Shown here: positions 1-44,234 of the stretch, piece after piece
Layout of the letters: every line of letters begins with the position of its first letter
Numbering within the stretch: the first letter of the stretch is position 1
Notes under the pieces: generated by a model
Databases searched by the model: none
The model's input: only the letters and a program-made list of their open reading frames with translations
Told to the model about the DNA's origin: nothing
Program-made: the position numbers and the translations under genes
Sequence record: OZ035734.1
Length of the DNA stretch: 44,234 nt
Reading direction: 5' to 3' (one strand)
Source of the DNA: Kagunavirus NRG857CP3

Positions 1-29
1 GTCACAACGAACATGGGTGAGGTTGAGGA

Positions 30-1280
30 ATGAGTATTCAGTTATCCGCCCCACAGGCGCTGTTCCTGAACTGCGAGAACAAATACAAGGCCTATGTCGG
101 CGGCTTCGGCAGCGGTAAGACGTTTGTTGGTTGTCTCGACCTGCTTACGTTCATGCTTAAGCACCCCGGTACGCGCCTCGGTTACTTCGGCCCTACCTAC
201 CCGGCTATCCGTGACATCTTCTACCCTACGTTCGAGGAAGCGGCCAACCTACTTGGTCTCGATGTACTAGTTAAATCCGGTGACAAAGAGGTAGTCGTTA
301 CGCGGGGCAAGACGGTAATCGGTACAGTAATTTGTCGCTCGATGGATAACCCAGGCTCTATCGTCGGTTTCAAAATCGCTGCTGCGGTTGTGGATGAACT
401 GGACGTACTGAGCCGCGAGAAAGCGGAACTGGCGTGGAACAAAATCGTAGCCCGTATGCGTCTGGTTATCCCCGGTGTGGTGAACCACATCTCCGTTACC
501 ACGACACCGGAAGGGTTCAAGTTCGTCTTTTCTAAGTTCAAAGATAACCCGACACCGAGTTACTCTATGGTTCAGGCCTCGACTCACGAGAACGCCAGGT
601 TCCTGCCGCCGGATTACATTAGCTCCTTAACCGAGACGTACCCGGCACAGTTGATTAACGCGTATCTGAACGGGGAGTTCGTTAATCTGACATCCGGCAG
701 CGTCTACTACGCTTACGACCGCCGTAAGCACCGTAGCAAAGAGACAATCGAACCTGGCGACACGCTGTACATCGGCCAGGACTTCAACGTTACTAAGAAC
801 GCCAGCGCCGTGTATGTGCAACGCCCGAACGGCTGGCATGCGGTAGCGGAACTGAAAGGCCTGTTCGATACGCCGGACACCGTGAGAGTTATTACAGAGA
901 AGTGGAAGTCGCAGGGCCACCGCATCGTCGTGTACCCGGACGCCAGCGGCAAGAACCGCAAGACCAACTCGGCGTCGATCTCTGACATCGCCTTACTCCA
1001 GCAGGCCGGTTTCGATGTACGGGCTAAATCCGCCAACCCTCCGGTTAAGGACCGTGTTTTAGCAGTGAATAACGCGCTGGAAAAAGGTAAGCTGTGGGTT
1101 AACGACCACTTATGCCCTGAGATAGCCAAGACGCTGGAGCAACAGGCGTACGACGACAACGGCGAGCCAGCTAAAGACGGCATCATCGACCATATGGCGG
1201 ATGCGCTTGGCTATCCTGTAGTTTACGAGATGCCGGTGGTTAAACCAGTAATCAATATCCCGGTGACTTTCGCACTTTAA
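30..1280 (+). CDS. terL: terminase large subunit
   Basis: Walker A-like GGFGSGKT near N-terminus; nuclease-type acidic motifs downstream; directly precedes portal gene; RBS GAGG upstream. Confidence 0.85.
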   Translation: MSIQLSAPQALFLNCENKYKAYVGGFGSGKTFVGCLDLLTFMLKHPGTRLGYFGPTYPAIRDIFYPTFEEAANLLGLDVLVKSGDKEVVVTRGKTVIGTVICRSMDNPGSIVGFKIAAAVVDELDVLSREKAELAWNKIVARMRLVIPGVVNHISVTTTPEGFKFVFSKFKDNPTPSYSMVQASTHENARFLPPDYISSLTETYPAQLINAYLNGEFVNLTSGSVYYAYDRRKHRSKETIEPGDTLYIGQDFNVTKNASAVYVQRPNGWHAVAELKGLFDTPDTVRVITEKWKSQGHRIVVYPDASGKNRKTNSASISDIALLQQAGFDVRAKSANPPVKDRVLAVNNALEKGKLWVNDHLCPEIAKTLEQQAYDDNGEPAKDGIIDHMADALGYPVVYEMPVVKPVINIPVTFAL

Positions 1281-1292
1281 GAGGATTATTCA

Positions 1293-2774
1293 ATGTTAAC
1301 TATGAACGGTCAGAATCAGGGTGTTAAGACAAAACACCGGGAATGGCTGCATCACTTTGATAAATGGCAGAAGGTACGCCACGCGCTGGAAGGCGACCTT
1401 ATCCGCTACCTGCGCAACGTCGGGAAGAACGAACCGGACCCAACTTACGCGGCCCAGCGCCAGGATGAATACGAGAACGGCGCCATCTGCTACAACTTCA
1501 CCAAGCGCACCCTGTCGGGTATGGTTGGCTCAGTGATGCGCAAAGACCCTGAGCAGATTATTCCACCTGAACTGGAGTACCTGTTACGCAATGCCGACGG
1601 TTCCGGTGTTGGCCTGTGGCAGCACGCACAGGACACGCTGATGGAGATTGACTCGGTAGGCCGTGGCGGGTTGCTGGTGGACGCACCAGAAACAGCCGCA
1701 GCAACGGCGGCAGAGCAGAACGCGGGGTTATTAAACCCGGTCATCGCATTCTATACCGCAGAGAACATCATCAACTGGCGACTCACTCGCGTAGGGTCTG
1801 TTAACCGCGTTACGATGGTAGTGTTGCGCGAGGTATGGGAATATTCAGAACCCGGTGCTGAGTTTGAAACAAAGTTTGGTGAACAATATCGCGTCCTCGA
1901 CCTGATTGACGGGCGCTACCGCCAGCGCATATACCGCTTCGATGCGGAAGGTGGCGCGCAAGATGACGTAATCGAAATCTTCCCGGAACTGGGCGAACAG
2001 TTGCGCGGTAAAATCCCGTTCACGTTTATTGGCGCGAGCAATAACGATGCAACCGTCGATGACGCACCTTTGCTGCCGCTGGCAGAACTCAATATCGGGC
2101 ATTTCCGCAACAGTGCAGACAATGAGGAATCAAGTTTTGTAGTAGGCCAGCCGACTTTGTTCATCGCCCTCGGTGATAACATGAGCATGGAGCAGTGGAA
2201 AGAGGCCAACCCTCATGGTGTGCGCATGGGTTCACGTTCAGGCCACAACATTGGCTACGGCGGCAACGCGTTTCTGGTCCAGGCGGGAGAAAATAACCTG
2301 GCTAAACAGAACATGCTGGACAAGGAGAATCAGGCCATCCAGATTGGCGCGCAGCTTATCACACCTACACAGCAAATCACCGCTGAATCTGCCCGCCTGC
2401 AACGCGGCGCTGACACGTCCGTAATGGCGACTATCGCGCGTAACGTAAGCATGGCGTACACAGAAGCGTTGCGTTGGGTAGCAGCTATGCTTGGGCTACG
2501 CGAAGGCACGGAGATTGAGTTCAAGCTGAACATGGAGTTCTTCCTGCAACCGATGACCGCTCAGGACCGTGCGCAGTGGATGGCTGATATTAACGCAGGT
2601 TTACTACCCGCGACTGCTTACTACGCCGCGTTGCGTAAGGCCGGGGTAACTGACTGGACCGACGAAGAGATTACAACGGCTATTGAGGACGCACCTGTGC
2701 CGTTAGGTGCGGTTACTCAGGTAACTGGTGAGATTCCGCAGTCGGCACAACAGCAGGACGCCACCCAGCAATAA
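1293..2774 (+). CDS. portal protein
   Basis: 493 aa ORF immediately after terL, typical size and position; acidic Q-rich C-terminus. Confidence 0.75.
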   Translation: MLTMNGQNQGVKTKHREWLHHFDKWQKVRHALEGDLIRYLRNVGKNEPDPTYAAQRQDEYENGAICYNFTKRTLSGMVGSVMRKDPEQIIPPELEYLLRNADGSGVGLWQHAQDTLMEIDSVGRGGLLVDAPETAAATAAEQNAGLLNPVIAFYTAENIINWRLTRVGSVNRVTMVVLREVWEYSEPGAEFETKFGEQYRVLDLIDGRYRQRIYRFDAEGGAQDDVIEIFPELGEQLRGKIPFTFIGASNNDATVDDAPLLPLAELNIGHFRNSADNEESSFVVGQPTLFIALGDNMSMEQWKEANPHGVRMGSRSGHNIGYGGNAFLVQAGENNLAKQNMLDKENQAIQIGAQLITPTQQITAESARLQRGADTSVMATIARNVSMAYTEALRWVAAMLGLREGTEIEFKLNMEFFLQPMTAQDRAQWMADINAGLLPATAYYAALRKAGVTDWTDEEITTAIEDAPVPLGAVTQVTGEIPQSAQQQDATQQ

Positions 2775-2807
2775 AACTAAGGCCCCATAGGGGCCTTAGT
2801 TTTATTT
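2774..2807. terminator. bidirectional intrinsic terminator (palindrome AAACTAAGGCCCC-ATA-GGGGCCTTAGTTT)
   Basis: GC stem with A/T runs on both sides, between convergent portal (+) and moron (-). Confidence 0.7.
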
Positions 2808-3323
2808 AAATCGTACGGGCATTAGCACCATAAATGCTGAGTTTGAAAATGATATTTTGCATCCGCTGGTTTGATCCTGGAAATCGAAACGAGCAATTAC
2901 ATTTTTGTATGCCTTAGAAATCTTGTACGCGTCCGCTAAATACTGCATAGTGAATCCTATACTATCAACCACTCCTGGTGAGATGGACGCTATGCGCCTC
3001 CAGTCAGGAAAGTTTCCGTTTACAACATCTACCGGAAGTGTACATATAAGAGTACGACTATCGTCATAGAAAGAAACACTGCCGTTGGTGTGGTCCACCT
3101 CCGCGTAGTTAAATTTAGAAGGTTCTCTACCTTTGATGTCTATGAGAATCCCCTTCTCAACGTTTGTCTTCACATTGTCGCAGAACAACCTATGACCATC
3201 AGCAGAAACTATCAATCCTTCGGGGTCTATGTAAAAAGCATTCAAATAGTAGCGCACATCATTTTTAGCCCTGCAGATTTTCGCCCCTACATACGCAGGG
3301 AAAGTAATAACTGTAGTAATCAT
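2802..3323 (-). CDS. hypothetical protein (AT-rich moron, opposite strand inside structural module)
   Basis: 173 aa ORF on minus strand with own promoter-leader element and terminator; visibly lower GC than flanking genes. Confidence 0.55.
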   Translation of the reverse strand: MITTVITFPAYVGAKICRAKNDVRYYLNAFYIDPEGLIVSADGHRLFCDNVKTNVEKGILIDIKGREPSKFNYAEVDHTNGSVSFYDDSRTLICTLPVDVVNGNFPDWRRIASISPGVVDSIGFTMQYLADAYKISKAYKNVIARFDFQDQTSGCKISFSNSAFMVLMPVRFK

Positions 3324-3350
3324 TTTATGCCTCCTGTTTAATTTAACTGA

Positions 3351-3380
3351 ATAGTACCCTATTATATTGGTGTCTGCAAA
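3351..3380 (-). promoter_or_regulatory. sigma70-like promoter (TTGCAG-N17-TACTAT on minus strand) for moron 2802..3323
   Basis: Copy of conserved element CCAATATAATAGGGTACTATTC shared with promoters at 5237 and 14735. Confidence 0.5.
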
Positions 3381-3423
3381 TATTATTTTTATGCGTTACA
3401 CTGGCGATACTACAGGAGGGCCT

Positions 3424-4467
3424 ATGAGCTTACTAACTTCATTAATCAGCCACCAGATTTGGCTGCAGCGTACAGCATCCGGTGAAGTGAAAGACCTCGC
3501 ACCATTCATTCAGGAGATGCGTGATGAAATCAAACGGCAGGTGCTGCTATTTGGTGACGACGGGCGAAGCACCGCGCGGCTGAATAAACTGTTACGCGAC
3601 CTTGAAGACGCACTGACGGGGCTAACTGGCGACTGGCAAACGAAGCTGACAGAAGACCTTAAGGAGCTTGCAGCGTATGAGGCTGAGTGGAATGCGAAGA
3701 CACTCACGGCTAACGTTAATGCGGAATTTGTTACCCCGACCGCTGAACAGGTGTGGTCCGCCGCCGTGTTTCAACCACTGGCGATAAGCGAAAAGCCCGT
3801 TGACTTCACGAAGCTTATGGAAGGCTGGGGTGAAACGGAAGTAGCGCGCCTCGTTACCGGCGTTAAGATGGGCTTCGTGCAGGGCCAGACAACACGACAG
3901 ATTATCAAGAGCGTTGTTGGCAACGGTGGGCTATCGGATAAATCCGCCAACAACGCCGCCGTTGTAATCCGCACCGCTCTTTCGCACGTATCTAACGAAG
4001 CCCGCAACGAGACTTACAGGCAGAACAGCGACATCATCGAGAAATACGAGTGGGTGTCCACGCTTGACAGCCGTACCAGCACAATCTGCAAGGCCAGAGA
4101 CGGCATGACATGGGAAATCGGTAAAGGACCTATGCCGCCAGCCCATCCGAACTGCAGAAGTACCACTGCACCTGTAATCAGTTCAGAGTTCGACTTCCTC
4201 GACGCGGGCGCAAAACGTGCGGCTAAAGGCGCCGACGGTGGAACACAGGTTAGCGCGGATACCACTTACTACGAATTCCTGAAACAACAACCAGCGTGGT
4301 TTCAGGACCAGGCGTTAGGTCCGGTGCGGGGTAAGATTTTCCGCAACAGCGGTATATCACCAGAAGAGTTTCGCGTAATATCTGTAGATGGTTTCGGGAA
4401 TCCGCTCACGCTCAAGCAGATGGCGGAACTCGATAAACGTGTTGCTGATTATCTGAAAGGGGAATAA
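3424..4467 (+). CDS. head morphogenesis / minor capsid protein (SPP1 gp7 / Mu F-like placement)
   Basis: Position after portal; start chosen at ATG preceded by GGAGGG RBS (ORF track start 3367). Confidence 0.55.
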   Translation: MSLLTSLISHQIWLQRTASGEVKDLAPFIQEMRDEIKRQVLLFGDDGRSTARLNKLLRDLEDALTGLTGDWQTKLTEDLKELAAYEAEWNAKTLTANVNAEFVTPTAEQVWSAAVFQPLAISEKPVDFTKLMEGWGETEVARLVTGVKMGFVQGQTTRQIIKSVVGNGGLSDKSANNAAVVIRTALSHVSNEARNETYRQNSDIIEKYEWVSTLDSRTSTICKARDGMTWEIGKGPMPPAHPNCRSTTAPVISSEFDFLDAGAKRAAKGADGGTQVSADTTYYEFLKQQPAWFQDQALGPVRGKIFRNSGISPEEFRVISVDGFGNPLTLKQMAELDKRVADYLKGE

Positions 4468-4928
4468 TGATGGGCTTTTTCAAAGTAACTGATGTACCGT
4501 CGCGTCGCGTAGTCCAGTACGCCCGCGTGTCTGTCTCTGGCGAGAACGTGGTATTTATCGAAGACGAAAGTGTACTCGGTACACCAGTAGACGATATGCC
4601 GTTTGCGGATAAAACTGGCATTGCGCTGCCGGCGGCAGGTATGCTTTATGAGATTCCGTATCTGGCGGACGCTGGCGACGTATATTTCTCGGTGCAACCG
4701 CAGGACGCTGAACTGGCAGACGGCAGCGCAACTATCACGGTCGAAGTTAAGGCTGGCAAAGCACCATATGTGCTGACTTGGTACAAAGACGGTAAGGAAG
4801 TAGTAAACGCCCCGGAAGAGGCCTTGTCTCTGACGGTTAACGCAGTCGGTGAATACTTCGTTAAAGTTACTGATGCCGATGGTGTAGAGGCTGTTAGTAA
4901 AGCGGCGAAGGTTATTAAGCCTGAATAA
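4467..4928 (+). CDS. Ig-like domain structural protein (possible decoration protein)
   Basis: C-terminal motif YVLTWYKDGKEV typical of Ig-like I-set/Big domains; start overlaps upstream stop (TAATG). Confidence 0.45.
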   Translation: MMGFFKVTDVPSRRVVQYARVSVSGENVVFIEDESVLGTPVDDMPFADKTGIALPAAGMLYEIPYLADAGDVYFSVQPQDAELADGSATITVEVKAGKAPYVLTWYKDGKEVVNAPEEALSLTVNAVGEYFVKVTDADGVEAVSKAAKVIKPE

Positions 4929-4958
4929 ACTAAGGCCCCGAAAGGGGCCTTAGTTTCA
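4927..4958. terminator. bidirectional intrinsic terminator (AAACTAAGGCCCC-GAAA-GGGGCCTTAGTTT)
   Basis: Perfect palindrome, same family as 2774, 12279, 25044. Confidence 0.7.
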
Positions 4959-5207
4959 ATACCCAGTCTCTTGGGTTAAGTTAATCTCTTTATTCCAGAC
5001 GTTTCGGTCATACTTTTCACGAATCTGGCGCATACTTCTACCGAGCGCGGCGGATATAGACATATCCCCGTCTTCTTGCGCGTCCAGTTGCATCTGCTGA
5101 AGCTCAATATACGCCGAAATATCGCCGCGTAATTCGGCCTGTTCATACTCTTTTTTAAGAAAAGAACCAAGGTCCTGTACACGATGTTTTGCTGGTTTCG
5201 TAATCAT
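4956..5207 (-). CDS. hypothetical protein (moron)
   Basis: 83 aa minus-strand ORF with own promoter-leader and terminator; RBS GAGGAG. Confidence 0.5.
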   Translation of the reverse strand: MITKPAKHRVQDLGSFLKKEYEQAELRGDISAYIELQQMQLDAQEDGDMSISAALGRSMRQIREKYDRNVWNKEINLTQETGY

Positions 5208-5236
5208 TTCTTCTCTCCTCTTGTTGGTGTGAATGA

Positions 5237-5265
5237 ATAGTACCCTATTATATTGGGGTGTGCAA
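5237..5265 (-). promoter_or_regulatory. sigma70-like promoter (TTGCAC-N17-TACTAT, minus strand) with conserved leader ACACCAACAA
   Basis: Near-identical to elements at 3351 and 14735. Confidence 0.55.
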
Positions 5266-5287
5266 ACTATTTGTTTACGTATTCCAG

Positions 5288-5333
5288 TTATTCCACCGAA
5301 TTGTAAATGTTGGAATAAACTATTCGAATAGTT
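5288..5333. promoter_or_regulatory. inverted repeat TTATTCCA-N15-TGGAATAA followed by perfect 16-bp palindrome AACTATTCGAATAGTT overlapping the -35 box
   Basis: Read directly from sequence; half-site AATAG/CTATT shared with promoter-spacer palindromes elsewhere. Confidence 0.5.
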
Positions 5334-5360
5334 GACTTTTCACTAAAAATATGCTAAGCT
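5332..5360 (+). promoter_or_regulatory. sigma70 promoter TTGACT-N17-TAAGCT with extended -10 TG
   Basis: Paralogous to promoter at 36064 (identical -35, spacer pattern and -10). Confidence 0.6.
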
Positions 5361-5567
5361 CCACCTGAGCTTGTGAAGTATGAACAAGCGACCGCGGCGC
5401 GGGCAGGTAACGGAGCGGGACGTAAGTCCTGAGTGTAGTTACGCCGACGCGTTCGGAAGGGCCATACTATATTGCTTGTGTAAAAAGTAACTGGTTTACT
5501 GGGATTACGCCGTTTCTATGTTTAAATGATAAGGACTAGCGCCCCGCTTTATGGCGGGGCTTTACTT
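5361..5567 (+). ncRNA. candidate structured leader RNA / small RNA, copy 1
   Basis: About 105 nt core roughly 75 percent identical to copy at 36093; conserved hairpin GCTTGT..ACAAGC; ends at terminator 5538..5567. Confidence 0.35.
5538..5567 (+). terminator. intrinsic terminator (GCCCCGC-TTTATG-GCGGGGC + TTTACTT)
   Basis: GC stem plus U-rich tail just upstream of spanin gene. Confidence 0.55.
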
Positions 5568-5584
5568 ATCTAGAAAGGAGAAAC

Positions 5585-5971
5585 ATGAATCTTAAAGCAA
5601 CTGTCGTAGCGGGAGCATGTTTCATCATCCTTGCTTACGCACACGGCATCTACCAGTATCGCAGCGGCTGGAACGAAGGCCGGGCGAATCTCGTTTCGCA
5701 GCAACAGCAGAAAGCACAGGCTGAGTTAGCGAAGAAAACACAACGGCAGCAGCAAGATGAATCAAAGGCCGCAGCCGCTGACAACGAAGGCAAGACGAAA
5801 TCAGAGGTAATTACCCGTGAAGTCGTTAAGTACATTAAAACGCCTGGCCGCAGCGTGTGCACTTTCGACGATGCTCGCGTCCTGCTCAAGTCCCGCGCCG
5901 TCGCAAACGCCAATTCCATCCCCGGATACGACGATGATGCAACCACCGTGCAAACTGGCACCGCCAAGTAG
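5585..5971 (+). CDS. i-spanin (Rz-like)
   Basis: N-terminal TM helix, Q/K-rich coiled-coil periplasmic region; contains embedded out-of-frame lipoprotein ORF. Confidence 0.5.
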   Translation: MNLKATVVAGACFIILAYAHGIYQYRSGWNEGRANLVSQQQQKAQAELAKKTQRQQQDESKAAAADNEGKTKSEVITREVVKYIKTPGRSVCTFDDARVLLKSRAVANANSIPGYDDDATTVQTGTAK

Positions 5972-6080
5972 CGACGCTGACGAGGATTTAGCTATCGACG
6001 TTCAGAACGCCGAATGTGTACGGCAACTGAGGCTGAAAGTGTTCATGTTGCAGGATTACGTGAGGAATATTCTGGAATAG
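5817..6080 (+). CDS. o-spanin (Rz1-like outer membrane lipoprotein), overlapped architecture
   Basis: Signal peptide with lipobox LASC, proline-rich mature region; starts inside Rz-like ORF in another frame (GTG start). Confidence 0.45.
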   Translation: MKSLSTLKRLAAACALSTMLASCSSPAPSQTPIPSPDTTMMQPPCKLAPPSSDADEDLAIDVQNAECVRQLRLKVFMLQDYVRNILE

Positions 6081-6162
6081 TTGCCTTGCGTGTTGGAATA
6101 ATTTATTCTTGACATGTAAATCCGGGTGGCCCGGGTTCCAACGTCCAGGGGACATACTGACT

Positions 6163-6867
6163 ATGAATCGTTTTTTACGTTATCCGTTCCAGGAAGAAGC
6201 TGGGGCAGAAGATAAATCTGGCGGCGGTGCCGCGCCGAAAATGTTCACAGCCGAAGAAGTTCAGGCGCTGATTGAGAAAGAAGTAGCCGGGCTTAAGGCC
6301 AATCAGGAAGCATTGCTGGCGGAGAAGAAAGAAGCCGCTCGTAAAGCAAAAGAAGCCGAAGAAGAACGGCAGCGCGCACACCAGGAGGCGTTAAAAGCTG
6401 CTGGTAAGATGGACGAGTTCGAAAAAACGATTCGTAGCCAGTATGACCCGGTGTTAGCCGAGAAAGATGGTCGCATCTCCAAAATGGCAGAGCGCATCCT
6501 CGGTAGCGAACGTAAAGCAGTGTTAGGTTCTTTCGCGGGGGACTTCATTACCCCGGAAGCAGTGGACATTCTTGCCCCGTTCGTTAAGACTGAGTTTGAA
6601 GGTGATGATGTGGTTACTAAGTTTGTCGGCGCAGACGGCAACGTAATCACGACTGACCCTGAACAGTTCCGCAAATACCTGCGTGAACACAAAGCGTTTT
6701 CGCATTTGATTAAAGCAAATGCAGCTTCCGGCGGCGGGGCTTCCGGTAGCAAAGGCGGCGGGGCCGCACCAGCGTTTAAAGACATGAGTGAAGCGGAGCG
6801 TATTGCTCTGTACGAATCGAACCCTGCCGAATTTGAACGGCAACTTAAAGCCCTGAGGAAAAAATAA
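6163..6867 (+). CDS. scaffolding protein
   Basis: Coiled-coil, A/E/K-rich protein directly upstream of and overlapping the capsid gene (TAATG); ORF track gives TTG start at 6109. Confidence 0.55.
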   Translation: MNRFLRYPFQEEAGAEDKSGGGAAPKMFTAEEVQALIEKEVAGLKANQEALLAEKKEAARKAKEAEEERQRAHQEALKAAGKMDEFEKTIRSQYDPVLAEKDGRISKMAERILGSERKAVLGSFAGDFITPEAVDILAPFVKTEFEGDDVVTKFVGADGNVITTDPEQFRKYLREHKAFSHLIKANAASGGGASGSKGGGAAPAFKDMSEAERIALYESNPAEFERQLKALRKK

Positions 6868-7916
6868 TGGCAATTACTACTATCGGCGATATCGTAACTG
6901 GTAAAGAATCGGTAATCCTGTCCTACATGACAGAGGACCCGGTAGAGAAAACCGCGTTCTTCCAGTCCGGTATCCTTACCCCGACTCCGTACGCCGCCGC
7001 TATCGCAAACGGCCCGTCCAACAAAGCTGTTCTGCCGTACTGGAAAGCGATTGATACCTCTATCGAACCGAACTATTCGAACGATGTGTATCAGGATGTC
7101 GCCACCCCACGTAACGTGCAAACCGGTGAGATGGATGTTCGCGTGGCTTATCTGAACGAAGGTTTCGGCCAGGCGGATTTGACTGTTGAACTGACCAGCC
7201 AGAACCCGCTGCAATCCGTAGCGTCCCGTCTGGATAACTTCTGGCAGCGTCAGGCACAACGCCGTCTGATTGCCACCGCCCTCGGCCTGTATAACGACAA
7301 CGTAACGGCAACCGATGCTTACCACGAGCGGAACGACATGGTTATCGACGTGTCCGCAACTCTGGGCTTCGATTCTGGTGCGTTCATTGACGCTACCCAA
7401 ACCATGGGTGACGCGCTGATGGGTAATGGTGGTGAAGTGCTGGGGGCAATCGCGATGCATAGCTTCGTGTATGCACAGGCGCGTAAGCAACAGCTTATCG
7501 ACTTCATCCGCGATGCCGACAACAACACCATGTTTGCTACTTACCAGGGCTACCGCGTGATTGTTGACGACAGCATGACCGTAGTTGGTACTGGCTCCAG
7601 CCGTAAGTTCATCTCCATCATCTTCGGCAACGGCGCTATCGGTTATGGCGAAGGCAATCCGTCTAATCCACTGGAATACGAGCGCGAAGCATCTCGCGGC
7701 AACGGCGGTGGCGTCGAAACCCTGTGGACCCGTAAGACCTGGTTGCTGCATCCGCTGGGTTACAGCTTCACCAGCGCGGTAATCACCGGTAACGGTACTG
7801 AAACCGTAGCCCGCTCTGCTTCCTGGCAGGACCTGGCGAACGCCTCCAACTGGAACCGCGTTGTTGATCGTAAGCATGTACCGATTGCCTTCCTGGTAAC
7901 TGGTGTAGGGGCTTAA
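6867..7916 (+). CDS. major capsid protein
   Basis: 349 aa, follows scaffold with overlapping stop/start, followed by strong terminator. Confidence 0.75.
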   Translation: MAITTIGDIVTGKESVILSYMTEDPVEKTAFFQSGILTPTPYAAAIANGPSNKAVLPYWKAIDTSIEPNYSNDVYQDVATPRNVQTGEMDVRVAYLNEGFGQADLTVELTSQNPLQSVASRLDNFWQRQAQRRLIATALGLYNDNVTATDAYHERNDMVIDVSATLGFDSGAFIDATQTMGDALMGNGGEVLGAIAMHSFVYAQARKQQLIDFIRDADNNTMFATYQGYRVIVDDSMTVVGTGSSRKFISIIFGNGAIGYGEGNPSNPLEYEREASRGNGGGVETLWTRKTWLLHPLGYSFTSAVITGNGTETVARSASWQDLANASNWNRVVDRKHVPIAFLVTGVGA

Positions 7917-7931
7917 GGTTAAGTTATAATC

Positions 7932-7960
7932 GAGAGGGACTTCGGTCCCTCTTTTCATTT
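7932..7960 (+). terminator. intrinsic terminator (GAGAGGGAC-TTCG-GTCCCTC + TTTTCATTT)
   Basis: GC stem-loop with U tract right after capsid gene. Confidence 0.7.
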
Positions 7961-7975
7961 ACTAAGAGGTAAATT

Positions 7976-8230
7976 ATGGCTAAGACCGGAAAGGGCTTAC
8001 CGCGCAGCCTTGAGAACACCGATTTCAGCAGTGTTGTGCCAGAAGCAACGGCAGAAACCGCTGGACTGGTTAAGAAAGGCGCTGCGGTAACGAACATCGG
8101 ATCACAGACCGTTACTGGCGAAGACGCCGCTGCCGTGGCTACGTCCGCGCAGACCGCGGTTAACGCAGTAGGTACTAAATTGAACGCACTTCTGGCGCAA
8201 CTTCGCGCCGCTGGCGTAATTGAATCGTAA
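7976..8230 (+). CDS. hypothetical protein (A/T/V-rich, structural region)
   Basis: 84 aa ORF with AGAGG RBS. Confidence 0.4.
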   Translation: MAKTGKGLPRSLENTDFSSVVPEATAETAGLVKKGAAVTNIGSQTVTGEDAAAVATSAQTAVNAVGTKLNALLAQLRAAGVIES

Positions 8231-8242
8231 AGGAGATTTAAC

Positions 8243-8593
8243 ATGGTTGATGTAATCAAGCGTCGCACCACCGGTGTAACTGACGACGGTCCGGCCGACG
8301 GTCAACTGGAAATCGACATGGTGAACATTTCACCTGCGTCTTTTTCTACCGCTTTGGCTGCCACTACGGCAGTAACCGCCGGGCAGACTATGACCCTGAC
8401 CGTAGTCGTTACTGGTGGTCTGGCACCGTACTCCTACCAGTGGTACAAAGATAACAACGCTATCGCTGGCGCAAACGCTGCTTCTTATGCGAAGGCGTCC
8501 ACTACTACCGCAGATTCAGGCACGTATAAAGTGGTTGTTCACGATGTGTATGGTAATATTATCTCCAGCAGCACTGTAGCAACTGTGTCTTAA
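8243..8593 (+). CDS. Ig-like domain protein (possible capsid or tail decoration)
   Basis: Motif YSYQWYKDNNAIAG, same Ig-like signature as 4467..4928. Confidence 0.45.
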   Translation: MVDVIKRRTTGVTDDGPADGQLEIDMVNISPASFSTALAATTAVTAGQTMTLTVVVTGGLAPYSYQWYKDNNAIAGANAASYAKASTTTADSGTYKVVVHDVYGNIISSSTVATVS

Positions 8594-8629
8594 TACAACG
8601 GCCCTTCGGGGCCGTAATAAGGAAAGGTC

Positions 8630-8809
8630 ATGGCAGATAATTATGTAATCCGCGAAAAGTACACCCACGTTGATATGGTTGATGGTCAGGTGATGCCAGT
8701 GCGCGGTGTTGTAGATGCGGATGAGCTTGTAGCAACGCAACCGGATAACGAAGAAGCGCTCAACAACGGCGGTGGTACTAAACGTCGTCGCCGTAAGTCA
8801 GAGGAATAA
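8630..8809 (+). CDS. small hypothetical protein (59 aa, basic C-terminus KRRRRK)
   Basis: ATG preceded by AAGGAAAGG; below ORF-track size cutoff; found by reading. Confidence 0.3.
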   Translation: MADNYVIREKYTHVDMVDGQVMPVRGVVDADELVATQPDNEEALNNGGGTKRRRRKSEE

Positions 8810-8812
8810 CTT

Positions 8813-9325
8813 ATGCCGCTAATCGTGGAAACGGGAGAAATCGTCCCTAATGCTGACAGTTACGTTAGCCTGGCTGACGCCCGCGCGTTAGCGGCTAATT
8901 ATGGTCTGGAGCTGCCGGAAGACGATACCGCCGCCGAAGTAGCCTTGCGCAACGGTGCTACTTATGTCGGGCTTGCAGAGCCGCAGATGTGCGGTCGCCG
9001 CGTATCTGCTGAACAGTCTCTTGCATACCCCCGCACAGGCGTAACGTTAAACGGATTCCCCGTAGCTAACAACGTCATCCCGAAGCAGGTGATTCTTGCG
9101 CAGGTAATCGCCGCTGCTACATATGGCGCAGGTACTGAGGTGCGGGCTAACTCAGATGGTCGCTCTGTGCAGACCGAGCGTGTTGAGGGTGCAGTAACCG
9201 TGACGTACTTCAACAACGGCAGCAGTGGTGCTACGACCGCGATTACCGCTGCGGACGACGCCTTACGCCCGTTACTGTGCGGCGGTCTTAACAATGGCTT
9301 CTCGTTTAACGTGTACCGGGGTTAA
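8813..9325 (+). CDS. putative head-tail connector / adaptor protein
   Basis: Position between capsid and tail genes only. Confidence 0.35.
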   Translation: MPLIVETGEIVPNADSYVSLADARALAANYGLELPEDDTAAEVALRNGATYVGLAEPQMCGRRVSAEQSLAYPRTGVTLNGFPVANNVIPKQVILAQVIAAATYGAGTEVRANSDGRSVQTERVEGAVTVTYFNNGSSGATTAITAADDALRPLLCGGLNNGFSFNVYRG

Positions 9326-9327
9326 AA

Positions 9328-9942
9328 ATGGCGAAGACTAAAACAGAGATGTTTACCCTTATTGGGGCAAATCTCCCGGACAACACCACCGGAGCTATTA
9401 CACCTGCGAAGCTACGCGAGGTAATGACTCAGATGGCGGACTCACCTATTTACGCCACTCCCGGTGTTAAAGAGGTTGAAGTTCTCCGTGCCGCGTCAAC
9501 CGTGGTACAAGCGCCTACCGCAGTAGATACAGCATTGCAGTTAACTTTCGGCTCTGCTCAGGGAAGCGTATCTGACCCGGTAATGATTAATGCGGCGGGG
9601 CTGGTTACGTTCAACACTGCGGGTAACTATGCCGTTCGCATCAAGTTACAGGCCGGGCGCACTGGGGCAAGCGGCACGTCTATTTTGTTATCACGCATTC
9701 TGGTAAACGGTGCTCAGTACGGCTCACCGGCAGCTACGAAACTGGTAAGTGCCGACACCACAATCCCGATTGAGTCTCGCGTTGTTATTAACCCGACCGC
9801 GGGCCAGACGTTTGCCGTTCAGATTATGCGAGATAGCGCCGGAAGCAACTTCGGCGGCGTATACCCGCAAGCGGCTACCGTAACTGCATGGGGCACAGCA
9901 CCGTCGGCGCTACTGGTTATCTCGAGACTGGAGGCCGCGTGA
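9328..9942 (+). CDS. structural protein (head-tail joining region)
   Basis: Gene order, tight coupling. Confidence 0.35.
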   Translation: MAKTKTEMFTLIGANLPDNTTGAITPAKLREVMTQMADSPIYATPGVKEVEVLRAASTVVQAPTAVDTALQLTFGSAQGSVSDPVMINAAGLVTFNTAGNYAVRIKLQAGRTGASGTSILLSRILVNGAQYGSPAATKLVSADTTIPIESRVVINPTAGQTFAVQIMRDSAGSNFGGVYPQAATVTAWGTAPSALLVISRLEAA

Positions 9943-10301
9943 TGGGCACAGCTTTCAGCAAACGTATGCAAGGCGTGGGTACACGCCTGCTAACCAAATT
10001 CGGCAGCACGGTATCTCTGGTTCGCGCTGGCTCGAAAGTATGGGATGAGGTTCTCGGTGAGTTCGTCTGGTCTGACGATGAAGTGTTGCCGTTGAAGGCC
10101 GTCCCGGTTCCGGTAAACGCGGGACTGGTAAACGGTACGACGATTCAGGCTGGCGACATGATTGTTAAAGCGGATTGTAGTGTAGTTCCGAAGATGGAAG
10201 ACAAGGTGCAATTCGGCGGCGAGCAATGGTCTGTCATAGCTATTGAGAAGAAGATGGTTAATGATGATGTCGTGGCCTACTTTATTCAGGTGAGAAAATG
10301 A
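9942..10301 (+). CDS. structural protein (head-tail joining region)
   Basis: Start at ATG after GGAGG RBS (ORF track 9888); gene order. Confidence 0.35.
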   Translation: MGTAFSKRMQGVGTRLLTKFGSTVSLVRAGSKVWDEVLGEFVWSDDEVLPLKAVPVPVNAGLVNGTTIQAGDMIVKADCSVVPKMEDKVQFGGEQWSVIAIEKKMVNDDVVAYFIQVRK

Positions 10302-10696
10302 GTTTCGCGCTTGATGTCTCTAAGTTCGTGGAAAAGGCGAAGAAGAACCCTGAGAAGGTGATACGCCAGGTGTCTATCAAGCTGTTTTCCGCTATTATAA
10401 AGGCGACGCCAGTTGATACTGGTCGTGCTAGAAACAACTGGTTTGCGTCGGGCAGTACTCCGTCGCAGGAGACTACCACCTACGGCGCACCGCAAGGAAC
10501 CGCTACTATCCAGCGCGCTATCGCGGTTATAAATACCGCTACAGACTGGAGCGAGTTCACACTTACTAACAACCTGCCATATATACAGCGGTTGGAGTAC
10601 GGCCATTGGTCGAAACAGGCCCCACAAGGCATGGTCAGGATAAATGTGTCCCGCTTCCAGCAACTCATTAACGAAGAAGCCAACAAGGTGAAATGA
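10298..10696 (+). CDS. structural protein (possible head closure / tail completion)
   Basis: Overlapping stop/start (ATGA), gene order. Confidence 0.35.
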   Translation: MSFALDVSKFVEKAKKNPEKVIRQVSIKLFSAIIKATPVDTGRARNNWFASGSTPSQETTTYGAPQGTATIQRAIAVINTATDWSEFTLTNNLPYIQRLEYGHWSKQAPQGMVRINVSRFQQLINEEANKVK

Positions 10697-11109
10697 TGGG
10701 CTACTTTGAGGACTTAACCAAAGCGTTCGATGTGCCGCTGGTAGCCTTCGGAGCCACCAACAACATCAAGGTCGCGCTTGAAAACATTGACGCGCCGACG
10801 TCAACCGATACGCCGTATCTGGCAAGTTACATGTTACTTGCGGATACCGAGCAGGCGGATTTGTTCTTCACGGAACAACGCTCTGGTGTTTATCAGGTCG
10901 ACATTAACTACGCATCGGTGAAAGGTAGCGCGCCAATCAATAAAATGGCAGACTTACTTAACACGGCGTTTAAAGCAGGTAAGTCATTTTCACGTAACGA
11001 CATCTGCGCCGAGGTTCAATCGGTAAGCCTGGGGCCGCTGATTGTAGAAAACGGATGGGCCAAACGACCATTGTCAATTAACTTTATTGCATTCACCAAG
11101 AGGCTGTGA
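10693..11109 (+). CDS. structural protein (possible tail completion)
   Basis: Overlapping stop/start, gene order. Confidence 0.35.
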   Translation: MMGYFEDLTKAFDVPLVAFGATNNIKVALENIDAPTSTDTPYLASYMLLADTEQADLFFTEQRSGVYQVDINYASVKGSAPINKMADLLNTAFKAGKSFSRNDICAEVQSVSLGPLIVENGWAKRPLSINFIAFTKRL

Positions 11110-12278
11110 ATATGGCTACAACTCCTTTTAAGGGCGCGAATACCGCGCAATTCTATGTTGCGGAAACTACCCCGGGCGTAACCCCAGACAACCCTGTCTG
11201 GTCGCCGTTGCGTAACACGGGTGGCGTCCCTGCTATTACCCGCGACACGCTGACATCCAACGAGCTGGACGGCAGCCGTGAAACTACGTCCATCCGCACC
11301 GGTAACAAACAGGTTAGCGGGGAATATGCTATTGAGCTTAGCTCGAAAAGCCAGGATGACTGGTTGGCAGGTGCCTTAGGCTCTACATGGCAATCCGGTG
11401 TTTCTCTGTCCGGGCTGTCGATTACCGTCGCGCCTGCAGGTAAGACGTTCACCCGTGCTGATGGCAGCTTTATTACCGACGGCGTTGAAGTTGGCGACCT
11501 GATTGCGTTTACCGACTTAACCGGCGATAACGCAAAACCGTTTATCGTAACCGGGGTAAGTGCGACTGTTGTCACCGGTGCAGGTATTCAGCACACTCTC
11601 ACCACTGAGACGGTAACTACCGCAGCTAAGACCGGCGACAAACTGGAAACTGGTAGCCAGTGTAAAACGTTCTCTATTCTCACCTGGTACAAAGGCCAGT
11701 GCGGCGGGACTGACGCGTACGCACTAACCAAAGGCGTGGAAGTTTCTGGTTTTACCGTCGAGCAGGCCGTTAACGCGATGGTAACGGGCAGCTTCCCGTT
11801 CATCGGGCGCAGCCAGGAGATTCTCACCGAGCCGCCGTCTGGTTCTGATTTCTCCTCTGTTACGTTTGGTGACGAGCCATTCTCTTCGGTTGACGTTTCT
11901 GTGTTCGACGGTTCCACGCCGTTGCGTTGCGATAGCCTGACTATCACCAACGATAACAGCGCGTCTGCGCAGTTCGAACTCGGCAACACTAACGTGGCAT
12001 TTGTGGAGCGTAGCCGCGCGGCTAATACCTTCTCCATCTCCGGTAAGCTGTACGACATGGCTATGATTCAGAAGTTTATCAACGAGCAGCAGGTAGAGAT
12101 TAACTCTATTCTGGCGGGGGTAAACGGGGCTATGTCTTTCAGCCTGAAACGCGCGGAACTAACGGCGGTTACACCAGAGATTGGAGGACCTGAGTCAATC
12201 ACTCAGTCTATTGAGGGTCAGGCTACAGGCAACCAGTACCAGTCGTCTATCGTAATTCAACGTATCACCTACGCATAA
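11106..12278 (+). CDS. major tail protein (putative)
   Basis: 390 aa T/S/G-rich protein located upstream of chaperone pair and tape measure. Confidence 0.5.
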   Translation: MNMATTPFKGANTAQFYVAETTPGVTPDNPVWSPLRNTGGVPAITRDTLTSNELDGSRETTSIRTGNKQVSGEYAIELSSKSQDDWLAGALGSTWQSGVSLSGLSITVAPAGKTFTRADGSFITDGVEVGDLIAFTDLTGDNAKPFIVTGVSATVVTGAGIQHTLTTETVTTAAKTGDKLETGSQCKTFSILTWYKGQCGGTDAYALTKGVEVSGFTVEQAVNAMVTGSFPFIGRSQEILTEPPSGSDFSSVTFGDEPFSSVDVSVFDGSTPLRCDSLTITNDNSASAQFELGNTNVAFVERSRAANTFSISGKLYDMAMIQKFINEQQVEINSILAGVNGAMSFSLKRAELTAVTPEIGGPESITQSIEGQATGNQYQSSIVIQRITYA

Positions 12279-12308
12279 AACTAAGGCCCCAAACGGGGCC
12301 TTTTTCTT
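12279..12308. terminator. bidirectional intrinsic terminator (AACTAAGGCCCC-AAAC-GGGGCC-TTTTTCTT)
   Basis: Same palindromic family; between major tail gene (+) and island (-). Confidence 0.7.
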
Positions 12309-12861
12309 ACAAACCTAATTTTAAAGCAATGTCTACAACGTTCGATTTAACATCACCTGGTATGATGTATGTGTCGTAATCTTTTACACCGATAACATCA
12401 TACAGATACTCCCTGCTATCGCCGATGAACGTATAACCGTCCCGGTGCAAGCGAACAATTCGCACGTCATGCCCCGCGGCGACGATAGGGGCTACTTCGC
12501 TGGCGAACCCGCCATCGGACACTACAAAAACTTCGTCGCCGTCTGGCAAGTTTTCAGCAAGATACTTACCGAAATAATCATCGCCGAATACCGGTTTAAT
12601 GAACTGTTCAGAGATAGCAATCATGAATTGACGGCGAGACAAGCCATTAAGGAAACATTCTGGCTTTTCTTTCCGCGCTCGGTCGTCGTAGCCGTCGAGA
12701 AATTCGTGGTAAGCATCCGGGCCTAACGCGGCCAGAGCAATATTGAACATTGGATTCTTGAAACTGGTAGTTCCCTTCGCAAAGCCCATCTCTACCAGCG
12801 CCCTAGCAAGCGTGTCTTTCCCGCAACCCGCAGGGCCATTAAGAATAATTACCTTAGCCAT
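12307..12861 (-). CDS. P-loop nucleotide kinase, dNMP kinase-like
   Basis: Walker A GPAGCGKDT at N-terminus; later block FVVSDGGF...GHDVRIVRLHRDG resembles T4 gene 1 dNMP kinase pattern (recalled, not searched). Confidence 0.6.
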   Translation of the reverse strand: MAKVIILNGPAGCGKDTLARALVEMGFAKGTTSFKNPMFNIALAALGPDAYHEFLDGYDDRARKEKPECFLNGLSRRQFMIAISEQFIKPVFGDDYFGKYLAENLPDGDEVFVVSDGGFASEVAPIVAAGHDVRIVRLHRDGYTFIGDSREYLYDVIGVKDYDTYIIPGDVKSNVVDIALKLGL

Positions 12862-13346
12862 TATTTATCGCTCCCGTGTGATTTTAAGTGTGTAGAGTTC
12901 CCATTACAGTCGTATTCAGTAACCGCGTGAGTGGTTATACCGAGTCCGCGGAAATGCTTTATTACCGCCGGAGAGTCGTCGAACGCACACAAGATTCTTT
13001 CCAGCCCGATAGCGCGCAACACTTCTTCTTTAATTACAATGTCTTTTCTGTTGTCGTGTTTGCTGCGCATGATTAGCTGATAAAATTCGACGCGGTGGCG
13101 CTGCAACCACATTCTGGTTTCTTTTTCTGCGTCATCACTGCGGCCGGTTAAAATAATAACGGCATAGCGACGATTAAGGGCGTTACACAGTTCGATGTTA
13201 TCTTTAATCGGCGCATCATCTTTGCACGCCATGTTAAAGGGCTTCCATGCCCATGTTTCGTTGTAGTTATCTTTCGGCAACAGGTGTAAGCGATGCGTAC
13301 CGTCTGCTAATGTTCCATCTAAATCGAAAATAACAATATCTTTCAT
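12861..13346 (-). CDS. HAD-superfamily phosphatase, polynucleotide kinase 3'-phosphatase-like
   Basis: N-terminal DLDGTLA (DxDGT) motif, TGR, NRKDIVIKEEV and AFDDSP blocks resembling T4 Pnk phosphatase domain (recalled). Confidence 0.65.
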   Translation of the reverse strand: MKDIVIFDLDGTLADGTHRLHLLPKDNYNETWAWKPFNMACKDDAPIKDNIELCNALNRRYAVIILTGRSDDAEKETRMWLQRHRVEFYQLIMRSKHDNRKDIVIKEEVLRAIGLERILCAFDDSPAVIKHFRGLGITTHAVTEYDCNGNSTHLKSHGSDK

Positions 13347-14473
13347 CCCAGCATCTCCGGTGAAATAGTTAAACGTGCGACCTCGCCATATTCGGCGCTA
13401 TAAGTAATTACATTTGCACTACGGCCTGACATCCATCCGCCGCGAGAGGCGTAGGCGTCTTTAGCCGCTAAGGTGCGGTGCTGCTCAACAATCATGTTAC
13501 GGCTTTCCACAATCTTCTGATGGTGCAGGTGACCTACGTGAGCGTAGCTGTAAACACTCTCGCCGAACGCTTTGCGAAACTTGGCAATCATAACAGGCTC
13601 GATTGCGTCGAATCGTGCTTTATGGCCGTGGTGGAAAAACAGTGTCGTTTTGCCGTGTTGCACCATCTTATATACGTCCGGCGACGTATCGACAATCACC
13701 CGGCTGTCGTTTGCATATAAAGTTGTGAACATCTCTGCCAACCACACGGAGCCTACAGGGTCGTGGTTTCCTTGCACAACTAGCAGCTTCACGGTTTTAT
13801 GCTTAACCAGCGCCATATCTACAACACGGCGTACCATGCGAATCATGTAGCGGACAAGCTTCTGGTAGCGCGTGTCGGCGTCAAGGACGTGGCGTGACTC
13901 CGGTGTAACGGCGTCCAGACTATCGAAGTGTGCGAAGTCGCCAAGCAGGTTAATAACCCCTGTTCCCGCGTCCGGCGCTCTCTGGAATGCCGCGTCGAAC
14001 CATCGAGAGAACAGGTCTTCCGCAATTTTCATATCCCAGTCATCGCCGCTCTCGTCGGCCCACGCCAGCATACCGAGATGGAAATCAGACACGGTGTACA
14101 GGTTAAGCAGCTTATCGTCGCGTTTGGTACGGGCGGCCTTCACTGGGGCTACCGGGGTAATCTCCGACTTCATGCCTTCGATTACGGCTTTCATCAACTC
14201 AACCTGACGTTCGGCGTCTGTATCGGTCTTAACCCACTGCAACTTAGTGTTTCCGAACTCGTCCACCAGAGACGACGTACCCTTAATCTTGTATCCATCC
14301 GGCACAAGGTGGCTTACGTCGCGCCCGTGGCCTACACCCTTCTTAGCCAGCTTCGCTTTACGGATGCGGATAACGCGGTCTGAGATGCCGTATTTACGGG
14401 CGATATCGATATTCTTCATCCCGGCGTTCAATTCTTCCTGTAATTGCTCGTCGGTTATTTTCTTCTGGGCCAT
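13343..14473 (-). CDS. HTH domain fused to calcineurin-like metallophosphoesterase (Mre11/SbcD/CpdA-type motifs)
   Basis: Motifs DFH, LLGDFAHFD, QGNHD, FHHGH, HVGHLHH; N-terminal HTH-like segment NIDIARKYGISDRVIRIRKAKL; start set at ATG after GAGGAAG (ORF track 14578). Confidence 0.65.
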   Translation of the reverse strand: MAQKKITDEQLQEELNAGMKNIDIARKYGISDRVIRIRKAKLAKKGVGHGRDVSHLVPDGYKIKGTSSLVDEFGNTKLQWVKTDTDAERQVELMKAVIEGMKSEITPVAPVKAARTKRDDKLLNLYTVSDFHLGMLAWADESGDDWDMKIAEDLFSRWFDAAFQRAPDAGTGVINLLGDFAHFDSLDAVTPESRHVLDADTRYQKLVRYMIRMVRRVVDMALVKHKTVKLLVVQGNHDPVGSVWLAEMFTTLYANDSRVIVDTSPDVYKMVQHGKTTLFFHHGHKARFDAIEPVMIAKFRKAFGESVYSYAHVGHLHHQKIVESRNMIVEQHRTLAAKDAYASRGGWMSGRSANVITYSAEYGEVARLTISPEMLG

Positions 14474-14511
14474 GCTTACTTCCTCGTGTTTAGGATTTGT
14501 CTTATAGTAGC

Positions 14512-14703
14512 CTACTTCTCTTTCACGTTCGAGTTGCAAGCCCAGATTAAAATGAATACCCACGGCAACAGAACCCACCCTAGAAATAAGTTAGCCATGA
14601 ATATCGCCAGCTTTGCTTTATGGTTACGGAAGTAGGCAACTAAAAAAGGCGCAAAGTACGCGAGCAGTGCAAACAGGATTAAGGAAATCGGTAAACTGGA
14701 CAT
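14512..14703 (-). CDS. small membrane protein (two predicted TM helices)
   Basis: 63 aa hydrophobic ORF, first gene of island transcript, RBS GAAGGGG. Confidence 0.45.
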   Translation of the reverse strand: MSSLPISLILFALLAYFAPFLVAYFRNHKAKLAIFMANLFLGWVLLPWVFILIWACNSNVKEK

Positions 14704-14734
14704 TTTAAAACCCCTTCATTGTTGGTGTAAGCGA

Positions 14735-14763
14735 ATAGTACGCTATTATATTGGGGTGCGCAA
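14735..14763 (-). promoter_or_regulatory. sigma70-like promoter (TTGCGC-N17-TACTAT, minus strand) with conserved leader ACACCAACAA driving the island
   Basis: Third copy of conserved promoter-leader element. Confidence 0.55.
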
Positions 14764-14870
14764 GTAGTGTGTTAGAATAATTTTGCGCCTAGTGTCGCAC
14801 ACGAAAAGCGGGTGGTTCCCGTCTGGCGCATTTCCTTTAACCAGTAACCTCTTAACCAAAGGATTAAAGA

Positions 14871-15290
14871 ATGAAACTTTCTGATTTTTATTTTGAAGAG
14901 AAAGCGATGGTAGGCAAGAAGATGCCGATTCTCCTGCCGAACGGTGAAGACTCGGGGGAGTGGCTTAACGTAGTAAGCCCTGATGCCGATGTCGCCGTTA
15001 AAGCGGGTCGCGCTTTCATTATTGCGTACCGTCGCGGGCTTGCACGTTTTGAAGAACTCGAAAAAGCCGCCAAAGAATCCGGCGACTATACTGAATATAA
15101 CCTGGCGATTAATGAACTGGCAGAAGACCTGAACCGCCAACTCGCTGCGGAAGTCGTCAACGGCTGGAGCTTTGATGATGAACCGTTCTCCAAAGAGGCG
15201 TTTAATAAGCTTCTAGACCAGTTCAAGGGGCTTGGTACTCAGGTAGCCGCGTTTCACAATGCAGAGCGTAAAGCGTTACAGGAAAAGTAG
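14871..15290 (+). CDS. tail assembly chaperone (G-like)
   Basis: 139 aa acidic protein immediately upstream of tape measure; followed by overlapping -1 frame ORF. Confidence 0.55.
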   Translation: MKLSDFYFEEKAMVGKKMPILLPNGEDSGEWLNVVSPDADVAVKAGRAFIIAYRRGLARFEELEKAAKESGDYTEYNLAINELAEDLNRQLAAEVVNGWSFDDEPFSKEAFNKLLDQFKGLGTQVAAFHNAERKALQEK

Positions 15291-15655
15291 ACGCGCTGTA
15301 CAGGTTCGCCACCTATGAGTTCGTGGATAAGCATAAAATCAGAGAATTTGATTCTATAGCCGACGGACACGAACAGGCGCTTATCGCGATGGGTGTAATC
15401 GATAAGAAAAAACGTGCAGCGCGACGGGGTGGGCCAGAATGTCCGCCCCTTTTCATATCCACCTTTGAAACGTATTGCGACATTAAGTTTACGCGACACG
15501 TGCGTGATGACGCGGTAGTATTGTTTGCAAGAGAATCCGTAACGTGGCAAGACCTGAAAGCCTATCTCGACGTCACACAGAAACAGCTTAGCCTGTTTGA
15601 GATAGACATTATCATGGGCCTAGAAGCAATCTTTGAAGGTAGAAATCATGGCTGA
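15272..15655 (+). CDS. tail assembly chaperone frameshift extension (GT-like, putative -1 programmed frameshift)
   Basis: Frame -1 relative to 14871 ORF is open from 15272; ORF-track start 15323 is GTG with no RBS; candidate slip site GGAAAAG at about 15281..15287. Confidence 0.4.
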   Translation, partial: SVTGKVDALYRFATYEFVDKHKIREFDSIADGHEQALIAMGVIDKKKRAARRGGPECPPLFISTFETYCDIKFTRHVRDDAVVLFARESVTWQDLKAYLDVTQKQLSLFEIDIIMGLEAIFEGRNHG

Positions 15656-17921
15656 TACCGCTAGTTTGATAGTACGAGTATCTTCGACCGGCGTCGATAA
15701 AACAACATCTCAACTGAACGGGCTTACTAAGGCTGCGGGGGCTGCCGCCGCTGCCGTCGTCAGTCTGGAAACCGCTAAGCAGGTGTTCAGTGCGCTGGTG
15801 GACTCTCAGCGCAACTTCGATAAGCTGAACTCCGGCCTCATCACAATGACCGGGAGCGCCGAGAACGCGGCAAAGGCTTTCAGCGTACTGCAACAGTTTG
15901 CTAAAGAAACCCCATATGGTCTTAACCAGGCGGTAGAGGGATTTACCAAGCTCGTGGCGCTCGGGCTTAACCCCAGCAAAGAGGCGTTAATCTCCTACGG
16001 CAACACCGCCGCAGCGATGGGTAAAGACCTTAACCAGATGATTGAGGCAGTTGCTGACGCCAGTACATTTGAATTCGAGCGTTTAAAAGAGTTTGGCATC
16101 AAGTCGTCACAGCAGGCTGATACTGTTTCGTTCACGTTCCGTGGCGTAACTACCACGGTTAAGAAGAACTCCGAAGAAATTCAGAAATACCTGCTAAACA
16201 TCGGTAACACTGATTTTGCGGGGGCGATGGAAACGCGTTCGAAAACCCTTGACGGGCAGTTGTCGAGCCTGGCGGACTCATTTGACGGTCTTGTGCTCGC
16301 CGTGGCGCAATCAGGTTTCGGGGATGCGGTAGGCGAACAAGCCGCAACAGCAGAAGATGCTATCACGGCACTCACCGACGCAATTGCGTCTAATGAGATA
16401 GCTGCTACGCTCCAGGATTGGGTGACGCTGTTCAATGAGTCGTTCAAGTTCATTTCTGACGCTTTGAACGATTTGGCATACGACACGGAAGGCAAATCGG
16501 CGGACATGTCCGACTCGCTTGGCACAATCCCTGATGCCATCCGTGAGTGGTTGCCGGATATCCAGCAGACATTCCACGAGGTTATTGCATGGTTTCAGCG
16601 CATTGATGATTATGCCGTAGCGTTAGGCCAGACTCTTGCTGACGTGTTTGACCCGAGCAAAACGGCAGCGCTCACATTTAAAAACCTGACCGCAGAGGCT
16701 GACGCCGCATACGCCGCCAGCATAAAACGCGCAGCGGCGGAGTCCCAGGCCATTACCGACAGGTCTAAGCAGCGTAAGAAAGAAATTAAGGAACAGCGCA
16801 AGCAGTATGACGAGCGCAAGAAGCAAGAAATTGACTTAGCCAGCCTTGTTAATAAAAAGGGTGGAACGGAAGGCACTGGAAACGCCGACGATAAAGCGAC
16901 AAAAGCAGCCGCTAAGAAAGCAGAACAATTGCGGAATCAGGCGCAAGATTACCTCGACACTTTGGCCCGTCAGAACAACGACGAGTTAAAGGCTATTGAC
17001 GCGCAGGAACAGCAGAAACTGGCTAAAGCGAAAGAGTTCTACAGTCAGGGTGCGCTATCGTTAAAAGAGTACGAACAGGCTAAAACCGCCATTGTTCTTG
17101 AAGCAGGGCAAAAACGGCAGGATGAACTGGATAAACGCCAGAAGGAGGCCCAGGAAAAGCAACAGAAAGGTGATGATTTCATGGCTCAGATTATGGGCCA
17201 GAACGCCACCGAGCTTGAGCTTCTGGATATTCAGGAACAGCAGAAACTGGCGGTAGCCGATAAGTACCGAGAACAAGGTCTTATTAGCGAGAAGCAATAT
17301 CAGGCTGCGCTTAGCGCCATCAACGAGCAGTACGCAACCAAGCGTGCTGACGCAACGGCAACAGCTTTTGGCAACATGGCTTCTAACATTGGATCCGCGT
17401 TAGGTGAAGCATCCGGCGCTTATAAGGCGTTCGCTATTGTGCAGGCCACTATCGCTACGTACACTGCAGCTATTGAAGCGTATAAGTCAACGGCCGCTAT
17501 CCCGGTTGTTGGGCCATTCCTTGCACCAGTAGCCGCTGCCGCTGCCGTTGGGGCAGGTATGGCGCAGGTTTCTGCTATCAGGTCTGCACGTGAACAGGGT
17601 GGTCAGTTATCCGCGGGCCAAGCGTCTACCATCGCGGAACGAGGTAAACCTGAGGTCATCATGCCCGCTGGGGCATCGCGAGTGCGCACCGCGCAACAAA
17701 TGAAAGAGATTATGGGGCAAAACGGGTCTTCTTCCGGCCCATCTAATGTTACCATCGTAAACAACACGAGTTCGCAAATCGGCAACGTGTCTACCGAGCA
17801 GGATGATGAAGGGCGTCTGCGCATCATCATCGAGGAACAGGTAGCCGCCTCTTTGCAGAACAGTAACAGTAAGATTAGCAAGGCCCGCAAGGCCACAAGA
17901 AACGCGCCGGGGTTCAAATAA
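15648..17921 (+). CDS. tail tape measure protein
   Basis: Largest alpha-helical/coiled-coil ORF after chaperones; start at ATG after GAAGG RBS (ORF track TTG at 15633). Confidence 0.8.
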   Translation: MADTASLIVRVSSTGVDKTTSQLNGLTKAAGAAAAAVVSLETAKQVFSALVDSQRNFDKLNSGLITMTGSAENAAKAFSVLQQFAKETPYGLNQAVEGFTKLVALGLNPSKEALISYGNTAAAMGKDLNQMIEAVADASTFEFERLKEFGIKSSQQADTVSFTFRGVTTTVKKNSEEIQKYLLNIGNTDFAGAMETRSKTLDGQLSSLADSFDGLVLAVAQSGFGDAVGEQAATAEDAITALTDAIASNEIAATLQDWVTLFNESFKFISDALNDLAYDTEGKSADMSDSLGTIPDAIREWLPDIQQTFHEVIAWFQRIDDYAVALGQTLADVFDPSKTAALTFKNLTAEADAAYAASIKRAAAESQAITDRSKQRKKEIKEQRKQYDERKKQEIDLASLVNKKGGTEGTGNADDKATKAAAKKAEQLRNQAQDYLDTLARQNNDELKAIDAQEQQKLAKAKEFYSQGALSLKEYEQAKTAIVLEAGQKRQDELDKRQKEAQEKQQKGDDFMAQIMGQNATELELLDIQEQQKLAVADKYREQGLISEKQYQAALSAINEQYATKRADATATAFGNMASNIGSALGEASGAYKAFAIVQATIATYTAAIEAYKSTAAIPVVGPFLAPVAAAAAVGAGMAQVSAIRSAREQGGQLSAGQASTIAERGKPEVIMPAGASRVRTAQQMKEIMGQNGSSSGPSNVTIVNNTSSQIGNVSTEQDDEGRLRIIIEEQVAASLQNSNSKISKARKATRNAPGFK

Positions 17922-19318
17922 TGAGCGACTTATATTTCCCACGTAGCCTTAAGCCTATTGTGTCAAAAGGCTACTCAATGACCCGACGTAACAACGTCTG
18001 GAGTGTTGATTTAGCTGGTGGTGGCGTCCGTCAGGGGCGCGACACCTATTATGATGTGTTCCCCATTAGTGTGACGCTTATCACCTCCGCGATGGGGAGA
18101 CAGGCGTTTCTGTCGTTCCTTGAGAAAGTAGACGGCGGCGCGTCCAGTTTCTGGATGGCCAACGACTTTGGCATGGGTATCGAGGATTACCAGGTAACAA
18201 TTACGTCCACCATCGCAGAGTCCACCGAAGACGGGATTAACTGGACGATTACTTTCACGGCAACCGCCGAGAAATCGCCGTTCCAGGACCTTGAGAACCA
18301 GTGCCTGATTAACAATCTGCCAGATTTGTACGGCTGCTATGGCGATTGCCTGGGTAGTTTCCTTAAGATATACGCGAACTATGAAACGACGTTCCCTCGT
18401 ATCTGGAGTAACGAAGGACCTGCCGGTTACCCTCCGATTAACCTTCTGGCGTCGACTCTTGATAGCCGTATCGTTTACGAAGGGCCGCAGGTGTACTACA
18501 TCAACAGAAACGGCAATCTTGTACAATCCGCAGCCAATGAATGGCCTCTTACGTTTATTGATGGTGTTGCTGTTGGGCGTGTGCCACCAGAGGTGGCATC
18601 GTCTAATATTCTAGTTAAATCATCTCAATTATCTGACTCATCCTGGAGTAAAACTAGCACAACGGTAGCTAGCATCGCCGACTCGATTATTAACGGCGGC
18701 GCATTTTCTTTAACCCCAACACTCACCAATGGCAACCATATCGTACAGCAATCAGTGTCTTCCGCTTTTGCGGAGGGAGATACATACACGCTCAGTTACT
18801 TGGCTAAGGCGAATGGCTATAATTATGCACGCCTACGGGCCGCCGATGACGCGGGGTTTATTTCCGATTGTAGGGCAAATTTAGCCGACGGAACCATTTC
18901 TGCGGGCGCGGCACAAAGTACCATCGTTTCTTGCGGGAACGGATGGTACAGATTTACAGAAACAGTCGCGGTCAAAACCGGCGGCGCATCTTCTCTACTT
19001 TTAGCAGCCTGGGTGTACGATAATTCGCAAGCCGCCTCTTTTCCCGGGGATGGTGTCAGCGGTGTTCTTGCGTGTGCAATGCAAATAGAAAAAGCTGCGT
19101 TCGCAACATCACCAATAGTAACCGACGCAGCGCCAGTTACACGTCAGGCTTCATCGGCAAAAGTAGCAATGAATGGTGCAACAAGCATCGACATTACCTA
19201 CTCCGACGGCTCTACCGTAAACGTGCCCGCAGTAGATAACTACGCTGTTATCCCGCAGGCGGATTCTGCGTGGGGAAGTAAGTATATCACTCGTATCGAC
19301 TTTAATGTGGACGGTTAA
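17921..19318 (+). CDS. minor tail protein / distal tail protein with C-terminal extension
   Basis: Gene order after tape measure, overlapping start. Confidence 0.45.
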   Translation: MSDLYFPRSLKPIVSKGYSMTRRNNVWSVDLAGGGVRQGRDTYYDVFPISVTLITSAMGRQAFLSFLEKVDGGASSFWMANDFGMGIEDYQVTITSTIAESTEDGINWTITFTATAEKSPFQDLENQCLINNLPDLYGCYGDCLGSFLKIYANYETTFPRIWSNEGPAGYPPINLLASTLDSRIVYEGPQVYYINRNGNLVQSAANEWPLTFIDGVAVGRVPPEVASSNILVKSSQLSDSSWSKTSTTVASIADSIINGGAFSLTPTLTNGNHIVQQSVSSAFAEGDTYTLSYLAKANGYNYARLRAADDAGFISDCRANLADGTISAGAAQSTIVSCGNGWYRFTETVAVKTGGASSLLLAAWVYDNSQAASFPGDGVSGVLACAMQIEKAAFATSPIVTDAAPVTRQASSAKVAMNGATSIDITYSDGSTVNVPAVDNYAVIPQADSAWGSKYITRIDFNVDG

Positions 19319-19321
19319 TTT

Positions 19322-19837
19322 ATGAGCCAAGAATCAGTAGAAGCAGCCTATCGCCGTAAGCTGGCCTCAAATCCCGACGGCGAGATGGACTACATCACGC
19401 TGCAAATCAGCCACCCGTTGCTGTCAAAGACGTATTATCTCGTGCGCGGGTTACAGGAACTAACGGCAACACTGGAGACAGGCGAAACAATTACGTTTGA
19501 ACCTACCCCGATGGAGGCGTCGGGGGCCGCTAATAACAGCGATATGGACCAAACGACGACGTTTACTCTGCCGGATATCCTCAATCAACTGGACGATGAG
19601 ATGGATAAAATTCCGATGAGTAATACCGAGTTGCCTAAGTTCATCTTCCGGCGCTACGTCAGCACAGACCTGTCATACCCCGCAGATGGTCCTGTCGTGT
19701 ACGAGTTGCAGGCAATCAACCAAGAAAAAGGCGAGTTCTCAGCTGACGTCGGTACACCTATGCTGAACCAACGAAGCACTGGTATACTGATGACACCTAA
19801 AGAGATACCACTACTACGCGGTCTTCTTACAACATGA
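19322..19837 (+). CDS. minor tail protein
   Basis: Gene order. Confidence 0.4.
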   Translation: MSQESVEAAYRRKLASNPDGEMDYITLQISHPLLSKTYYLVRGLQELTATLETGETITFEPTPMEASGAANNSDMDQTTTFTLPDILNQLDDEMDKIPMSNTELPKFIFRRYVSTDLSYPADGPVVYELQAINQEKGEFSADVGTPMLNQRSTGILMTPKEIPLLRGLLTT

Positions 19838-20199
19838 ATATCAACGATTATACCGGGCTGCCGTATGATTTCCGTAAGCGTAATTGCTGGCAGCATGTCC
19901 GCATGGTGCGTGCAGATGCAGGGCTTGATACCCCCGCTTTTGACGTGACCAGCCCAACGGCAATAGACACGGCATTCGAGCAGGGCCACAGCGACCCGAA
20001 AGGGTTAGCTAAGATAGACAAGCCCGAAAACATGTGTGCTGTCCTGCTTGGGTATCGCCGTAGTGGGCGTATCGTGTGGCACGCAGGAGTTTACTTCGAC
20101 GGGATGGTGAGCCATTGCGAGATGGCGTCACGCCAGGTGCGTCTTGACCGCCTTTCAGACCTCAGAGACACGTACACGGAGATTGAATTTTGGCGATAA
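19834..20199 (+). CDS. tail assembly protein with NlpC/P60-like Cys/His motif (lambda K-like)
   Basis: Conserved NCWQHV and downstream His; position before tail tip protein. Confidence 0.45.
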   Translation: MNINDYTGLPYDFRKRNCWQHVRMVRADAGLDTPAFDVTSPTAIDTAFEQGHSDPKGLAKIDKPENMCAVLLGYRRSGRIVWHAGVYFDGMVSHCEMASRQVRLDRLSDLRDTYTEIEFWR

Positions 20200-22745
20200 T
20201 CCTGCATTACACACGAAACGCCGACGGGGCATTTGACCGTACAAAACACGTCGGGATGCCGATGGAGTTTGTCGTTAACCGTATCCCTGACGGCGTTCCG
20301 GTGCGCGTCTATCTCGGCGAAATCGGGGAGGATACAGACGTAACTGATGACTTCGATGCGCTTAAAGATGAAGAAGCGGTTTACCATATTATCGAGGGTG
20401 CCGGTAGCGGGGCGCTTGGCGCTGTTAGTAAGGTCTTTGGCTTTATCCTCAAGCCCATTGCCAAACTGTTCGGTCTTAACACGTCCGCTAACGCCAATTA
20501 CACGGCGACAAATAACCAGACAACATCACCAAACAACAGCCTCACAGACCGCTCCAATAAGCCACGCCCGTACGAGCGCTCTTACGACATCTGCGGAACC
20601 GTACAGACAATCCCTAATGACCTGATGCAAACGTATAAGGCGTTCAACTCCACAGGTGCCTTACTGGAATACTCATATTACGACGCCGGGCGCGGGTATC
20701 TGCATATTGAAGCCGATGGCGTTACAGAAGGTGATACCCTGATAAGCGACATCACAGGGTCGTCTGTTGCCGTGTACGCACCATACACATCGCCCAACAA
20801 TACGACGTCACCGCAGTTGCAAATCGGCGATGTCATTGACCAGAAGTTATACGTCACCTACTCCAACGACGACGTTGACGGCATCGTACTGAAAGCACCT
20901 AACGATATCGGAGCTAACCCAAGCGCAGACGGAACCGCCAAGCGTATTTCTAACACCGGGTATATCTACGACCCGTCCGGCGACTCTGCGTTTTCGGAGT
21001 TTCTTAGCGTTGGCGATGTGGCGGTGCTCAGCAACTTTGACGTCGCTGACGTCACTAACCTGAACGGCTCGTTTGAGGTTTTATACGTTGACGACTTCGA
21101 AGTAAGACTGGCGGTAAATGGTGCGTCTAACTGGGCGGCGTTGATCAGCGGGCAGACGTACACCCTAACCGAGCGTTCAGATACGTTCATAGCACCAAGC
21201 AACACTTATGACGTGTCGCTAACAGACTGGTACTACATGGTGCGCGGTGAAGTTAACCGTGTGCTCGCTAACGTGGCAGGTCAAAACGGCCTGTATAAAT
21301 ACGACGGCGGATATAACCGCACCAGCGTAACCGTAGAACTCCAGTACCAGATGATTGATTCTCAGCGCAACCCGTTGAGCGATATTTACACTGTACGGGC
21401 AACAATTACAGGCAATAGCACCGATTACGTCGGCACGTCTATTTACGGGCAGTTGCCGACAGCTTCTCGCTTCCGCGCCCGTATGCGCCGTATAACGAAT
21501 TTTGATAAGGATTACGACGGTACGGTAAGTGATGAGATAACGTTCATCAACCTGTACGGGCAGTCACTGGACACGACGCCGCACTACGGCAACCGGACCA
21601 CTGTACACTGCGCACGTAAACAGACACCGCGGGCCGCGAGTATTGACAACCCGGAACTGCGCATGATTGCAACCGAGATGTGTTATAAATACCTCGGCAA
21701 CGGTGTGTTTGACACAGTAATGACTCCGAATACGAAAGCCGTGCAGTCACTAATCCGACTGGCCCGCGACCCGGCTGTTGGAAATCTGGAGATGACAACC
21801 GCAAATATGGATAAGTTACTTGCAGTGCAGGAAGAAATTGAATCCTATTTTGGCAGCGAGTTAGCCGGACAATTCTGCTACACGTTCGACGACTACGACA
21901 CCACCATGCAGGACATCGTTCAGACCATAGCAGAAGCCGTGTTCTGCACCGCGTACCGTAAAGGTGCGGATATTATGTTGCGCTTCGACCGTCCTGTCGC
22001 GGGGCCTGAAATGGTGTTCACACACCGCAGTAAGACAACCGGCACGGAGAAATGGACCCGCACGTTCAACGATTCTACGACTTATGATAGCCTGTCGTTC
22101 TCGTACATTGACCCGGATACTAACGTACAGGAAACTATTTATATCCCGGAAGAACTCGGCGCTAACACCGAGGAATATGAGTCTAAGGGCGTGCGCAACT
22201 ACCAACAGGCCTACTGGCTGGCGTGGCGTCGTTACCAGCGCAACGCGTTAAGCAAAGTTGTCGTTGAGTTCGAAGCTACAGAGGAAGGCGCGCTGGCTAC
22301 ACCCGGTGGTGTAATAAGCGTGGTTAAAGGTTCGCGTATTGCACCGCAGGATGGTTATGTTGTTGCCGTTAATGGGCTTACGCTAACTCTGTCACAGCCT
22401 GTTACGTTCACCTCCGGGGACGACCACTCAATAATCCTCAAGAAGCGCGACGGCTCGGTGCAGAGTATCTCTGTTATCAAAGGAAGCCACGACCGCGAGG
22501 TGGTTATGCTATCCGCACCAGAGGAAGCCATTTACACCGGGAATAGTGCACTAAAAACTGAGTTTTCATTCGGCAACGAAGCAAGGCATAATGCTCAGAG
22601 GATAGTTGTCTCTTCAATCGACCCAGGCGACGACCGCACGGTTAAGATTACAGGCTACAACTATGATGAAGGTTTCTATAAATACGACGGCGTCGCACCT
22701 TTCGGTCGCGGTTTCTCCGACGGATTCAGCAACGGTTTTTATTAA
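20190..22745 (+). CDS. tail tip / host specificity protein (lambda J-like)
   Basis: 851 aa ORF after K-like gene; start uncertain (TTG in ORF track). Confidence 0.55.
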   Translation: MAIILHYTRNADGAFDRTKHVGMPMEFVVNRIPDGVPVRVYLGEIGEDTDVTDDFDALKDEEAVYHIIEGAGSGALGAVSKVFGFILKPIAKLFGLNTSANANYTATNNQTTSPNNSLTDRSNKPRPYERSYDICGTVQTIPNDLMQTYKAFNSTGALLEYSYYDAGRGYLHIEADGVTEGDTLISDITGSSVAVYAPYTSPNNTTSPQLQIGDVIDQKLYVTYSNDDVDGIVLKAPNDIGANPSADGTAKRISNTGYIYDPSGDSAFSEFLSVGDVAVLSNFDVADVTNLNGSFEVLYVDDFEVRLAVNGASNWAALISGQTYTLTERSDTFIAPSNTYDVSLTDWYYMVRGEVNRVLANVAGQNGLYKYDGGYNRTSVTVELQYQMIDSQRNPLSDIYTVRATITGNSTDYVGTSIYGQLPTASRFRARMRRITNFDKDYDGTVSDEITFINLYGQSLDTTPHYGNRTTVHCARKQTPRAASIDNPELRMIATEMCYKYLGNGVFDTVMTPNTKAVQSLIRLARDPAVGNLEMTTANMDKLLAVQEEIESYFGSELAGQFCYTFDDYDTTMQDIVQTIAEAVFCTAYRKGADIMLRFDRPVAGPEMVFTHRSKTTGTEKWTRTFNDSTTYDSLSFSYIDPDTNVQETIYIPEELGANTEEYESKGVRNYQQAYWLAWRRYQRNALSKVVVEFEATEEGALATPGGVISVVKGSRIAPQDGYVVAVNGLTLTLSQPVTFTSGDDHSIILKKRDGSVQSISVIKGSHDREVVMLSAPEEAIYTGNSALKTEFSFGNEARHNAQRIVVSSIDPGDDRTVKITGYNYDEGFYKYDGVAPFGRGFSDGFSNGFY

Positions 22746-22757
22746 AGAGGACTCTAT

Positions 22758-25043
22758 ATGTCAAGCGGATGCGGTGACGTTTTAAGCCTGGCGGATTTAC
22801 AGACCGCCAAGAAACACCAGATTTTCGAGGCTGAGGTTATCACTGGTAAATCTGGCGGTGTTGCTACGGGCGCTGATATCGATTACGCGACAAATCAGGT
22901 TACTGGACAGACCCAGAAGACGTTACCTGCCGTGTTGCGTGATGCTGGTTTTTCTCCTGTATCGTGGGATTTCTCCACTGGCGGTACGTTAACAGTTAAT
23001 GACCGCGACAAAGTGGTGTACGACCCCGTCAGTCAGACGTGGTATTCATACGCGGGTACGTTGCCGGTGGTAGTTCCCGCTGGTTTTAACCCAGTAGGGG
23101 CTGCTAACTGGAAACCTCAAAACTACATGGACCTGGAACAATCTCTGGCAGAGGATGATGGATTTAAATTAATCGGAAAATGCCCCGACGTATCAACCTT
23201 ACGTACTATTGAACCTGACGACAACAATCAGCGAATTTTTGTAGTAGCACACACCTCCGGGGTTCCTGTCGGGGACTCTGGCGACTCCGGCGGCGGGTGG
23301 TTTTACGCTGACTTAACAGACTCTGCATCTGGTGATGACAATGGGGTTGTTATAGTTACTAGCGGAGGAAAGCGCTGGAAGCGAGACCTATCGAAAGTCC
23401 GAGGAATTACCCCCAAAATGTTTGGCGCGTGGATGGATGCTCCGTATATTGACGGCACAACCATTCAGGGAACGCCTTACCCTAAAGCACCGAGCATGGG
23501 CGCCGCCGACTTGTCAGCCACCCATAACGATGGGTCAGCTATGTACTCTGCATATACAGCAAGTATTGCACACAATATTCCTTTATTAATTGAACAGCCA
23601 ATCTATATCGGCAGTACACAGATTGACATTAGCGCGTACAGATGGGATGGGGTAATGCTTAACATTATCGGTGATTCCCCCCGTAAAAGCATTATATACA
23701 CATCGACAACTGGTGGATTCGTAAGTACCTCGTGGGGGCATAACCTTTCTGTTGAAAACATTGCTTTCAGAAATGCTGACGCAGATTATGTTGGATGCCC
23801 GTTAATGGTAAGTGGGTCCGAATTATCCGGTGGTGGCGGTAAACTGTACACGATTCGTAATGTTGAGTTCTATCATTATAAATTCGCGCTGCCGTCGCTT
23901 ACTTTCGTCAGTACAATAGAAAATATCTATATGTACGATTGCAAGTACGGACTTGCTCTTAGCGGAAATACCAGCACCAACATTAATTCTGTGTGGGCGC
24001 ACCATTGCGACGATGGCTTTCTGTGGGGTTATTCCATAAACAGAAGCACGTACGAACCTGTGGCCGGGGGGTACCCTGTCATGTACGTAACCGCATCAAA
24101 TATCGCCGCCGATGGGTGCATCCGACCACATCGCGTAGGTGGTCAGTTACGGTCAGTAACCGTAGACGGCATGGGTATCGAAGGTATAAACGGCACTGTT
24201 GGTATTGATTTCTCAGACTACGCCGAAACAGACGACCAGTTTAAGTTCACCATTAAAGGTCTATCATGCTGGATTCAAAGTTCAATGAACACCGGTGTTA
24301 CTCGGTTCATCGAAATGCCGACAAGCGAAACAAGAATGCCGAACGGGAGTATTGTGCTAGACTCCGGTTATGTTAAGGCGGATTATCAAATTGCCTTAAT
24401 AAACAAAAATACGTCAGGAAACGTTGATGCTTACGGTAATTCTCTGGTTTTAGGTGATAATTTCAGATTCGTTAAAGTTACTGACACCTCAAGATTGGCA
24501 GATACCAGAATCCGAAGCGTCAGAGCAGGCGGTCGTGTGTACGGGCAAGGGCCTCTGGAGGGACGTAACTCCTACGACGGCGTGACTCTTTCATCAATAA
24601 ATGCGACGGCTGACGCCTACTTTAACGAAGTAAAAACCGAACAGGCAACATTTATACTCCCGTGGAACCGAGCGGTGGACATTCTGCTAACCACGGTCGG
24701 CGAAGAATCAAGATATGGTGCGTGTTTCCTTGCCGGGGAGATGTCAATAATTCCAGTAAACAAAAATGGACTTGGAGGTACAGAAGCCGGTGGGCGTGTG
24801 ATGTTTAGCATATCAGGGAGCAGCCAGGCCAACGTATCGTCCGGGGCTTTATGGAGTAACCTCGATGCGGGGGATAAAAGTCTGTCAGGATTTAACGTAC
24901 AGAAATTAGTTAATAACGGTCAGACGTTCATTCGTGTTAGTTGTCCGTCGGCGTCAATCTCAATGGCTATTGTGCACATGACTTTGACGTACAGCGGGTT
25001 CTCCCATTATTACGACCGAAGATGGCAGATAAGAACTATTTAA
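22758..25043 (+). CDS. tailspike / receptor-binding protein with predicted beta-helix (depolymerase-type) domain
   Basis: 761 aa, last structural gene, G/N/S/T/V-rich repeats typical of right-handed beta-helix; RBS AGAGGA. Confidence 0.55.
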   Translation: MSSGCGDVLSLADLQTAKKHQIFEAEVITGKSGGVATGADIDYATNQVTGQTQKTLPAVLRDAGFSPVSWDFSTGGTLTVNDRDKVVYDPVSQTWYSYAGTLPVVVPAGFNPVGAANWKPQNYMDLEQSLAEDDGFKLIGKCPDVSTLRTIEPDDNNQRIFVVAHTSGVPVGDSGDSGGGWFYADLTDSASGDDNGVVIVTSGGKRWKRDLSKVRGITPKMFGAWMDAPYIDGTTIQGTPYPKAPSMGAADLSATHNDGSAMYSAYTASIAHNIPLLIEQPIYIGSTQIDISAYRWDGVMLNIIGDSPRKSIIYTSTTGGFVSTSWGHNLSVENIAFRNADADYVGCPLMVSGSELSGGGGKLYTIRNVEFYHYKFALPSLTFVSTIENIYMYDCKYGLALSGNTSTNINSVWAHHCDDGFLWGYSINRSTYEPVAGGYPVMYVTASNIAADGCIRPHRVGGQLRSVTVDGMGIEGINGTVGIDFSDYAETDDQFKFTIKGLSCWIQSSMNTGVTRFIEMPTSETRMPNGSIVLDSGYVKADYQIALINKNTSGNVDAYGNSLVLGDNFRFVKVTDTSRLADTRIRSVRAGGRVYGQGPLEGRNSYDGVTLSSINATADAYFNEVKTEQATFILPWNRAVDILLTTVGEESRYGACFLAGEMSIIPVNKNGLGGTEAGGRVMFSISGSSQANVSSGALWSNLDAGDKSLSGFNVQKLVNNGQTFIRVSCPSASISMAIVHMTLTYSGFSHYYDRRWQIRTI

Positions 25044-25072
25044 AACTAAGGCCCCAAACGGGGCCTTTTATC
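25044..25072. terminator. bidirectional intrinsic terminator (AAACTAAGGCCCC-AAAC-GGGGCCTTTTATCT)
   Basis: Between convergent tailspike (+) and minus-strand replication operon. Confidence 0.7.
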
Positions 25073-25296
25073 TACTCTTCTGATAACTTTTCCAGTACAA
25101 ACGCCAGTTGCGCATTAGCGGCGTCTCTTTGCTGCCGTAGTCGTAGAACCTCTTCTTCAAGTTCCTTAACGCTCAAGGCAAGTTCAACTATCTCTGCGCT
25201 ACCCACAGTTTGGTACGCGCGCGGAGATATTTTCTTACCGCTTTCTAATACCTTAAAACCCAACGCGGCGATTTCACTAACACGACTGCTTCTCAT
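25072..25296 (-). CDS. hypothetical protein (coiled-coil)
   Basis: 74 aa, last gene of leftward operon. Confidence 0.4.
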   Translation of the reverse strand: MRSSRVSEIAALGFKVLESGKKISPRAYQTVGSAEIVELALSVKELEEEVLRLRQQRDAANAQLAFVLEKLSEE

Positions 25297-26723
25297 TTCT
25301 TACCTCGTCTCTTCATGTAATTAAGCAACTCTTCCTGGACGGATTTCTTCTCGTCCGTACGCGCGGCAACAACCTCGTCCAGCGTGTCTTTAGCGACGAT
25401 ATGATAGAGGAACACCGGGCGCTCGTGTCCAGCCTGTTTCTGGCGGACCGGGCCTATACGCTCGACAACCTGCAAATAGTGTTCAAGGTTCCAGCCTTGC
25501 GAGATGAACGCCAGATGATGGCCACCGTCCTGTAAATTCAAACCATGACCGGCTGACGCAGGGTGGACGCACAAAATCTCAATTTCACCACGGTTCCACG
25601 CTTCCATCTGCTTATTACCCTTAGCGCCTTTGGCAAACGCTTGTGCCTGCGGGAATCGCTTAAGGATGCGCTCCAGTTCGTGCTTAAACTGATAGGCTAC
25701 CAGTAACGGCGCACCCTGTAGTTCCTCAACAATGGACTCAAGCGCATCCAGTTTCGTGTCGTGCACTTTCTCCCAGTCTTTGGTTGCTTCGCCGTCTGGC
25801 CCTGACACATATACGGCGCCAGATGCAATCTGTAGGCACTTCGACGTCTTCGCCGCAGCGTTAGCCGCTTCGACTTCTCCGCTCTCCAGTTCCGCGAATA
25901 ACTTCTCCTCCATATCCATGTACGCCTGACGCGCTTTCTTCGGCAGGTCGATTTCAACCGGTACGATAATCGGCGCTTCGCATCCGAACCACTCGGCGGC
26001 GTCAATCGTGAGACTAATGTCCTTCATCTTCTGGTGAATTTCATTATCCGCGCCCGGGCGCGCATGATACTCACGCGCCATCGCCGATTTGCCTTTCTGC
26101 ACCGAGTTAAACCATCGGTCGGTGAATGCCGTGTACGACGACCCCAGGCGCTCGCCAGCGTCGATAAACCAGTTCTGGCCCCACAAGTCCTTGAGGCCGT
26201 TAGGCGATGGTGTGCCTGTCAGGTTAATGAAACGCTTAACCTTACCGAACGCCACCTTACTGAGCGCCTTTGCCCTTTTGCTACCGCCTGAACGGCTGCG
26301 GAACGATTTCAGCTTCGTGCTCTCATCGGCAACGATAACGGTAAAAGGCCAGTCGTCTTTGCCGTAGTAGTCAATCAGCCACTCGATAACTTCGTAGTTC
26401 GTGCACACCACGTTAGCATCCGACTCCAGCGCCGTGATGCGGCGCTTCTCTGAACCGGTCGCGTCAACAACACGCAGACACGGGAAGCCCCATTTCTCTT
26501 GTTCCGCGGGCCATGTACCGGATGCAACGCGCAACGGGGCGAGGATTAACACCCTGTCGTCATCATTAAGTTGGCCGTTGCGGAACAGTCGGTTGAGCAC
26601 CCACATCGTTGCGGAACTTTTGCCCGCACCCATCGAAGCCCAGATATTACAGCGCGGGTGTTGCAACATGAACGAAGTCATGAGCTTCTGGTACTCTCGG
26701 CGGATAAATTTAGACATACTCAA
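25293..26723 (-). CDS. SNF2-family ATP-dependent DNA helicase
   Basis: Walker A MGAGKS, IVADEST (DExx box), LTGTPSPN motif III. Confidence 0.8.
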   Translation of the reverse strand: MSMSKFIRREYQKLMTSFMLQHPRCNIWASMGAGKSSATMWVLNRLFRNGQLNDDDRVLILAPLRVASGTWPAEQEKWGFPCLRVVDATGSEKRRITALESDANVVCTNYEVIEWLIDYYGKDDWPFTVIVADESTKLKSFRSRSGGSKRAKALSKVAFGKVKRFINLTGTPSPNGLKDLWGQNWFIDAGERLGSSYTAFTDRWFNSVQKGKSAMAREYHARPGADNEIHQKMKDISLTIDAAEWFGCEAPIIVPVEIDLPKKARQAYMDMEEKLFAELESGEVEAANAAAKTSKCLQIASGAVYVSGPDGEATKDWEKVHDTKLDALESIVEELQGAPLLVAYQFKHELERILKRFPQAQAFAKGAKGNKQMEAWNRGEIEILCVHPASAGHGLNLQDGGHHLAFISQGWNLEHYLQVVERIGPVRQKQAGHERPVFLYHIVAKDTLDEVVAARTDEKKSVQEELLNYMKRRGKK

Positions 26724-26914
26724 TCCTTAACGTAGAGTACCAATTCCTTACGCCCGAACGCCGTAACGTTACCCGTTACGTCTTCAATTACCAGTTTACC
26801 GTTCGACTCGACGAACACCGTATCAACGGCAACAGGGCGACGGGTCTTAACGTTGAAAATCATGTCGCCAGGAACGATGTCACGTGCTGGTTTGCGGTCA
26901 TATTCGTGTTTCAT
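26720..26914 (-). CDS. hypothetical protein
   Basis: 64 aa, first gene after promoter 26948..26976. Confidence 0.4.
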   Translation of the reverse strand: MKHEYDRKPARDIVPGDMIFNVKTRRPVAVDTVFVESNGKLVIEDVTGNVTAFGRKELVLYVKD

Positions 26915-26944
26915 TTCTCAATTCCTTATATTGTTGGTGTGTGA

Positions 26945-27232
26945 CTAACTATAATAGTTCGCTATTAGGTCGTCAACCTGTTTAAACGAACCAACGACAA
27001 AAACATTCGCGCCGCGTTTACGCATCCGCGCATGCTCACGTAACTGGTGCGGGTCTGGCTTCGTGTTTTCGTCTTTCTTAACCTCAACGAACCAGACGAT
27101 GCCGCCGGGGAGAATTACCAGCAGGTCAGGAGCGCCCACTCTATTTTCGTAGGAAAGTTTACGAACGAGGCCCCCCAGGGCCTCGAATCGGTCTTTAGCG
27201 TATTTCTGCACACGCCCCTCAGGCGTACTCAT
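26945..27232 (-). CDS. VRR-NUC domain nuclease
   Basis: PD-(D/E)XK-type motif PDLLVIL...VEVKK. Confidence 0.7.
   Translation of the reverse strand: MSTPEGRVQKYAKDRFEALGGLVRKLSYENRVGAPDLLVILPGGIVWFVEVKKDENTKPDPHQLREHARMRKRGANVFVVGSFKQVDDLIANYYS
26948..26976 (-). promoter_or_regulatory. sigma70 promoter TTGACG-N17-TATAGT with spacer inverted repeat AATAG-CGAA-CTATT
   Basis: Consensus-like boxes read from minus strand; leader ACACCAACAA. Confidence 0.65.
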
Positions 27233-27317
27233 CTACGCACCCCTCACGTTTCGTATGCTCAACCCCGCAGCGCGGACAGATTAGGCAGTCTTCTTCGTAG
27301 AACCAGTAAATTTTCAT
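27219..27317 (-). CDS. small Cys-rich ORF (32 aa, CxxCxxC, possible zinc ribbon)
   Basis: Found by reading; overlaps VRR-NUC start; coordinates approximate. Confidence 0.2.
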   Translation of the reverse strand: MKIYWFYEEDCLICPRCGVEHTKREGCVDEYA

Positions 27318-27445
27318 TCAAGCACCCACAGATAAATCGCGATGAACATACCTAATACGGCGACCATCATGCCGTATTGGCCCTCGTGACAGTAGACACC
27401 GGCGGCAAACCCCGCCAGTACCGCAATACTCAGTTTACTTAGCAT
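27314..27445 (-). CDS. small hydrophobic ORF (43 aa, predicted membrane peptide)
   Basis: Found by reading; overlaps 3' end of polymerase gene; coordinates approximate. Confidence 0.2.
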   Translation of the reverse strand: MLSKLSIAVLAGFAAGVYCHEGQYGMMVAVLGMFIAIYLWVLE

Positions 27446-29687
27446 AACGCTTCATCTCCGCACCTTCCGCGACAAGAGGGAAGCCTTCTGCCCATTCCGG
27501 TAATTCGCACATCAATCGCCCCAGTTCAGCTACATTGTATTCCGGTAAATCCGGTGTCTCGCAGATAATTTCGTCATGTACGTGAAGCACAATCGGATAG
27601 CCGTTTGCTTCGACGTTCAGCAGCGCATTAGCCAGCAAATCACGGCACAGCGCCTGCGTGCAGTTTTCCACCAGTTTACCGGAGTAGGTGTACTGGAACC
27701 CCCACTGACGGGTTAACTGGTTTTCACCCTGGTACTTGATGCGCACGTTAGTTGACACCTTTCCATCTTCGTCTGTCTCTTTCGACACGCTTAACCCGAT
27801 GCCCGGGTAAGACATAACGCGACCCGACGGCAACGTCATGCGCAACCACCAACCAGCGACTTTGTTGCCGTTGTTGTCTGTCTCCACGTTACGCGAAAAC
27901 TTGACCCCCCGCGGCCCTGCAGTAAACTCTTTGCCAGGATTTCGGATAGCCGCCATTGCCGCGTCTTCAATATCCCGCCAGAAAGCTACGGTTTCCGGGT
28001 GGGACTCGCGCCACATACGCTTGATAGCGTCACAGGTACGCCACACTTTCTTATCAAGAATATACGAGGGTCTGTCATCCTTTTCGCCAGGACGTGGGGG
28101 GCGCTTAGCCTCCTGAATACGCGCCCACTCGTATCCGCGTGCGGTAGCAGCCCATATATGGTCAGGGAATGTCCCTTCCATTGTTTTTGCCATATCAACA
28201 AGGTTTAAGCCGAGGTTCTTAGCAAACTGAACGAAAGCACCGACACCGCCCGCGTAGCCGAGGCCCAATTCACAGGCTTTACCAATCTGGCGTAGGTCAC
28301 TACGGCTTTCGAGAATGTAATCAGGGTCCATGCCGAACATCTTACCCGCCGTTACGCAGTAAATATCCAATCCAGCACGGAAGGTATCCAGCGCGGTTTC
28401 TTCACCAGCAAGCCACGCAAGCCCACGGCCTTCGACGTTAGAGTAATCGGCGACGACAAACTTATGTCCGGATTCCGGTATGATGCAGCTACGCACCGTA
28501 GATGCCGTTAGTTTGGCTACATCAAAACGGCGATGTGCACGGCCTTTAAACAACAGGTCGATTCCGTAGGACAATGGGTGTGTTACTCGCCACCAGTCCT
28601 TCTCTGACATCCAGTCATAACGTACTTTCTTCTTTTTATTCTTCGGGTCGTCGTGATAGTACCCGCGCGCGAGGTTCTGCGGCTGGAAGCCTTTACCAGC
28701 AAATCGTAACGTACGCTTAGCTCCACCGTACTGGATGCAACCACGACGGCGGTCGTCAGACGAGCGGCCCAACAGCAGCGGGTTATATTTCGTTGACGCC
28801 GTGGACGCGGCCCCGAGGCGCATTTCGATAATCGTGCGGGCATCGTCAGGTAAATCATCGTCCGCCAACAAGTCATTCAGCGTTGACTTCTGTGCGTTGT
28901 GGATCCGGTGCGCAGGCGCAAGTTCACGCAGAATAGGCAGGAAATCTTTACCAGTAAGCGACCCGCCGTATTTGCGCTGGGCTTCCTCCTGTAACTGTGC
29001 CTTGTGCTTCTCCACGGCTTCAATCGCGGCTTCCGCCAGCGCGACGTCAACCTTAAACCCACGGTCGTTGATTAACTGGTCCAGTTCCAGTACGCGGTCC
29101 TCGAACTCGGAGTTACCCCAACGCGGTAGCTTATGGAATACTTCTCGCATCGCAGTGATGTCGCTCACGGCGTACTTGATAAACAAAGCCCACTCGTCTG
29201 GGTGTGTTTCGGCGGTGTAACGGCGGATTTTGTAGTTCTTCGGTGTCGGTTTAGAGAAACGCTTAATCAGTGCCTTGCCGCGTTTATCTTTCGCGTTGTC
29301 GGCGGATACGCCAAACACTTCGCACAATGCGTCAAGTGAACCCGGCAGCGCGTGACGAAACGCCCAAATCATCGTATCAATGGTGTTGCTTACAGGAATA
29401 TCAAAGCCCCAGCAATGTTTCATGATGAGACGATCGAACATTGAGCCGTTGTGCCACACCATCTTGATGCGACTGTTCGGTTTCACCAGACGGCGTAACG
29501 CGCGGTGCAAATCTCCCGGCATGTCGCTGCCGTCGGTGCAATCCCATACCTGTACAGGCTCGTCGTCAAAGGCATATGTGCAGATAAGCACTTCGGTTGA
29601 CGGGTGTTCGGCGTAAGCATAGGAACCGACTTTCTTTAAATCGATGTCGCTGTAGGTTTCAAAGTCTAAGAAGAGTAATTCTGGCAT
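27435..29687 (-). CDS. DNA polymerase I family (family A) with N-terminal 3'-5' exonuclease domain
   Basis: Exo I motif LFLDFETYS at N-terminus; 750 aa; C-terminal HVHDEI-type block. Confidence 0.85.
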   Translation of the reverse strand: MPELLFLDFETYSDIDLKKVGSYAYAEHPSTEVLICTYAFDDEPVQVWDCTDGSDMPGDLHRALRRLVKPNSRIKMVWHNGSMFDRLIMKHCWGFDIPVSNTIDTMIWAFRHALPGSLDALCEVFGVSADNAKDKRGKALIKRFSKPTPKNYKIRRYTAETHPDEWALFIKYAVSDITAMREVFHKLPRWGNSEFEDRVLELDQLINDRGFKVDVALAEAAIEAVEKHKAQLQEEAQRKYGGSLTGKDFLPILRELAPAHRIHNAQKSTLNDLLADDDLPDDARTIIEMRLGAASTASTKYNPLLLGRSSDDRRRGCIQYGGAKRTLRFAGKGFQPQNLARGYYHDDPKNKKKKVRYDWMSEKDWWRVTHPLSYGIDLLFKGRAHRRFDVAKLTASTVRSCIIPESGHKFVVADYSNVEGRGLAWLAGEETALDTFRAGLDIYCVTAGKMFGMDPDYILESRSDLRQIGKACELGLGYAGGVGAFVQFAKNLGLNLVDMAKTMEGTFPDHIWAATARGYEWARIQEAKRPPRPGEKDDRPSYILDKKVWRTCDAIKRMWRESHPETVAFWRDIEDAAMAAIRNPGKEFTAGPRGVKFSRNVETDNNGNKVAGWWLRMTLPSGRVMSYPGIGLSVSKETDEDGKVSTNVRIKYQGENQLTRQWGFQYTYSGKLVENCTQALCRDLLANALLNVEANGYPIVLHVHDEIICETPDLPEYNVAELGRLMCELPEWAEGFPLVAEGAEMKRYAK

Positions 29688-29703
29688 ATTATTTTCGACC
29701 CTT

Positions 29704-29732
29704 AGTAAAAAGGCCCAATGAAGGGCCTTAGT
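29704..29732 (-). terminator. intrinsic terminator on minus strand (AAGGCCC-TTCATTG-GGCCTTTTT)
   Basis: Stem-loop plus U tract downstream of SSB-like gene, upstream of polymerase start. Confidence 0.55.
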
Positions 29733-29748
29733 TAAATTGATTCAGATA

Positions 29749-30375
29749 TTAGCGGCGGCGACGTTCGCGGCGCGGTGCTTCATCTTCTTCGTCGTCTTCA
29801 AGGTCGTCGACACTTGCCGCGACGTTAGAACCGCCAAACGCTTTACCTTCGCCGACGTATTTAATCGCCAGCAGGTTAACACCGAGGACTTTGTATTTCT
29901 GGCTGAACCAGATTTCAACGCTTACGTTAGCGACGCAGCCGCTGTAAACCTGTTCACCTTCAATCTGTTCGCCGTCTACATTGAAGTCCTGCTCTACCTG
30001 AGTCTCACCTTTTTTAGAGGTTACAATCAGTGGCTGTTTCTGTGCCTTAGCCTTGAAGTAGAAGCCTTCCGGGAAGTCTTCAAACGGATTGTCGCGCTCT
30101 GCGATATCTTTAATTGCACATTTATCCATGTGCTTACCTTCGCCGTAGTTAGACTTCATCCACTTCTCGGCAGCAGCGGCTCCTAACGCTTCTTCAACTA
30201 CCGCGTAAACAGTGTCGTAGAGCGCATCGATTTGAGCATGGTCAGACGGCAGGATAATAGTTGCGCTGTACTGGCCTTTAGTGATTGAGCCATCATCGTT
30301 TTCACGGTCTTTTTCGCGTTCAAATACGTTAACCCATGCAGTGTTTACTTTACGCAGATTTAATTTCAGTCCCAT
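29749..30375 (-). CDS. putative ssDNA-binding protein (DUF2815-like), acidic C-terminal tail
   Basis: Acidic C-terminus DDLEDDEEDE then basic RRERRRR; paired with Cas4-like nuclease upstream (recalled family association). Confidence 0.4.
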   Translation of the reverse strand: MGLKLNLRKVNTAWVNVFEREKDRENDDGSITKGQYSATIILPSDHAQIDALYDTVYAVVEEALGAAAAEKWMKSNYGEGKHMDKCAIKDIAERDNPFEDFPEGFYFKAKAQKQPLIVTSKKGETQVEQDFNVDGEQIEGEQVYSGCVANVSVEIWFSQKYKVLGVNLLAIKYVGEGKAFGGSNVAASVDDLEDDEEDEAPRRERRRR

Positions 30376-30429
30376 CTTGATTTCTCGCTTTTCAGTTTAC
30401 TCCGGGAAGCTGCCCGGCCAGTGATTAGA

Positions 30430-30458
30430 ACTATAATAGTTAACTATTCAGGTGTCAA
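30430..30458 (-). promoter_or_regulatory. sigma70 promoter TTGACA-N17-TATAGT with perfect spacer palindrome AATAGTTAACTATT
   Basis: Consensus -35, near-consensus -10, 17-bp spacer. Confidence 0.7.
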
Positions 30459-30462
30459 CACT

Positions 30463-31719
30463 TTATTCCAGATCTTCTTCACTAACCTGATTCCACTCAG
30501 GACGTTTGTCGTCTGCCGTTGCGACACATGGCGCTCCGGGCTTACGAGTGATGAAGTCTTTCAGCTCTTCTTCCGGCACAACTTTAACAGCTTCGGTTGG
30601 CGTCATGAGCACTTCTTTAGTTAGCTTGTCGCCGTAGAGTTCTGCCACTTTCCCCGCGTCTTTCCACGCACGGTTGCCCATCTTACCTTCGACCAGCTTA
30701 TACCCCGGCACTTTCTTGCCAGAATGCAACGCGGCGGACATCGCTTTTTCAACCTTGTCAATGTGCTGGCGTAACAACGGCAGCTTCTCATACTCGGCGA
30801 CGAGTTGCCCTGGTGTCAGTTCCAGCGCAAAGTCGTCCTCCAGTTCCTCTGCCAGTACAGAATTAACCGTCTTCGTTCTGGCAGCGCACTGTTCTGAGAA
30901 CCTACACCACTGACAGCCATCGACCGACGGCTTAAAGTCTGACGCTTTCAGGTTCTTCTTACCACGGAAGTACGCGTCGAGTGCTAACAGTGCACGTTTC
31001 TGTGCGAACTTAGCGAACAGTTCCAGGCCTTCAACCGAGATGTCCCACTCCGACGCACCACCAGCGTACGGCTGGAAGATGACCAGACGAACAGTTGTTA
31101 TGTTATAACGTCTCTTGAGTCGGCGATAAACACCGAGAGCATAAAGCATAAGCTGCTTGTTTTCTTTCGCTTCGACACGATGCCGTCCGGTTTTCAGGTC
31201 GCCGATGATAAGCATGTGCTCGTCAGTGTTCGCCATCTCCTGAACGGCAACAAGGTCGGCGGTTCCGAACGTCTCAACGCCTTCATGACCCGGATGCAAT
31301 ACCTCAGTAAGATTGACACGCATCTCGAGCTTGGCATAAGTCGCAACGTCTATAATCGCTTTGCAGTAGTCGGTGTACTTGCGCACCTGCTCAATCATGT
31401 CCGCCGTAATCAGTACCGCGCCTTTCATCGGACTGATTAGTGCCTTAATCTGGCCTTTACCCTCATCCAGCACGTAAGCGCCGACTTCACGCTCTAACGG
31501 CAGCGCAGTACCTTTGATGTACTGGTTAAGGTGCATCTCAGCTATCGTGTGCATAGCTGTGCCTAATACCGCAGCTTTACCGGACGTGTTGGGAATATCT
31601 TTTTCACAGGCCAGTGACGCAGCACAGCTAAGCCACTTTTTAGCACCTGACGGTGACAGCAGGGCGTGCACATCGTTATTGCCGCCGCGTTCCTTTAAAA
31701 TCATACCCTGTTCTCCCAC
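30463..31719 (-). CDS. PD-(D/E)XK exonuclease, Cas4/RecB-like (DUF2800-like) with C-terminal Cys cluster
   Basis: C-terminal CQWCRFSEQC plus upstream Cys; nuclease-type motifs. Confidence 0.6.
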   Translation of the reverse strand: MGEQGMILKERGGNNDVHALLSPSGAKKWLSCAASLACEKDIPNTSGKAAVLGTAMHTIAEMHLNQYIKGTALPLEREVGAYVLDEGKGQIKALISPMKGAVLITADMIEQVRKYTDYCKAIIDVATYAKLEMRVNLTEVLHPGHEGVETFGTADLVAVQEMANTDEHMLIIGDLKTGRHRVEAKENKQLMLYALGVYRRLKRRYNITTVRLVIFQPYAGGASEWDISVEGLELFAKFAQKRALLALDAYFRGKKNLKASDFKPSVDGCQWCRFSEQCAARTKTVNSVLAEELEDDFALELTPGQLVAEYEKLPLLRQHIDKVEKAMSAALHSGKKVPGYKLVEGKMGNRAWKDAGKVAELYGDKLTKEVLMTPTEAVKVVPEEELKDFITRKPGAPCVATADDKRPEWNQVSEEDLE

Positions 31720-31973
31720 TGGTCAATCATATGTCGTGTCTTATGTTCGCAGTGCATAGCCCAGCCATACATCGACTCGAAGACATAAAAGTCAGGTTTG
31801 GCGAATGTAGTGCGCTTAATCTGCGACACGTGACGGCCCATATCTTTAGGCTGTGGTACTTTGCCTAAATAGGCCGTCTCTTCCATCTGGTGCGCACCGG
31901 ACGGCGCACGCAATAGCCATAGCGCCTCCGTGTTATCCCTCCGGTCGACGGCGCGGTAGAGTTGGTAAATCAT
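31701..31973 (-). CDS. hypothetical protein
   Basis: 90 aa ORF overlapping exonuclease start. Confidence 0.4.
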   Translation of the reverse strand: MIYQLYRAVDRRDNTEALWLLRAPSGAHQMEETAYLGKVPQPKDMGRHVSQIKRTTFAKPDFYVFESMYGWAMHCEHKTRHMIDQWENRV

Positions 31974-31987
31974 ATTTCCGACCCTCA

Positions 31988-32010
31988 GTTAAAGCGGCCC
32001 GAAGGCCGCG
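31988..32010 (-). terminator. stem-loop GCGGCC-CGAA-GGCCGC (weak terminator / attenuator)
   Basis: GC hairpin with short U run on minus strand. Confidence 0.3.
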
Positions 32011-32016
32011 AGATAG

Positions 32017-32514
32017 TTATTCTTCTTCGAAATACTTGTTCTTGATTGCCGTCAGGCGTTCCAGGTATTCAACAAGGTCTTCGTCTTTAATCGCGGCAAT
32101 CTTCATCTTCTTACCGGTGAACTCTTCCAGCAGTTCATCAGAATCGTCGCACGCGGCATCGCTCGGGCCTTCGTTAATCGCATCGTCGATAGCCTGAATC
32201 TGGTCACGCAGAGACTGGTAATCAATCATCTCGTCTACCTGCTCTGGTGTTACGGTTTCCTCTACTTTAGGTTTACGCGGCTTGCGTTTTGGCTTCTCTT
32301 CTTCTGCCGGTTTAGTGTCAACGATGCCTTCACCTTCGACCGGGATTTCTTTTGTTTTCTCGATTGTTGCGGTTTCTGCAACACCACTGTCGACGTCTTT
32401 ACCATATGGCGCAGTGATAGCCTTCGGCAGTTCAGTACGGCGTGCGCTGTTCGCAGCAATCAGTTCGTGTGCAACTACGAAACGTTCCAGTAATACTAAG
32501 AATTTCTCTAACAT
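32017..32514 (-). CDS. acidic hypothetical protein, first gene of leftward early operon
   Basis: About 24 percent D+E, acidic C-terminal half; directly downstream of consensus promoter. Confidence 0.5.
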   Translation of the reverse strand: MLEKFLVLLERFVVAHELIAANSARRTELPKAITAPYGKDVDSGVAETATIEKTKEIPVEGEGIVDTKPAEEEKPKRKPRKPKVEETVTPEQVDEMIDYQSLRDQIQAIDDAINEGPSDAACDDSDELLEEFTGKKMKIAAIKDEDLVEYLERLTAIKNKYFEEE

Positions 32515-32535
32515 TTGTTTCTCTCCTCTCGTTTG

Positions 32536-32564
32536 GTATGGGCTAACTATAATAGCGAACTATT
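32536..32564 (-). promoter_or_regulatory. sigma70 promoter TTGACA-N17-TATAGT with spacer inverted repeat AATAG-TTCG-CTATT
   Basis: Consensus boxes; leader AAACGAGAGGAGAGA. Confidence 0.7.
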
Positions 32565-32590
32565 CACATGTCAATGGGCTTTTCTAAAAT

Positions 32591-32620
32591 AATTAATATG
32601 GTACTATTCACATATCAACT
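32591..32620 (-). promoter_or_regulatory. second copy of TTGATATGTGAATAGTAC element (weak tandem promoter or operator repeat)
   Basis: Direct repeat of ACTATTCACAT(G/A)TCAA about 50 bp from first copy; -10 poor. Confidence 0.3.
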
Positions 32621-32638
32621 GACTAAGGAGTAATTGAC

Positions 32639-32854
32639 ATGCAACCATCTGAACTAGGCATCCGTGTAGAACAACGCCGTAAAGAACTCGGCATCTCCCA
32701 GCGCCGTCTGGCTGTCCTGACCGGAGTTTCCCAGGGCGCAATTAACCAGCTGGCACTCGGCGTAACTCAGGACGTCCGCCCGGCAACGCTGTTTAAACTG
32801 GCGGAAGTGCTGGAAGTAGACGCCAAGTGGCTGGCGTTTGGTGAAGGGGCTTAA
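32639..32854 (+). CDS. XRE-family helix-turn-helix transcriptional regulator (Cro/CI-like)
   Basis: HTH signature ISQRRLAVLTGVSQGAINQL; RBS AAGGAG. Confidence 0.8.
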   Translation: MQPSELGIRVEQRRKELGISQRRLAVLTGVSQGAINQLALGVTQDVRPATLFKLAEVLEVDAKWLAFGEGA

Positions 32855-32870
32855 TGCCCCTTTCTTTTTA
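32845..32870 (+). terminator. intrinsic terminator (AGGGGC-TTAAT-GCCCCT + TTTCTTTTT)
   Basis: Stem-loop and U tract overlapping the stop of the XRE gene. Confidence 0.6.
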
Positions 32871-33182
32871 TTGCAACTTATCAAGTTCTTCCAAATTCTT
32901 AATCGTGTGTTGCACATTCAGGTACTGAATCCAGGCAAAAAGCCATACGCTCACCGGAAAACTAACCACGGCAGCCGTTCTGAAAACAATGTGGATAGTG
33001 CACGCTATAATCTCCTTTACCGTCATATTCAGAACGTGGCGCAATTCTGCAACTTCCTCTAACGCTAGCTTGCAAGCAGGCCACCATTGGTTTGCTACGC
33101 AGGAAACGCATGTCAGGTATGTCGGGCGGTACCCCGACCTCACTGCTTTAAACGGGTTATCTATAAAATCGTAAATATTCAT
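32868..33182 (-). CDS. hypothetical protein (hydrophobic C-terminus)
   Basis: 104 aa ORF overlapping primase-helicase stop. Confidence 0.4.
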   Translation of the reverse strand: MNIYDFIDNPFKAVRSGYRPTYLTCVSCVANQWWPACKLALEEVAELRHVLNMTVKEIIACTIHIVFRTAAVVSFPVSVWLFAWIQYLNVQHTIKNLEELDKLQ

Positions 33183-35443
33183 TCCAAATCCTCCTCTGTC
33201 ACTGTCAACATTTCATTCGGTTCGTATATTGTCTTCGGAATCTTGTTATCCGTTATTCGGGTGTTCAGCCTGTAACGGCCAGGGATTATCTGATTGTTTT
33301 CGTCAGTCCCCGGAACAAGATACCCCGCCTCAACCATTTTCTTAATCTTCCCGCGTTCTATGGCTTCTTTGGAGTTGAACGCCTTTGCGTTGGGGTCGGA
33401 CTGTGCCAGCTTATTCGCTGCGGCTACCGTGATGCCTTCGTTGCCGTTGTAGGTTCCTTCCGCCAGCTCAAACGCTGCCAGTATCGTGGCTTCCGAATTG
33501 TTGACGGCGTTCTCTACGGTTTTACGTACGTTTTCTTTACCTTCCTTTGTCAGCCCTTCTTCCCGCTCTTTCTCCTCGTCGGTCTTGAACGGCTCGAAGC
33601 CCCACGGCATCAACACAAGCGCCTTGTGCGGTTCAGGCAGGTCGAGGTTAACGATTGTGCCATACTCCTCTGTGCTACCCAGGAACTCAACCGCGCGGTA
33701 CTCTTTCGGCGGCGGGGCTTCACGAAACTGTACCGACTCCAGCACCATACCAATCGTTTTCTGTTGCGGCCCGTGCTTAAATTTAGTGTGTGACACGTTA
33801 ATCTGGCGGTCGGTTGCACGCTCGATTGTCAGCTCCACATCGACACCCGCATACAATGCACCGCTGCCACGGGCTTTCTTTCCACCTTTCGGTGTGTGAT
33901 GGACTACACCAACGGCGGCTTTAGTCGCGTCGCGAACTTCTTTCAGGATGGCGATAACCTTACCCATACCGATTGCCGTTGATGAACTGTTCTCGTCGAA
34001 CTTATCGATGGTCAGGGCCAGCGTCTGGTTAAGGGTGTCAAATGCGACCATACCGATTGGATCATCGCCCGCGGTTTCGCGCATTAACTTAATCAGGCTT
34101 TTCAGTTTGCCGACTTCACCCATATCGATAAGGTGGATGTAGTTCTTTCCTTCCTCGCCGTATTTAGCCGCGAGTGCGTCGATACGTGTGCGTGTAGCCG
34201 CACCGCCTTCACCGTCGATATAAAAGTGATGGCAGCGCTGTGTATCAGCGCCCGCAAACCGATATCCGGCAGCGCTCAGGTACATCATGCCCAGGGTGTA
34301 GAAAGACTTATACGTGCCGGACTCTCCGACAATATCCCATATACAATCTGACGGCATGTAGCCTTCGACGACGAAATCGGCCTTTACAGGTTCCGGTAAC
34401 TCGTCTTCCTCAGAGTCGTCATCCTCCAGGTCGTCGAGGCTACATTCGACCGTCTCACGCGCACCCCAGCCGATGGCCTCAGCAACTTCACTGAACGGCA
34501 GCCCGGTCGCTTCGCAGGCGTATTTCCACACCTCTTTCGGCGACATGCCCTCTGTTGCCGTCAGGTCGGTGTCGTGAATCATGGTTACGTTAGGTGCGGC
34601 GTACCCCTCGCGCGGGAAGCACAGCAGGAAATCATCCGGGCGCGGTGTCGGGTCGCTGTAGTTCTCAGCGTGCTCAGGCGTCGCGGGCATCTTCAGACCG
34701 CGTGGCGTAATGACACCACCATACTCAAACGCCAGTGCTTCGAACGCGTCCGTAAACGCTGTGCGCAGTTCTTCCGGTATCTGGTAGTCGGATGCGCTGC
34801 TTACCTCGTAATCCGGGACTCCTTCCAGCAGACGGTCTGGGTCAATCAGGTCATTGCGGCGTGACCAGACGACCTCAGAGTTAACTGGTGGCAGGTACAT
34901 CGGCTGGGACAGGGTAAACCCGCTGCGGTCAGCACCCATGCCTTTAAAGAAATGCTCCAGCAGCCCGTGACGAACGCGGATGATATCACCGCCTTCTACC
35001 GGGCGCGCCAGCGGCATAACGACACGGAAACGCGGTGATTCGTCGGTGTGCGATGCCGTGGTGTACAGGCACATCGCTACACGGCTACGTTTAACCAGCC
35101 GCACGGCTTCCTGATACTCTTCGGGCGTCGCGCTGTCGAAATCCAGATAAGCCAGCGACGATTTGCTTACGGACGCATCACAGCGGTAGAAGAAGCCCCG
35201 GCGCGCCTGTTTAAACTCGCCTGTTTCCGGGTCTTTCACAGTGCTATGTGTTGAATCGCACGCAGCGGTAATGTAACCAGGCGCGGTCTTTGGGTTAACC
35301 CCGTCACGAACGGCGTCAAGTGGCTGGATTAACTCTTTCAGGTCGTCCAGTGTTGCCGTGTGGGTGGTTCTGACGTTTATATCCTTTTTCTCCGCCCGCG
35401 CGTTGCGACGGGACCACGAATAGGATAAAATTACATCGGACAT
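33179..35443 (-). CDS. primase-polymerase / RecA-like helicase fusion (replicative primase-helicase)
   Basis: 754 aa; central P-loop block GESGTYKS and RecA-like helicase motifs. Confidence 0.6.
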   Translation of the reverse strand: MSDVILSYSWSRRNARAEKKDINVRTTHTATLDDLKELIQPLDAVRDGVNPKTAPGYITAACDSTHSTVKDPETGEFKQARRGFFYRCDASVSKSSLAYLDFDSATPEEYQEAVRLVKRSRVAMCLYTTASHTDESPRFRVVMPLARPVEGGDIIRVRHGLLEHFFKGMGADRSGFTLSQPMYLPPVNSEVVWSRRNDLIDPDRLLEGVPDYEVSSASDYQIPEELRTAFTDAFEALAFEYGGVITPRGLKMPATPEHAENYSDPTPRPDDFLLCFPREGYAAPNVTMIHDTDLTATEGMSPKEVWKYACEATGLPFSEVAEAIGWGARETVECSLDDLEDDDSEEDELPEPVKADFVVEGYMPSDCIWDIVGESGTYKSFYTLGMMYLSAAGYRFAGADTQRCHHFYIDGEGGAATRTRIDALAAKYGEEGKNYIHLIDMGEVGKLKSLIKLMRETAGDDPIGMVAFDTLNQTLALTIDKFDENSSSTAIGMGKVIAILKEVRDATKAAVGVVHHTPKGGKKARGSGALYAGVDVELTIERATDRQINVSHTKFKHGPQQKTIGMVLESVQFREAPPPKEYRAVEFLGSTEEYGTIVNLDLPEPHKALVLMPWGFEPFKTDEEKEREEGLTKEGKENVRKTVENAVNNSEATILAAFELAEGTYNGNEGITVAAANKLAQSDPNAKAFNSKEAIERGKIKKMVEAGYLVPGTDENNQIIPGRYRLNTRITDNKIPKTIYEPNEMLTVTEEDLE

Positions 35444-35500
35444 GTGTATATTCCTTCAGAAAGTAATTTGGCCTCGGCGTTCTAGCGTCGGGGCTTTCTT

Positions 35501-35791
35501 TTAACGTTTAGCCAGACATTCCATTAAATGTGAATATTTTCTGTAATAGCAAGGAACTAAATCACACCCAAAATAATGATAAACATAAGCCAAGTGGTCG
35601 GTAACATCTATAGCGGCCGACATTGTGTTAAGACGGCGAAGGCTAATCAACCGTAATTCTTCCGTAATGCAAAATGGTTCATACGTATCAAGTTTGCAAG
35701 AAACGTTAAAACACAGAGCATAGCCGTCTTGTGCGGAGTAGACCAGAAATGCGCTGTCGTTCTCTTTATCGTGAAAAATTACACCTTTCAT
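35501..35791 (-). CDS. hypothetical protein
   Basis: 96 aa, RBS AAGGAGA. Confidence 0.4.
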   Translation of the reverse strand: MKGVIFHDKENDSAFLVYSAQDGYALCFNVSCKLDTYEPFCITEELRLISLRRLNTMSAAIDVTDHLAYVYHYFGCDLVPCYYRKYSHLMECLAKR

Positions 35792-35958
35792 TTCACATTC
35801 TCCTTAACCCACGCTTCTACTTTATTTCGGTCAAACGTACCCGGCATACGGCGGCCCATTACTTTAACGCTGCAATCAGGAAACTTCCCGCTTTTAATCC
35901 AGTTATTTATTGTCTGGCGAGTAACTCCGATTAATTCTGCTACTTCATTTATAGTCAT
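35788..35958 (-). CDS. small HTH DNA-binding protein (AlpA/excisionase-like fold)
   Basis: MTINEVAELIGVTRQTINNWIKSGKFP; start set at ATG after AGGAGA RBS (ORF track 36048). Confidence 0.5.
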   Translation of the reverse strand: MTINEVAELIGVTRQTINNWIKSGKFPDCSVKVMGRRMPGTFDRNKVEAWVKENVK

Positions 35959-35987
35959 TTCACGATCTCCTGTGTAAGATGTAGTGA

Positions 35988-36016
35988 AGTATAAAGCGGT
36001 AACTTTGTAAAAGCAA
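35988..36016 (-). promoter_or_regulatory. sigma70 promoter TTGCTT-N17-TATACT (minus strand) for HTH/primase operon
   Basis: Read from reverse complement; divergent partner of promoter at 36064. Confidence 0.5.
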
Positions 36017-36063
36017 CCAAAACAACACACAAAGTAACTAATATACAAAAGATGCTACTGGTA

Positions 36064-36092
36064 TTGACTTTTACTTAAAAATATGCTAAGCT
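36064..36092 (+). promoter_or_regulatory. sigma70 promoter TTGACT-N17-TAAGCT with extended -10 TG (paralog of 5332)
   Basis: Near-identical to promoter at 5332..5360. Confidence 0.6.
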
Positions 36093-36335
36093 TCACTGAG
36101 CTTGTGAGATATCGCAAGCGACCGCGGAGCGGCAGGGAACGCAACGCGTGCCATTAGGCACTTGAGTGTAGTTCCGCTGGCGCTTTCGGAAAGGCCAAAG
36201 TCTATTGTTAATCCCGCCTAAATACCCAAGTCACTGATAATTAAAAGTTTCTATAGTTGCCGTAAGCAAGGTAGAGAGTACTTCACTCCGCTGGGGTGGG
36301 CTAACGCCCACCCACTGCGTTGCGTACTCTTTTAA
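36093..36335 (+). ncRNA. candidate structured leader RNA / small RNA, copy 2
   Basis: Core about 75 percent identical to copy 1 with conserved blocks CTGAGCTTGTGA, CAAGCGACCGCGG, TGAGTGTAGTT, TTCGGAA, GGCCA; followed by GC hairpin GGGGTGGGC-TAAC-GCCCACCC. Confidence 0.35.
36291..36335 (+). terminator. GC hairpin with distal U tract (weak terminator)
   Basis: Stem GGGGTGGGC/GCCCACCC; T run 16 nt downstream. Confidence 0.3.
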
Positions 36336-36371
36336 GAAACGAAGAATCACAACGGCAACGTAACTAATCTC

Positions 36372-36400
36372 TTGCACACCCCAACATAATAGTATACTAT
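36372..36400 (+). promoter_or_regulatory. sigma70-like promoter TTGCAC-N17-TACTAT with spacer palindrome AATAGTATACTATT
   Basis: Same architecture as minus-strand morons' promoters; leader AAACGAGACAGAGGAG. Confidence 0.55.
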
Positions 36401-36434
36401 TCACTTATCGAAACGAGACAGAGGAGTGAGGGTT

Positions 36435-36620
36435 ATGTTTAAGAAGGGTCAGTTGGTGAAAACTAAGCGCAACGGTGTCGGGGTAATTAGGCGAGTTTCA
36501 CAGAAGGTAAAAGGTCGATATCTTCTTAGTAACCCGGAATGGGCTTTTGATATGTATTTCCGGGAGCCCGAAATAGTAGAACTCATCGGCAACAATTTTA
36601 AATTCAAAGGGGCGAAGTGA
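36435..36620 (+). CDS. hypothetical protein
   Basis: Start at ATG after AGGAG RBS (ORF track GTG 36426). Confidence 0.4.
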   Translation: MFKKGQLVKTKRNGVGVIRRVSQKVKGRYLLSNPEWAFDMYFREPEIVELIGNNFKFKGAK

Positions 36621-36823
36621 TGGAAGAATTATTTGAAGAGCTAAAACACCATGAACTGGAAGAAGTGCATTTCATAGCTAACCATTACAGGGTTACTTTA
36701 TTAGGCGGTTCGACTATTTCTTCCGGGGTATGGGAAGACCTGCTAAAAGTTTTGCGTGTGCTTCGAACGGCATCGAATCATGATGCTCGTGCCGACGGCT
36801 CTGAGGGAGGTTGCCGTAAATGA
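36617..36823 (+). CDS. hypothetical protein
   Basis: Overlapping stop/start GTGATGG. Confidence 0.35.
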   Translation: MMEELFEELKHHELEEVHFIANHYRVTLLGGSTISSGVWEDLLKVLRVLRTASNHDARADGSEGGCRK

Positions 36824-37077
36824 ATAACACTGAACTGGAAACTGTTGCCGAAAAACTGCATAAGGTGCGGGTAATGGCTCGGGGCGCAGGGCTGGAGCAA
36901 TTTTACAACATGTGGCGCACAGCGACGCGCGACCCTGATTTCACGAGAACAGGGTGTCTCTTGTATAAAGACGTTTATCCGATTCGTGCTCGCAAGGATT
37001 ACGGTTGGGTTCGTGAAACGCCTAATCTTTTGTGGTGTTGGGCGCATGGTGAGTTCTGGGTAAGGGTTAAGGACTAA
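36820..37077 (+). CDS. hypothetical protein
   Basis: Overlapping stop/start ATGA. Confidence 0.4.
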   Translation: MNNTELETVAEKLHKVRVMARGAGLEQFYNMWRTATRDPDFTRTGCLLYKDVYPIRARKDYGWVRETPNLLWCWAHGEFWVRVKD

Positions 37078-37080
37078 GTT

Positions 37081-37224
37081 ATGAGAGAAGCATTTGAACG
37101 GTGGGCCGTCGTCGAGGGTCTGCCGGTTAACAAGGGTTCGAAGAAAGAGTACCTGAACGTTAAGACGCGTCTCGCGTGGCGGGCGTGGAAAGCTGGTGTG
37201 TTGTCTGTTACGAGTCCGAGGTGA
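37081..37224 (+). CDS. small hypothetical protein (47 aa)
   Basis: ATG after AAGGA; found by reading. Confidence 0.3.
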   Translation: MREAFERWAVVEGLPVNKGSKKEYLNVKTRLAWRAWKAGVLSVTSPR

Positions 37225-37227
37225 GAT

Positions 37228-37452
37228 ATGGGCAAGTGGGTTAAGTGTAGTGAGCGGATGCCTGATAGCAATTGCTTGTATCTTTGCTGGGGGACGTATT
37301 TTGAAGGGGGTGAGCCAGGTTACATTCCATCTTATTTCTTCGCCCATCAAACCAATGGATGTGTGGAGTGGCAGCCGGTAGAGGATGACTGCAATCCTCG
37401 CGAAGTAAGCATAACTCACTGGATGCCGTTACCGGAGCCGCCGGAACAATAG
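37228..37452 (+). CDS. DUF551-like protein
   Basis: N-terminal WVKCSERMPD motif characteristic of DUF551 (recalled). Confidence 0.45.
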   Translation: MGKWVKCSERMPDSNCLYLCWGTYFEGGEPGYIPSYFFAHQTNGCVEWQPVEDDCNPREVSITHWMPLPEPPEQ

Positions 37453-37465
37453 TTTGGGATTTTAC

Positions 37466-37500
37466 TGAGTGACTTACGCTGCTACACAGCAGCGTATCAT
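37466..37500 (+). terminator. intrinsic terminator (ACGCTGCT-ACAC-AGCAGCGT + TATCATTTTTCTCATTTTT)
   Basis: Perfect 8-bp stem and U-rich tail. Confidence 0.65.
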
Positions 37501-37566
37501 TTTTCTCATTTTTGTTCTATTTCACCAAACGCAACAATCGAAGCGACTATTGCAGGAGATGCAACA

Positions 37567-37851
37567 ATGACAGACAGAGAGAAGATAGAATTCTTACGCG
37601 GCTACATGACGGGCGTAGGCCATACCGACGGTACGCCATTCAGTGATGCAACACTAACCCTGAATAGCGGTCGTTCGTGTGATATGTATTACATGCGCGA
37701 AATTGAAGGGTTACTGGCGCACCTGAATATCGTCGGGGTTCTTGGAGCGCCGTCCCCGAGCGATGTGTTCGTGTACCGCTGGTTAAAGGCGAACAGAGTT
37801 ATTGACGCCTTCTCCGCGTTGCAGGAGATGCAACAATACAAACACCAATAA
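37567..37851 (+). CDS. hypothetical protein
   Basis: 94 aa ORF, RBS GGAG. Confidence 0.4.
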   Translation: MTDREKIEFLRGYMTGVGHTDGTPFSDATLTLNSGRSCDMYYMREIEGLLAHLNIVGVLGAPSPSDVFVYRWLKANRVIDAFSALQEMQQYKHQ

Positions 37852-37858
37852 AATTTAC

Positions 37859-37887
37859 TTGCACACTAAGATAGAATAGGCTACTAT
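37859..37887 (+). promoter_or_regulatory. sigma70-like promoter TTGCAC-N17-TACTAT with spacer repeat AATAG-GCTA-CTATT
   Basis: Leader ACAAACGAGAGGAGAGA precedes ATG. Confidence 0.55.
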
Positions 37888-37918
37888 TCATTTACACAAA
37901 CGAGAGGAGAGACCGAAG

Positions 37919-38644
37919 ATGAGTAACAAAAACGAAGTATTCGAGTATCTGATTGACCAGCTACGGCAGCAGGTAAATAAGAAAGATGTGACATCCTTCA
38001 ATGTATCTGTGCGGATATCAGACCTTGATGAGGTCAAGCAGGTAATCCACAACCTACAGCAGCATATCGCTGGTAAGGACGACGAAATACGTGTGCTGAA
38101 AGACAGACTACGGCAGCAGCTAGAGGTCGTAGATGTAGTGGGTGAAATCAAACGGTGGAGTATTGACCGTAGTATTGCTGGCCGCGGTAACTATACCGAC
38201 GAGGAAAACGCCGTAATCGATGCTTACATCGGCCTGGAGCACGACCCGTACAAGCAACAGTGCGAAGACCTGGCGCATGAGGTGCAGTCACTTAAGAATC
38301 AGTTACGTGATGCGTCGGCGCAGATTAAGGAGTTGCATAAAGGGCTTGAGTATATTGGGGGCGAGTACAGACGAGCACTTGATTACGATCTTAGCGATGA
38401 ACCTAAGCAATCTGGTTGCCGTAAGGGATACACCCAGAAATCATGCTGGATTGAGTGGTCAGGAGGAGCTTGCCCTGTGCCGCGCGGAACACTTGTAGAT
38501 GTTATTTACCGCGACGGGGAAACCTTATGTGGCTTGCCTGCTGATGAGCTTAACGACACGGAAAGAGATGCTAGCGTCTGCTTTTGGCGACACAATGGTA
38601 TGTCTAATGACATAGTTCGTTACCGTAAGGCCGTGCGCCAATGA
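37919..38644 (+). CDS. hypothetical protein, coiled-coil N-terminus, conserved Cys/Trp-rich C-terminal domain (possibly Ea22-like)
   Basis: C-terminal block WIEWSGGACPVPRGTLVDV; family assignment from memory only. Confidence 0.4.
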   Translation: MSNKNEVFEYLIDQLRQQVNKKDVTSFNVSVRISDLDEVKQVIHNLQQHIAGKDDEIRVLKDRLRQQLEVVDVVGEIKRWSIDRSIAGRGNYTDEENAVIDAYIGLEHDPYKQQCEDLAHEVQSLKNQLRDASAQIKELHKGLEYIGGEYRRALDYDLSDEPKQSGCRKGYTQKSCWIEWSGGACPVPRGTLVDVIYRDGETLCGLPADELNDTERDASVCFWRHNGMSNDIVRYRKAVRQ

Positions 38645-38841
38645 CCAGCATCTTATTTATATGGGTACTGACCGCAGGCCGGTTACAACTCGCGGCAACA
38701 GAAACGTTTTACTCACTGGAGGCGTGCCAGGCAGCGGCACGCAACGCAGAGAACGCGCACTTCCTGTTTCAGGATAAGCCGATTGATACCGAGGTGCGCG
38801 CAACATGTTCAACGAAACGATTAGGTAAGCAGGAGAAATAA
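38641..38841 (+). CDS. hypothetical protein
   Basis: Overlapping stop/start ATGA. Confidence 0.35.
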   Translation: MTSILFIWVLTAGRLQLAATETFYSLEACQAAARNAENAHFLFQDKPIDTEVRATCSTKRLGKQEK

Positions 38842-38842
38842 G

Positions 38843-39124
38843 ATGGTACAGAGATACGATTTACAAGAAGACTGGGTTACCGGACATATTGACTTAGAGA
38901 AAGATACCGACGGCGACTGGGTTAGCTACGAAGACTACGCGGAGCTTGCGCGTAAATTTAATGAGCTTAAGGCATGGCGTACGCGGATACTTAATGACGC
39001 CTCCGACTCTCTGACACGGGCGGAGAAAGCGGAAGCCGAGGTACAGAAATACAAAGACCAGTTCCCGGATTACGTCGAGTGCCCGAACTGTGGGTCGTTT
39101 ACATATGTGGAATGGGTGGAATGA
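38843..39124 (+). CDS. hypothetical protein with C-terminal CxxC
   Basis: RBS AGGAG; ECPNCG motif. Confidence 0.4.
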   Translation: MVQRYDLQEDWVTGHIDLEKDTDGDWVSYEDYAELARKFNELKAWRTRILNDASDSLTRAEKAEAEVQKYKDQFPDYVECPNCGSFTYVEWVE

Positions 39125-39372
39125 TGATGACGAGTAGAGAACGGTTTGAAAAGTGGTTTAATAAAAGAAGCAACTGGAAAATAACTCCATCAATGAGAAA
39201 GAAGGATGGATATATTGGCAACCCATCTGCGCAAAGCAAATGGGAGGTGTGGAAGGCGTCACGCGAAGAAATTGAGATTCAAGCGTGTCCGTGCCCAAAC
39301 GACCATGGCCCGTATGTTGATGACCATTATCGCGAGCAAATTGATAACGCAGGCCTAAAGTTGAAAAAATGA
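39121..39372 (+). CDS. hypothetical protein
   Basis: Start at ATGATGATG overlapping upstream stop (ORF track 39079). Confidence 0.35.
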   Translation: MMMTSRERFEKWFNKRSNWKITPSMRKKDGYIGNPSAQSKWEVWKASREEIEIQACPCPNDHGPYVDDHYREQIDNAGLKLKK

Positions 39373-39414
39373 TTATCCAACTGAACAACATCATGAAAGC
39401 AGGTATCATTCAGC

Positions 39415-39747
39415 TTGAAGATTACGGTATACAACTCGCGGAGATTGTGGGATATGAGCCTTGCAACTGACATCCTGAAACGAAGCGGCCTTGCGCCGCT
39501 GTCACCGAGAGCGAACACTCGGATATACAAGCGCCGCCGTAACGCGTTGTACCCAGAGATTCAGGCCAGACGCAAAGCGGTCCGCGCCTGTGGATTCCAG
39601 AACGGGAAGGCCGTGAATCTCGGTGAGTTTAAAACACAGGAACGCGCAGCAATCGCTAATCGGTTATTTAATTACTGGAAATCGCTGGGGTACGATGATA
39701 TTCCGACGAAACCGCAGAGACGACAATACATCTGGAGACACAAATAA
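39415..39747 (+). CDS. hypothetical basic protein
   Basis: 110 aa, R/K-rich. Confidence 0.35.
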   Translation: MKITVYNSRRLWDMSLATDILKRSGLAPLSPRANTRIYKRRRNALYPEIQARRKAVRACGFQNGKAVNLGEFKTQERAAIANRLFNYWKSLGYDDIPTKPQRRQYIWRHK

Positions 39748-39822
39748 ACAACTATTAGGATAATTCCTACCCGTGGTATCCTCCAGTTACTGCATACTTA
39801 ATACGCACCTGGAGGATTAATC

Positions 39823-40131
39823 TTGGATAAATTTACTGAAACAGTGACGGGGTGGCTTCTCGCCGCCGCACTGGTCGGTGGATTGGTCGGACTAAGACAA
39901 CATAAAAAGTCTATATCCGGGCCGATTGACGGACTGGTATTTCTTCTAACCGGCTTCGCGTGTGCCATTTTCGGTGCACCTCTTGCCGCTCAATGGTTCG
40001 GTATTACCGGTGAGCGCGAGATAGCTGGCCTCGGATTCATCATTGCCATTCTCTGGATGCCTATCTATTCCCGCCTTTCTGGCATCGTATCGGGTGGCGA
40101 TATTTCCCGCCCGGGAGGACCTCATGACTGA
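39823..40131 (+). CDS. holin (putative)
   Basis: Small protein with 2-3 predicted TM helices, immediately upstream of endolysin; RBS GGAGG; TTG start. Confidence 0.5.
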   Translation: MDKFTETVTGWLLAAALVGGLVGLRQHKKSISGPIDGLVFLLTGFACAIFGAPLAAQWFGITGEREIAGLGFIIAILWMPIYSRLSGIVSGGDISRPGGPHD

Positions 40132-40396
40132 GCTATTCTGGTTTGTCGTAATGCTGGCAATGGGCGCTTCGTCCCTGTTCAACGTGTATCACCCCAGCGT
40201 GGACGACGGGTTATTTGGTCGGGTGCTCTATATCCTGACCGCTATTGTCTGCGCCGCCGGATGCATCCACCTGTTACAGGGCAGTATGTCACCGACGCTG
40301 CCCGAGACATTAATCACATTAGTCGCGCTACGTCAGATTCGTCAGGCGTGGCTGTCGTACGGAGGACATAAGCGTGTCTCGAAATATTTCAGATAA
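40124..40396 (+). CDS. second small membrane protein (holin/antiholin-like)
   Basis: Two predicted TM helices; start at ATG after GGGAGGA (ORF track 40043). Confidence 0.4.
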   Translation: MTELFWFVVMLAMGASSLFNVYHPSVDDGLFGRVLYILTAIVCAAGCIHLLQGSMSPTLPETLITLVALRQIRQAWLSYGGHKRVSKYFR

Positions 40397-40862
40397 TGGA
40401 TTGCATTTCACCGCTGCATTTGAGGGATTCCGCGGAACTGCGTATCGCGCTACGCCAAACGAGAAGTACCTGACGATAGGCTATGGGCACTACGGGCAGG
40501 ACGTAACGCCTGGCAAGACCATCACACCAGGACAAGGCCTTCTGTTACTGAATCGCGATATGGCTAAGGCCGTAGCTGCGGTCGATGCCGCAGCGCACCA
40601 TTCGTTGACACAGGCGCAGTTCGACGCTGTGTGTGACCTGGTGTACAACGCGGGTGCTGGTGTGATTTCCGCCACTACAGGCACGGGTAAGGCGCTGCGT
40701 TCCGGTGATATTGCGACGCTGCGTGCCAAGCTGGCGCTGTTTGTCAACCAGAACGGCAAGCCGTTACTCGGCCTGCGTCGCCGTACCACCGGTCGCTTGG
40801 CGCTGTTCGACGGTAAACCGTGGCAAGAGGCGGAGGCTATCGGGCGCGCGGTGAAAGGTTGA
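40374..40862 (+). CDS. endolysin, lysozyme (glycoside hydrolase family 24-like)
   Basis: Motif FEGFRGTAYR...TIGYGH typical of T4/lambda-type lysozymes; GTG start after GGAGGA. Confidence 0.75.
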   Translation: MSRNISDNGLHFTAAFEGFRGTAYRATPNEKYLTIGYGHYGQDVTPGKTITPGQGLLLLNRDMAKAVAAVDAAAHHSLTQAQFDAVCDLVYNAGAGVISATTGTGKALRSGDIATLRAKLALFVNQNGKPLLGLRRRTTGRLALFDGKPWQEAEAIGRAVKG

Positions 40863-40928
40863 CACCTAAGATTAATCCGACGATACTTAAATCACCTCCT
40901 GTTCCATCCCTCTGCTCTCCAGTTTTAT

Positions 40929-40958
40929 CCCGGCCCTGACCCAGCCGGGATTTTTTTT
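40929..40958 (+). terminator. intrinsic terminator (CCCGGC-N9-GCCGGG + TTTTTTTT)
   Basis: GC stem and 8-T run after endolysin. Confidence 0.75.
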
Positions 40959-40980
40959 ATCTATTATTTGCAATGACTAG

Positions 40981-41009
40981 TTGACTATTACCTACAACCC
41001 TACTATATT
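40981..41009 (+). promoter_or_regulatory. sigma70 promoter TTGACT-N17-TATATT
   Basis: Leader CGACAACGAGAACGGAG precedes ATG at 41043. Confidence 0.55.
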
Positions 41010-41042
41010 TACTCCATCGACAACGAGAACGGAGTAGAGAAG

Positions 41043-41255
41043 ATGAAATTATATTTAGTAGAAGCCAGCTGGTGCGATTATGACCAATACGATTCTTTTG
41101 TGGTGTGGGCTAAGTCCCCGGAAGAAGCATTGAGCCTGGTTCGCGCTAAGGATGACCCAACAACTATGAATAACTTCAACGATAACGTAAAAGTTACCGA
41201 AATCAAGAAACCAAAAGAAAGCGGCATCGTACTAGGCTCATTTAACGCAGGATAA
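41043..41255 (+). CDS. hypothetical protein
   Basis: 70 aa, RBS GGAG. Confidence 0.4.
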   Translation: MKLYLVEASWCDYDQYDSFVVWAKSPEEALSLVRAKDDPTTMNNFNDNVKVTEIKKPKESGIVLGSFNAG

Positions 41256-41410
41256 TGAATATGAAAATCACAGATACAGAAGCATTCGAAGACGCACAAC
41301 TGATGGCACGTATCGCCGTTGGCAACCTGAGCAGCAATATCCCGGCGGACGCGTTCTGGGCCGCGGCGATGCAGGCACTGAAAGCAGCTTATGCAGGAGA
41401 GAAGAAATGA
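41255..41410 (+). CDS. small hypothetical protein (about 51 aa)
   Basis: Found by reading; start overlaps upstream stop; stop overlaps next start. Confidence 0.3.
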   Translation: MNMKITDTEAFEDAQLMARIAVGNLSSNIPADAFWAAAMQALKAAYAGEKK

Positions 41411-41610
41411 TTGTTAGCTATGAGATGCCGTCGGAGGGCCAATTTGTAGCGGTGTGGTTTATCGGGGATTTCCCCTATTCAGCAACTCTTAGATGGGAGC
41501 ACGGTCAACTTAAAGCCTATAACTACTCTGAGGACTGCTGGGATTGCGAATGCGCCCACGGGTATAGTGCTCAGGCACTGGAAGAATTAGAAGCAACATA
41601 TTACAGGTGA
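41407..41610 (+). CDS. hypothetical protein
   Basis: 67 aa, overlapping start. Confidence 0.4.
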   Translation: MIVSYEMPSEGQFVAVWFIGDFPYSATLRWEHGQLKAYNYSEDCWDCECAHGYSAQALEELEATYYR

Positions 41611-41616
41611 TAAGAA

Positions 41617-41775
41617 ATGAGTGAACAAGGCCCAGCAAACCAGCCATTACGGGTAGGCCGTAAAGTTAGTCACACCCCGTTCCCGACACGCGAGGAACTG
41701 ATGAAACGTAACAGTTTCCCGGGGCCGGACAAGAACAAGTATCTCAATCGCATGTGGGGAGAGCGTAAAGAATGA
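41617..41775 (+). CDS. small hypothetical protein (52 aa)
   Basis: Found by reading; translationally coupled chain. Confidence 0.3.
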   Translation: MSEQGPANQPLRVGRKVSHTPFPTREELMKRNSFPGPDKNKYLNRMWGERKE

Positions 41776-41945
41776 CCAATAACGAATACGAAAAAGTATG
41801 CGTCGAATCTGCTACCGGTGAATCTGAAATAGCGTGGATTGACGCGCACATCGAGCACTACCTACGGCAGGTAGACATCCTTATGGAACGCCGCCGTGAA
41901 CTGATTAACCGCTTCAACCTGAACAAAGGAAACACCAATGCCTAA
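41772..41945 (+). CDS. small hypothetical protein (57 aa)
   Basis: Found by reading; ATGA overlap with previous ORF. Confidence 0.3.
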   Translation: MTNNEYEKVCVESATGESEIAWIDAHIEHYLRQVDILMERRRELINRFNLNKGNTNA

Positions 41946-42123
41946 AATCACAATCGCATCACTCGAGCGCCGTATTATGGTGCTTGAGTCAGAGAAACAG
42001 ACGTTAGGTGGGCAACTGTCAATTAACGGTGAGTTTCAACTGGAGGCGTTTAAGATGTTGCTTGAGCGCATGAAGGACGAGGAAGATTGGGCGCATTCCT
42101 TGCAAGACCTCTGGCAATACTAA
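41938..42123 (+). CDS. hypothetical protein
   Basis: 61 aa. Confidence 0.35.
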   Translation: MPKITIASLERRIMVLESEKQTLGGQLSINGEFQLEAFKMLLERMKDEEDWAHSLQDLWQY

Positions 42124-42125
42124 AT

Positions 42126-42308
42126 ATGAAAGCTCCTGAGCCAGTAGTTATAGATGGCGTCCTGTGGAAACCTTACTCGGTTAACCACATCGACGCCGAC
42201 GGGAAGAAGTTCAGCTTCTACATTTTTGCAATCAGCCGTGAGCACGCCGCCTGTGTGGTCGACGATATACGAGAAACGGCGTGCCTCGGCGACGAGATAG
42301 TGGGGTGA
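42126..42308 (+). CDS. hypothetical protein
   Basis: Start at internal ATG right after previous stop (ORF track 42087). Confidence 0.35.
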   Translation: MKAPEPVVIDGVLWKPYSVNHIDADGKKFSFYIFAISREHAACVVDDIRETACLGDEIVG

Positions 42309-42312
42309 GAGT

Positions 42313-42543
42313 ATGTTTCATGAATTAAAGATATTACCTGAGCATTTTGAGCCTGTTCTGGCAGGCCTTAAACTGGCGGAACTGCGATTAAACGACCGCG
42401 ACTTCAAGGAAGACGACACTCTGTGCCTGAGAGAATACGAAAACGGTGAATACACTGGGCGCATAGTTTACCGTCGTGTTACCCATGTTGCTGATGTATC
42501 TTCGTACCTTCCTGGTTACGTGTTGCTGAGTATGGAAGATTAA
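42313..42543 (+). CDS. DUF3850-like (ASCH-fold) protein
   Basis: HELKILPEHFEPVLAGLK...NDRDFKEDD...YTGR pattern recalled as DUF3850/ASCH-like. Confidence 0.45.
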   Translation: MFHELKILPEHFEPVLAGLKLAELRLNDRDFKEDDTLCLREYENGEYTGRIVYRRVTHVADVSSYLPGYVLLSMED

Positions 42544-42545
42544 TT

Positions 42546-42716
42546 ATGTTCGACAATATTGATGTAGCAATCGAAGAAGCAATCTGGCGTCGCTACAACG
42601 GCGAACAACAAAGGCACTTCTGCCTCGTGCAGCGTGGTAACATGATTGCCGTAGTGCAGGACAGAGATAACAAATACCCAAATGCGATGTGGACGACGAG
42701 GAATTTCTTAGGATGA
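42546..42716 (+). CDS. small hypothetical protein (56 aa)
   Basis: Found by reading. Confidence 0.3.
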   Translation: MFDNIDVAIEEAIWRRYNGEQQRHFCLVQRGNMIAVVQDRDNKYPNAMWTTRNFLG

Positions 42717-42949
42717 TTACCAGCATTCCGAACCTGATTAAAGAATTTGGCACGATGGCGGAGACATGCCGACAAACCGGCATCAACGAAATGACGATTG
42801 CGAAGTACAGCAAAGACGTTAACTGCGAGCGCCACGTAATTTATAACAATCGTCTCATGACGCACGTTAAGACGAGCCCGGTGCTATTCACGCGCCGTGG
42901 TATCACTAAAACAGAGCAACGTATTGCTAAAGAGGAGAGCGGGGAGTGA
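42713..42949 (+). CDS. hypothetical protein (possible HTH)
   Basis: ATGA overlap with previous; segment ETCRQTGINEMTIAKYS HTH-like (ORF track 42689). Confidence 0.35.
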   Translation: MITSIPNLIKEFGTMAETCRQTGINEMTIAKYSKDVNCERHVIYNNRLMTHVKTSPVLFTRRGITKTEQRIAKEESGE

Positions 42950-43218
42950 TTGAATATGATAACTACCACATAAACCGGTGTGAGGCACTTGAATTTTTGT
43001 CCAGAAACTTCCGCGATTTCCCAGAACACATGCCTAATGTGCGCGAAGTTGCGGAGGGTATTTCCGAGAACATATTCAAAGGCTGGCGATTCGTCGTTAT
43101 TGATTCTGGTGAGTTGGTTTTCGCTGATTGCCTTTCACCGTGTATTCGTAAAATAGACCTTGAGGAATTTAATGCAACTTTTAGTCTTTCCGAATGCCTG
43201 GACTATAGCCGTAGCTAA
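42946..43218 (+). CDS. hypothetical protein
   Basis: 90 aa. Confidence 0.4.
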   Translation: MIEYDNYHINRCEALEFLSRNFRDFPEHMPNVREVAEGISENIFKGWRFVVIDSGELVFADCLSPCIRKIDLEEFNATFSLSECLDYSRS

Positions 43219-43288
43219 CGACCACTACGGTGGTGATGGTAAAAGAGCACCACGACACGGCCTATACAACTGATACGAGCAGAAGTTA

Positions 43289-43317
43289 TTGACGTCTGAA
43301 TAGTATGCTAGTATAGT
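43289..43317 (+). promoter_or_regulatory. sigma70 promoter TTGACG-N17-TATAGT
   Basis: Consensus-like boxes; leader AACAAACAGAGAGAGAAC. Confidence 0.6.
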
Positions 43318-43358
43318 TGAAACGCTTCATACACTAATTTAACAAACAGAGAGAGAAC

Positions 43359-43589
43359 ATGGATACTAAATTTGAAGTGATCGATGAAAACACAGTTACG
43401 GTAACGGAAGAAGGTAGCCACTACATCCTTATTGATAAGGTAAATGGTAGCTGGAGGGCAAAAGCGTACTTTAACGGCGGTGCTACAGTTGTCTCAAAAG
43501 GCGCACATACGTCTTTTACTTCCGCGTACGATAACCTTAAAGATGCGGTTAAGGCCGCGGCTAACCACCTATCATCTGTAGAACTATAA
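43359..43589 (+). CDS. hypothetical protein
   Basis: 76 aa followed by terminator. Confidence 0.45.
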   Translation: MDTKFEVIDENTVTVTEEGSHYILIDKVNGSWRAKAYFNGGATVVSKGAHTSFTSAYDNLKDAVKAAANHLSSVEL

Positions 43590-43604
43590 AATACCCAGCC
43601 AACA

Positions 43605-43628
43605 AGCCCTCTACGGAGGGCTTTTCTG
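43605..43628 (+). terminator. intrinsic terminator (AGCCCTC-TACG-GAGGGCT + TTTCTGT)
   Basis: 7-bp GC stem and U-rich tail. Confidence 0.6.
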
Positions 43629-43656
43629 TACATCCCGCCCAATCCCCTTATATAAT
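43627..43656 (+). promoter_or_regulatory. candidate late promoter with perfect -10 TATAAT and weak -35
   Basis: TATAAT at about 43651..43656; poor -35 suggests activator dependence. Confidence 0.35.
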
Positions 43657-43662
43657 CCCTTT

Positions 43663-43706
43663 AGACGCGTAGGGCGCGTCTGATGCGCTCTGATGGTCAG
43701 ACGCAT
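43663..43706 (+). repeat. two adjacent GC-rich hairpins with direct repeats TCTGATG in terS 5' leader (candidate packaging or regulatory site)
   Basis: AGACGCG-N5-CGCGTCT and ATGCG(C)TCTGA-TGG-TCAGACGCAT. Confidence 0.4.
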
Positions 43707-43721
43707 ATGTCAGGGGGTTAT

Positions 43722-44234
43722 ATGAAACTTACACTTAAGCAACCATCACCTGAGGTGGTGCAAGCTGCACATGAAGAGGCTGTTAGCGCCAACCGTCGCC
43801 GTAAACGGCCACGCGGCAAACAGAGCCTTTACCAGTCATCCCGTAATTCCGCTGCATTGTGGAACCCGGACTATTGCGACGAGTTAATCAGGTTCTTTGA
43901 CCGTAACTCGTGGGAACTCGTACCTACGTCCAAGGGTGACGAACGCCCGCTGATTCAGGATAAGCCCCCGTCACTGGCCCGCTTCGCCTTACACATCGGC
44001 GTCACTATCCCTATTATTAAGCTGTGGCTGCGTGAGATTCCGGCGTTTGCAGAAGCCTATGAGACCGCACAGGCGCTGGAAGAGGCCTATTTCACTGAGA
44101 CAGGGGCTGCGGGCATCTCCGCTACGTTTGCTGCCGCTAAGCTGGGGCTGAGCAAAGAGAAACCTGTTGAATCTACCGAAGAAACGGCTCCGACTGAGAT
44201 TGTGTTCACCGTGGCGGAGCCTGTGGGTAAAATC
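43722..44234 (+). CDS. terminase small subunit (putative), 3'-truncated by window edge
   Basis: ATG after AGGGGG RBS, open to end of window; basic N-terminus; position upstream of terL across the wrap. Confidence 0.45.
   Translation, partial: MKLTLKQPSPEVVQAAHEEAVSANRRRKRPRGKQSLYQSSRNSAALWNPDYCDELIRFFDRNSWELVPTSKGDERPLIQDKPPSLARFALHIGVTIPIIKLWLREIPAFAEAYETAQALEEAYFTETGAAGISATFAAAKLGLSKEKPVESTEETAPTEIVFTVAEPVGKI

Follow-up and report, generated by a model that had tools for sequence, protein, structure and literature searches.

Antisense inserts in the virion gene block of Kagunavirus NRG857CP3 as probable swappable expression cassettes

The closest known kinds of gene exchange to the one described here are moron- and T4-type PeSL-shuffling. 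Morons, a concept of Hendrix and Juhala known from lambdoid and other temperate phages (reviewed in 'The moron comes of age', PMC3594210), are independent transcription units with their own promoter, gene and intrinsic terminator, inserted between genes that are adjacent in related phages, unlike their flanks in base composition and spread horizontally. All of these traits recur in the inserts analysed here. Lambda bor is itself an antisense moron inside the late region. Unlike the usual moron carriers, the present phage is virulent (two relatives with complete genomes have no annotated integrase), and prophage expression to the benefit of a lysogen therefore does not apply; the Kagunavirus phages Golestan and fBC-Eco01 were likewise reported without lysogeny genes. 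A further difference is that one promoter family and one terminator family are common to three slots, and that the same slots are reused by about 28 unrelated families of minus-strand cargo (slots 1 and 2 combined).

The promoter-early stem-loop (PeSL) cassettes of T4-type myoviruses (Arbiol et al. 2010, PMC2839356; Comeau et al. 2014, PMC4122927) resemble the present inserts in that variable ORFans lie between repeated, conserved early promoters of sigma-70-like type and stem-loop terminators rich in GC, with motif-bounded insertions, deletions and replacements between close relatives, and in that homologous recombination between motif copies is proposed to bring the expression signals along. 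The PeSL is, however, a single composite of about 100 bp, promoter and stem-loop together, that forms direct repeats in early hyperplastic regions and makes mini-circle excision possible. Here, promoter and terminator stand apart at opposite cassette ends, 0.3-2.5 kb from one another, and the inserts lie antisense within the late structural block of a 44-kb siphovirus; since there is no flanking direct repeat, no mini-circle route is obvious.

The window, that is, the whole 44,234-nucleotide stretch of Kagunavirus NRG857CP3 (OZ035734.1), shares about 92% identity with phage Sciku, and the host is E. coli. Slot polymorphism, cross-slot homology of a clamp cassette, a chimeric terminator and AT-rich cargo together support, at the level of sequence comparison, a reading of its three antisense inserts as swappable cassettes in fixed gaps of the virion block, a clear case of 'moron'-type gene shuffling, yet one with precedents. 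We consider it probable that they are moron-type autonomous expression cassettes in three fixed intergenic slots (portal to head-morphogenesis, Hoc-like to spanin, and tail-tube to tail-assembly-chaperone) whose cargo is exchanged by recombination. Each would consist of a sigma-70-type promoter for host RNA polymerase, drawn from the phage's own family, a short leader bearing a Shine-Dalgarno sequence, one to four cargo genes, and a GC-rich palindromic hairpin with U-tracts on both strands, which also closes the upstream plus-strand gene and would therefore act as a bidirectional intrinsic terminator. Phages infecting the same cell would swap cargo, occasionally also from one slot to another, through crossovers in two conserved stretches, the terminator stem at one end and the promoter/leader at the other, so that an incoming gene would at once be expressed and insulated. 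The features concerned are as follows.

2770-2806 (no strand assigned): T1, a 17-bp palindromic hairpin, AAUAAAACUAAGGCCCC-AUA-GGGGCCUUAGUUUUAUU
2802-3323 (minus): cargo 1, a 173-aa truncated beta-sliding-clamp homologue (domains II-III region), GC 0.41
3324-3388 (minus): leader with Shine-Dalgarno sequence (3324-3350) and P1 (TACTAT 3351-3356, 17-bp spacer, TTGCAG 3374-3379)
4927-4956 (no strand assigned): T2, a 13-bp palindromic hairpin overlapping the stop codon of the Hoc-like gene
4956-5207 (minus): cargo 2, an 83-aa ORF, GC 0.45
5208-5281 (minus): leader with Shine-Dalgarno sequence (5208-5236) and P2 (TACTAT 5237-5242, spacer, TTGCAC 5260-5265)
12276-12311 (no strand assigned): T3 (stem 12283-12302), separating the tail tube gene from the slot-3 operon
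12307-14703 (minus): slot-3 operon of four genes, Imm-like first in transcription order
14512-14703 (minus): slot-3 gene 1, Imm-like superinfection immunity protein
13343 to ~14473 (minus): slot-3 gene 2, metallophosphoesterase
12861-13346 (minus): slot-3 gene 3, HAD/PNKP-type phosphatase
12307-12861 (minus): slot-3 gene 4, P-loop kinase
14704-14763 (minus): leader with Shine-Dalgarno sequence and P3 (TACTAT 14735-14740, TTGCGC 14758-14763)
25044-25071 (no strand assigned): T4, where the tailspike gene (plus) converges with the leftward replication operon (minus)
29707-29733 (minus): degenerate fifth terminator member (palindrome 29710-29729), within the leftward operon

Presence and absence at the slots were compared across 42 genomes or contigs of related phages. 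Of these, 15 carry an insert in slot 1 and 25-26 have an empty gap of 70 bp there; slot 2 holds an insert in 31 and is an empty gap in 9, with Sciku in addition. The initial annotation had proposed that the inserts were acquired or shuffled as cassettes, and the relatives bear this out: their gaps are empty or filled with unrelated minus-strand genes, with the polymorphism falling at the exact boundaries, and one and the same cargo gene can sit in different gaps in different genomes. The promoter element is confined to filled slots, the motif being present at 11 of the 15 filled slot-1 loci (the other four have promoters unrelated to it), at 30 of the 31 filled slot-2 loci and at no empty locus of either slot. 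Three cargo families, a clamp-like protein, an N6/N4 methyltransferase and a 57-60-aa protein, occupy slot 1 or slot 2 depending on the genome; the clamp-like gene, whose counterpart is labelled 'DNA polymerase III sliding clamp' in the annotations of Sciku and Schulenburg, occupies slot 2 in nine of the 11 carriers surveyed and slot 1 in the remaining two. Family searches with cargo 2 gave no matches, and its family also occupies slot 2 of the sampled loci L015 and L047. Cargo genes have a GC content of 0.41-0.48; it is 0.51-0.55 in the genes on either side, which are 90-97% identical between genomes.

The clamp cassette indicates where homology breaks. Its copies in slot 1 of the window and slot 2 of Schulenburg form one 610-bp match of 89% identity (window 2779-3388), extending from the left arm of the terminator to slightly past the -35 element, with zero homology between them outside these limits. 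The portal stop codon falls within T1, with the 3' end of the clamp-like ORF directly beside the hairpin. In an unrelated phage lineage, a clamp homologue of 45% identity likewise stands alone in antisense and carries a TTGACA/TATACT promoter of its own and a palindromic terminator. T2 is chimeric: in its left arm and GAAA loop it matches the 'empty-slot' type (as in L021), and in its right arm and tail that of cargo F3 (as in L047). We give next to no credence to the view that these are convergent ordinary promoters and terminators of vertically inherited genes, with nothing ever mobile. Intrinsic terminators and promoters are indeed constrained in sequence, and slot 3 keeps its metallophosphoesterase throughout the genus and its Imm-like gene nearly throughout, but there is extensive presence/absence and replacement among genomes with >90% identical flanks, cargo composition is unlike that of the backbone, and repeat copies share 75-83% identity across 54-57 nt, leaders and non-consensus positions included; the slot survey and the clamp-cassette breakpoints effectively refute it.

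Alternatively, the slots may be permissive inter-operon gaps with backbone-resident signals, the boundary repeats having no causal part in mobility and cargo turning over through homologous recombination in flanking genes or through illegitimate recombination filtered by selection. The flank identity offers ample homology for same-slot exchange, the hairpin is already there in empty slots, and the right-hand junction of slot 1, 45 nt from promoter to head-morphogenesis gene, is identical at 11 of the 15 filled loci whatever the cargo; slot 2 behaves alike. The -35/upstream part is also slot-specific regardless of cargo (GGTGTCTGCAAATATTATT in slot 1, GGGGTGTGCAAACTATTTA in slot 2), and the promoter is thus partly a slot resident, not a travelling part of the cassette. 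We nonetheless regard permissive gaps as an unlikely explanation: empty slots wholly lack the promoter, the three cargo families each occur in two slots with unrelated flanks, clamp-cassette homology ends inside the terminator and just past the promoter, one terminator is chimeric, and leader types are shuffled with respect to cargo. From these junctions we infer homologous recombination at the boundary repeats, beyond flanking-gene exchange alone, although the terminator stems offer only short homology (about 8 + 8 bp plus tails), which would count against a crossover there.

The insert promoters belong to a larger family.

3348-3380, 5234-5265, 14732-14763 (minus): promoter elements of the inserts, TTGC(A/G)(C/G)-N17-TACTAT, leader, Shine-Dalgarno sequence
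36372-36400 (plus): class A promoter, TTGCAC-N17-TACTAT, before the first rightward small ORF (36426)
37859-37887 (plus): class A promoter and leader, before ORF 37919-38644
26948-26976 (minus): class B promoter, TTGACG-N17-TATAGT, with an AATAG-N4-CTATT-type palindrome in the spacer
30430-30458 (minus), 32546-32574 (minus), 43289-43317 (plus): sister copies of class B

Each of the three promoter-like elements heads a minus-strand insert as first described, being followed by a leader, a Shine-Dalgarno sequence and the ATG of the first ORF (3323, 5207, 14703). The element of about 45 bp said to be common to them stands in its core, at 3349, 5235 and 14733, and fails in its leader: among the insert copies, ACACCAACAA (plus-strand TTGTTGGTGT) occurs only at 5235 and 14733, and the 3349 copy has its own leader CTGTTTAATTTAAC and its own -35 region GGTGTCTGCAA. 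Upstream, an A/T-rich stretch extends from P1 to 3388, and a stretch beyond P2, AAACTATTTGTTTACG, reaches 5281, the backbone boundary preceding TATTCCAGTTATTCCAC. The promoter 16-mer has 4 matches at <=3 mismatches (0.3 expected). Reuse of boundary elements, although found at all three inserts, is not particular to them on the promoter side, where nine copies genome-wide include those heading early operons; the ORFs behind the 36372-36400 and 37859-37887 copies are presumed early, and 37859-37912 is 83% identical to 5212-5265 over 54 nt. Common to the family is the palindrome AATAG-N4-CTATT (AATAG-TACC-CTATT at 3350-3363 in P1, AATAG-TACG-CTATT at 14734-14747 in P3), with 8 copies against 0.08 expected, all inside intergenic promoter elements. 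Class A agrees moderately with the sigma-70 consensus (-35 TTGCAC 3/6, -10 TACTAT 4/6), a TATAAT without a -35 overlaps its -10, and a simple sigma-70 consensus scanner did not flag class A elements. These motifs would promote transcription, the hairpins would terminate it, and the cassettes would be expressed early; the only Kagunavirus transcriptome found (PMC12645636) is too coarse for timing cassette genes.

The core of this promoter element has been reported before, as a PHIRE motif of fBC-Eco01 (tgAATAGTa-ccTATTat-T, seven copies) that, in the accessible part of that paper (PMC9825357), is assigned to a phage RNA polymerase and is not connected with variable cassettes, slots or terminators. 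A phage-encoded polymerase in place of host sigma-70 seems to us extremely improbable: the annotations of two complete genomes from close relatives list no RNA polymerase gene, the motif sits in a TTG...-N17-TA...T architecture with start codons at the right distance, and class B copies carry a TTGACA-type -35 with TATAGT.

At the other end of the cassettes, the palindrome AAGGCCCC-N3-5-GGGGCCTT has exactly four matches in the window (2779-2797, 4932-4951, 12283-12302, 25048-25067) and none in 100 shuffles; like the three promoter-like elements, these lie where the initial annotation placed them, far above chance. Folding predicts strong hairpins on either strand for all members (-13 to -26 kcal/mol, z -2.7 to -6.6; T1, -25.9 kcal/mol on the plus and -26.4 kcal/mol on the minus strand), accompanied by T-rich tails on both. 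As in known bidirectional intrinsic terminators, a GC-rich hairpin lies between an A-tract and a T-tract, and therefore yields a stem and U-run on either strand, with convergent ORFs on both sides; Schulenburg has bidirectional terminators annotated on both strands at homologous sites, the T4 counterpart among them. Structurally they do not depart from that type; what is unusual is the reuse of one family at five sites, and the combination of conserved stems (44/46 nearly invariant across genomes) with very variable loops, of which there are 16 different among 31 in filled slots, while empty slots have GAAA in 31 of 33. T4 is a module boundary with no insert. The proposal that the palindromes insulate convergent late transcription fits these bidirectional-terminator features, and raises the question of how late transcription itself would pass through the predicted terminators.

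Integron gene cassettes, too, are single promoterless or short genes with hairpin-forming repeats at a fixed collection site, and the hairpin boundaries and single-gene cassettes here look superficially integron-like. It is nevertheless very unlikely that the palindromes or promoter motifs are sites of a dedicated enzyme, through integron/attC-like capture or through transposase or homing-endonuclease insertion. Some relatives do have HNH endonuclease genes inserted close by ('slot 1b'), and a few cargo genes read as nuclease-like in sequence (family F6, without a Pfam match), but the HNH insertions are on the plus strand and lack these boundaries. The two relatives with annotated complete genomes show neither integrase nor transposase, there are no attI/attC core sites, each cassette has its own promoter, loops and flanks vary freely around a GC stem as sole conserved core, and the junctions resemble simple crossovers in shared sequence. 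The same two genomes encode a Gp2.5-like annealing protein and an exonuclease, a pair that could serve recombination over short homology.

Slot 3 combines core and variable content. Its metallophosphoesterase is present at all Kagunavirus loci examined and the Imm-like gene at nearly all (no hit in Bas76), and in many genomes the kinase and HAD genes are swapped for other small ORFs, variation being confined to the terminator-proximal genes. Invariant core content, not seen at slots 1 and 2, is thus found here in part. In distant Guernseyvirinae contigs the T3 junction has a terminator of the same family.

Two plus-strand elements adjoin the slots.

5332-5563 (plus): backbone element beside slot 2, all upstream of the spanin gene
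14751-14846 (plus): extended -10 promoter and RNA, back-to-back with P3

The first comprises an extended -10 promoter (TTGACT 5332-5337, TGc 5352-5354, TAAGCT 5355-5360), a structured conserved leader of about 110 nt (5366-5480) with no match in Rfam, and a promoter-proximal terminator (5541-5563); a second copy of its promoter and leader lies at 36064-36212. In the second, a promoter (TTGGGG 14751-14756, TGt 14770-14772, TAGAAT 14773-14778) precedes an int-alpA-type RNA (14782-14846; RF02996, 36.6 bits vs gathering 35.8) upstream of the tail assembly chaperone gene. This RNA is conserved in distant relatives, and its substitutions, judged by reading, appear compensatory.

The window most closely matches phage Sciku (about 92% nucleotide identity) and falls among the E. 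coli siphoviruses of the genus Kagunavirus (Guernseyvirinae). Three minus-strand islands interrupt its plus-strand virion block, occupying the portal/head-morphogenesis gap (slot 1), the Hoc-like/spanin gap (slot 2) and the tail-tube/tail-assembly-chaperone gap (slot 3):

30-25043 (+): terminase, portal, head, tail and tailspike genes
2802-3323 (-): slot-1 island in the virion block
4956-5207 (-): slot-2 island in the virion block
12307-14703 (-): slot-3 island in the virion block; operon for an Imm-like superinfection immunity protein, a metallophosphoesterase, a HAD/PNKP-type phosphatase and a P-loop kinase
25072-36048 (-): leftward replication operon
From 36426 (+): rightward small ORFs

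A tRNA search of the window found none. No integrase or repressor module is annotated in two complete relative genomes, and the accessible parts of the reports on the Kagunaviruses Golestan and fBC-Eco01 describe them as lacking lysogeny genes (fBC-Eco01: PMC9825357).

The initial annotation proposed that these inserts had been acquired or shuffled as cassettes between reused boundary elements, and that related phages should vary in content exactly there. We compared the annotated genomes of Bas76 and Schulenburg with IMG/VR loci anchored on the Hoc-like gene (39), the clamp-like gene (11) and the tail assembly chaperone gene (29), setting slot limits with tblastn anchors, and found precisely this presence/absence polymorphism in slots 1 and 2. 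Of 41 loci, 25-26 have no more than a 70-bp gap at slot 1, and 15 are filled, with 286-1474 bp of minus-strand ORFs in 13 different family combinations. The promoter element, together with an identical 45-nt junction to the head-morphogenesis ATG, is present in 11 of the 15 filled loci, and the element is found in none of the empty ones. Slot 2 is empty in nine of 40 loci and in Sciku; the 31 filled loci carry at least 12 cargo families, and all but one of them (30/31) have the promoter, which again is missing from every empty locus. The cassette reading applies to slot 3 only in part. Here the metallophosphoesterase is constant in all Kagunavirus loci examined and the Imm-like gene nearly so (Bas76 has no match), whereas the terminator-proximal genes vary, with 57-238-aa ORFs elsewhere replacing the kinase and HAD phosphatase of the window. 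Distant Guernseyvirinae contigs keep slot 3 and the same terminator family around 350-990-bp inserts, while their equivalent promoters differ and carry other palindromes of their own. Comparing slot-2 content with flank divergence was uninformative because nearly all pairs are 90-94% identical. The slot loci are not discussed in the accessible text of the BASEL paper, and the time-course transcriptome of Kagunavirus K1B4 (PMC12645636) cannot time the cassettes, as its sampling spans multiple cycles and it classes only four genes as early.

Each island begins at a promoter-like element (3348-3380, 5234-5265 and 14732-14763), which reads TTGC(A/G)(C/G)-N17-TACTAT on the minus strand; a leader of 20-25 nt and a Shine-Dalgarno sequence then lead to the initial ATG of the island. 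The TTGCAC-N17-TACTAT element lies 45-60 nt upstream of the cargo ATG and is confined to filled slots. One promoter-leader unit had been proposed for 3349, 5235 and 14733; the promoter element is indeed present at all three, but the leader ACACCAACAA is common to the 5235 and 14733 copies and absent from that at 3349.

At the opposite end of the islands, the proposed family of palindromic terminators is borne out at the level of sequence and predicted folding. The pattern AAGGCCCC-N3-5-GGGGCCTT has four matches in the window (2779, 4932, 12283 and 25048) against none in 100 shuffles, with a degenerate fifth copy at 29710. All copies are predicted to fold into stable hairpins (-13 to -26 kcal/mol) with T-rich tails on both strands; on the cargo strand, sequence and folding give -15 to -26 kcal/mol with U-rich tails, and A- and T-tracts lengthen the stem to 17 bp at 2770-2806 and to 13 bp at 4927-4956. 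A GC-rich stem-loop with a U-tract on either strand, placed between convergent genes, has the predicted form of a bidirectional intrinsic terminator, and the hairpin would end the transcript of the cargo as well as the plus-strand transcript arriving from upstream. When slot-1 and slot-2 terminators were compared across related loci (L002-L053), the stem AGGCCCC/GGGGCCT was kept in 44 of 46 filled slots, while the 31 copies from filled slot 2 had 16 different loops. Empty-slot hairpins carry a GAAA loop in 31 of 33 copies. An empty slot 1 holds nothing but the hairpin TAGCCCC-GAAA-GGGGCTT, and an empty slot 2 (nine loci and Sciku) reads AAGCCCC-GAAA-GGGGCTTTTT, followed directly by TTATTCCAGTTATTCCAC.

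Cargo has also moved between slots. The clamp-like gene occupies slot 1 in the window, in Sciku and in one further relative (L039), and slot 2 in nine other loci, but never occurs twice in one genome; the methyltransferase and a 57-60-aa family are likewise each found in slots 1 and 2. Aligning the slot-1 clamp cassette of the window with the slot-2 clamp cassette of Schulenburg gives a single 610-bp match of 89% identity (window 2779-3388), which runs from the left arm of the terminator (2779) to nine bases past the -35 (3388), with no homology beyond. The slot-2 terminator of the window is itself chimeric: its upstream sequence, left arm and GAAA loop are of the empty-slot type (e.g. L021), and its right arm and tail are of the type seen in genomes with the same cargo (L047), which locates a crossover inside the hairpin. 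Exchange could in principle have run entirely through the flanking genes, the boundaries being merely backbone signals. While this would explain swaps within a slot, it leaves the transfers between slots unexplained, and we consider it distinctly improbable. The slots are fixed, they share boundary elements, their cargo turns over, and cargo has passed from slot to slot with breakpoints in the boundary elements. The initial observation of reused boundaries is thus confirmed, and its interpretation of the inserts as cassettes is supported. Three leader types combine freely with cargo, the clamp gene occurring with two of them. The -35 and the upstream part of the promoter are slot-specific, so the slots are most simply explained by a single founding insertion in each, after which the cargo was replaced repeatedly. 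Exchange would proceed by homologous recombination at the 25-60-bp boundary repeats, in which the Gp2.5-like annealing protein and exonuclease of the phage may assist.

Clustering gave about 28 credible cargo families in slots 1 and 2. Annotated members comprise an N6/N4 DNA methyltransferase, a KilA-N protein, a Vut_1-type transporter, a CapR/zinc-finger protein and a truncated beta-clamp homologue; most others have no database match. Cargo GC content is 0.41-0.48 against 0.51-0.55 in flanking backbone genes, and the constant metallophosphoesterase is backbone-like at 0.53. The 173-aa slot-1 cargo of the window (2802-3323, minus strand) is the truncated beta-sliding-clamp homologue, aligning to DnaN domains II-III, and its database labels 'DNA polymerase III sliding clamp' and 'RusA-like resolvase' are overstated. 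A clamp homologue of 45% identity in an unrelated phage lineage (L013/L014, 5992-6513) likewise stands alone in antisense, with a TTGACA/TATACT promoter and a palindromic terminator of its own, both unrelated to those of the window. The slot-3 kinase and phosphatase are separate genes that resemble a split polynucleotide kinase-phosphatase and occur in some genomes only. Slot 1 of another relative (L028, 3485-4958, IMGVR_UViG_3300045988_039442) holds a three-gene cargo including a Vut_1 (YhhQ-like) transporter and a 244-aa protein without a Pfam match, and may represent a nucleobase or DNA-modification module.

The cassettes share much of the structure of morons (PMC3594210), which bring their own promoter and terminator, are inserted between otherwise adjacent genes and deviate in composition. 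They lie between genes that are directly adjacent in related phages, their cargo is distinct in composition from its neighbours, and predicted factor-independent hairpins with U-tails stand downstream. Unlike morons, they reside in a virulent phage and share their signals; expression from a prophage to the benefit of a lysogen does not apply, and since no lysogeny module is annotated in the two complete relatives, the moron concept holds only in its structural sense. In T4-type PeSL, expression signals likewise serve as recombination handles (PMC2839356, PMC4122927), and here too the motifs delimit what close relatives have gained, lost or exchanged. PeSL, however, unite a sigma-70 promoter and a stem-loop in one element of about 100 bp, whereas the cassettes have them at opposite ends (3351-3379 versus 2770-2806); they also depart from the direct-repeat geometry of PeSL, no flanking direct repeats having been seen, such as PeSL recombination would use to form mini-circles. 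An integron-like mode of capture finds no support: two complete relatives have no annotated integrase, and only the GC stem is conserved at the cassette ends. The cassettes provide a clean and well-populated instance of an evolutionary mechanism that is already known, not so described for this group in the searchable literature; the motif and the terminators had separately been noted before. Their breakpoints are unusually clean, and they carry the moron/PeSL idea, in which shared signals serve as handles for recombination, over to a small virulent siphovirus. As hot spots that concentrate accessory genes, among them the Imm-like exclusion protein and the split kinase/phosphatase pair, the three slots are a convenient place to look for genes of anti-defence, exclusion and host takeover. 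They naturally tolerate 0.2-2.5 kb of foreign DNA and, as landing pads with built-in putative promoter, ribosome-binding site and terminator, may be useful for engineering therapeutic Kagunavirus phages.

The promoter element belongs to a wider family built around a 14-bp palindrome, AATAG-N4-CTATT, which occurs eight times in the window against 0.08 expected, in every case within an intergenic promoter element of the family:

3350, 5236, 14734, 26953, 30435, 32551, 36388 and 37875: palindrome copies; one-mismatch copies at 32595 and 43299
3379 (-), 5265 (-), 14763 (-), 36372 (+) and 37859 (+): class A promoters (TTGCAC-N17-TACTAT), palindrome over the -10
26976 (-), 30458 (-), 32574 (-) and 43289 (+): class B promoters (TTGACA-N17-TATAGT), palindrome in the spacer, with one mismatch in the 43289 copy

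Both classes have a 17-bp spacer. Class A hexamers agree with the sigma-70 consensus at 3/6 and 4/6 positions, which is only moderate, and class B hexamers at 5-6/6 and 5/6. A simple consensus scanner missed the class A promoters and found no excess of promoter/terminator sites over shuffles. The element stands 5' of each island as proposed, but is not exclusive to insert boundaries, as the plus-strand members at 36372 and 37859 precede rightward ORFs; over 54 nt that include the leader, the latter shares 83% identity with the 5235 copy. The cassette element would act as a host-polymerase promoter, probably an early one because the same element heads the rightward small-ORF operons. According to the accessible text of the fBC-Eco01 report, a PHIRE motif (tgAATAGTa-ccTATTat-T, seven copies) was assigned to a phage RNA polymerase (PMC9825357). 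This is the same motif as the palindromic promoter core of the window. The annotations of two complete relative genomes include no phage RNA polymerase, which makes a host-polymerase promoter the better reading and would correct the published assignment. A bidirectional reading of the cassette promoter was rejected, as 3349, 5235 and 14733 have no suitably spaced plus-strand -35. The stretch between slot 1 and the head-morphogenesis gene yielded no convincing plus-strand promoter. Its position over the -10 or in the spacer gives the palindrome the look of an operator, for which the obvious candidate binder is the product of a Cro-like HTH_3 gene (32639-32854, plus strand) flanked by two palindrome sites. 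This gene is a single opposite-strand unit within the leftward operon with its own hairpin and T-run, AGGGGCTTAATGCCCCTTTCTTTTT (32846-32870), and so mirrors the cassette design.

Slots 2 and 3 are inter-operon gaps, and plus-strand promoter-leader units lie beside them, with a further copy elsewhere:

5332-5563 (+): copy A, an extended -10 promoter (TTGACT-N17, TGn-TAAGCT), a GC-rich leader of about 110 nt and a terminator (5541-5563) before the spanin gene
36064-36212 (+): copy B, a second promoter plus leader, without a clear terminator
14751-14846 (+): extended -10 promoter (TGtTAGAAT) and int-alpA RNA, upstream of the tail assembly chaperone gene

Across genomes, TGn-TAAGCT varies only at 'n', and the ~110-nt leader is almost invariant in about 30 related contigs. 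Between copies A and B, two pairs have changed in a compensatory way and the apical hairpin is entirely different. The 36-aa 'hypothetical protein' ORF that the annotations of Sciku, Schulenburg and Bas76 place at copy A, beside slot 2, lacks conservation in copy B and is thus probably no gene but a leader RNA. Searching Rfam with copies A and B gave nothing above noise. Abutting the -35 of the 5332 promoter, CTATTCGAATAG (5320-5331) presents the palindrome half-sites inverted in all copy-A sequences and is absent from copy B. To the right of slot 3, the TGtTAGAAT promoter stands back to back with the cassette promoter P3. Its int-alpA RNA (RF02996) is the only significant Rfam match, full-length at 14782-14846 (+) with 36.6 bits against a gathering threshold of 35.8. 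It ends in a stem and U-run, and hence resembles a promoter-proximal terminator. The RNA is kept in distant Guernseyvirinae contigs (slot-3 right ends of L077-L082), where changes in both inner hairpins appear, on reading, to be compensatory.

At least two plus-strand units of the virion block (5332-5563 and 14751-14850) combine an extended -10 promoter, a highly conserved structured leader and a putative promoter-proximal terminator. We can envisage, as a speculative and rather unlikely possibility, a two-tier design of operator-repressed palindrome promoters and antiterminated plus-strand virion units, of which the cassettes are one visible part. In such a design a small phage repressor, which could be the Cro-like protein, would bind the palindrome as its operator and shut down the antisense cassettes in the course of infection. 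The 'bidirectional' cassette terminators would let antiterminated polymerase pass and in practice would stop only unmodified early or antisense transcripts. The order of promoter, structured RNA and terminator is also that of lambda PR'/tR'-Q, AlpA-type antiterminators and put-type RNA antiterminators, and its resemblance to antitermination-controlled late units such as AlpA (PMC7969949, PMC9371919) may be taken as a lead only. This lead is relevant to the passage of late transcription through the cassette terminators. The excisionase-type HTH protein of the window (35788-36048) showed no sequence link to the solved antiterminator AlpA, and its matches in Pfam, NCBIfam and PHROG are generic HTH_17/excisionase.

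Two further features of the virion block concern the head-morphogenesis gene. The SPP1 gp7-like protein (3425-4467) is only 54-70% identical to most surveyed Kagunavirus relatives, whereas identity is usually 90-97% for the portal and Hoc-like proteins on either side, marking a mosaic allele common to the window and Sciku-like phages. Six relatives (L003, at 4393-5145, L024, L044, L045, L048 and L049) carry a plus-strand ORF insertion of 753-773 bp (183-207 aa) between the head-morphogenesis and Hoc-like genes, which is absent from the window. The ORF is annotated as an HNH endonuclease in Schulenburg (L003), and since the insertion lacks the cassette promoter and terminator boundaries, it points to a different, homing-type mode of insertion.

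Follow-up and report, generated by a model that had tools for sequence, protein, structure and literature searches.

The AT-rich gene that lies on the reverse strand between the portal and the head-morphogenesis genes of the E. coli phage Kagunavirus NRG857CP3 (accession no.: OZ035734.1; the whole stretch of 44,234 nucleotides analysed here is called the window) is a real, mobile accessory gene. It encodes a half-size fragment of the beta sliding clamp, comprising domain II plus the half of domain III packed against it, and this protein, here named mini-beta, retains, as judged from its residues, the pocket that binds clamp-binding motifs. A preliminary description of the window had noted an opposite-strand ORF of 173 aa between the two genes and, indeed, it was found at exactly 2802–3323 on the minus strand, with an ATG start codon at 3323–3321. 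The product covers domain II of the beta clamp (minus its second channel helix) and the C-terminal half of domain III, and it ends in LMPVRFK, the counterpart of VMPMRL in E. coli. The surrounding operon, described as otherwise co-directional, is so only roughly, because a second antisense cassette (4952–5279) and an antisense island (12307–14703) were found. The GC content had been described as lower than that of the neighbours and its calculation had been recommended; it amounted to 41.4% for the ORF, compared to 55.1% for the portal gene, 53.2% for the head-morphogenesis gene and 50.9% for the genome, and ranked third lowest among ~ 60 genes (z = −1.9). At the third codon position, the difference was again seen (GC3 of 42.5% vs a mean of 53.5%). 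Since the low GC content resembles that of the other small early genes of the same phage, a foreign origin is not proven by it. The dN/dS ratio of 0.16–0.30 (0.02–0.10 for the neighbouring genes) indicates purifying selection which, together with hundreds of homologues, excludes a chance ORF. Synonymous divergence was lower in the cassette (dS of 0.37) than in the backbone (0.76–0.88), indicating recent exchange.

The ORF had been described as having no recognisable motif, but the remote-homology searches and the structure prediction that had been suggested as a check revealed a clamp fold and a truncated homologue of the beta clamp. Mini-beta matched PHROG 3007 over its full length (E 8.7e-35) and PHROG 947, annotated as “processivity factor”, and phmmer matched it directly to the beta clamp of E. 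coli; close relatives carry the annotation “DNA polymerase III sliding clamp”. AF2 modelled a compact monomer with a pLDDT of 96.7, and its structural neighbours were sliding clamps without exception. The clamp-domain fold with two beta-alpha-beta-beta-beta units per domain and a detectable homology to DnaN are present, and the signature motifs DVRYYLNG, TDGHRL, DGxFPDxRRV, IGFNxxY and the C-terminal MPxR are kept. Nothing of use came from Pfam, NCBIfam and PADLOC: Pfam-A yielded no match at E ≤ 0.1, and the score with TIGR00663 was 15.8 bits at a cut-off of 137.65. Instead of the three full domains of a clamp (~ 366 aa), mini-beta has 173 aa, in which only residues 137–253 and 315–366 of beta are represented. 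From the secondary structure, the second helix of domain II is missing, which is one of the three channel-facing helices, and the segments of the dimer interface, i.e., the edge of domain I and the N-terminal half of domain III including I272/L273, are absent from the sequence. Mutation of I272/L273 renders beta monomeric (PMC11139829). Without domain I, one channel helix and the half of domain III that carries the dimer interface, mini-beta is unable to form the canonical two-subunit ring.

In the beta clamp, domain II and the C-terminal half of domain III jointly form the hydrophobic pocket in which clamp-binding motifs dock. Such motifs of the QLxLF type are found in Pol III alpha, the clamp-loader subunit delta, Hda, Pol II, IV and V, MutS/MutL and others. 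The residues of mini-beta at the pocket positions are R24, L27, G43, H44, R45, L46, P106, R110, I111, Y128, V166, M168, P169 and R171. Conservation was determined in 220 relatives that are less than 45% identical to mini-beta, using the pocket residue list of PMC11139829. The most conserved positions of this set were those of the pocket (subsites I and II), whose residues were conserved to 65–99%, with a mean top-residue frequency of 38% over all positions. In the numbering of E. coli beta, the values were 99% for R152, 92% for L155, 92% for T172, 99% for G174, 84% for H175, 98% for P242, 80% for R246 (plus 15% K), 70% for V247, 65% for N320 (plus 19% D), 82% for Y323, 94% for M362, 90% for P363 and 86% for R365. 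An HMM-based collection favours sequences that keep the pocket residues, and genuine clamps, too, have their strongest conservation at these residues; therefore, the conservation is necessary but insufficient evidence for peptide binding.

The gene is part of an inserted cassette of terminator, cargo, RBS and promoter (2775–3422, minus strand, GC fraction 0.41), the ends of which were defined by the points at which blastn alignments to K1G, Snoke and Shashou break off, with the empty site of K1G as reference. The cassette occupies the entire intergenic space between the portal and the head-morphogenesis gene, and the start codon of the latter is most likely the ATG at 3424. The ORF had been credited with its own promoter and terminator, and this was borne out computationally by a terminator hairpin and by a promoter-like module. 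Folding revealed a bidirectional intrinsic-terminator hairpin, AAUAAAACUAAGGCCCC-AUA-GGGGCCUUAGUUUUAUU, at 2770–2806 (both strands), with a perfect 17-bp stem and T-runs on both strands, which overlaps the stop codons of the portal gene and of mini-beta. Its free energy amounted to −25.9 (plus strand) and −26.4 kcal/mol (minus strand), with z-values of −7.0 and −5.9, and 0 of 200 shuffled sequences were equally stable. A terminator scan missed the hairpin because the T-run belongs to the stem. The stem sequence is repeated at 4931–4955, and the Snoke record has a two-way terminator annotated beside its copy of mini-beta. Sub-threshold, sraL-like Rfam matches in 2600–5700 were set aside since they are caused by the terminator hairpins, and the fold of the promoter-to-terminator stretch at 5352–5570 was unremarkable (z = −1.6).

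On the other side of the gene, an RBS (AGGAGG, 3330–3335, minus strand) was read from the sequence 6 nt upstream of the ATG; an RBS is annotated at the matching place in Shashou and Snoke. Comparative alignment revealed a predicted sigma-70-like promoter module, TTGCAG-N17-TACTAT (3351–3379, minus strand), with the −35 element TTGCAG at 3374–3379, the −10 element TACTAT at 3351–3356 and a spacer of 17 nt. A simple scan for the sigma-70 consensus with 9 of 12 matches required found no promoter upstream of mini-beta; the module scores only 7–8 of 12. The conserved 23-nt core CCAATATAATAGGGTACTATTCA (3348–3370), which contains the inverted repeat AATAG-N4-CTATT, recurs exactly at 5234–5256 and with 2–3 mismatches at 14732 and 36381, with 0 occurrences expected by chance. 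Five sites in the genome share TTGC(A/G)(C/G)-N17-TACTAT at a distance of 25–35 nt ahead of an RBS and an ATG, and an identical core precedes four different cargo genes in five phages. From this module, common to five starts of transcription units, we infer that 3351–3379 acts as promoter.

Mini-beta is an accessory, horizontally shuffled gene of Kagunavirus, a genus of K1G-like siphoviruses. Homologues at one position in all relatives, a pattern that the preliminary description had set against its proposal, were not seen: K1G has an empty site with 68 bp only between portal and head gene, and Snoke, like many other phages, carries the mini-beta cassette at a second site (site B). At the portal/head site (site A), CR01, EF2-1 and UTEC10 have other cargo genes behind an identical promoter core. 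A copy of mini-beta with at least 80% identity was present in ~ 22 of the 83 records that matched the region; it is missing from most of them. Site B corresponds to the sister cassette at 4952–5279 (minus strand), a second hot spot which is the mini-beta site in Snoke-type phages and has the terminator stem and the promoter core in common with the first cassette but different cargo. This cargo is an 83-aa ORF (4956–5207) without a match in Pfam, PHROG, NCBIfam or PADLOC, and homologues of it were found in 5 phage records only. With their fixed terminator-promoter frame and exchangeable cargo, the two hot spots in the head operon are a good hunting ground for host-interaction genes.

The family extends beyond Kagunavirus. 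It comprises 224 clusters at 50% identity (E ≤ 1e-10) with a uniform length of 165–230 aa, and its carriers include 228 isolated phages of several families, with enterobacterial carriers numbering in the hundreds. Another 125 homologue records from plasmids were full-length plasmid DnaN proteins of ~ 425 aa and were placed outside the short family. The gene is present in T1-like phages without annotated DNA polymerase (Bas81), in antisense accessory islands amid structural genes in three phage groups and, in several phages, together with genes for DNA methylases and ParB-like proteins. The co-occurrence with methylases, reminiscent of DNMT1-PCNA, was kept as a lead only: methylases are common in early and replication regions of phages, which makes it weak as a functional link, and the Kagunavirus copies have no adjacent methylase. 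Family members go by the name of “DNA pol III beta” or by the erroneous label “RusA-like” in the databases. The label “RusA-like Holliday junction resolvase” (PHROG 3007 / 12598) is contradicted by every fold and homology result; mini-beta had no match to the RusA Pfam model, its fold neighbours were all clamps, and the label appears to be a mis-annotation propagated in many RefSeq and GenBank records. A search of the literature retrieved no paper that characterises a truncated phage clamp and no report on binding or phenotype for any family member; genome papers merely repeat “sliding clamp”.

Since mini-beta is a clamp homologue, the hypothesis shifts from generic exclusion or anti-defence, as first proposed, to proteins with a clamp-binding motif, and a role in host interaction is plausible. 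Our best hypothesis, put forward tentatively, is that mini-beta is a pocket module without a ring which is expressed early and captures client proteins of the host clamp. The unmodified host RNA polymerase would transcribe the gene from the sigma-70-type promoter, early and independently of the surrounding late operon; the predicted promoter module heads small early-gene clusters and the superinfection-immunity gene of the same phage and, therefore, expression of mini-beta is probably early. The free, ring-less copy of the pocket would then bind host proteins with a clamp-binding motif off the clamp, in competition with host beta, and clamp clients such as those for replication control and clamp loading and repair or translesion enzymes would be diverted or silenced, to the benefit of the phage. 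The phage encodes its own family-A polymerase, a gp2.5-like SSB and a helicase-primase, and with an own replisome it would need no clamp. A monomeric beta variant binds delta ~ 50-fold tighter than the ring does (PMC11139829), indicating that a ring-less pocket can serve as an effective trap. A search of the termini of the phage proteins, in this phage and in five other carriers, revealed no canonical clamp-binding motif, which points to host partners. The only strict motifs within genuine genes, both of them internal, were those in the head-morphogenesis protein (QVLLF) and in the ORF at 15323–15655 (QLSLF); they were rejected as evidence for phage partners, with ~ 0.2 such motifs expected by chance. 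In a wider sense, a natural miniature of the host clamp, reduced to the pocket, may have been spread by phages time and again, as a soluble mimic of the hub that would rewire host replication or repair or hand host enzymes to the phage fork; this, too, we regard as possible rather than probable. Examples of clients captured by such a hub mimic would be the clamp-loader subunit delta, Hda, MutL/MutS and translesion polymerases.

Not all observations fit a decoy. T1-like carriers without polymerase must use the host Pol III and a general trap for Pol III or delta would harm them. The isoelectric point of mini-beta is 8.3 (family median 7.7), compared to 5.25 for E. coli beta, and the lysines K20, K70, K134 and K137 on its helix face are moderately conserved, which fits DNA binding better than a purely soluble decoy. 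It is conceivable but rather unlikely that mini-beta, like UL42 of herpesviruses, acts as a DNA-bound adaptor or as a processivity factor without a ring: the basic helix face would lie on the phage DNA and the pocket would recruit a polymerase or a maturation enzyme. In T1-like phages without a polymerase, host Pol III could be recruited; in Kagunavirus, the candidates are host Pol I or ligase and the PolA of the phage. Mini-beta would aid phage replication instead of poisoning the host. The basic pI and the lysines, although conserved only in part, argue for this reading, as do the nearly invariant DNA-contact loop D150-x-R152-Y-Y154 and the occurrence of the family in T1-like phages in which no polymerase is annotated. 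In some phages the gene is located inside the replication module, directly after the SSB gene and near PolA, an arrangement that speaks for an adaptor; it was also noted as a point against a decoy. An adaptor is, however, difficult to reconcile with a gene that is dispensable in Kagunavirus (K1G and most of the 83 related records are without it) and that is found in antisense accessory islands amid structural genes in three phage groups. Furthermore, canonical clamp-binding motifs were not found in the phage PolA, the helicases and SSB, one of the three channel-facing helices is deleted and E. coli beta, when monomeric, is unable to confer processivity (PMC11139829).

We consider it improbable that mini-beta is an anti-defence decoy whose pocket, as a mimic of host beta, would sequester or misdirect a specific host factor of immunity or exclusion, one that senses replication forks or docks on the clamp; this is the anti-defence moron of the preliminary description with a mechanism added. 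Its place in an accessory hot spot at which one promoter precedes exchangeable cargo, the same predicted promoter ahead of the superinfection-immunity gene, the dN/dS of 0.16–0.30 (vs 0.02–0.10 for the neighbours) and the company of DNA methylase and ParB-like genes in several phages would suit such a function, but the strong conservation of a generic pocket suggests a housekeeping partner and not a fast-evolving immune target. A defence system relying on a clamp-binding motif is not known to us, and the literature yielded none. PADLOC gave no match at E ≤ 1, its models being those of defence and not of anti-defence proteins. Very unlikely, in our view, is a genuine, DNA-loaded processivity clamp assembled from more subunits. 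The arithmetic works, since with three beta-alpha-beta-beta-beta units per chain four chains would give the 12 units of a ring (3 × 4 = 12), the number of subunits varies with the lineage (beta is a dimer, PCNA and gp45 are trimers) and published genome papers call the gene product a sliding clamp. The retained units are, however, an N-half followed by two C-halves, so that head-to-tail packing would disrupt the alternation; in addition, mini-beta is short of one channel helix and of the canonical interface segments, a clamp loader is not among the phage genes and AF2, in a single-chain prediction, gave a very confident compact monomer. That the gene is a decaying, functionless fragment of a captured dnaN, as half the length of the parent gene, its accessory nature and its atypical GC content could suggest, is effectively refuted by the conservation data: the dN/dS of 0.16–0.30, the 224 clusters at 50% identity with their uniform 165–230 aa and the spread over 228 phage isolates of several families argue against decay, as do the pLDDT of 96.7 and the gene's own RBS, predicted promoter and terminator.

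Replication and repair in bacteria converge on the beta clamp as their central docking hub, which is also an antibiotic target. The family described here is a natural half-clamp, predicted by AF2 to be stable, that keeps only the docking pocket. If the client-capturing module that we favour were true, it would represent a new viral strategy in which the host is taken over by mimicking a hub rather than by inhibiting it, and mini-beta, with 19 kDa, would offer a minimal scaffold of the pocket on which inhibitors could be screened. A widespread flaw in annotation would also be corrected: “DNA polymerase III beta subunit” implies a working clamp, and “RusA-like resolvase” is wrong.

The cassette is similar to phage morons in that it is a promoter-gene-terminator unit of deviant GC within a late operon and is variably present. 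The term moron, as used in the preliminary description, applies loosely, with regard to the autonomous antisense unit, the deviant GC content and the presence/absence polymorphism, but not in its classical definition by expression from a prophage. Kagunavirus phages were isolated as lytic, no integrase is found in the annotation of Shashou and, since this virulent-type phage has no known temperate lifestyle, the criterion of prophage expression is inapplicable. Furthermore, the promoter module of mini-beta belongs to the phage's own promoter family and is not foreign.

The homology of mini-beta to DnaN (E. coli P0A988; PF00712/PF02767/PF02768; TIGR00663), in sequence as well as in fold, spans domain II plus the C-terminal half of domain III, but DnaN is an acidic, ring-forming protein of 366 aa whereas mini-beta is basic, has 173 aa, lacks domain I and is encoded by an accessory phage gene. 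The best functional analogy for a pocket-only protein is the engineered monomeric E. coli beta (I272A/L273A), which is likewise ring-less with an intact pocket and still binds partners (PMC11139829). In contrast to mini-beta, this laboratory mutant has all three domains; it does not support processive synthesis. The processivity factors of herpesviruses, UL42 (HSV-1), UL44 (CMV), PF-8 and BMRF1, consist of two complete domains without detectable similarity in sequence to mini-beta, and they are essential to their cognate viral polymerase, whereas mini-beta is dispensable and the phage PolA has no canonical motif. To our knowledge, a natural counterpart of monomeric beta has not been described, and none was found in the literature. 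The clamp inhibitors Gp168 of phage Twort, which plugs the channel of the clamp (PMC11139829), and ORF240 of phage G1, as well as MuC of phage Mu, which bears a clamp-binding motif (PMC12867686), have the theme of a phage acting on the beta-clamp hub in common with mini-beta. They are unrelated to it and bind the host clamp, whereas mini-beta would mimic the clamp and bind its clients.

The window is a K1G-like siphovirus genome (Kagunavirus, Guernseyvirinae), complete or almost so, and its region 2500-3700 is 91.5% identical to the Escherichia phages Shashou and Sciku. The ORF 2802-3323 on the minus strand was present exactly as given in the preliminary description and encodes a protein of 173 aa, here referred to as mini-beta. 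It is flanked by the portal gene (1293-2774, DUF4055, PHROG 145) and by a head-morphogenesis gene of the Mu-F/SPP1-gp7 type, called as ORF 3367-4467 and opening at TTG 3367. The true start of the latter is most likely ATG 3424, since AGGAGG (3414-3419) lies ahead of it and the PHROG alignment begins only at residue 20; this start leaves a divergent intergenic region of 100 bp, containing the antisense promoter module. The GC content of the mini-beta ORF (41.4%) was indeed lower than that of both flanks (55.1 and 53.2%) and of the genome (50.9%) and was the third lowest among about 60 genes; its codon usage differed likewise (GC3 42.5% versus a mean of 53.5%). The other small early-type genes of the phage have a similarly low GC content (38-44%), and low GC is the mark of a gene class and no proof of foreign origin.

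Mini-beta had been described as having no recognisable motif, but it matched PHROG 3007 over its full length (E 8.7e-35), PHROG 947, a 'DNA polymerase processivity factor', with residues 20-112, and the E. coli beta clamp. The latter was matched by phmmer against PDB sequences in three collinear pieces: residues 16-48 correspond to beta 144-179 (DVRYYLN ... DGHRL), 99-117 to beta 235-253 (VxGxFPDxRR) and 117-171 to beta 312-365 (IGF..Y ... MPxR). Further, an HMM of 55 family members scored E. coli DnaN with E 1.3e-29. The curated DnaN threshold was not reached (TIGR00663, 15.8 versus 137.65 bits), and a Pfam search of the ORF gave no match. An AlphaFold2 model built with 137 homologues had a pLDDT of 96.7 and a pTM of 0.91 (pLDDT 78.8 in an earlier model with 14 homologues), with a predicted order of strand-helix-3 strands, strand-(no helix)-3 strands and strand-helix-3 strands. 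Foldseek aligned the 173 residues of this model with the E. coli clamp, the alignment being about 256 columns long; therefore, the match extends from about residue 126 of beta to the C-terminus with about 80 residues skipped. The span in the predicted model agrees with the sequence mapping, namely domain II plus the C-terminal half of domain III. The mini-beta family represents a beta sliding clamp in truncated form.

The pocket of beta that binds clamp-binding motifs consists of subsite I (R152, L155, T172, G174, H175, R176, L177, P242, R246, V247, V360 and M362; E. coli numbering) and subsite II (H175, N320, Y323, V344, M362, P363, M364 and R365) (PMC11139829), and all these positions fall within the segments that mini-beta retains. 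Among 220 family members, each with an identity to the query below 45%, the pocket residues ranked as the best conserved of all positions; the same holds for genuine clamps, and profile searches are biased towards sequences that retain these residues. Conservation was 99% for R152 and G174, 98% for P242, 94% for M362, 92% for L155 and T172, 90% for P363, 86% for R365, 84% for H175, 82% for Y323, 80% for R246 (K in another 15%), 70% for V247 and 65% for N320 (D in another 19%), compared to an average top-residue frequency of 38% over all positions. In clamps, domain II and the C-terminal strands of domain III together form the sheet that carries the pocket; therefore, the retained piece is presumably the minimal unit still able to present it.

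The proposed promoter and terminator of mini-beta were both recovered, as a promoter-like module and a two-way hairpin. The putative terminator at 2770-2806 is a perfect hairpin with a T-run on each strand and covers both stop codons; it had a ΔG of -25.9 and -26.4 kcal/mol, and none of 200 shuffles was equally stable. The RBS (AGGAGG) is located 6 nt ahead of the ATG. A scan for consensus promoters upstream of the ORF detected none. In an alignment, the block CCAATATAATAGGGTACTATTCA was invariant upstream of mini-beta, its copies in two related phages, Shashou and Snoke, and an unrelated gene, the 83-aa ORF 4956-5207, and with up to 3 mismatches it occurred 4 times in the genome versus 0 expected. 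The pattern TTGC(A/G)(C/G)-N17-TACTAT was found at 5 sites, 3351, 5237 and 14735 (-) and 36385 and 37872 (+), each with an RBS and ATG 25-35 nt downstream. These sites, a putative phage-wide promoter family, head mini-beta and the 83-aa ORF, as well as a superinfection-immunity homologue (PHROG 1039) and two clusters of small ORFs of early type; related sites are present at 30432, 32548 and 32592 (+) and 43300 (-). The inverted repeat AATAG-N4-CTATT within the conserved core, TATAATAGnnTACTATTCA, means that the core may double as an operator, perhaps for a Cro-like regulator (32639-32854), just upstream of which two motif variants without a -35 element are found, followed by GTCAA. Judged from these signals, mini-beta would be transcribed by the host RNA polymerase in an early or constitutive phage programme and not with the surrounding late operon.

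Homology of the window to K1G ends at 2774 and returns at 3423, with 68 bp in K1G versus 648 bp in the window, the latter comprising terminator, cargo gene, RBS and promoter. Snoke and many other phages carry the same cassette (window 2779-3384, 89.5% identity, terminator and promoter included) about 2 kb further on, between a Hoc-like decoration gene and the spanins. At this second hot spot, the window has a sister cassette (4952-5279, -) with the same terminator stem and an identical 23-nt promoter core. Its cargo, the 83-aa ORF 4956-5207, had no match in Pfam, PHROG, NCBIfam or PADLOC; this cassette is not present in K1G or Shashou, and homologues were found in 5 phage records only (phiWAO78-1, Bas101, Cronobacter CS01/SG01). 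Other cargos at the first site, a 93-94-aa ORF in CR01 and EF2-1 and two small ORFs in UTEC10, are all antisense and preceded by an identical promoter module. Between the window and Snoke, the cassette gene had a dS of 0.37, compared to 0.76 (portal) and 0.88 (Hoc-like gene); therefore, the cassette moved between lineages later than the backbone split. With a dN/dS of 0.16-0.30, mini-beta is under purifying selection, looser than that on the portal and Hoc-like genes (0.02-0.04 and 0.05-0.10, respectively). Copies at least 80% identical were found in about 22 phage records, out of 83 that matched region 2500-3700. Cassette behaviour is thus well supported by the comparison with K1G and Snoke, the exchange of cargos and the divergence data, and the reading as a moron-like accessory gene stands.

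Within the tail-gene block, a promoter of the same type as that of mini-beta precedes a third antisense island (12307-14703, -), which encodes the superinfection-immunity homologue (14512-14703, -), a DNA-repair exonuclease/phosphatase-like protein of 411 aa (13343-14578, -, PHROG 704) and two more ORFs. Inteins absent from the window phage are present in the head-morphogenesis gene of Snoke (273 residues; L002 1677-3536) and, with a homing endonuclease, in the helicase of Shashou (L004 16886-19267), which is more evidence of heavy mobile-element traffic in the genus. Upstream of the spanin genes (5300-5570, +), about 200 nt lie between a good sigma-70-like promoter (TTGACT-17 nt-TAAGCT, about 5333-5361) on one side and an intrinsic terminator (5541-5560) on the other. 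The Shashou annotation gives only a 36-aa ORF there; the fold z-score was -1.6 and no Rfam match was above threshold.

When 1.84 billion representative proteins were scanned in full with HMMER, 224 clusters were found at E <= 1e-10, and the best 150 of these were all 72-229 aa long, mostly 165-215 aa. By tblastn, 228 phage isolates carry the family, with hosts such as Salmonella, Escherichia, Klebsiella, Vibrio and Burkholderia; one member was found in a prophage-like element. In Dhillonvirus (TheodorHerzl, EP23, SO-1) the gene stands alone and antisense within the head module, and in T1-like phages (Bas81, an E. coli contig) it ends an antisense island between head and tail genes that also encodes a ParB-like protein and sometimes a C5 methylase. 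In others it is located among early genes together with a methylase, or in a replication module, where it directly follows SSB and is close to PolA, to an N6/N4 methylase or to MT-A70. No DNA polymerase is annotated anywhere in the Bas81 genome. PolA, a gp2.5-like SSB, a Cas4-like nuclease and a helicase-primase are common to the window phage, Shashou and TheodorHerzl; in the family-A polymerase of the window (27435-29687, -, 750 aa), residues about 468-562 match the endonuclease phrog_93, which suggests a nuclease-like module inserted within it. Large plasmids were rejected as carriers because only full-length DnaN homologues (about 425 aa) were found there. Such a divergent DnaN-like clamp is encoded by 125 large plasmids (e.g. 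Klebsiella/Citrobacter, L021 8482-9759 and L022 8536-9804) in a block with Dam methylase, rdgC, dinG and ssb; this module for plasmid replication or establishment is unexplored and has no bearing on the mini-beta gene.

The BFVD neighbours are phage proteins of 163-250 aa, unnamed or labelled 'DNA polymerase III beta', and genome papers name the short members simply sliding clamp. Pharokka-type annotations call the family 'RusA-like Holliday junction resolvase', a label of PHROG 3007 and 12598 that is now in many RefSeq/GenBank phage records (e.g. NC_016566.1, NC_054645.1, NC_054649.1, PQ850630.1). A resolvase identity is contradicted by every result of the analysis, and the label appears to be wrong. 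Experimental work on a short member was not found in the literature; the family is large and already annotated, yet functionally unexplored and partly mis-annotated.

As the best explanation we tentatively propose that mini-beta would act as a soluble mimic of the clamp pocket and would bind host proteins with clamp-binding motifs, whereby host beta would face a competitor. This is favoured because the delta subunit of the clamp loader binds monomeric beta about 50 times tighter than the ring (PMC11139829), the Kagunavirus replisome presumably needs no clamp, no terminal canonical clamp-binding motif was found in the proteins of the window phage and of five other carrier phages, and manipulation of the clamp hub is known from MuC of phage Mu (PMC12867686) and Gp168 of Twort. 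A perfect consensus motif, QLSLF, is found at residue 88 of ORF 15323-15655 (+), overlapping the tail-assembly-chaperone region, and QVLLF at residue 58 of the head-morphogenesis protein (3367-4467); both are internal and probably coincidence, with about 0.2 such matches expected by chance in a proteome of this size.

The main rival, a UL42-like DNA-bound adaptor that would bring either a polymerase or a maturation enzyme to the replication forks of the phage, is rather unlikely, albeit favoured by the presence of the family in polymerase-less T1-like phages, the position of some genes inside replication modules, the basic pI (8.3 for mini-beta, family median 7.7, versus 5.25 for E. coli beta) and lysines on the helix face that are conserved in part. 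A specific anti-defence decoy is improbable and a ring made of four chains still more so; that mini-beta is a dead fragment is barely credible, as the conservation data contradict it.

In sum, mini-beta is a clamp fragment, predicted to be stable and incompetent to form a ring, whose conserved surface is the partner-docking pocket, and its gene is part of an autonomous, mobile transcription unit. Pocket mimicry of a replication hub is a sharp and cheaply testable hypothesis and, therefore, mini-beta is of moderate to good interest. Unlike E. coli beta, it has neither domain I nor residues about 254-311, including I272/L273 of the dimer interface, and in the predicted model the short loop KGxEPxKF replaces the second channel-lining helix of domain II.

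Follow-up and report, generated by a model that had tools for sequence, protein, structure and literature searches.

Genomic context of the two copies

The DNA analysed (hereafter the window) is the whole 44,234-nucleotide sequence record OZ035734.1 from Kagunavirus NRG857CP3, a Kagunavirus belonging to the subfamily Guernseyvirinae. Two non-coding regions of the window harbor a copy of the same RNA element, each of them preceded by a promoter and located ahead of a rightward operon (Table 1). Copy 1, in the so-called late slot, is flanked upstream by a Hoc-like head gene and downstream by the genes for the i-spanin, the o-spanin, the scaffold protein and the major capsid protein, as deduced from the list of open reading frames (ORFs) and from the annotation of relatives; its position upstream of a spanin-scaffold-capsid operon, given in the preliminary description of the locus, is correct. 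For the surrounding region 5200-5600, matches of 90-99% identity exist in 182 phage records; these come from Escherichia Kagunavirus and from some of the Salmonella phages, and all belong to the Guernseyvirinae. Copy 2, in the early slot, occurs in a divergent control region where a leftward gene coding for an excisionase-type helix-turn-helix (HTH) protein is opposed to a rightward operon comprising small early genes, holins, endolysin and terminase, the first ORF of which begins with an ATG at 36436.

Additional terminator-like sites of the same strand are distributed along the operons, at 7932-7953 (after the capsid gene, the next ATG being at 7977), at 12283-12302 and, in the copy 2 operon, at 37475-37496. 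In the late slot, the ATG of the i-spanin gene is found 15 nt past the leader hairpin and no promoter-like site is listed between the copy 1 leader and the genes beyond the capsid terminator, so that transcription of the late operon must cross both the leader and its hairpin. At copy 2, the promoter-like site that separates the leader from the first ORF, and which belongs to a motif with four occurrences in the window, means that read-through is not strictly required.

Table 1. Positions of the promoters, RNA segments, hairpins and neighboring genes at the two copies.
Feature	Position	Strand	Basis or remark
Perfect palindrome AACTATTCGAATAGTT	5318..5333	.	overlaps copy 1 -35 box; centre about -41.5 from predicted start
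Copy 1 promoter	5332..5360	+	-35 TTGACT 5332-5337; 17-nt A/T-rich spacer ending TGC; -10 TAAGCT 5355-5360
Copy 1 P1 hairpin GCUUGU-GAAGUAUGA-ACAAGC	5369..5389	+	folds
Copy 1 stem II	5392..5456	+	folds and covariation
Copy 1 single-stranded tail and conserved block	5457..5479	+	conservation
Copy 1 predicted leader terminator GCCCCGCU-UUAU-GGCGGGGC then UUUACUUAUC	5541..5570	+	top-ranked terminator-like site in 1-15000
i-spanin, first gene of the operon	5585..5971	+	ORF list and relatives' annotation; next o-spanin, scaffold, major capsid
HTH_17 (excisionase-like) gene	35788-35958	-	divergent from copy 2 promoter
Copy 2 promoter	36064..36092	+	TTGACT-N17(TGC)-TAAGCT
Copy 2 P1 hairpin GCUUGUGA-GAUA-UCGCAAGC	36100..36119	+	folds
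Copy 2 stem II	36122..36189	+	P2b GGAGCG/CGCUUU, P3 CAG-GGAAC/GUUCC-G-CUG, P4 GUGCC-AUUA-GGCAC
Copy 2 tail AAAGGCC and CTATTG block	36190..36207	+	G36207 18 nt past stem II
Copy 2 long irregular hairpin (GAGUAC...GGGGUGGGC-UAAC-GCCCACCC...GUACUC) then UUUU	36276..36333	+	pairing probability 0.89
Second promoter-like site TTGCAC-N17-TACTAT	36372..36400	+	between copy 2 leader and first ORF

The promoter and its coupling to the RNA

The extended -10 promoter TTGACT-N17-TAAGCT, previously noted upstream of copy 1, is present there as stated and has a counterpart upstream of copy 2. From its sequence, which combines a -35 box, a 17-bp spacer, a TGn motif (the TG occupying 5352-5353 in copy 1) and a -10 box with both A2 and T6, it is assigned to the sigma-70 extended -10 promoters. 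The corresponding 29-nt pattern TTGACTTTT-N3-TAAAAATATGCTAAGCT occurs exactly twice in the window, at 5332 and 36064, none being expected from 100 shuffles.

The distance between the promoter and the element is fixed in all of the 61 distinct homologous contexts, with a spacer of invariably 17 nt. The -35 box reads TTGACT in 51 contexts, TAGACT in seven, TAGATT in two and TCGACT in one, and the -10 box is either TAAGCT or TACGCT. The TG is invariant and the next base is free (C in 36 contexts, A in 11, G in 8 and T in 6), a combination which represents the signature of an extended -10 element. The promoter and the RNA behave as a single unit. Judging from the promoter geometry, transcription is predicted to start at G5367 or A5368 in copy 1 and at 36098-36100 in copy 2, and the first hairpin begins approximately 2-3 nt beyond the start that the -10 box predicts.

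The perfect palindrome reported to overlap the -35 box of copy 1 was likewise recovered. Kagunavirus contexts retain it upstream of the promoter in the late slot; it is absent at the early-slot copy, and might serve as an operator or as an activator site.

Architecture of the leader RNA

The element consists of a conserved two-hairpin RNA of about 95 nt, starting at about +2 of each of the two near-identical promoters. A short hairpin P1 is followed by an irregular stem II of 65-68 nt, the tail GGAAGGGCC, a YTATTG block and, 75-85 nt further, a terminator-like hairpin. The recurrence near 36093 of a core of about 105 nt, already pointed out for this DNA, is borne out by the alignment of the two copies (78% mean column identity) and by a covariance model which, with its filters off, finds exactly two matches in the window, at 5361-5480 (E of about 1e-32) and 36092-36213 (E of about 1e-28), the third-best match reaching only E = 1. 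The first hairpin was said to be preserved with a changed loop, and it pairs GCTTGT with ACAAGC in copy 1 and GCTTGTGA with TCGCAAGC in copy 2; in Jerseyvirus, P1 is built from ACGCU/AGCGU. A linker of 1-2 nt connects P1 to stem II, and both copies fold alike.

Stem II, which bears most of the conservation and covariation in both copies, was overlooked in the preliminary description. In copy 1 it is made, from its base to its apex, of P2a (CCG/CGG), a bulged C, P2b (GGCGCG/CGCGUU), P3 (CAG-GUAAC/GUUAC-G-CUG), an asymmetric internal loop (GGAG/AGUGUA) and the apical hairpin P4 (CGGGAC-GUAA-GUCCUG, 5416-5431). In general form, P2b corresponds to GGNGCG/CGCN'UU with two invariant G-U pairs and is followed by a variable P3; the internal loop between P3 and P4 corresponds to G[G/C/A]A[G/A]C on the 5' strand and AG[U/C]G[U/A][A/G] on the 3' strand. 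The invariant GGAAGGGCC, at 5455-5463 in copy 1, reaches back into the 3' end of stem II. In copy 1 the YTATTG block closes with G5474, and its final G is located exactly 18 nt past stem II in 58 of the 61 contexts. In most Jerseyvirus records, the tail and conserved block form the sole segment of the core query matched by BLAST. The folding energy of copy 2 (-49.3 kcal/mol, z = -4.5) is a strong signal and that of copy 1 (z = -1.6) a modest one. A closing helix between a leader CCU and the AGG of the tail, observed in several minimum-energy folds, was not adopted, the CCU being probably upstream of the start and the type B elements being devoid of this pairing.

The leader of copy 1 had also been described as containing neither an ORF nor a ribosome-binding site. 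The first part of this statement has to be amended, since 5380-5490 contains a 36-codon ORF, for which some GenBank relatives carry an annotation, but the second part stands, as the ORF lacks a Shine-Dalgarno sequence and is not a conserved gene: 16 of the 61 distinct contexts lack its ATG, the others give it anything from 9 to 41 codons, and insertions or deletions of single bases occur in the P4 loop. A micro-protein reading of 5380-5490 was rejected, neither the ATG nor the length nor the frame being kept and no ribosome-binding site being found, and the check across the 61 contexts shows that no conserved micro-protein is encoded here.

Covariation of the RNA structure

The homologues assembled by pattern scans of viral and metagenome contigs, together with covariance-model searches, give 24 distinct sequences for stem II and about 52 for the full element, and can be distributed in about five types. 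In the model-fitted alignment of the 24 distinct sequences, 88.6% of the pair cells are standard-paired, compared to 82.2% in shuffles (none of 500 reached the observed value) and to 32-48% when the partners are slid by 1-3 columns. Nine pairs are changed on both sides, and the covariation score amounts to 0.204 versus 0.101 in shuffles (0 of 500). As an example, the P2b pair 39-98 is CG (10), UA (10) or AU (3) and in no case left unpaired.

The inner part of this alignment is blurred by insertions and deletions, and RNAalifold recovered only P1 and P2 from it, P3 and P4 being misaligned. The P4 hairpin was therefore counted on equal-length 16-mers taken at the apex of twelve variants, with the caveat that these windows were chosen by position. 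All six pairs of these 16-mers exhibit compensatory double changes, 95.8% of the cells are paired (63% after shuffling and at most 48% after sliding), and none of the columns is invariant. In phage Jersey, the internal loop between P2b and P3 is closed by Watson-Crick pairs, to give a continuous helix of 12 bp.

The invariant G-U pairs correspond to C-A mismatches on the opposite strand, which indicates that the structure belongs to the RNA of the + strand and not to the DNA. Covariation across the homologues thus supports a real, strand-specific RNA structure, in agreement with the earlier proposal of two paralogous structured RNAs, each fused to a promoter at the head of an operon; covariance-model searches, then suggested as a check, helped to supply the homologues in which this structure is conserved. 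The invariant bases cluster at the junction of P1 and stem II, in the lower part of stem II and in the tail, and the distal helices and loops vary freely, a distribution which fits the recognition of a fixed, highly conserved partner.

Terminator-like hairpins downstream of the core

The intrinsic terminator proposed to end the copy 1 leader was recovered as a hairpin of 8 pairs, 7 of which are G-C, at 5541-5560, followed by TTTACTTATC; by sequence, the window thus offers the G+C-rich hairpin and the U tract by which an intrinsic terminator is recognized. Transcripts ending at the leader hairpins would have their 3' ends at about 5561-5570 in copy 1 and 36330-36334 in copy 2. The stem covaries among relatives (CCCCGC/GCGGGG, CCCTGC/GCAGGG and CCCAGC/GCTGGG), and in the late-slot leaders the hairpin starts at a fixed distance of 75 nt past the tail. 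The equivalent hairpin of Jerseyvirus is followed only by UU, a poor U tract, and hence a true terminator is not universal. The long irregular hairpin of copy 2, which according to the folding model probably forms a terminator-like 3' boundary of the leader, is conserved in early-slot contexts; the type C leaders instead carry GGUGCC-UUCG-GGCACC.

A mimic of the type I-E CRISPR repeat with an anti-CRISPR role was suggested by the CCCCGC/GCGGGG stem and by the alternative early leaders of phages K1H and Ent2. When these alternative leaders were scanned with Rfam, none of the hairpins concerned matched a CRISPR repeat, nor did the scan of copy 1 give such a match, and the idea was dropped on this basis and because the terminator stem varies among relatives.

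Distribution and novelty

The late-slot copy is close to universal in Guernseyvirinae. It occurs in about 451 of about 461 records (182 of the Kagunavirus type and 269 of the Jerseyvirus type), the denominator being the records with a capsid protein of at least 80% identity. The core query matches 409 places in 367 records, which implies that a second copy exists in a minority only, and the two-place records listed are of the Kagunavirus type. Copy 2 is present in only some Kagunaviruses; K1H and Jerseyvirus are devoid of it and possess other structured leaders in the early slot. In one contig (L153), a core of the early-slot type is located in the late slot, indicating that the cores are exchangeable.

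In two pattern scans of viral contigs and one of metagenome contigs, combined with covariance models, all significant matches (E of about 1e-14 or better) correspond to this same element and belong to Guernseyvirinae-type contigs, full-length examples of which measure about 41-45 kb, and the other pattern matches did not score. Pseudomonas phage Almagne and Providencia phage Kokobel2, two more distant capsid relatives and among the nearest outside the subfamily, yielded no match to the element, and their head genes abut without a gap; among the capsid homologues listed, all matches show at least 87% identity. The E. coli genomes searched gave no match either. Rfam 15 assigns no family to either copy when the whole window is scanned at the gathering score, and none overlapping the copy 1 core at E values up to 10. 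A literature search returned no paper linking Guernseyvirinae to such an RNA, and the one RNA-seq study on a Kagunavirus was confined to annotated genes (PMC12645636). On sequence grounds, the element is an undescribed RNA family whose layout resembles that of the put-type antiterminators; we make no claim that it belongs to the put family, given the negative outcome of the homology test described below.

Comparison with known leader RNAs and antitermination systems

The put RNAs of phage HK022 consist of two paralogues located after two promoters, with putL starting at +3, two adjacent stems and a pause 21 nt past stem II (PMC9378689). For the comparison, putL and putR were reconstructed from the HK022 genome and their numbering was checked against that publication. 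Both systems comprise paralogous cis-encoded RNAs just past two operon promoters, a pair of neighboring irregular stem-loops that contain bulges and internal loops (although their proportions differ) and terminators located downstream, and in both of them the host polymerase does all the transcription. The start offsets are close (+3 for putL, about +2 to +3 for P1), and the conserved site 18 nt past stem II resembles the putL pause located 21 nt past its stem II. The present element is longer, however (about 95 nt versus about 70 nt), and its short P1 is combined with a stem II of great length and with a single-stranded tail that is invariant; in addition, its carriers are virulent Guernseyvirinae phages instead of temperate lambdoid phages. 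The put RNAs suppress terminators in cis without phage proteins, and mutations in the zinc-binding domain of the RNA polymerase beta' subunit, such as Y75N, block this activity; for the present element, antitermination is only proposed. With respect to homology, the covariance model R1 run with filters off on the nun-cI-cro region of HK022 gave a best match of 7.1 bits (E = 0.44), located at neither of the put sites. A control scan of HK022 revealed that Rfam contains no put family, and the negative Rfam result is thus uninformative as far as put is concerned.

The late slot also recalls the PR'-6S-tR' region of lambda and the StxS sRNA of Stx phages, where the lysis and structural genes are preceded by a strong promoter and by some 200 nt of non-coding leader with an intrinsic terminator at its end, a short terminated RNA being a likely product. 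In lambda, however, the Q protein is needed, for which a DNA site with a sigma-dependent pause serves as the loading point, and the leader possesses no such conserved structure, whereas here the leader RNA itself is the conserved part and no Q homologue was found in the annotations inspected. The targets of AlpA in P. aeruginosa share the same promoter-leader-terminator layout (PMC7969949). Similarly, a leader terminator is located just before the first gene of a lysis-related operon, and the genome that carries it also codes for a small winged-HTH protein from the excisionase superfamily. The element that AlpA binds sits between the -35 box and the -10 box, however, and no conserved RNA occurs in the AlpA systems; the HTH protein encoded at 35788-35958 matches HTH_17 (E = 7e-10) and not Phage_AlpA at the Pfam thresholds.

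Like the element, the nut sites of lambda are RNA signals located just past two promoters and acting in cis on the transcribing polymerase, a mode of action which is proposed here. They differ in that boxB is a 15-nt hairpin with a conserved loop binding N, whereas the loops of the element vary freely. No boxA-like block was seen in the element, the P1 and P4 loops differ between its types, and no N-like protein is known from these phages. The early RNase III processing sites of phage T7 are irregular hairpins located in non-coding stretches of operons, with lower and upper stems split by an asymmetric internal loop. Stem II appears similar, but the T7 sites are located between genes, whereas stem II is fused to a transcription start.

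Possible functions of the leader

The best reading of these data, tentatively held and with somewhat less than an even chance of being right, is that of a cis-acting antitermination leader with a put-like layout but a non-homologous sequence. The module would associate a sigma-70 extended -10 promoter with a 5'-terminal structured leader RNA, and a polymerase starting at this promoter would first make P1 and stem II. The folded RNA would then stay with its own elongation complex via the invariant nucleotides of the junction, the lower stem and the tail, and the complex so bound would resist the leader terminator and the later terminators of the operon, i.e., a processive antitermination of the HK022 put type, in which a host or phage cofactor possibly helps. 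The YTATTG block could act as a pause giving the RNA time to fold. We infer the transcription start, the terminator activity, the contact with RNA polymerase and the read-through from the letters of the genomes compared.

The RNA is always fused to its promoter and this promoter occurs nowhere else in the window, which fits the requirement for action in cis. It is made by the very polymerase that faces the downstream terminators, and with its conservation centered on the junction, lower stem and tail it looks like a cis-acting polymerase-modifying RNA. Antitermination is also favored by the location of both copies at the head of long rightward operons with additional terminator-like sites on the same strand, by the parallels with put, by the exchange of cores seen in L153, and by the leader hairpin itself, which is conserved with compensatory changes at a fixed distance. 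Neither a Q nor an N antiterminator was recognized in the gene annotations of the relatives inspected; most of the small phage proteins carry no annotation. Other observations speak against it: the P1 of Jerseyvirus would be partly cut off at canonical start spacing, copy 2 is trailed by another promoter-like site and is missing from K1H and Jerseyvirus, the homology to put is lacking, the Jerseyvirus hairpin has no U tract, and the z-score of copy 1 is modest. Moreover, it is hard to see what would be regulated by putting a constitutive antiterminator immediately ahead of a terminator. Phages that lack antitermination commonly have terminators behind their capsid genes, too.

Among the alternatives, a small RNA gene is unlikely. 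Its product, ending at the downstream hairpin (about 200 nt for copy 1 and about 235 nt for copy 2) or reduced to the core (about 100 nt) by a cut after the tail, would be abundant and work in trans, either in a regulatory role or as a decoy binding a protein of the host or of the phage, in the way of lambda 6S or of StxS, an RNA resulting from early termination at PR' (PMC7547250). Such a gene would account for the strong promoter and the stable 3' hairpin of each copy and for the conserved unpaired blocks GAGUGUAG, GGAAGGGCC and YTATTG, and the separate promoter-like site past copy 2 could then serve the genes. When the phage was searched for complements of these unpaired blocks, however, only the antisense of the copies themselves was found, the short or absent U tracts do not correspond to an Hfq-type 3' end, and a trans-acting RNA needs no strict fusion to a promoter. 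In the late slot, which has no other promoter for the spanin-to-capsid genes, substantial read-through would be needed anyway. Somewhat less probable still is a signal for RNA processing or stability, with stem II as an RNase III-type site, the A/U-rich block after it as a possible RNase E site, or the whole structure as a 5'-terminal shield against 5'-end-dependent decay. Stem II does stack about 23 pairs into an irregular hairpin whose 4-by-6 internal loop is asymmetric, only a few nt separate the predicted 5' end from the beginning of the structure, and a second hairpin is found just 5' of the ribosome-binding site of the spanin gene. Yet the invariance of the lower stem and tail exceeds the needs of RNase III or of a generic 5' stabilizer, conservation peaks in the single-stranded tail, and the fixed coupling to one type of promoter is left unexplained.

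The probability of a protein-dependent antitermination is similarly low, whether the RNA is a nut-like loading site for a phage protein or the leader terminator is the target of a DNA-loaded, Q- or AlpA-like factor. The resemblance of the late slot to PR'-6S-tR' and to the AlpA targets, the small excisionase-type HTH protein encoded beside copy 2 and the palindrome centered at -41.5 over the copy 1 -35 box are all consistent with it, and it would give the leader terminator a temporal role. Against it, the Pfam assignment of the HTH protein is not to AlpA, the palindrome has no equivalent at copy 2, the RNA shows neither a boxA nor loops conserved as in boxB, the annotations inspected contain no homologue of Q or N, and the Q and AlpA systems need no conserved RNA structure. 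As to a riboswitch or an attenuator, in which a ligand or a factor bound to the core would decide on terminator formation, the label was part of the preliminary description and is now disfavored as very improbable. A conserved structured domain with conserved unpaired bases does occur upstream of a terminator, but one and the same type of core precedes four unrelated hairpins at a distance of some 75 nt or greater. In full-length folds, the pairing probability of the terminator hairpins stays at 0.75-0.92 and the core shows no competing, mutually exclusive pairing, and no Rfam riboswitch matches the copy 1 region at E values up to 10.

Coming back to the antitermination leader, its wider form is rather doubtful, namely that the element represents a second, unrelated class of RNA making its own polymerase resistant to terminators without any phage protein, across a subfamily of virulent E. 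coli and Salmonella phages, where it would drive the structural operon and sometimes the early-right operon. To our knowledge, processive antitermination by an RNA alone has been described from a single small group of lambdoid phages. If true, a put-like system would for the first time be known from phages other than temperate lambdoid ones, and RNA-only antitermination would have evolved more than once; the element would also offer a second RNA-polymerase complex for structural comparison with the put complex, and a compact promoter-plus-leader cassette for terminator-proof expression. Even with another function, an undescribed and very well conserved structured RNA heads the capsid operon of about 450 sequenced virulent phages, carriers which are widely used in therapy and biocontrol work, and in several GenBank records it is currently mis-annotated as a hypothetical protein.

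Promoter-proximal repeats ahead of the late operon

In copy 1, the leader RNA that precedes the spanin-scaffold-capsid operon, an inverted repeat, AAGCTC-CACCT-GAGCTT, runs across the -10 box and into the start of the transcribed region. Jerseyvirus shows a different arrangement: its -10 hexamer, TACGCT, recurs as a direct repeat in the form of the 5' arm of P1, the first short hairpin of the core (TACGCT-ACC-TACGCT). The -10 sequence and P1 seem to change together. Farther upstream, the palindrome AACTATTCGAATAGTT is limited to the late-slot promoter, and its centre, as placed from the sequence, is at the classical position of a class II activator. The same place is occupied in Jerseyviruses by a different and imperfect inverted repeat, TACTTTAT-TC-AAAAAGTA.

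The half-site of the palindrome, ACTATTC, recurs in CCCCAAYATAATAGNNTACTATT, the second repeated motif of the window, which occurs four times against 0 expected and is oriented leftward in three of the four copies. This motif reads as promoter-like (TTGCAC-N17-TACTAT), contains the inverted repeat AATAG-N4-CTATT, and agrees with the "phage promoter" consensus published for fBC-Eco01, a Kagunavirus (PMC9825357), even though these phages have no RNA polymerase gene.

Features of the window and of related phages
Feature	Genome	Position	Strand	Remark
Palindrome AACTATTCGAATAGTT	window	5318-5333		centre ~-41.5
Inverted repeat over -10 box	window	5356-5372		
CCCCAAYATAATAGNNTACTATT motif	window	3350-3372	-	
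CCCCAAYATAATAGNNTACTATT motif	window	5236-5258	-	
CCCCAAYATAATAGNNTACTATT motif	window	14734-14756	-	
CCCCAAYATAATAGNNTACTATT motif	window	36379-36401	+	between copy 2 leader and first early ORF
ORF overlapping RNA element	window	5380-5490	+	annotated in relatives (Bas70_0007, KE1_005, CPT_Shashou_007, N271_gp08)
Strong terminator-like hairpin	window	7932-7953	+	GAGAGGGAC-UUCG-GUCCCUCUU then UUCAUUU
Predicted bidirectional terminator	window	12283-12302	both	3' of tail tube gene
int-alpA RNA	window	14782-14846	+	Rfam match
Alternative early leader	phage K1H (L004)	34910-35050		
Alternative early leader	Salmonella phage Ent2 (L005)	37572-37700		
(CTCA)n repeat region	related phages L151, L139, L003, L002	~120 nt past core		early-slot leaders

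Genomic setting of the late leader

GenBank records annotate a "hypothetical protein" of 36 aa (63 aa in Jersey) over the RNA element. This ORF lacks conservation, and the annotation is probably erroneous. Outside Guernseyvirinae, the nearest relatives by capsid are Pseudomonas phage Almagne and Providencia phage Kokobel2, and in both the genes for head morphogenesis, scaffold and capsid directly adjoin one another. The stretch that comprises the terminator, promoter, leader RNA and spanins therefore looks like a subfamily-specific insertion. The terminator-like hairpin lies immediately 3' of the major capsid gene, with the next ATG 23 nt on.

Structured leaders of other operons

The sole Rfam match in the window, int-alpA RNA (36.6 bits, gathering score 35.8), starts at the predicted +1 of an extended -10 promoter, TTGGGG-N16(TGT)-TAGAAT, and lies at the front of the operon for the tail-assembly chaperone and tape measure (ATG 14872), which therefore represents a third rightward operon with a structured 5' leader.

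Phages devoid of copy 2 carry unrelated structured leaders in the early slot, after a consensus early promoter. Those of K1H and Ent2, neither of which has an Rfam match, share a hairpin with a CCUAA(A) loop, the stems of which covary (GCCCCGC/GCGGGGC versus UUCCGC/GCGGAA); for the Ent2 leader the folding z-score is -3.9. In early leaders of type C, one of about five types, a GGUGCC-UUCG-GGCACC hairpin is preceded by a short (CTCA)n tandem repeat whose copy number varies.

Follow-up and report, generated by a model that had tools for sequence, protein, structure and literature searches.

A four-gene minus-strand accessory operon in the tail module of Kagunavirus NRG857CP3, most likely serving DNA and nucleotide metabolism

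In T4, the Pnk-type phosphatase is best known for its action on RNA ends. Such enzymes have also been annotated in phage gene clusters of another kind. Among the Drexlerviridae, 508 of 522 members carry a persistent metallophosphoesterase (MPE) gene labelled 'DNA repair exonuclease' (PMC13164509, the KanT1 paper). It is often followed by a 'PNK' gene and a dNMP-kinase gene, for which a role in raising nucleotide supply has been proposed (PMC13164509). Host DNA is degraded and its nucleotides reused by phages T1 and TLS, in a report that does not name the responsible genes (PMC11447400). An MPE of a different family, the mycobacteriophage A10ZJ24 gp48 type, was shown to break down DNA in vitro and, in vivo, that of the host (PMC12287305).

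The window analysed here is the whole 44,234-nucleotide stretch of record OZ035734.1, a Kagunavirus (Guernseyvirinae) genome. Four minus-strand ORFs were found where the initial annotation had placed an island (12279-14763), each with a family match far beyond chance. As had also been described, the island is flanked on one side by the major tail (tail-tube) gene (11106-12278, plus strand), with which it is convergent, and on the other by the tail assembly chaperone and tape-measure genes (from 14871, plus strand). It is encoded on the strand opposite to these tail genes, which is also that of the minus-strand replication genes. The earlier domain calls of a membrane protein, a helix-turn-helix (HTH)-metallophosphoesterase, a Pnk-like HAD phosphatase and a dNMP-kinase-like P-loop protein proved right, and the motifs quoted for them (GPAGCGKDT, DLDGTLA, DFH, GDFAHFD, GNHD, HHGH and GHLHH) all occur in the translations; an NCBIfam search gave sub-threshold matches only. 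The MPE stop and HAD start codons overlap as ATGA, and the HAD stop and kinase start codons as TAATG, which implies co-expression of the three genes. The locus is an ordinary, previously annotated accessory operon of K1G-type (Kagunavirus) phages, and the cassette already appears with these product names in dozens of K1G-like Kagunavirus GenBank records.

The first gene (14512-14703, minus strand) encodes the small membrane protein that the initial annotation left unexplained. This 63-aa protein belongs to the Imm-type superinfection-immunity family, as it matches Pfam PF14373 (Imm_superinfect) at 7.5e-13 and 48.6 bits, against a gathering cut-off of 27.9, and PHROG 1039 ('immunity to superinfection') at 1.5e-22; the gene carries the same superinfection-immunity label in relatives. 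It is found in only some of them, and in phages Bas70 and Bas71 its place is taken by unrelated small genes. The imm gene of a related phage is classed as 'late' in the coarse classification of the K1B4 transcriptome paper, so that an early host-takeover role fits poorly; the same paper offers no usable data on the enzymes.

Two candidate promoter elements were read from the sequence in this region. The first, TTGCGC-N17-TACTAT (14735-14763, minus strand), lies upstream of imm and is kept in 11 Kagunavirus loci, with the counterpart TTGCAT-N17-TATTAT in a Jerseyvirus, the sister genus; it has 7 of 12 consensus matches, under the threshold of the consensus scan. The promoter-leader claimed for the island is thus backed by cross-genus conservation but not by statistics, and an island promoter is plausible although statistically not established. 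A perfect TATAAT (14745-14750) is also present within the spacer of this element. At the other end of the island, the palindromic terminator was recovered by a scan of both strands as a bidirectional intrinsic-terminator hairpin (12283-12302, both strands; AAGGCCCC-loop-GGGGCCTT) of 8 bp, 6 of them G-C, with a loop of 4 and T-rich tails in both directions. It is common to the plus-strand tail-tube gene and the minus-strand island, and the tail chaperone and tape-measure genes need transcription to restart past it. The second candidate, the extended -10-like element TGtTAGAAT (14770-14778, plus strand), faces these genes and falls in a block conserved across genera.

The second gene (13343-14473, minus strand) encodes a 376-aa HTH-fused calcineurin-like MPE of the T1 ST16 family, with a match to PHROG 704 ('DNA repair exonuclease') at 2.8e-163. 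Its true start is taken to be the ATG at 14473 because the homologues are 376 aa long; the mechanically called GTG ORF extends to 14578 and overlaps gene 1. A linker of a beta-hairpin and a helix joins the HTH (residues 1-45, 14339-14473, minus strand) to the MPE domain (residues 119-376, 13346-14119, minus strand). The HTH fusion, for which the initial annotation had no explanation, proved to be a feature of the whole MPE clade. All five metallophosphoesterase motifs (DxH, GDxxH, GNHD, H and GHxH) are present, and among 40 homologues D130, H132, G178, D179, N236, H237, H282 and H317 are invariant, while H182, D238 and H315 are nearly so (at least 90%). T1-like, K1G/Jersey-like and Dhillon-like siphoviruses have the MPE as a core gene, and it is the stable anchor of the locus. 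Its distant homologues are found within replication modules, where the neighbouring genes encode helicase, primase, PolA, 5'-3' exonuclease and PIF1.

Structural comparison of the MPE and of the kinase described below rests on predicted structures, since PDB sequence searches with both, by single sequence and by profile, gave only P-loop or HTH noise. The best Foldseek E-value for the MPE was to the cNMP phosphodiesterase Rv0805. A cyclic-nucleotide phosphodiesterase, with which this fold match is compatible, had been among the alternatives of the initial annotation; here, the MPE would be an anti-defence enzyme of the CpdA/Rv0805 kind that destroys immune signals (cAMP or cNMP, cyclic oligonucleotides, 2',3'-cNMP) by hydrolysis, with the HAD and kinase recycling the products. 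The accessory, moron-like flanks, which include a superinfection-exclusion gene, would suit such a function, yet it gained no positive support and is very unlikely. The TM-score to Rv0805 (0.32) is lower than those to Mre11 or DP1 (0.41-0.44), although Foldseek does not separate the two groups. Nucleic acid substrates are indicated by the conservation of the HTH fusion and by the setting in replication modules. Core status in more than 500 Drexlerviridae would be unusual for an anti-defence gene, a PADLOC search gave no match, nor was any known anti-defence family matched, and literature searches for anti-defence metallophosphoesterases turned up nothing on this MPE family. The known phage enzymes of the anti-signalling kind, Acb1 and Apyc1, have folds that differ from that of the MPE.

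A somewhat doubtful but possible explanation is that the locus processes and repairs DNA ends during replication or recombination, with the MPE working on phage DNA ends or hairpins in the way of Mre11/SbcD or the PolD-DP1 exonuclease. The HAD would restore 3'-OH groups at 3'-phosphate breaks for phage PolA and host ligase, and the dNMP kinase would merely be a neighbouring nucleotide-supply gene. This is consistent with the placement of MPE homologues within replication and recombination modules, with the HAD homologues that adjoin a DNA ligase in other phages (H142), with a core MPE beside an accessory HAD and kinase, and with the need of a mycobacteriophage for its MPE gp48 to replicate its DNA normally in M. 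tuberculosis (PMC12287305). However, the phage already has a PHROG 69 exonuclease, a gp2.5-like annealing protein and a RusA-like resolvase among its ORFs, the window contains no SMC-like or DP2-like ORF that could provide a Rad50/SbcC ATPase or PolD DP2 partner, and the tie of the HAD to the dNMP kinase across related loci is left unaccounted for.

The third gene (12861-13346, minus strand) encodes a stand-alone 161-aa HAD phosphatase of the T4 Pnk 3'-phosphatase clade, with the motif DLDGTLA. It matches Pfam HAD_PNKP at 2.5e-19, above the cut-off, and PHROG 415 at 3.1e-66; its PDB sequence matches are led by Pnkp1 (4xrp, 3.5e-6) and include the phosphatase domain of T4 Pnk. The DxDxT motif and the Pnk-specific Arg, Asp and Lys are in place: in the alignment with T4 Pnk, D165, D167, R176, R213, D254, K258, D277 and D278 are kept, and S211 is replaced by T. 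We take the kept residues to be the T4 Pnk catalytic set of the Shuman-lab mutagenesis literature.

The fourth gene (12307-12861, minus strand) encodes a 184-aa protein with the P-loop GPAGCGKDT. It matches PHROG 139, a family that includes the T4 gp1 dNMP kinase, at 2e-45; the best structural match of its predicted structure is 1DEK, the GK(D)T P-loop is present, and it is not a 5'-kinase of the Pnk P-loop family. By family, the product is thus predicted to be a gp1-type dNMP kinase and not a polynucleotide kinase, and many 'polynucleotide kinase' database labels are probably misleading. Distant homologues of the kinase are overlapped by, or adjacent to, genes for dCMP deaminase, ThyX and a nucleoside 2-deoxyribosyltransferase-like protein. 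A 'split Pnk', in which the HAD and the kinase jointly make up a Pnk, was rejected as the main reading because of the gp1-type kinase and the pyrimidine-metabolism contexts of these homologues. PBS2 and SPO1-type phages pair a dNMPase with a dNMP kinase in hypermodification; a DNA hypermodification pathway was rejected here in view of the high sensitivity of Kagunaviruses to restriction-modification systems.

These family assignments bear on the leading hypothesis of the initial annotation, the repair of RNA or tRNA cut by anticodon nucleases, in which the kinase would act on 5'-OH RNA, the HAD, the MPE or both would strip 2',3'-cyclic or 3'-phosphates, and a host ligase would seal the ends. 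The HAD is a true member of the Pnk-phosphatase clade with its catalytic residues kept, its best PDB match belongs to a bacterial RNA-repair complex, and bacterial Pnkp uses a phosphoesterase of the MPE superfamily (PMC2190708, PMC3675462). Nevertheless, the hypothesis is not supported and appears highly improbable, because the kinase is of the gp1 type, its distant homologues adjoin dCMP deaminase and ThyX, the three enzymes are not co-inherited, and the genome offers neither a ligase nor a tRNA gene. The absence of a ligase had been noted before and holds for all window ORFs of at least 140 aa, among which no RNA ligase (Rnl1/Rnl2) was found, and for the structure-assisted annotation of the relative EM1; two ORFs of no known function, of 213 and 241 aa, match no ligase family. 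No tRNA gene is present in the window, the fused ligase domain and Hen1 methyltransferase of bacterial Pnkp/Hen1 are absent from the window and relatives, and the MPE is not a lambda-phosphatase-type module like that of bacterial Pnkp. Guernseyvirinae are moreover reported to be sensitive to the tRNA-cleaving HEPN nuclease Ec2ApeA, which also argues against end-healing. Literature searches for HAD or Pnk proteins directed against anticodon nucleases turned up nothing on this family, and the BASEL-2 paper reports no island-specific phenotype.

Related loci were searched with the kinase alignment as query, and the counts refer to 80 viral loci. The HAD gene lies upstream of the kinase gene on the same strand in 65 of them and forms with it the conserved pair; the full MPE-HAD-kinase order occurs in 26. 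Jerseyviruses carry the MPE without the HAD and kinase, as do the Kagunaviruses Bas70 and Bas71 (MPE 97-98% identical), which also lack imm; the pair is dispensable, since the latter two phages are viable. In T1, the MPE lies about 12 kb from the HAD-kinase pair, itself interrupted by an HNH gene. T1-like contigs place the three genes next to Dam, helicase and VRR-NUC genes. The three enzymes are inherited independently. The four genes first described as an island are therefore real but do not form one indivisible unit, and consist of a conserved MPE gene with exchangeable flanking cargo.

Such variability could also arise at a recombination hotspot in which unrelated morons (imm, HAD-kinase, a 76-aa gene, an antirepressor, HNH genes) piled up beside a core nuclease gene and share no joint function. 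Cargo that varies even at the MPE identity of Bas70 and Bas71, the 76-aa gene and antirepressor that Jerseyvirus carries in place of this cargo, and a mosaic of alleles within the island (two identity classes for the HAD; an imm that is 71% identical, 94-98% identical or missing) would all be expected from this. It is nonetheless unlikely: with identities of only 40-50%, unrelated T1-like phages show MPE, HAD and kinase in this order too, and the overlapping stop and start codons imply co-expression.

On the observed family membership, operon structure and synteny, the island most likely serves DNA and nucleotide metabolism rather than RNA repair; the nuclease activity, substrates and salvage role proposed below are predictions. 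The nucleotide-pool module, listed as an alternative in the initial annotation, is accordingly the best-fitting reading. The operon would be read from a weak sigma-70-like promoter, opposite to the tail genes, and end at the terminator held in common with the tail-tube gene. The HTH-MPE would be a Mn2+/Mg2+-dependent DNA nuclease in phage DNA metabolism, engaged in host-chromosome breakdown, in processing of replication or recombination intermediates, or in both. The Imm-type protein would be cargo that excludes superinfecting phages, and the translationally coupled HAD-kinase pair cargo that supplies phage DNA synthesis by channelling deoxynucleotides into the dNDP/dNTP pool: the HAD would strip 3'-phosphates off nuclease products (3'-phosphorylated DNA ends, oligonucleotides, pdNp), and the kinase would turn 5'-dNMPs into dNDPs, to be finished to dNTPs by host Ndk. 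Taken as a whole, this explanation stands about evenly between right and wrong. Guernseyvirinae also trigger Ec2ApeA, and the authors of that work propose that its pdNG dinucleotide activators come from host-DNA degradation.

A more specific version, in which the MPE, the Pnk-type 3'-phosphatase and the dNMP kinase act in succession as the T1-/K1G-type machinery for breakdown and reuse of the host chromosome, is doubtful. The HTH-MPE would cut DNA to mono- and oligonucleotides, some ending in 3'-PO4 and others in 3'-OH; the phosphatase, repurposed from RNA repair to deoxynucleotide salvage, would take off the 3'-phosphates; and the gp1-like kinase would route dNMPs into the dNTP pool. An MPE nuclease of P. 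putida reportedly leaves products with such mixed ends. The data do not require a joint three-step pathway, because the MPE frequently occurs apart from the HAD-kinase pair.

The finding is of little weight as it stands, given that the cassette is known and that the three-gene arrangement of the Drexlerviridae has been described with a 'nucleotide supply' interpretation; its residual worth is as a test case. No genes have been assigned to the breakdown and reuse of host DNA by T1-like phages (PMC11447400), and the MPE, a core gene, belongs to a family present in about 2,000 sequenced phages. The habitual coupling of a Pnk-type phosphatase to a dNMP kinase, not a polynucleotide kinase, suggests that this domain, commonly taken as a sign of RNA repair, has a role with deoxynucleotides. 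Bas70 and Bas71, without HAD, kinase and Imm, are natural variants to set against K1G-type phages with all three. If the three-step pathway were true, a breakdown-and-reuse route would be written in the gene order.

The closest counterpart of the island is found in the Drexlerviridae, where T1 ST16, ST64 and ST62 represent the same three protein families, with 41-52% identity. The order and orientation of the trio are shared by many T1-like phages, T1 itself excepted, but there the genes lie in the replication and lysis-proximal region instead of inside the tail module, with no imm upstream. Compared with T4 Pnk (PseT, 1LTQ), the island HAD aligns with the phosphatase domain and keeps its DxDxT, but has no fused Pnk-type kinase domain; the neighbouring kinase is of another family, and there is no Rnl1/Rnl2 partner. 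That kinase is only 19% identical to T4 gp1 (1DEK), is shorter (184 versus 241 aa), and its sequence-profile match spans the N-terminal 73 columns only. The first gene resembles T4 Imm in matching PF14373 above the curated cut-off, and differs in being shorter. The MPE shares the binuclear metallophosphoesterase motifs of Mre11, SbcD and PolD DP1, without a Rad50/SbcC partner and apparently without the Mre11-type capping domain, whereas the N-terminal HTH and beta-hairpin are peculiar to the island family. The mycobacteriophage host-DNase/RDF family (Bxb1 gp47, A10ZJ24 gp48; PHROG 221) is not the same family (hhalign probability 12%). The cluster A MPE is likewise phage-encoded and located in the replication region, but its length is about 255 aa and it lacks an HTH, and the likeness is one of analogy only.

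The island between the tail-tube gene (11106–12278, plus strand) and the tail chaperone and tape-measure genes (from 14871, plus strand) comprises four minus-strand genes encoding a 63-aa membrane protein (imm, 14512–14703), an HTH-fused metallophosphoesterase (MPE, 13343–14473), a Pnk-type HAD phosphatase (HAD, 12861–13346), and a kinase (12307–12861). The initial annotation had described these genes from the sequence alone, and its observation of a four-gene island is confirmed: all four ORFs are found in the window, and every enzyme motif that it quoted is present in their translations. The same genes already carry the GenBank labels 'superinfection immunity protein', 'metallophosphoesterase / DNA repair exonuclease', 'polynucleotide kinase/phosphatase', and 'deoxynucleoside monophosphate kinase'. 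Region 12100–15000 matches 322 phage records, all of them Guernseyvirinae or close relatives, the best being Escherichia phage BUCT825 (90%), with K1G, K1ind, and other Kagunavirus records next (88–89%). Together with the 98% identity of the MPE protein to that of BASEL phage Bas71, these matches indicate that the window is a complete or near-complete Kagunavirus genome.

The MPE start is set at the ATG at 14473, and not at an upstream GTG, because many homologues share the resulting length of 376 aa. The MPE stop and HAD start share an ATGA, and the HAD stop and kinase start a TAATG, so the three enzyme genes are predicted to be translationally coupled. The palindromic terminator proposed earlier is an 8-bp GC-rich hairpin (12283–12302) that scores as a terminator on both strands and terminates the tail-tube gene as well as the island. 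The proposed island promoter (14735–14763, TTGCGC-N17-TACTAT) is conserved, being kept in 11 Kagunavirus loci and found in a Jerseyvirus as TTGCAT-N17-TATTAT, but it is too weak for a consensus scan, and shuffled sequence yields promoter-like matches at least as often as the island region does. The entire intergenic region between imm (minus strand) and the tail chaperone gene (plus strand; 14704–14870) is almost invariant in Kagunaviruses and largely kept in a Jerseyvirus, its conservation apparently exceeding that of the flanking coding DNA. It contains an extended −10-like TGtTAGAAT on the plus strand (14770–14778), a CGGG-aacca-CCCG hairpin, and a TGCGCC...GGCGCA inverted repeat, and probably serves the chaperone, tape-measure, and more distal tail genes as a restart promoter or leader past the terminator at 12283–12302.

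The island has the same orientation as the minus-strand helicase, PolA, gp2.5-like SSB, exonuclease, and primase-helicase genes. Residues 468–562 of the 750-aa PolA-type DNA polymerase ORF (27435–29687, minus strand) match PHROG 93 ('endonuclease', 1.6e-13), which may reflect insertion or fusion of a homing-endonuclease-like piece; in the relative EM1, a separate HNH gene abuts the polymerase gene instead. The sole larger ORFs of the window without functional assignment are a 213-aa ORF with a GTG start (36778–37419, minus strand), which has no PHROG match, and a 241-aa ORF (37919–38644, plus strand), which matches only PHROGs of unknown function (phrog_6094). A 551-aa ORF (6303–7958, minus strand) lies opposite the scaffold and major-head genes (6109–7916, plus strand) and is almost certainly due to chance, the other strand being protein-coding.

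The small membrane protein, previously left unexplained, matches Pfam PF14373 above cut-off (7.5e-13) and PHROG 1039 (1.5e-22), which places it in the Imm family of superinfection-immunity proteins. The HAD protein matches Pfam HAD_PNKP (2.5e-19) and PHROG 415 (3.1e-66), as does the phosphatase domain of T4 Pnk for the latter (3e-24), and in the PDB its sequence matches Pnkp1 (4xrp) as well as the phosphatase domain of T4 Pnk. When it is aligned to T4 Pnk and two T1-like homologues, the counterparts of D165, D167, R176, R213, D254, K258, D277, and D278 are invariant, while the position of S211 is occupied by T. We take D165, D167, R176, S211, R213, D254, K258, D277, and D278 to be the residues found essential in T4 Pnk by published mutagenesis. 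The earlier assignment as a Pnk-like HAD phosphatase is thus borne out, and by homology the protein is a genuine, stand-alone 3'-phosphatase of the Pnk clade.

The kinase matches PHROG 139 ('dNMP kinase', 2e-45). When T4 gp1 and T4 Pnk were used as queries (identical to 1DEK and 1LTQ in the PDB), gp1 fell into the same PHROG (1.8e-65), whereas T4 Pnk matched PHROG 505 and not PHROG 139. In profile comparisons, 73 columns of the kinase align with gp1, and the 26-column P-loop alone with the Pnk kinase domain. The GKDT P-loop is invariant across the kinase family and is shared by gp1. Distant kinase homologues adjoin or overlap genes for dCMP deaminase, ThyX, or a nucleoside 2-deoxyribosyltransferase-like protein. 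The gene product is therefore predicted to be a gp1-family dNMP kinase and not a polynucleotide kinase, in line with the dNMP-kinase-like P-loop noticed earlier. On a 74-kb phage contig (L002, 4341–6594), a distant MPE (28% identity) is followed by a DUF4406 / nucleoside 2-deoxyribosyltransferase-like gene in the HAD position and then by a kinase homologue, with a dCMP deaminase upstream and an ATP-dependent DNA ligase downstream. This gene order suggests that another enzyme of nucleotide metabolism can take the middle place in the trio.

The MPE matches PHROG 704 ('DNA repair exonuclease', 2.8e-163), and Pfam Metallophos models match it below their cut-offs only. Its large family forms 4,565 clusters at 50% identity and is found in 2,032 phage records, which cover Guernseyvirinae, Drexlerviridae, Vibrio, Campylobacter, and other phages; records in the 73–75% identity band are probably Dhillonvirus relatives, and T1 ST16 also belongs to the family, with 44% identity. 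A distant homologue (~35% identity; locus L092, 4001–5487) directly precedes an antiterminator-Q gene in a replication/nin region of lambdoid type. On the lambda map this would correspond to ninI, the gene for lambda phosphatase, itself a member of the MPE superfamily. Across 40 homologues, each of the five MPE motifs is invariant or almost so. In an AF2 model (pLDDT 90.9), an N-terminal three-helix HTH, with which weak LuxR/GerE and FixJ sequence matches agree, is followed by a beta-hairpin, a helix, and the MPE domain. Foldseek E-values are near-equal for Rv0805, Mre11, and DP1, while TM-scores are higher for Mre11 and DP1. The modelled fold thus leans towards a nuclease, and is also compatible with a small-molecule phosphodiesterase; nucleic acids are the more likely substrates, given the HTH fusion and the genomic context. 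Distant MPE homologues sit in replication modules without HAD or kinase. The main rival to a nucleotide-metabolism operon, that the MPE and HAD process DNA ends for replication or recombination, is rather unlikely overall.

Synteny with related phages does not support the trio as one co-inherited set. The locus of Jerseyvirus Shelanagig contains imm, MPE, a 76-aa gene, and an antirepressor, without HAD or kinase. The Kagunaviruses Bas70, Bas71, and fEg-Eco19 carry an MPE of 94–98% identity and unrelated small genes, again without HAD or kinase, and Bas70 and Bas71 also without imm. In the phage collection, ~111 records have an MPE of at least 90% identity and ~52–56 a kinase or HAD of at least 80%, and at least 80% of the island is covered in 48 of the 322 records. 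The MPE is thus the stable element of the locus. Among 80 viral-contig loci collected using the kinase as query, HAD lies upstream of the kinase on the same strand in 65, and the kinase is alone in 15; all three genes stand in the order MPE-HAD-kinase in 26 loci, 16 from Kagunavirus and 10 from other phages that include T1-like ones. HAD and kinase thus behave as a pair. In phage T1 (L008, 4948–6534), HAD (ST64) and kinase (ST62) are separated by an HNH homing-endonuclease gene (ST63), and the MPE (ST16) lies ~12 kb away. Other T1-like loci have up to ~2 kb of extra genes between HAD and kinase, with order and strand kept. In Drexlerviridae, where the exonuclease is persistent (508 of 522 genomes), 'PNK' and dNMP-kinase genes often follow it and have been suggested to enhance nucleotide supply (PMC13164509, 2026).

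Phage vB_EcoS-K1_SXAU_B4 (OQ696342.1) encodes a HAD protein of 100% identity, yet no record reaches 95% identity across the island DNA. Between 12307–14703 of the window and sixteen compared loci (L011–L026), imm alleles are 94–98% identical, 71–73% identical, or absent, and HAD falls into classes of 83–88% and 95–99%. These mosaic alleles point to recent recombination within the cassette.

The initial annotation had put forward, as one hypothesis, RNA/tRNA end-healing by the three enzymes, which now seems very improbable. The gp1-type kinase is the wrong type for polynucleotide ends, the MPE does not resemble the lambda-phosphatase/Pnkp type, and the three genes are not inherited as a unit. 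Neither the window ORFs of at least 140 aa nor the structure-assisted annotation of EM1 yielded a ligase, and ARAGORN found no tRNA or tmRNA gene in 1–44234. Guernseyvirinae are also reported to be sensitive to Ec2ApeA, a HEPN tRNA nuclease switched on by pdNG dinucleotides, which its authors propose to come from host-DNA degradation (2026 preprint). This report counts slightly against an effective repair of tRNA, and slightly in favour of host DNA being broken down in the course of infection.

The reading that we prefer, an accessory DNA and nucleotide-metabolism operon, has about an even chance of being correct; from family membership and synteny, which are observed, we infer the substrates and physiological role of its proteins. 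Imm would act in exclusion, the putative DNA-binding MPE nuclease, core to these siphoviruses, would cut host or replicating DNA, and the 3'-phosphatase and dNMP-kinase pair would channel deoxynucleotides to dNDPs. Beyond this reading and DNA-end processing, the remaining probability is shared by a hotspot without joint function, an anti-signalling phosphodiesterase, and RNA end-healing.

T1 and TLS are known to degrade host DNA and reuse its nucleotides (PMC11447400). That MPE, Pnk-type phosphatase, and dNMP kinase represent, in gene order, the missing host-DNA-to-dNTP salvage route of T1-type phages is a doubtful proposal. A mycobacteriophage MPE is a proven host-genome DNase (PMC12287305), although it belongs to a different family from the island MPE. 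Public records already contain the cassette with its annotations, its arrangement has been discussed in print, and it represents no departure from known families.

Follow-up and report, generated by a model that had tools for sequence, protein, structure and literature searches.

Several promoters of the virulent E. coli phage NRG857CP3 (Kagunavirus) carry the same short inverted repeat, which raises the question of whether this repeat is an operator and which protein would bind it. The original prediction, made from part of the 44,234-bp stretch analysed here (OZ035734.1; the window), held that the repeat, AATAG/CTATT, is linked to promoters and that a lone XRE-family protein is the only obvious candidate repressor. 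A motif count bears out the first claim: the window holds eight perfect copies of AATAG-N4-CTATT, against 0.01 expected from shuffles, and two promoter-linked copies with one mismatch (Table 1). Every copy is followed, 26-59 nt downstream, by a start codon that has a ribosome-binding site, and the motif is the top-ranked non-terminator palindrome in the window, in phage K1G and in Jerseyvirus BPS11Q3. The perfect 14-bp palindrome claimed for the promoter at 30430 is present at 30435-30448 (AATAGTTAACTATT). Because the outer flanking base is T or G at 20 of 20 half-sites, the element is best described as 16 bp long, KAATAG-N4-CTATTM. All of the sites first listed carry the motif, but the copies at 3350, 5236 and 14734, which lay outside the range then read, had been missed; these front minus-strand genes set within the structural module.

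Table 1. Operator-bearing promoters, operator-free promoters and candidate regulators in the window
Feature	Position	Strand	-35/-10	Operator	Downstream genes or basis
Class B promoter	3351..3379	-	TTGCAG-17-TACTAT	3350-3363, perfect	173-aa accessory gene
Class B promoter	5237..5265	-	TTGCAC-17-TACTAT	5236-5249, perfect	83-aa accessory gene
Class B promoter	14735..14763	-	TTGCGC-17-TACTAT	14734-14747, perfect	Superinfection-immunity gene, exonuclease, polynucleotide kinase, ATP-binding protein
Class A promoter	26948..26976	-	TTGACG-17-TATAGT	26953-26966 (AATAGTTCGCTATT), perfect	64-aa gene and SNF2-type helicase
Class A promoter	30430..30458	-	TTGACA-17-TATAGT	30435-30448, perfect	DUF2815 gene, DNA polymerase, genes beyond
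Class A promoter	32546..32574	-	TTGACA-17-TATAGT	O1, 32551-32564, perfect	165-aa gene, 90-aa gene, PD-(D/E)XK exonuclease
Degenerate operator	32595..32608	+	Class-B-like -10 TACTAT, 32602-32607	O2 (AATATGGTACTATT), one mismatch	Towards XRE gene
XRE/HTH_3 protein, 71 aa, 434-Cro-like, candidate repressor	32639..32854	+			Pfam, structure model
HTH_17 protein, AlpA/excisionase-like	35788..35961	-			Pfam
Operator-free promoter	35988..36016	-	TTGCTT-17-TATACT		HTH_17 and helicase-primase genes; read from sequence
Class B promoter	36372..36400	+	TTGCAC-17-TACTAT	36388-36401, over -10, perfect	Small genes from 36435 on
Class B promoter	37859..37887	+	TTGCAC-17-TACTAT	37875-37888, perfect	241-aa gene, then genes towards lysis cassette
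Class A promoter	43289..43317	+	TTGACG-17-TATAGT	43299-43312, one mismatch	76-aa gene
Operator-free promoter	43627..43656	+	TGTACA-18-TATAAT		Terminase/structural operon

The promoters follow two layouts, and in both the -35 and -10 hexamers show the 17 +/- 1 bp spacing by which we recognized sigma-70-type promoters. Class A reads TTGACA-N4-palindrome-ATAGT, with the palindrome within the spacer, while class B reads TTGCAC-N10-palindrome, with the palindrome 6 bp further downstream and lying over the -10, TACTAT. One half-site supplies part of the -10 hexamer in class A and class B alike, and the left half-site of class A sits wholly inside the spacer, touching neither hexamer. Relative to the predicted transcription starts, the palindrome would be centered near -18.5 in class A and near -12.5 in class B. 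A consensus scan recovered the class A promoters as TTGACR-17-TATAGT, three on the minus strand and one on the plus strand, with 10-11 of 12 consensus matches. It missed class B, whose TTGCAC-17-TACTAT matches at 7 of 12 positions with 17-bp spacing. The near-consensus hexamers proposed for the plus-strand promoters are thus found at 43289 and not at 36372 or 37859; likewise, the proposed location of the palindrome inside the spacer is right for class A and wrong for those same two promoters, where it overlaps the -10. Among the proposed minus-strand promoters, 26948, 30430 and a third, placed at 32546, stood up, but the one at 32591 is poor (TTGATA-17-TAATTA). This last site reads better as a class-B-like promoter of the XRE gene on the plus strand, with 30 nt from palindrome to ATG as at other class B promoters.

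Diversity among ~35 related phages, computed from 29-37 unique orthologous sequences per site, allowed the palindrome to be compared with its surroundings. Diversity was 0.007-0.016 in the half-sites and 0.009-0.05 in the -35 hexamer, as against 0.24 in the N4 center and 0.14-0.20 in the remaining spacer, which drift 15-20 times faster than the half-sites. The left half-site of class A shows the same degree of conservation as the -35. The palindrome also occurs in three registers relative to -35 and -10, namely those of class A, of class B and of TTGCAT-N7 at the Jerseyvirus immunity gene, and a promoter spacer of fixed form therefore does not account for it. Because the half-sites are fixed while the N4 and the spacer drift, the palindrome appears to be selected as an element in its own right, apart from the core promoter, and hence to be an operator. 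Comparative evidence of this kind, from registers and from half-sites held as tightly as the hexamers around a drifting center, makes the operator reading in the original prediction well supported.

The same comparisons bear on whether any trans-acting factor is needed, as the palindrome could instead be a legacy of cassettes spread by duplication or recombination, or a feature preferred by host RNA polymerase. Outside the palindrome, class B copies have a further ~45 bp in common (TTGCACACCCCAAtAT...CTATTCAttACACCAACAAGAGGAG), which points to common descent of cassettes, and the cassettes front many unrelated genes; that one half-site forms part of the -10 in both classes would also suit such an explanation. 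Against it stand the slow change of the half-sites in orthologues, the conservation of a class A half-site that lies off both hexamers, the three registers, and a symmetric T/G outer flank for which there is no promoter rationale, and we consider it quite improbable that no factor is involved. A different proposal comes from a report on Kagunavirus fBC-Eco01, in which PHIRE found seven copies of the same motif, listed as promoters of a phage RNA polymerase with the consensus tgAATAGTa-ccTATTat-T (PMC9825357). The motif itself is thus already in print, as a PHIRE ‘phage promoter’; the fBC-Eco01 report makes no mention of a palindrome, of two architectures, of an operator or of the XRE protein. 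The Golestan genome report likewise gives seven PHIRE promoters. Gene content contradicts a phage-polymerase promoter: the annotations of K1G, BPS11Q3 and FSL SP-031 list no RNA polymerase gene, and every window open reading frame of at least 400 aa, leaving aside those overlapped by a longer one, matches a structural or replication protein. The motif moreover lies within -35/-10 pairs of sigma-70 type, spaced 17 bp apart. Should it act instead as an RNA or DNA hairpin, the predicted folds are weak, with 9 of 10 sites at 0 to -2.5 kcal/mol and the site at 37875 at -6.2. A polymerase promoter or a hairpin is hard to credit on these grounds.

With an operator as the preferred reading, we turned to the proteins that might bind it. 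Further analysis of the XRE protein revealed a Pfam HTH_3 domain (PF01381; E=2.3e-12, 47.2 bits against a cut-off of 23), and 434 Cro (1zug, also 71 aa) is its nearest match in sequence among solved structures, at E=2e-6 over the full length. The structure model (pLDDT 77.6) has helices at residues 5-17, 21-28, 32-39, 48-57 and 62-66, and its top Foldseek matches are 1pra and 2cro, the 434 repressor and 434 Cro (TM 0.72-0.78, 36-40% identity). Sequence and predicted fold together establish its 434-Cro-like nature. Helices 2-3 (GVSQGAINQLALG) are essentially invariant among Kagunavirus members down to 78% identity, and changes within the genus fall mostly in the N-terminal arm, in the stretch directly preceding helix 3 and at the C-terminus. 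The XRE gene adjoins two operators, O1 and O2, and a degenerate operator over a TACTAT -10 aimed at the gene occurs in both Kagunavirus and Jerseyvirus (TTGCGT-17-TACTAT in the latter). If TACTAT, rather than a possible alternative TTCACA-16-TAAAAT, serves as the promoter of the gene, the position of O2 over its own -10 would give autoregulation. These features suggest that the XRE protein is the best candidate for the operator binder. No CI-type partner (S24 peptidase or oligomerization domain) or integration genes are annotated in K1G, BPS11Q3 or FSL SP-031, and Pfam scans of 30 window proteins found no CI-type partner or integration domain; we therefore rejected a lambdoid CI/Cro bistable immunity switch.

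The sister genera complicate this assignment. Jerseyvirus encodes an XRE protein that is 51% identical, with the recognition helix SQSLITH in place of SQGAINQ, yet it shares the half-site TAATAG, and this weakens the case for XRE as the binder. Cornellvirus keeps the XRE protein (43% identical), lacks the AATAG motif, and has a variant palindrome, TATTA-N6-TAATA, in just three copies, none of which adjoins the XRE gene. The operator might then be bound by some other factor, such as a small conserved phage protein, the HTH_17 protein or a host regulator common to E. coli and Salmonella. The HTH_17 protein, together with a 64-aa protein (26720-26914) and a 47-aa protein (37081-37227), is found in Kagunavirus and Jerseyvirus and not in Cornellvirus, the same phyletic pattern as the motif; identities between the two genera are 94-95% for the 64-aa protein, 88-95% for the 47-aa protein and 62-75% for HTH_17. 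Its existence means that XRE is not the single repressor candidate it had been taken for. Nevertheless, the HTH_17 recognition helix is variable (62-98% identity), and in L039 and L007 the gene is replaced by unrelated genes while 6 and 3 palindromes are kept, so we disfavor it as the binder; domain searches of the 64-aa and 47-aa proteins found no DNA-binding domain. As to a host regulator, the site at 30435 resembles the E. coli trp operator, ACTAGTTAACTAGT. The TrpR operator has two CTAG cores, 8 bp apart center to center. We rejected TrpR, as CTAG occurs in none of the eight perfect copies, in which the sites read ATAG...CTAT, and the N4 is not conserved. A palindrome of 14-16 bp with a 5+4+5 layout is the geometry expected of a 434-type HTH dimer, and no protein of this type other than XRE was found. 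We accordingly regard a non-XRE binder as unlikely, although less so than the absence of any factor.

We therefore favor, by a narrow margin over doubt, a circuit in which a 16-bp operator overlying the core region of ten promoters of host sigma-70 type is bound, most likely by a dimer of the 71-aa XRE protein, to the exclusion of RNA polymerase. XRE would build up from its own promoter and turn down the operons for replication and recombination, the leftward accessory genes that lie within the structural module, and the rightward small-gene and lysis operons, and would finally limit its own synthesis through the presumably weaker, one-mismatch operator over its own -10. Operator-free promoters, those of the helicase-primase genes and of the conserved terminase/structural operon, would escape it. 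The core of the terminase-operon promoter (TATAATCCC) is kept in K1G, Cornellvirus and Dhillonvirus, with a variant, TACAATCC, in Jerseyvirus, and judging by sequence its lack of an operator fits a turn-down of early and middle genes. As the promoter upstream of the lysis genes (operator at 37875) does bear an operator, a simple early-off/late-on switch is not obvious. The literature on Guernseyvirinae yielded genome reports only and no transcriptome or start-site data.

The promoter and its operator also behave as a module. In relatives, operator-bearing promoters front at least 27 distinct downstream gene families at ~40 loci. In the window, the promoter at 43289..43317 and its 76-aa gene form an inserted cassette (~43281-43602) that is missing from K1G and most relatives, and the 173-aa accessory gene, which matches a PHROG annotated as RusA-like, is missing from K1G and Jerseyvirus. 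Since the promoter-plus-operator unit fronts many different accessory genes in relatives, newly acquired genes would plug into the same circuit. More tentatively, and with our doubts outweighing our confidence, the strictly virulent siphoviruses of the subfamily Guernseyvirinae might place most of their host-type promoters under one Cro-like protein through a portable promoter-plus-operator cassette that is found in three or more registers and moves together with accessory genes, and the sister genera Jerseyvirus and Cornellvirus would use the variant operators TAATAG and TATTA-N6-TAATA, respectively. Such a cassette would wire any newly acquired gene into the phage's temporal program, and an unrelated palindrome in Dhillonvirus, TTGGTTGCA, would indicate that this design recurs there with a different sequence.

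Phages of the genera Kagunavirus and Jerseyvirus rank among those most frequently isolated against E. coli and Salmonella, for use in therapy and in food safety, and to our knowledge the regulation of their genes has received essentially no study. If the proposed circuit is correct, one 71-aa protein and one 16-bp site would explain the coordination of about ten operons, and the ‘phage promoter’ annotation of genome reports would be corrected. It would further provide a compact, orthogonal repressor/operator pair with a ready cassette for placing payload genes under native control, and a clear case of a virulent phage lineage that retains a Cro-type regulator with no CI partner.

Parts of this arrangement have precedents. 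Like the PeSLs of T4-type phages, the Kagunavirus unit is a short conserved promoter module set before many variable accessory genes, suggesting modular shuffling; a PeSL, however, combines a promoter with a stem-loop, whereas the unit described here includes a symmetric, protein-type binding site, and we know of no PeSL that serves as a repressor operator. The C1 repressor of phage P1 likewise acts as one repressor on scattered operators that overlap promoters before many operons, but it maintains lysogeny and belongs to another protein family, and the P1 operators to which it binds as a monomer are asymmetric 17-mers. Lambda Cro resembles the proposed XRE role as a small early protein repressing the early promoters that made it and moderating early expression, yet it has another fold and acts only at PL and PR (and PRM). 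In lambda, Q antitermination activates the late genes; no equivalent was identified in this Kagunavirus. The closest parallel is 434, whose Cro shares with XRE its length of 71 aa and five-helix HTH_3 fold, and whose operators share with the Kagunavirus palindrome conserved outer bases, a variable center and a 5+4+5 layout; they too overlap core promoters, including that of the regulator itself, as O2 may do in Kagunavirus. The half-site differs, ACAAG in 434 and AATAG at the candidate XRE sites, and Kagunavirus is virulent, with no CI partner or integrase annotated in its relatives. Whereas 434 has two triplets of 14-bp operators, OR1-3 and OL1-3, Kagunavirus has ten or more putative operators scattered genome-wide, and the circuit proposed here would be ordinary in type, yet employed unusually widely.

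The window corresponds to approximately a whole Kagunavirus (Guernseyvirinae) genome of 44,234 bp, with the gene order of phage K1G and a replication module showing ~89% identity to those of phages K1G, K1H and K1ind. The original prediction was that a family of promoters in this genome carries a conserved palindrome, AATAG-N4-CTATT. The family is real and stronger than had been described: a motif search across the window yields eight perfect copies, against 0.01 expected from dinucleotide shuffles, as well as two promoter-linked copies with one mismatch. With two or fewer mismatches allowed, the window holds 29 matches against 15.6 expected, and among the additional mismatched copies only those at 32595 and 43299 lie in promoter contexts like those of the perfect ones. 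In an unbiased count of all spaced palindromes, AATAG-N4-CTATT ranked first among non-terminator palindromes in the window and likewise in K1G and Jerseyvirus BPS11Q3. An independent consensus scan placed TTGACR-17-TATAGT promoters at 26948, 30430, ~32546 and 43289, recovering ones that had been proposed; another proposed at 32591 reads poorly on the minus strand (-10 TAATTA), and three copies (3350, 5236 and 14734) outside the range first considered had been overlooked.

Two promoter types emerge once each site is faced towards its own gene. In class A, the palindrome fills the spacer and its final T is the first base of the -10 TATAGT, as predicted. The predicted location within a 17-bp spacer does not hold for class B sites such as 36388 and 37875, where the palindrome sits 6 bp further downstream, across a TACTAT -10 at canonical 17-bp spacing. 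This assignment of the -10 is supported by N4, which ends in TA at every class B site but not in class A. In class B, 26-33 nt separate the end of the palindrome from the start codon, and a ACACCAACAAGAGGAG-like leader is common to several promoters of both classes. A third register, TTGCAT-N7-AATAG..., occurs at the immunity gene of Jerseyvirus BPS11Q3. Since the outer flank is T or G in all 20 half-sites, the symmetric element is 16 bp long, KAATAG-N4-CTATTM. Separately, downstream of the endolysin gene, a TTGACT-17-TATATT promoter has its -35 overlapped by a partial palindrome, ACTAGTTGACTATT, at 40976-40989 (+). This partial site recurs at K1G 40925 and at L002 10799 in Jerseyvirus, and could be either coincidental or an operator of low affinity.

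Modules, promoters and regulatory genes discussed in the text
Feature	Position	Strand	Details
Head and tail module	30-25043	+	short minus-strand gene blocks in between
Replication module	25072-35961	-	
Small genes, lysis genes, small terminase subunit	36435-44234	+	
Class A promoters (palindrome starts)	26953, 30435, 32551 (-); 43299 (+)		TTGACA-N4-AATAG-N4-CTATT-ATAGT
Class B promoters (palindrome starts)	3350, 5236, 14734 (-); 36388, 37875 (+)		TTGCAC-N10-AATAG-NNTA-CTATT-CA
Class A promoter and 76-aa gene (phrog_10134)	~43281-43602		~320-bp insertion, promoter site 43299
Terminase/structural operon promoter	43627-43656	+	TGTACA-18-TATAAT, without operator
Helicase-primase/HTH_17 promoter	35988-36016	-	without operator
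XRE gene	32639-32854	+	HTH_3 domain
HTH_17 gene	35788-35961	-	
Cornellvirus TATTA-N6-TAATA promoters	L003 14066, 26544, 33280; L043 7674, 14869, 37446		

To ask what maintains the palindrome, we gathered 37 related loci through the XRE protein, a small 434-Cro-like regulator, and extracted orthologous sites without using the motif as query. Across 29-37 unique sequences per site, nucleotide diversity was 0.007-0.016 in the half-sites, 0.009-0.05 in the -35 hexamer and 0.04 in the rest of the -10, against 0.24 in N4 and 0.14-0.20 in the rest of the spacer. In class A the left half-site is confined to the spacer, clear of both hexamers, and it is as conserved as the -35. Given this conservation and the three registers, the palindrome is unlikely to be explained by promoter function itself or by history alone. 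A hairpin role in RNA or DNA is rejected, as predicted stems range from 0 to -2.5 kcal/mol in nine of ten sites, with 37875 alone reaching -6.2. Rfam gave no match at the palindromes. Nor does the palindrome fit the consensus sequences of the host regulators TrpR, ArgR, NrdR, MntR and others. The pattern points instead to the site of a symmetric DNA-binding protein. The operator interpretation, already part of the original prediction, is thus well supported by conserved half-sites and three registers, and a trans-acting factor very probably binds here; bound at about -18.5, -15.5 or -12.5, it would in every case block RNA polymerase.

The only Rfam match in the window above the gathering threshold is an int-alpA RNA at 14782-14846 (+), whose 36.6 bits barely exceed the gathering score of 35.8. 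It is flanked by a leftward class B promoter on one side and the tail-assembly-chaperone gene on the other, at a point where a promoter for the tail operon is required, and a possible extended -10 (TGtTAGAAT) is found nearby at ~14768-14776.

Operator-bearing promoters front the DNA polymerase, exonuclease and SNF2-helicase operons, a leftward immunity/exonuclease/polynucleotide-kinase block, a pair of accessory genes that are specific to the strain and lie within the head module, and two operons running rightwards, the second in the direction of the lysis genes. The genes at 2802-3323 (with a match to a PHROG annotated as RusA-like) and 4956-5207, both behind operators, are not found in K1G or Jerseyvirus, and the insertion carrying the 76-aa gene is absent from K1G and most relatives. 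In ~40 loci, the genes that follow perfect operator promoters belong to at least 27 distinct families, many of them singletons, indicating that the promoter-operator unit behaves as a portable cassette. The operator-free terminase promoter is likely a late promoter. Its TATAATCCC core is kept in K1G, Cornellvirus and Dhillonvirus, with TACAATCC as the Jerseyvirus variant, and over 43627-43700 (+) a conserved CCC and leader hairpins come between it and the small terminase gene. This distribution of operators would fit a Cro-like turn-down that acts on early and middle transcription and leaves the late operon untouched, although the lysis genes sit behind a promoter with an operator; the early-to-middle switch originally envisaged is a plausible hypothesis.

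XRE had been put forward as the single obvious candidate repressor. Pfam scans of 30 proteins instead gave two DNA-binding candidates, XRE and the AlpA/excisionase-like protein HTH_17. Of the proteins with solved structures, 434 Cro matches XRE best, in an alignment that spans the full length (each 71 aa), and the five-helix model predicted for XRE gives its best superpositions with 434 repressor and 434 Cro. In phage 434 the operators are 14 bp long, conserved at the outer bases and variable in the centre, the same layout as that of the KAATAG-N4-CTATTM sites. XRE is 94-100% identical within the genus, where the surrounding DNA is ~88% identical, and in variants down to 78% identity helix 2-3 (GVSQGAINQLALG) is essentially invariant. 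The XRE gene also adjoins two operators, 32551 and a degenerate site at 32595-32608. Read rightwards, the latter has a class-B-like TACTAT -10, with 30 nt between the palindrome and the XRE start codon, and in Jerseyvirus a clear TTGCGT-17-TACTAT promoter precedes the XRE gene, again with a degenerate operator at this place. This repeated layout suggests negative autoregulation of XRE through a weakened operator.

A caveat to the XRE assignment comes from phyletic profiling. When all window proteins were profiled against six genomes, five followed the motif's distribution, among which HTH_17 is the only recognisable DNA binder; three small proteins (64 aa, 47 aa and HTH_17) share the motif's phyletic pattern. 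HTH_17 is nevertheless disfavoured, because its recognition helix varies (62-98% identity) and unrelated genes take its place in relatives L039 and L007, which retain six and three palindromes. On balance we lean towards XRE as the operator-binding factor, acting as a repressor. The replacing genes (L039 12559-13144, L007 3624-4209) encode a 149-aa protein and a 47-aa protein whose CxxC...CxxC motifs are suggestive of a zinc finger.

Comparison across genera is ambiguous as to whether the XRE helix and the operator covary. Jerseyvirus XRE is 51% identical with a different helix 3 (SQSLITH), yet its operator, TAATAG-N4-CTATTA, has the same half-site. Cornellviruses (L003 and L043) retain an XRE (43% identity, helix TQSAISH), and AATAG-N4-CTATT is absent from them. 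Three of their promoters carry TATTA-N6-TAATA, which differs by one base in the half-site and keeps the 16-bp geometry; its right half forms the -10 TAATAT. None of these three copies is near the XRE gene. A large protein search, aimed at unrelated phages whose XRE homologues share the Kagunavirus recognition helix, returned only Kagunavirus-type relatives (≥78% identity). Cornellviruses also carry GAATAA-N-TTATTC three times, near spanin and scaffold genes. In Dhillonvirus JL1, whose genome lacks an XRE homologue, promoters at 6453, 19118 and 20661 contain a different repeat or palindrome, TTGGTTGCA / TGCAACCAA, and may represent an analogous operator-in-promoter design with another regulator.

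Two paralogous ORF-free elements, 5332-5567 and 36064-36335 (+), are 77% identical over a ~290-column alignment, mostly in the first ~200 nt, and each has its own TTGACT-17-TAAGCT promoter. The former ends in a clear terminator and the latter in a GC-rich hairpin with no T-run directly after it. They have a stem in common, with compensatory changes between their apical hairpins. Folding gave z-scores of -1.5 and -3.6, and neither element matches an Rfam family; the two may represent small RNAs of the phage. Immediately upstream of the first element, 5270-5330 contains direct repeats of TATTCC/TTATTCC (at 5282 and 5288) together with an inverted GGAATAA at 5312, and Cornellvirus L003 has a similar array at ~25400-25450.

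The motif is already in print as a PHIRE promoter: seven "phage RNA polymerase promoters" with consensus tgAATAGTa-ccTATTat-T are given for fBC-Eco01 in its genome paper (PMC9825357), and the Golestan genome paper lists seven PHIRE promoters. No phage RNA polymerase gene is annotated in three related reference genomes (K1G, BPS11Q3 and FSL SP-031). For Guernseyvirinae we found PHIRE lists only, with no transcriptomics and no promoter or operator study, and nothing in the literature searched on the palindrome, its two architectures, its operator reading or the link to XRE. Mechanistically, the proposed repressor-operator system is of the same type as 434 and lambda Cro, and the spread of its operators recalls the dispersed regulon of P1 C1. 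What is unusual is mainly the breadth of the regulon and its occurrence in a virulent lineage without a CI partner.

Follow-up and report, generated by a model that had tools for sequence, protein, structure and literature searches.

A structured RNA coupled to its own promoter, present in two copies in Kagunavirus NRG857CP3 and found in the Guernseyvirinae

The sequence discussed here (OZ035734.1, from Kagunavirus NRG857CP3; the 44,234 nt are referred to as the window) has at 36064-36335 a unit comprising a promoter, a folded RNA and a hairpin, and a related unit at 5332-5565. From the alignment of homologues we conclude that the RNA is a real, selected structure of the + strand coupled to one promoter, and that the element is a new, previously unannotated RNA family that is restricted to the Guernseyvirinae. 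We suggest, tentatively, a role in antitermination, to be weighed below against other possibilities. We refer to the unit at 5332-5565 as copy 1 and to that at 36064-36335 as copy 2.

The window is a complete or near-complete genome of a Kagunavirus (Guernseyvirinae). Around the element it aligns at 83-90% identity with some 200 records of phages of E. coli and Salmonella. Its genes are arranged in two arms that point away from each other from about 36 kb. The replication genes are on the leftward arm (25293-35958, - strand), the last of them being for helicase-primase and a 56-aa HTH protein, of the HTH_17 / MerR-like kind, that lies beside the divergent region. The rightward arm begins at about 36.06 kb with small accessory genes and has copy 2 at its very start; holins, endolysin and terminase follow, as judged by the annotation of relatives, and the arm then wraps to the start of the sequence with the portal, head and tail genes. 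The parts of the divergent region and of the copy 2 unit are as follows.

35988..36016, - strand: promoter-like site TTGCTT-N17-TATACT for the HTH / helicase-primase arm, a consensus match read from the sequence
36064..36092, + strand: copy-2 promoter, with -35 TTGACT (36064-36069), a 17-nt spacer ending in TGc and extended -10 TGcTAAGCT (36084-36092; hexamer TAAGCT 36087-36092), 93% identical to the copy-1 promoter
36098-36100, + strand: predicted transcription start, placed by its distance to the -10
36098..36119, + strand: P1, the 5'-terminal hairpin, given with the start included; 36100-36106 pairs with 36113-36119 in the minimum-free-energy fold
36122..36189, + strand: P2, a long imperfect helix, from covariance model match (R1), covariation and fold z-score
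Base of P2: CCG/CGG, bulged C36125, tandem G-U pairs (36126-36127 with 36185-36186) and covarying pair A36128-U36184
Internal loop of P2: GCAACGC (36141-36147) opposite UUGAGUGUA (36162-36170), with the mid stem (36136-36140/36171-36175) below and the apical hairpin at 36148-36161
36190..36207, + strand: single-stranded tail AAAGGCCAAAGUCUAUUG, kept in all five types of the element
36208..36273, + strand: site-specific 3' module, common to phages that have no core at that site, such as K1H
36274..36335, + strand: composite terminator-like hairpin and U run, with outer stem 36274-36281 paired with 36324-36331 and inner GC hairpin 36293-36313
36372..36401, + strand: separate regulated promoter TTGCAC (36372-36377)-N17-TACTAT (36395-36400) for the gene at 36435-36620
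36388-36401, + strand: operator palindrome AATAGTATACTATT over the regulated promoter, of a family with 14 matches where 1.06 are expected
36435-36620, + strand: first rightward gene, with a basic 61-aa product (MFKKGQLVKTKRNG...)

The layout given in the preliminary description, with divergent transcription from a leftward promoter at 35988..36016 (which reads 36016-35988), a TTGACT-N17-TAAGCT promoter with TG extension in both copies, and a GC hairpin (the inner hairpin at 36293-36313) followed by a separate promoter at 36372-36400, is borne out throughout. The copy-2 promoter is absent from the output of a simple sigma-70 scan because TAAGCT shares only 3 of 6 bases with TATAAT; we call it a promoter because its -35 matches at 5 of 6 positions, it has the TG extension and it is conserved in every homologue. 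The composite hairpin (36274-36331), which has UUUU directly 3' of it, was missed by a simple terminator scan because its loop and stem are beyond the limits of that scan. The 61-aa product of the first rightward gene occurs in K1H, SETP3 and Bas71 and was undetected in the three more distant phages without the RNA element, few genomes being compared. It was modelled as a small SH3/Tudor-like beta-barrel (pLDDT 71), the best PDB match being at only E=0.09.

Copy 1 has the same general plan.

5332..5360, + strand: copy-1 promoter, TTGACT (5332-5337)-N17-TGcTAAGCT, with TAAGCT at 5355-5360
5364..5475, + strand: copy-1 core, with P1 (5369-5374 with 5384-5389), P2 (5392-5456) and then the tail; R1 132.8 bits, E=1e-35
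5541..5560, + strand: leader hairpin, a terminator-like site in the terminator scan, 25 nt before the start codon (5585) of the Rz spanin gene

The gene after copy 1 was identified as Rz by PHROG. The copy-1 promoter is the sole promoter-like site before the spanin, scaffold and capsid genes, with none other up to the Rz start, and therefore the mRNA of the head operon carries the leader and must pass the hairpin at 5541-5560, for which a compensatory change is seen in the homologue L001. There is a strong intrinsic-terminator-like hairpin with a UUCG loop right after the major capsid gene (7932-7953, + strand), and downstream of it are about ten structural genes without a good promoter, so that either this terminator allows partial read-through or antitermination is required. 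A terminator-like site is also found 3' of the operon of copy 2 (37475-37496). The U tracts after the hairpins of the element are short, of 3-4 nt in the two copies (UUUAC in type 1 and UUUU after copy 2), and the Jerseyvirus type has UUAGC.

Upstream of the copy-1 promoter, at 5279-5332, there is a cluster of TATTC/GAATA half-sites, in which a GAATA-N3-TATTC ends 6 nt before the -35, with identical spacing in SETP3 (L054, about 925-975). These half-sites are missing at the copy-2 promoter. An 83-aa minus-strand ORF lies immediately upstream of copy 1.

The two copies were thought to be about 75 percent identical in the core and to lie about 31 kb apart in front of different operons. Copy 1 is indeed 30,732 nt upstream, and in global alignment the two promoters are 93% identical, the cores (5361-5475 against 36093-36208) 75.6% and the 3' parts 48%; for shuffled cores the mean was 51% and the maximum 58%. 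A repeat finder pairs 36064-36096 with 5332-5364 (88%) and 36163-36207 with 5430-5474 (82%). Similarity limited to the promoter had been named beforehand as the outcome that would tell against a functional element, and it is not what is seen, as the similarity extends through the core of about 112 nt, where the differences between the copies are largely compensatory.

Homologues were recovered by pattern scans of viral contigs and phage records and fall into five types. Type 1 is copy 1 of the Kagunaviruses and is also in some Salmonella phages, type 2 is copy 2 at 36064-36335 of the present genome, type 3 is found in Jerseyviruses such as SETP3, and types 4 and 5 are mostly at the copy-2 site. 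Cores of types 1 and 2 were found at 221 places in 180 phage records, and therefore about 41 records have two copies; the Jerseyvirus type is in a further 269 records, with one copy each. In about 450 phage records copy 1 precedes the spanin/head operon, and in every case it has on one side the terminator at which the terminase-to-decoration block ends and on the other the genes for the Rz/Rz1 spanin, the scaffold and the major capsid protein. Within the subfamily copy 1 is universal, whereas copy 2 is an optional addition. Promoter and core are always found together, and a stable hairpin and then co-oriented genes always follow.

The core consists of the 5'-terminal hairpin P1, the long imperfect helix P2, which is an interrupted duplex of about 21 bp, and a conserved tail. 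The minimum-free-energy fold of copy 2 (z = -3.57) has P1 at 36100-36119, P2 at 36122-36189 with a small hairpin as cap, and the tail single-stranded, and single-sequence folds of types 2, 4 and 5 have the same architecture. Covariance model R1 was built from 22 sequences and used to realign 26 members of the five types (alignment A3). In A3, which being fitted to R1 is biased in favour of the fold, standard pairs occupy 94.9% of the cells against 28-44% with the partners slid by 1-3 columns, double-sided changes are seen in 10 of the 27 pairs against 1-3 in the slid controls, and none of 500 column shuffles reached the observed values. Alignment and joint folding of the copies had been proposed as a check for covariation, and when MAFFT and RNAalifold were run independently of R1, P1 came out again together with the basal half of P2, and 3 pairs covaried.

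The pairs of P1 are 100% kept in A3, and one basal pair of P2 varies between C-G (11 rows), U-A (9 rows) and A-U (4 rows), while the mid stem and apical hairpin are rebuilt with different sequence in every type. The two adjacent G-U pairs beside the bulged C do not vary. As an RNA of the opposite strand would have C-A mismatches in their place, the fold is on the + strand, which is the strand transcribed from the promoter. The conserved unpaired parts are an internal loop of about GNAGCG opposite AGYGUA and the tail AAGGGCC...CUAUUG. The apical loops vary by type (GUAA, AUUA, CACA, CUCG, GUYA). In all types P1 starts within a few nt of the predicted transcription start. The common fold, the compensatory changes and the strand-specific G-U pairs support the earlier proposal that the copies are functional paralogues of a structured leader or small RNA, and not a chance repeat.

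Other structural readings were tried and set aside. A pseudoknot between the P1 loop and the tail is unconserved across types. A riboswitch-like attenuator, in which the apical stem would pair with the terminator region, was rejected as the same 3' region follows cores with different apical stems; a 9-nt match between 36139-36147 and 36317-36325 is limited to type 2. Readings of the loops as K-turn, boxA or RfaH ops were inspected by eye and dropped.

We define the family as having P1, P2 with the bulged C and tandem G-U, the loop GNAGCG / AGYGUA and the tail AAGGGCC, placed directly 3' of a TTGACT/TAGACT-N17-TGnTAMGCT promoter. Both copies belong to it, with an R1 score of 95.3 bits (E=7e-25) for copy 2 and that given above for copy 1. 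An Rfam 15 gathering scan of the whole genome gave int-alpA at 14782-14846 only, with the element unmatched, and when copy 2, copy 1 and the copy of SETP3 were scanned against Rfam by E-value, all matches were at chance level (E>0.09) and none was on the core. R1 had no match in TO17, Serratia Smarc3 or Klebsiella Kp4887-1, there was no similarity in 5,426 E. coli genomes, and the matches from a pattern scan of sampled bacterial genomes were no more than chance ones in GC-rich genomes, none of which was confirmed by R1. A metagenome scan returned only types already known, and our literature search found no paper on this RNA element.

In Smarc3 there is a long hairpin upstream of the spanin gene (L056, 1078-1150) that has an 11-nt identity (ACGCCCTAGCG) with the Jerseyvirus element. 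This leader gave no R1 match even with filters off and its fold is unremarkable (z = -0.88), and it is either a very remote relative or a chance likeness.

The type 5 core is at the copy-1 site in L063 and at the copy-2 site in L068, L072 and L076, each with the 3' sequence of the site it occupies, and therefore cores move between sites by recombination. Swapping of cores while the 3' parts stay with the site argues for a self-contained domain as against a switch that pairs with local 3' sequence. K1H carries copy 1 only. Its copy-2 site is taken up by another strong promoter (TTGACA-N16-TAAAAT) with unrelated non-coding sequence of about 190 nt (L081, 34870-35095), after which the 3' module, the hairpin and the regulated promoter of the copy 2 unit are found again. 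The 3' module (36208-36273) is present in 31 phage records and the K1H cassette in 9. SETP3 (L202, 9520-9850) and Bas71 (L203, 7860-8150) have at this site other hairpin-rich non-coding stretches behind strong promoters. The cassettes of K1H, SETP3 and Bas71 are of 190-300 nt, with promoters of constitutive type, and precede the regulated promoter of the first rightward gene. On this comparison of sequences the copy-2 site seems to be host to interchangeable non-coding cassettes.

With regard to the regulated promoters, there is in the window a sigma-70-like family (TTGCAC or TTGACR, N17, TAyTAT) in which a palindrome AATAG-N4-CTATT overlaps the -10. The palindrome sites are at 3350-3363, 5236-5249, 14734-14747, 26953-26966, 30435-30448, 32551-32564, 36388-36401 and 37875-37888, the 14 matches against 1.06 expected being with one mismatch allowed. 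The sites have the look of operators for a single phage regulator of early/middle promoters, with members on both strands. As their half-site recurs in the cluster upstream of copy 1, one regulator might repress the operator promoters and activate the copy-1 promoter. Near-identical bidirectional terminator hairpins (AAACTAAGGCCCC...GGGGCCTTAGTTT) are found at module boundaries (2770-2806, 4924-4956, 12274-12306, 25039-25074, 29703-29733). Two minus-strand ORFs within the plus-strand structural region (2802-3323 and 4956-5207) each have their own operator-type promoter and are missing in K1H, TO17 and Smarc3, and they are probably morons.

As to function, the reading that we prefer among several, and put forward tentatively as a possibility well short of an established role, is that the element may be a cis-acting, promoter-coupled leader that lets RNA polymerase read through downstream terminators, similar in action to put and nut but not homologous to them. 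The suggestion is made because the arrangement of promoter, structured RNA and hairpin recurs at the heads of rightward operons, as in processive antitermination of lambdoid phages. Host sigma-70 RNA polymerase would start at the strong extended -10 promoter, with the element as the first ~110 nt of the transcript, and the folded domain would act in cis on the polymerase that made it, either alone as for HK022 put or as the loading site for a phage or host factor as for lambda nut. The polymerase would then continue past the hairpin terminator right after the element and past later terminators of the rightward arm. The operon served would be spanin/scaffold/capsid for copy 1, and for copy 2 it would be the start of the rightward arm, with its accessory genes, lysis genes and terminase.

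Several observations tell against antitermination. Because the U tracts are short, the hairpins may terminate only weakly and require no help; copy 2 has the independent promoter at 36372-36400 after it, so that the downstream genes are not reliant on copy 2; and K1H has the same hairpin without the core. These observations speak for two of the alternatives below, a small RNA acting in trans and a leader acting on the mRNA. Family searches recognised no antiterminator protein among the neighbouring small proteins.

At the head of the third rightward operon, for the tail, there is likewise a structured leader that is promoter-proximal and terminator-like. It is the int-alpA match at 14782-14846 (+ strand), which precedes the gene for the tail-assembly chaperone. 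The match is marginal (36.6 bits against a gathering score of 35.8), and an extended -10 promoter lies about 7 nt before its start; its fold has a closing stem, two inner hairpins and a U-rich tail, and resembles a promoter-proximal terminator. The sequence is also in K1H (L081, 13078-13140), where it is just under the Rfam gathering score.

A stronger form of the suggestion is that the element would be a second, structurally unrelated class of RNA that alone makes host polymerase resistant to terminators, and the first found in siphoviruses that are virulent and non-lambdoid; promoter and RNA would form a portable cassette, which the phages duplicate and exchange between operons. We consider this distinctly improbable.

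An alternative, which we regard as doubtful but worth serious attention, is that the unit gives a small RNA, stable and trans-acting and about 200-240 nt long from promoter to hairpin, whose conserved loops would capture a protein of host or phage and sequester or redirect it, perhaps as a decoy, or pair with host mRNA; copy 2 would then be an extra copy of the gene, expressed early. It would account for copy 2 being self-contained, with promoter, RNA, very stable hairpin with UUUU and a separate promoter for the next gene, and for the unrelated non-coding cassettes at the same site in relatives, as expected of accessory RNA genes. Hairpins at the 5' terminus and 3' end are typical of stable RNAs, and conservation over the type-1 unit as a whole exceeds that of the coding sequence beside it. 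However, complementarity to phage transcripts is limited to scattered 9-12-mers with nothing extended, the E. coli genomes referred to above show no similarity, and U tails of 3-4 nt are short for an Hfq-type RNA, which is expected to have a long U tail and a seed to its targets. Both copies are moreover always directly upstream of co-oriented genes, and copy 1 bears the only promoter of an essential operon and hence must be at least also a leader.

The element could also be a module of the 5' UTR that acts on the mRNA, by protection from RNase E or Rho or as a processing site of RNase III type, for high output of structural proteins, although we think this unlikely. The position of P1 at the extreme 5' end and the interrupted duplex of P2 are as it would predict, and copy 1 precedes the scaffold and major capsid genes, whose products are needed in the largest amounts; the RNase III sites of T7 are likewise multi-copy related hairpins with internal loops. 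However the invariant nucleotides of loop and tail, and the tandem G-U with bulged C, are unneeded for simple protection, and the element is more than 100 nt from the ribosome-binding site with another hairpin between.

It is very improbable that the transcript serves DNA replication, as primer or activator at an origin within the divergent control region. The minimum of cumulative GC skew is at about 35-36 kb, where copy 2 adjoins the helicase-primase gene, but the skew tracks gene orientation and is inseparable from it, the universal copy 1 is in the structural region, and most relatives have no core at the control region. A chance repeat or small protein-coding gene is scarcely credible: some database records carry a hypothetical protein annotation over copy 1, and type 1 has a 38-codon ORF that starts in the P1 loop, but there is no start codon for it in types 2 and 3, it is truncated or frameshifted in types 4 and 5 so that no ORF over the element is conserved across the five types, and the identity far above that of shuffles and the covariation behind the RNA fold refute both.

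The Guernseyvirinae (the Jersey-like phages of Salmonella and the K1-type phages of E. coli) are widely used in therapy and biocontrol, and the element is a strongly conserved non-coding RNA that heads the operon for their most abundant virion proteins. Should it modify polymerase, it would become the second entry in the very short list of antiterminators that consist of RNA alone, and synthetic biology would gain a compact part; should it prove to be a small RNA that binds protein, it would point to a new route of host takeover. Either way it deserves a curated RNA family and corrected annotation, particularly as some records mis-annotate it as a hypothetical protein.

Among known systems the put RNAs of HK022 offer the first comparison. 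They suppress terminators in a factor-independent way through the zinc-binding domain of beta'. putL and putR are two related RNAs just after the promoters of different operons, each with two stem-loops with bulges, and putL, which begins at +3, has a -10-like hexamer within it (PMC9378689). The present element is similar in having two related copies, each just 3' of the sigma-70 promoter of a separate operon with terminators downstream, and, as for putL, in beginning within a few nt of the transcription start, and also in having two stem-loops with bulges. In contrast, R1 finds nothing in the full HK022 genome (L077, E<=10), the element is of about 112 nt with one short and one very long helix while put is of about 73 nt, and its phages are virulent siphoviruses whereas HK022 is lambdoid. 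With nutL and nutR it shares the pairing of RNA sites near two operon starts, cis-acting in nut and presumptively so here, and the order of a hairpin and then a conserved single-stranded stretch. It differs in having no boxA, the tail having CUAUUG where boxA has GCUCUUA, and the apical loop is unconserved and therefore there is no recognition loop like that of boxB; nor was an N-like protein recognised among the neighbouring small proteins.

The lambdoid PR'/tR' region (6S / StxS) is alike in having a strong promoter and a non-coding transcript of about 200 nt that ends in a hairpin, followed by lysis (Rz) and head genes, and in having a hexamer resembling a -10 at about -1 to +6 (PMC9371919). 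The repeats of this kind in the element are TAAGCT-N5-TGAGCT in type 1, the same with N4 in type 2, and TACGCT-N3-TACGCT in type 3, and such a hexamer after the -10 could cause a sigma-dependent pause as at promoters controlled by Q or AlpA. However the repeated hexamer TGAGCT of types 1 and 2 is without the key A at position 2, the spacing is 3-5 nt, and the same bases form the stem of P1. Q and AlpA use DNA sites and need no RNA fold, and no antiterminator like either was found among the neighbouring proteins, the adjacent HTH protein of 56 aa being far smaller than the eight-helix AlpA of P. aeruginosa. The RNase III sites of the T7 early region, which are interrupted hairpins with conserved internal loops, lie between genes, whereas the element is at the 5' end directly after a promoter. 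The int-alpA RNA (RF02996) of the tail operon start is again a promoter-proximal structured leader in the same genome, but is unrelated to the element in sequence and fold. Judged by homology, by size and shape, and by the lack of a boxA or conserved apical loop, the element does not belong to the put or nut families, and it is best filed as a promoter-proximal phage leader RNA.
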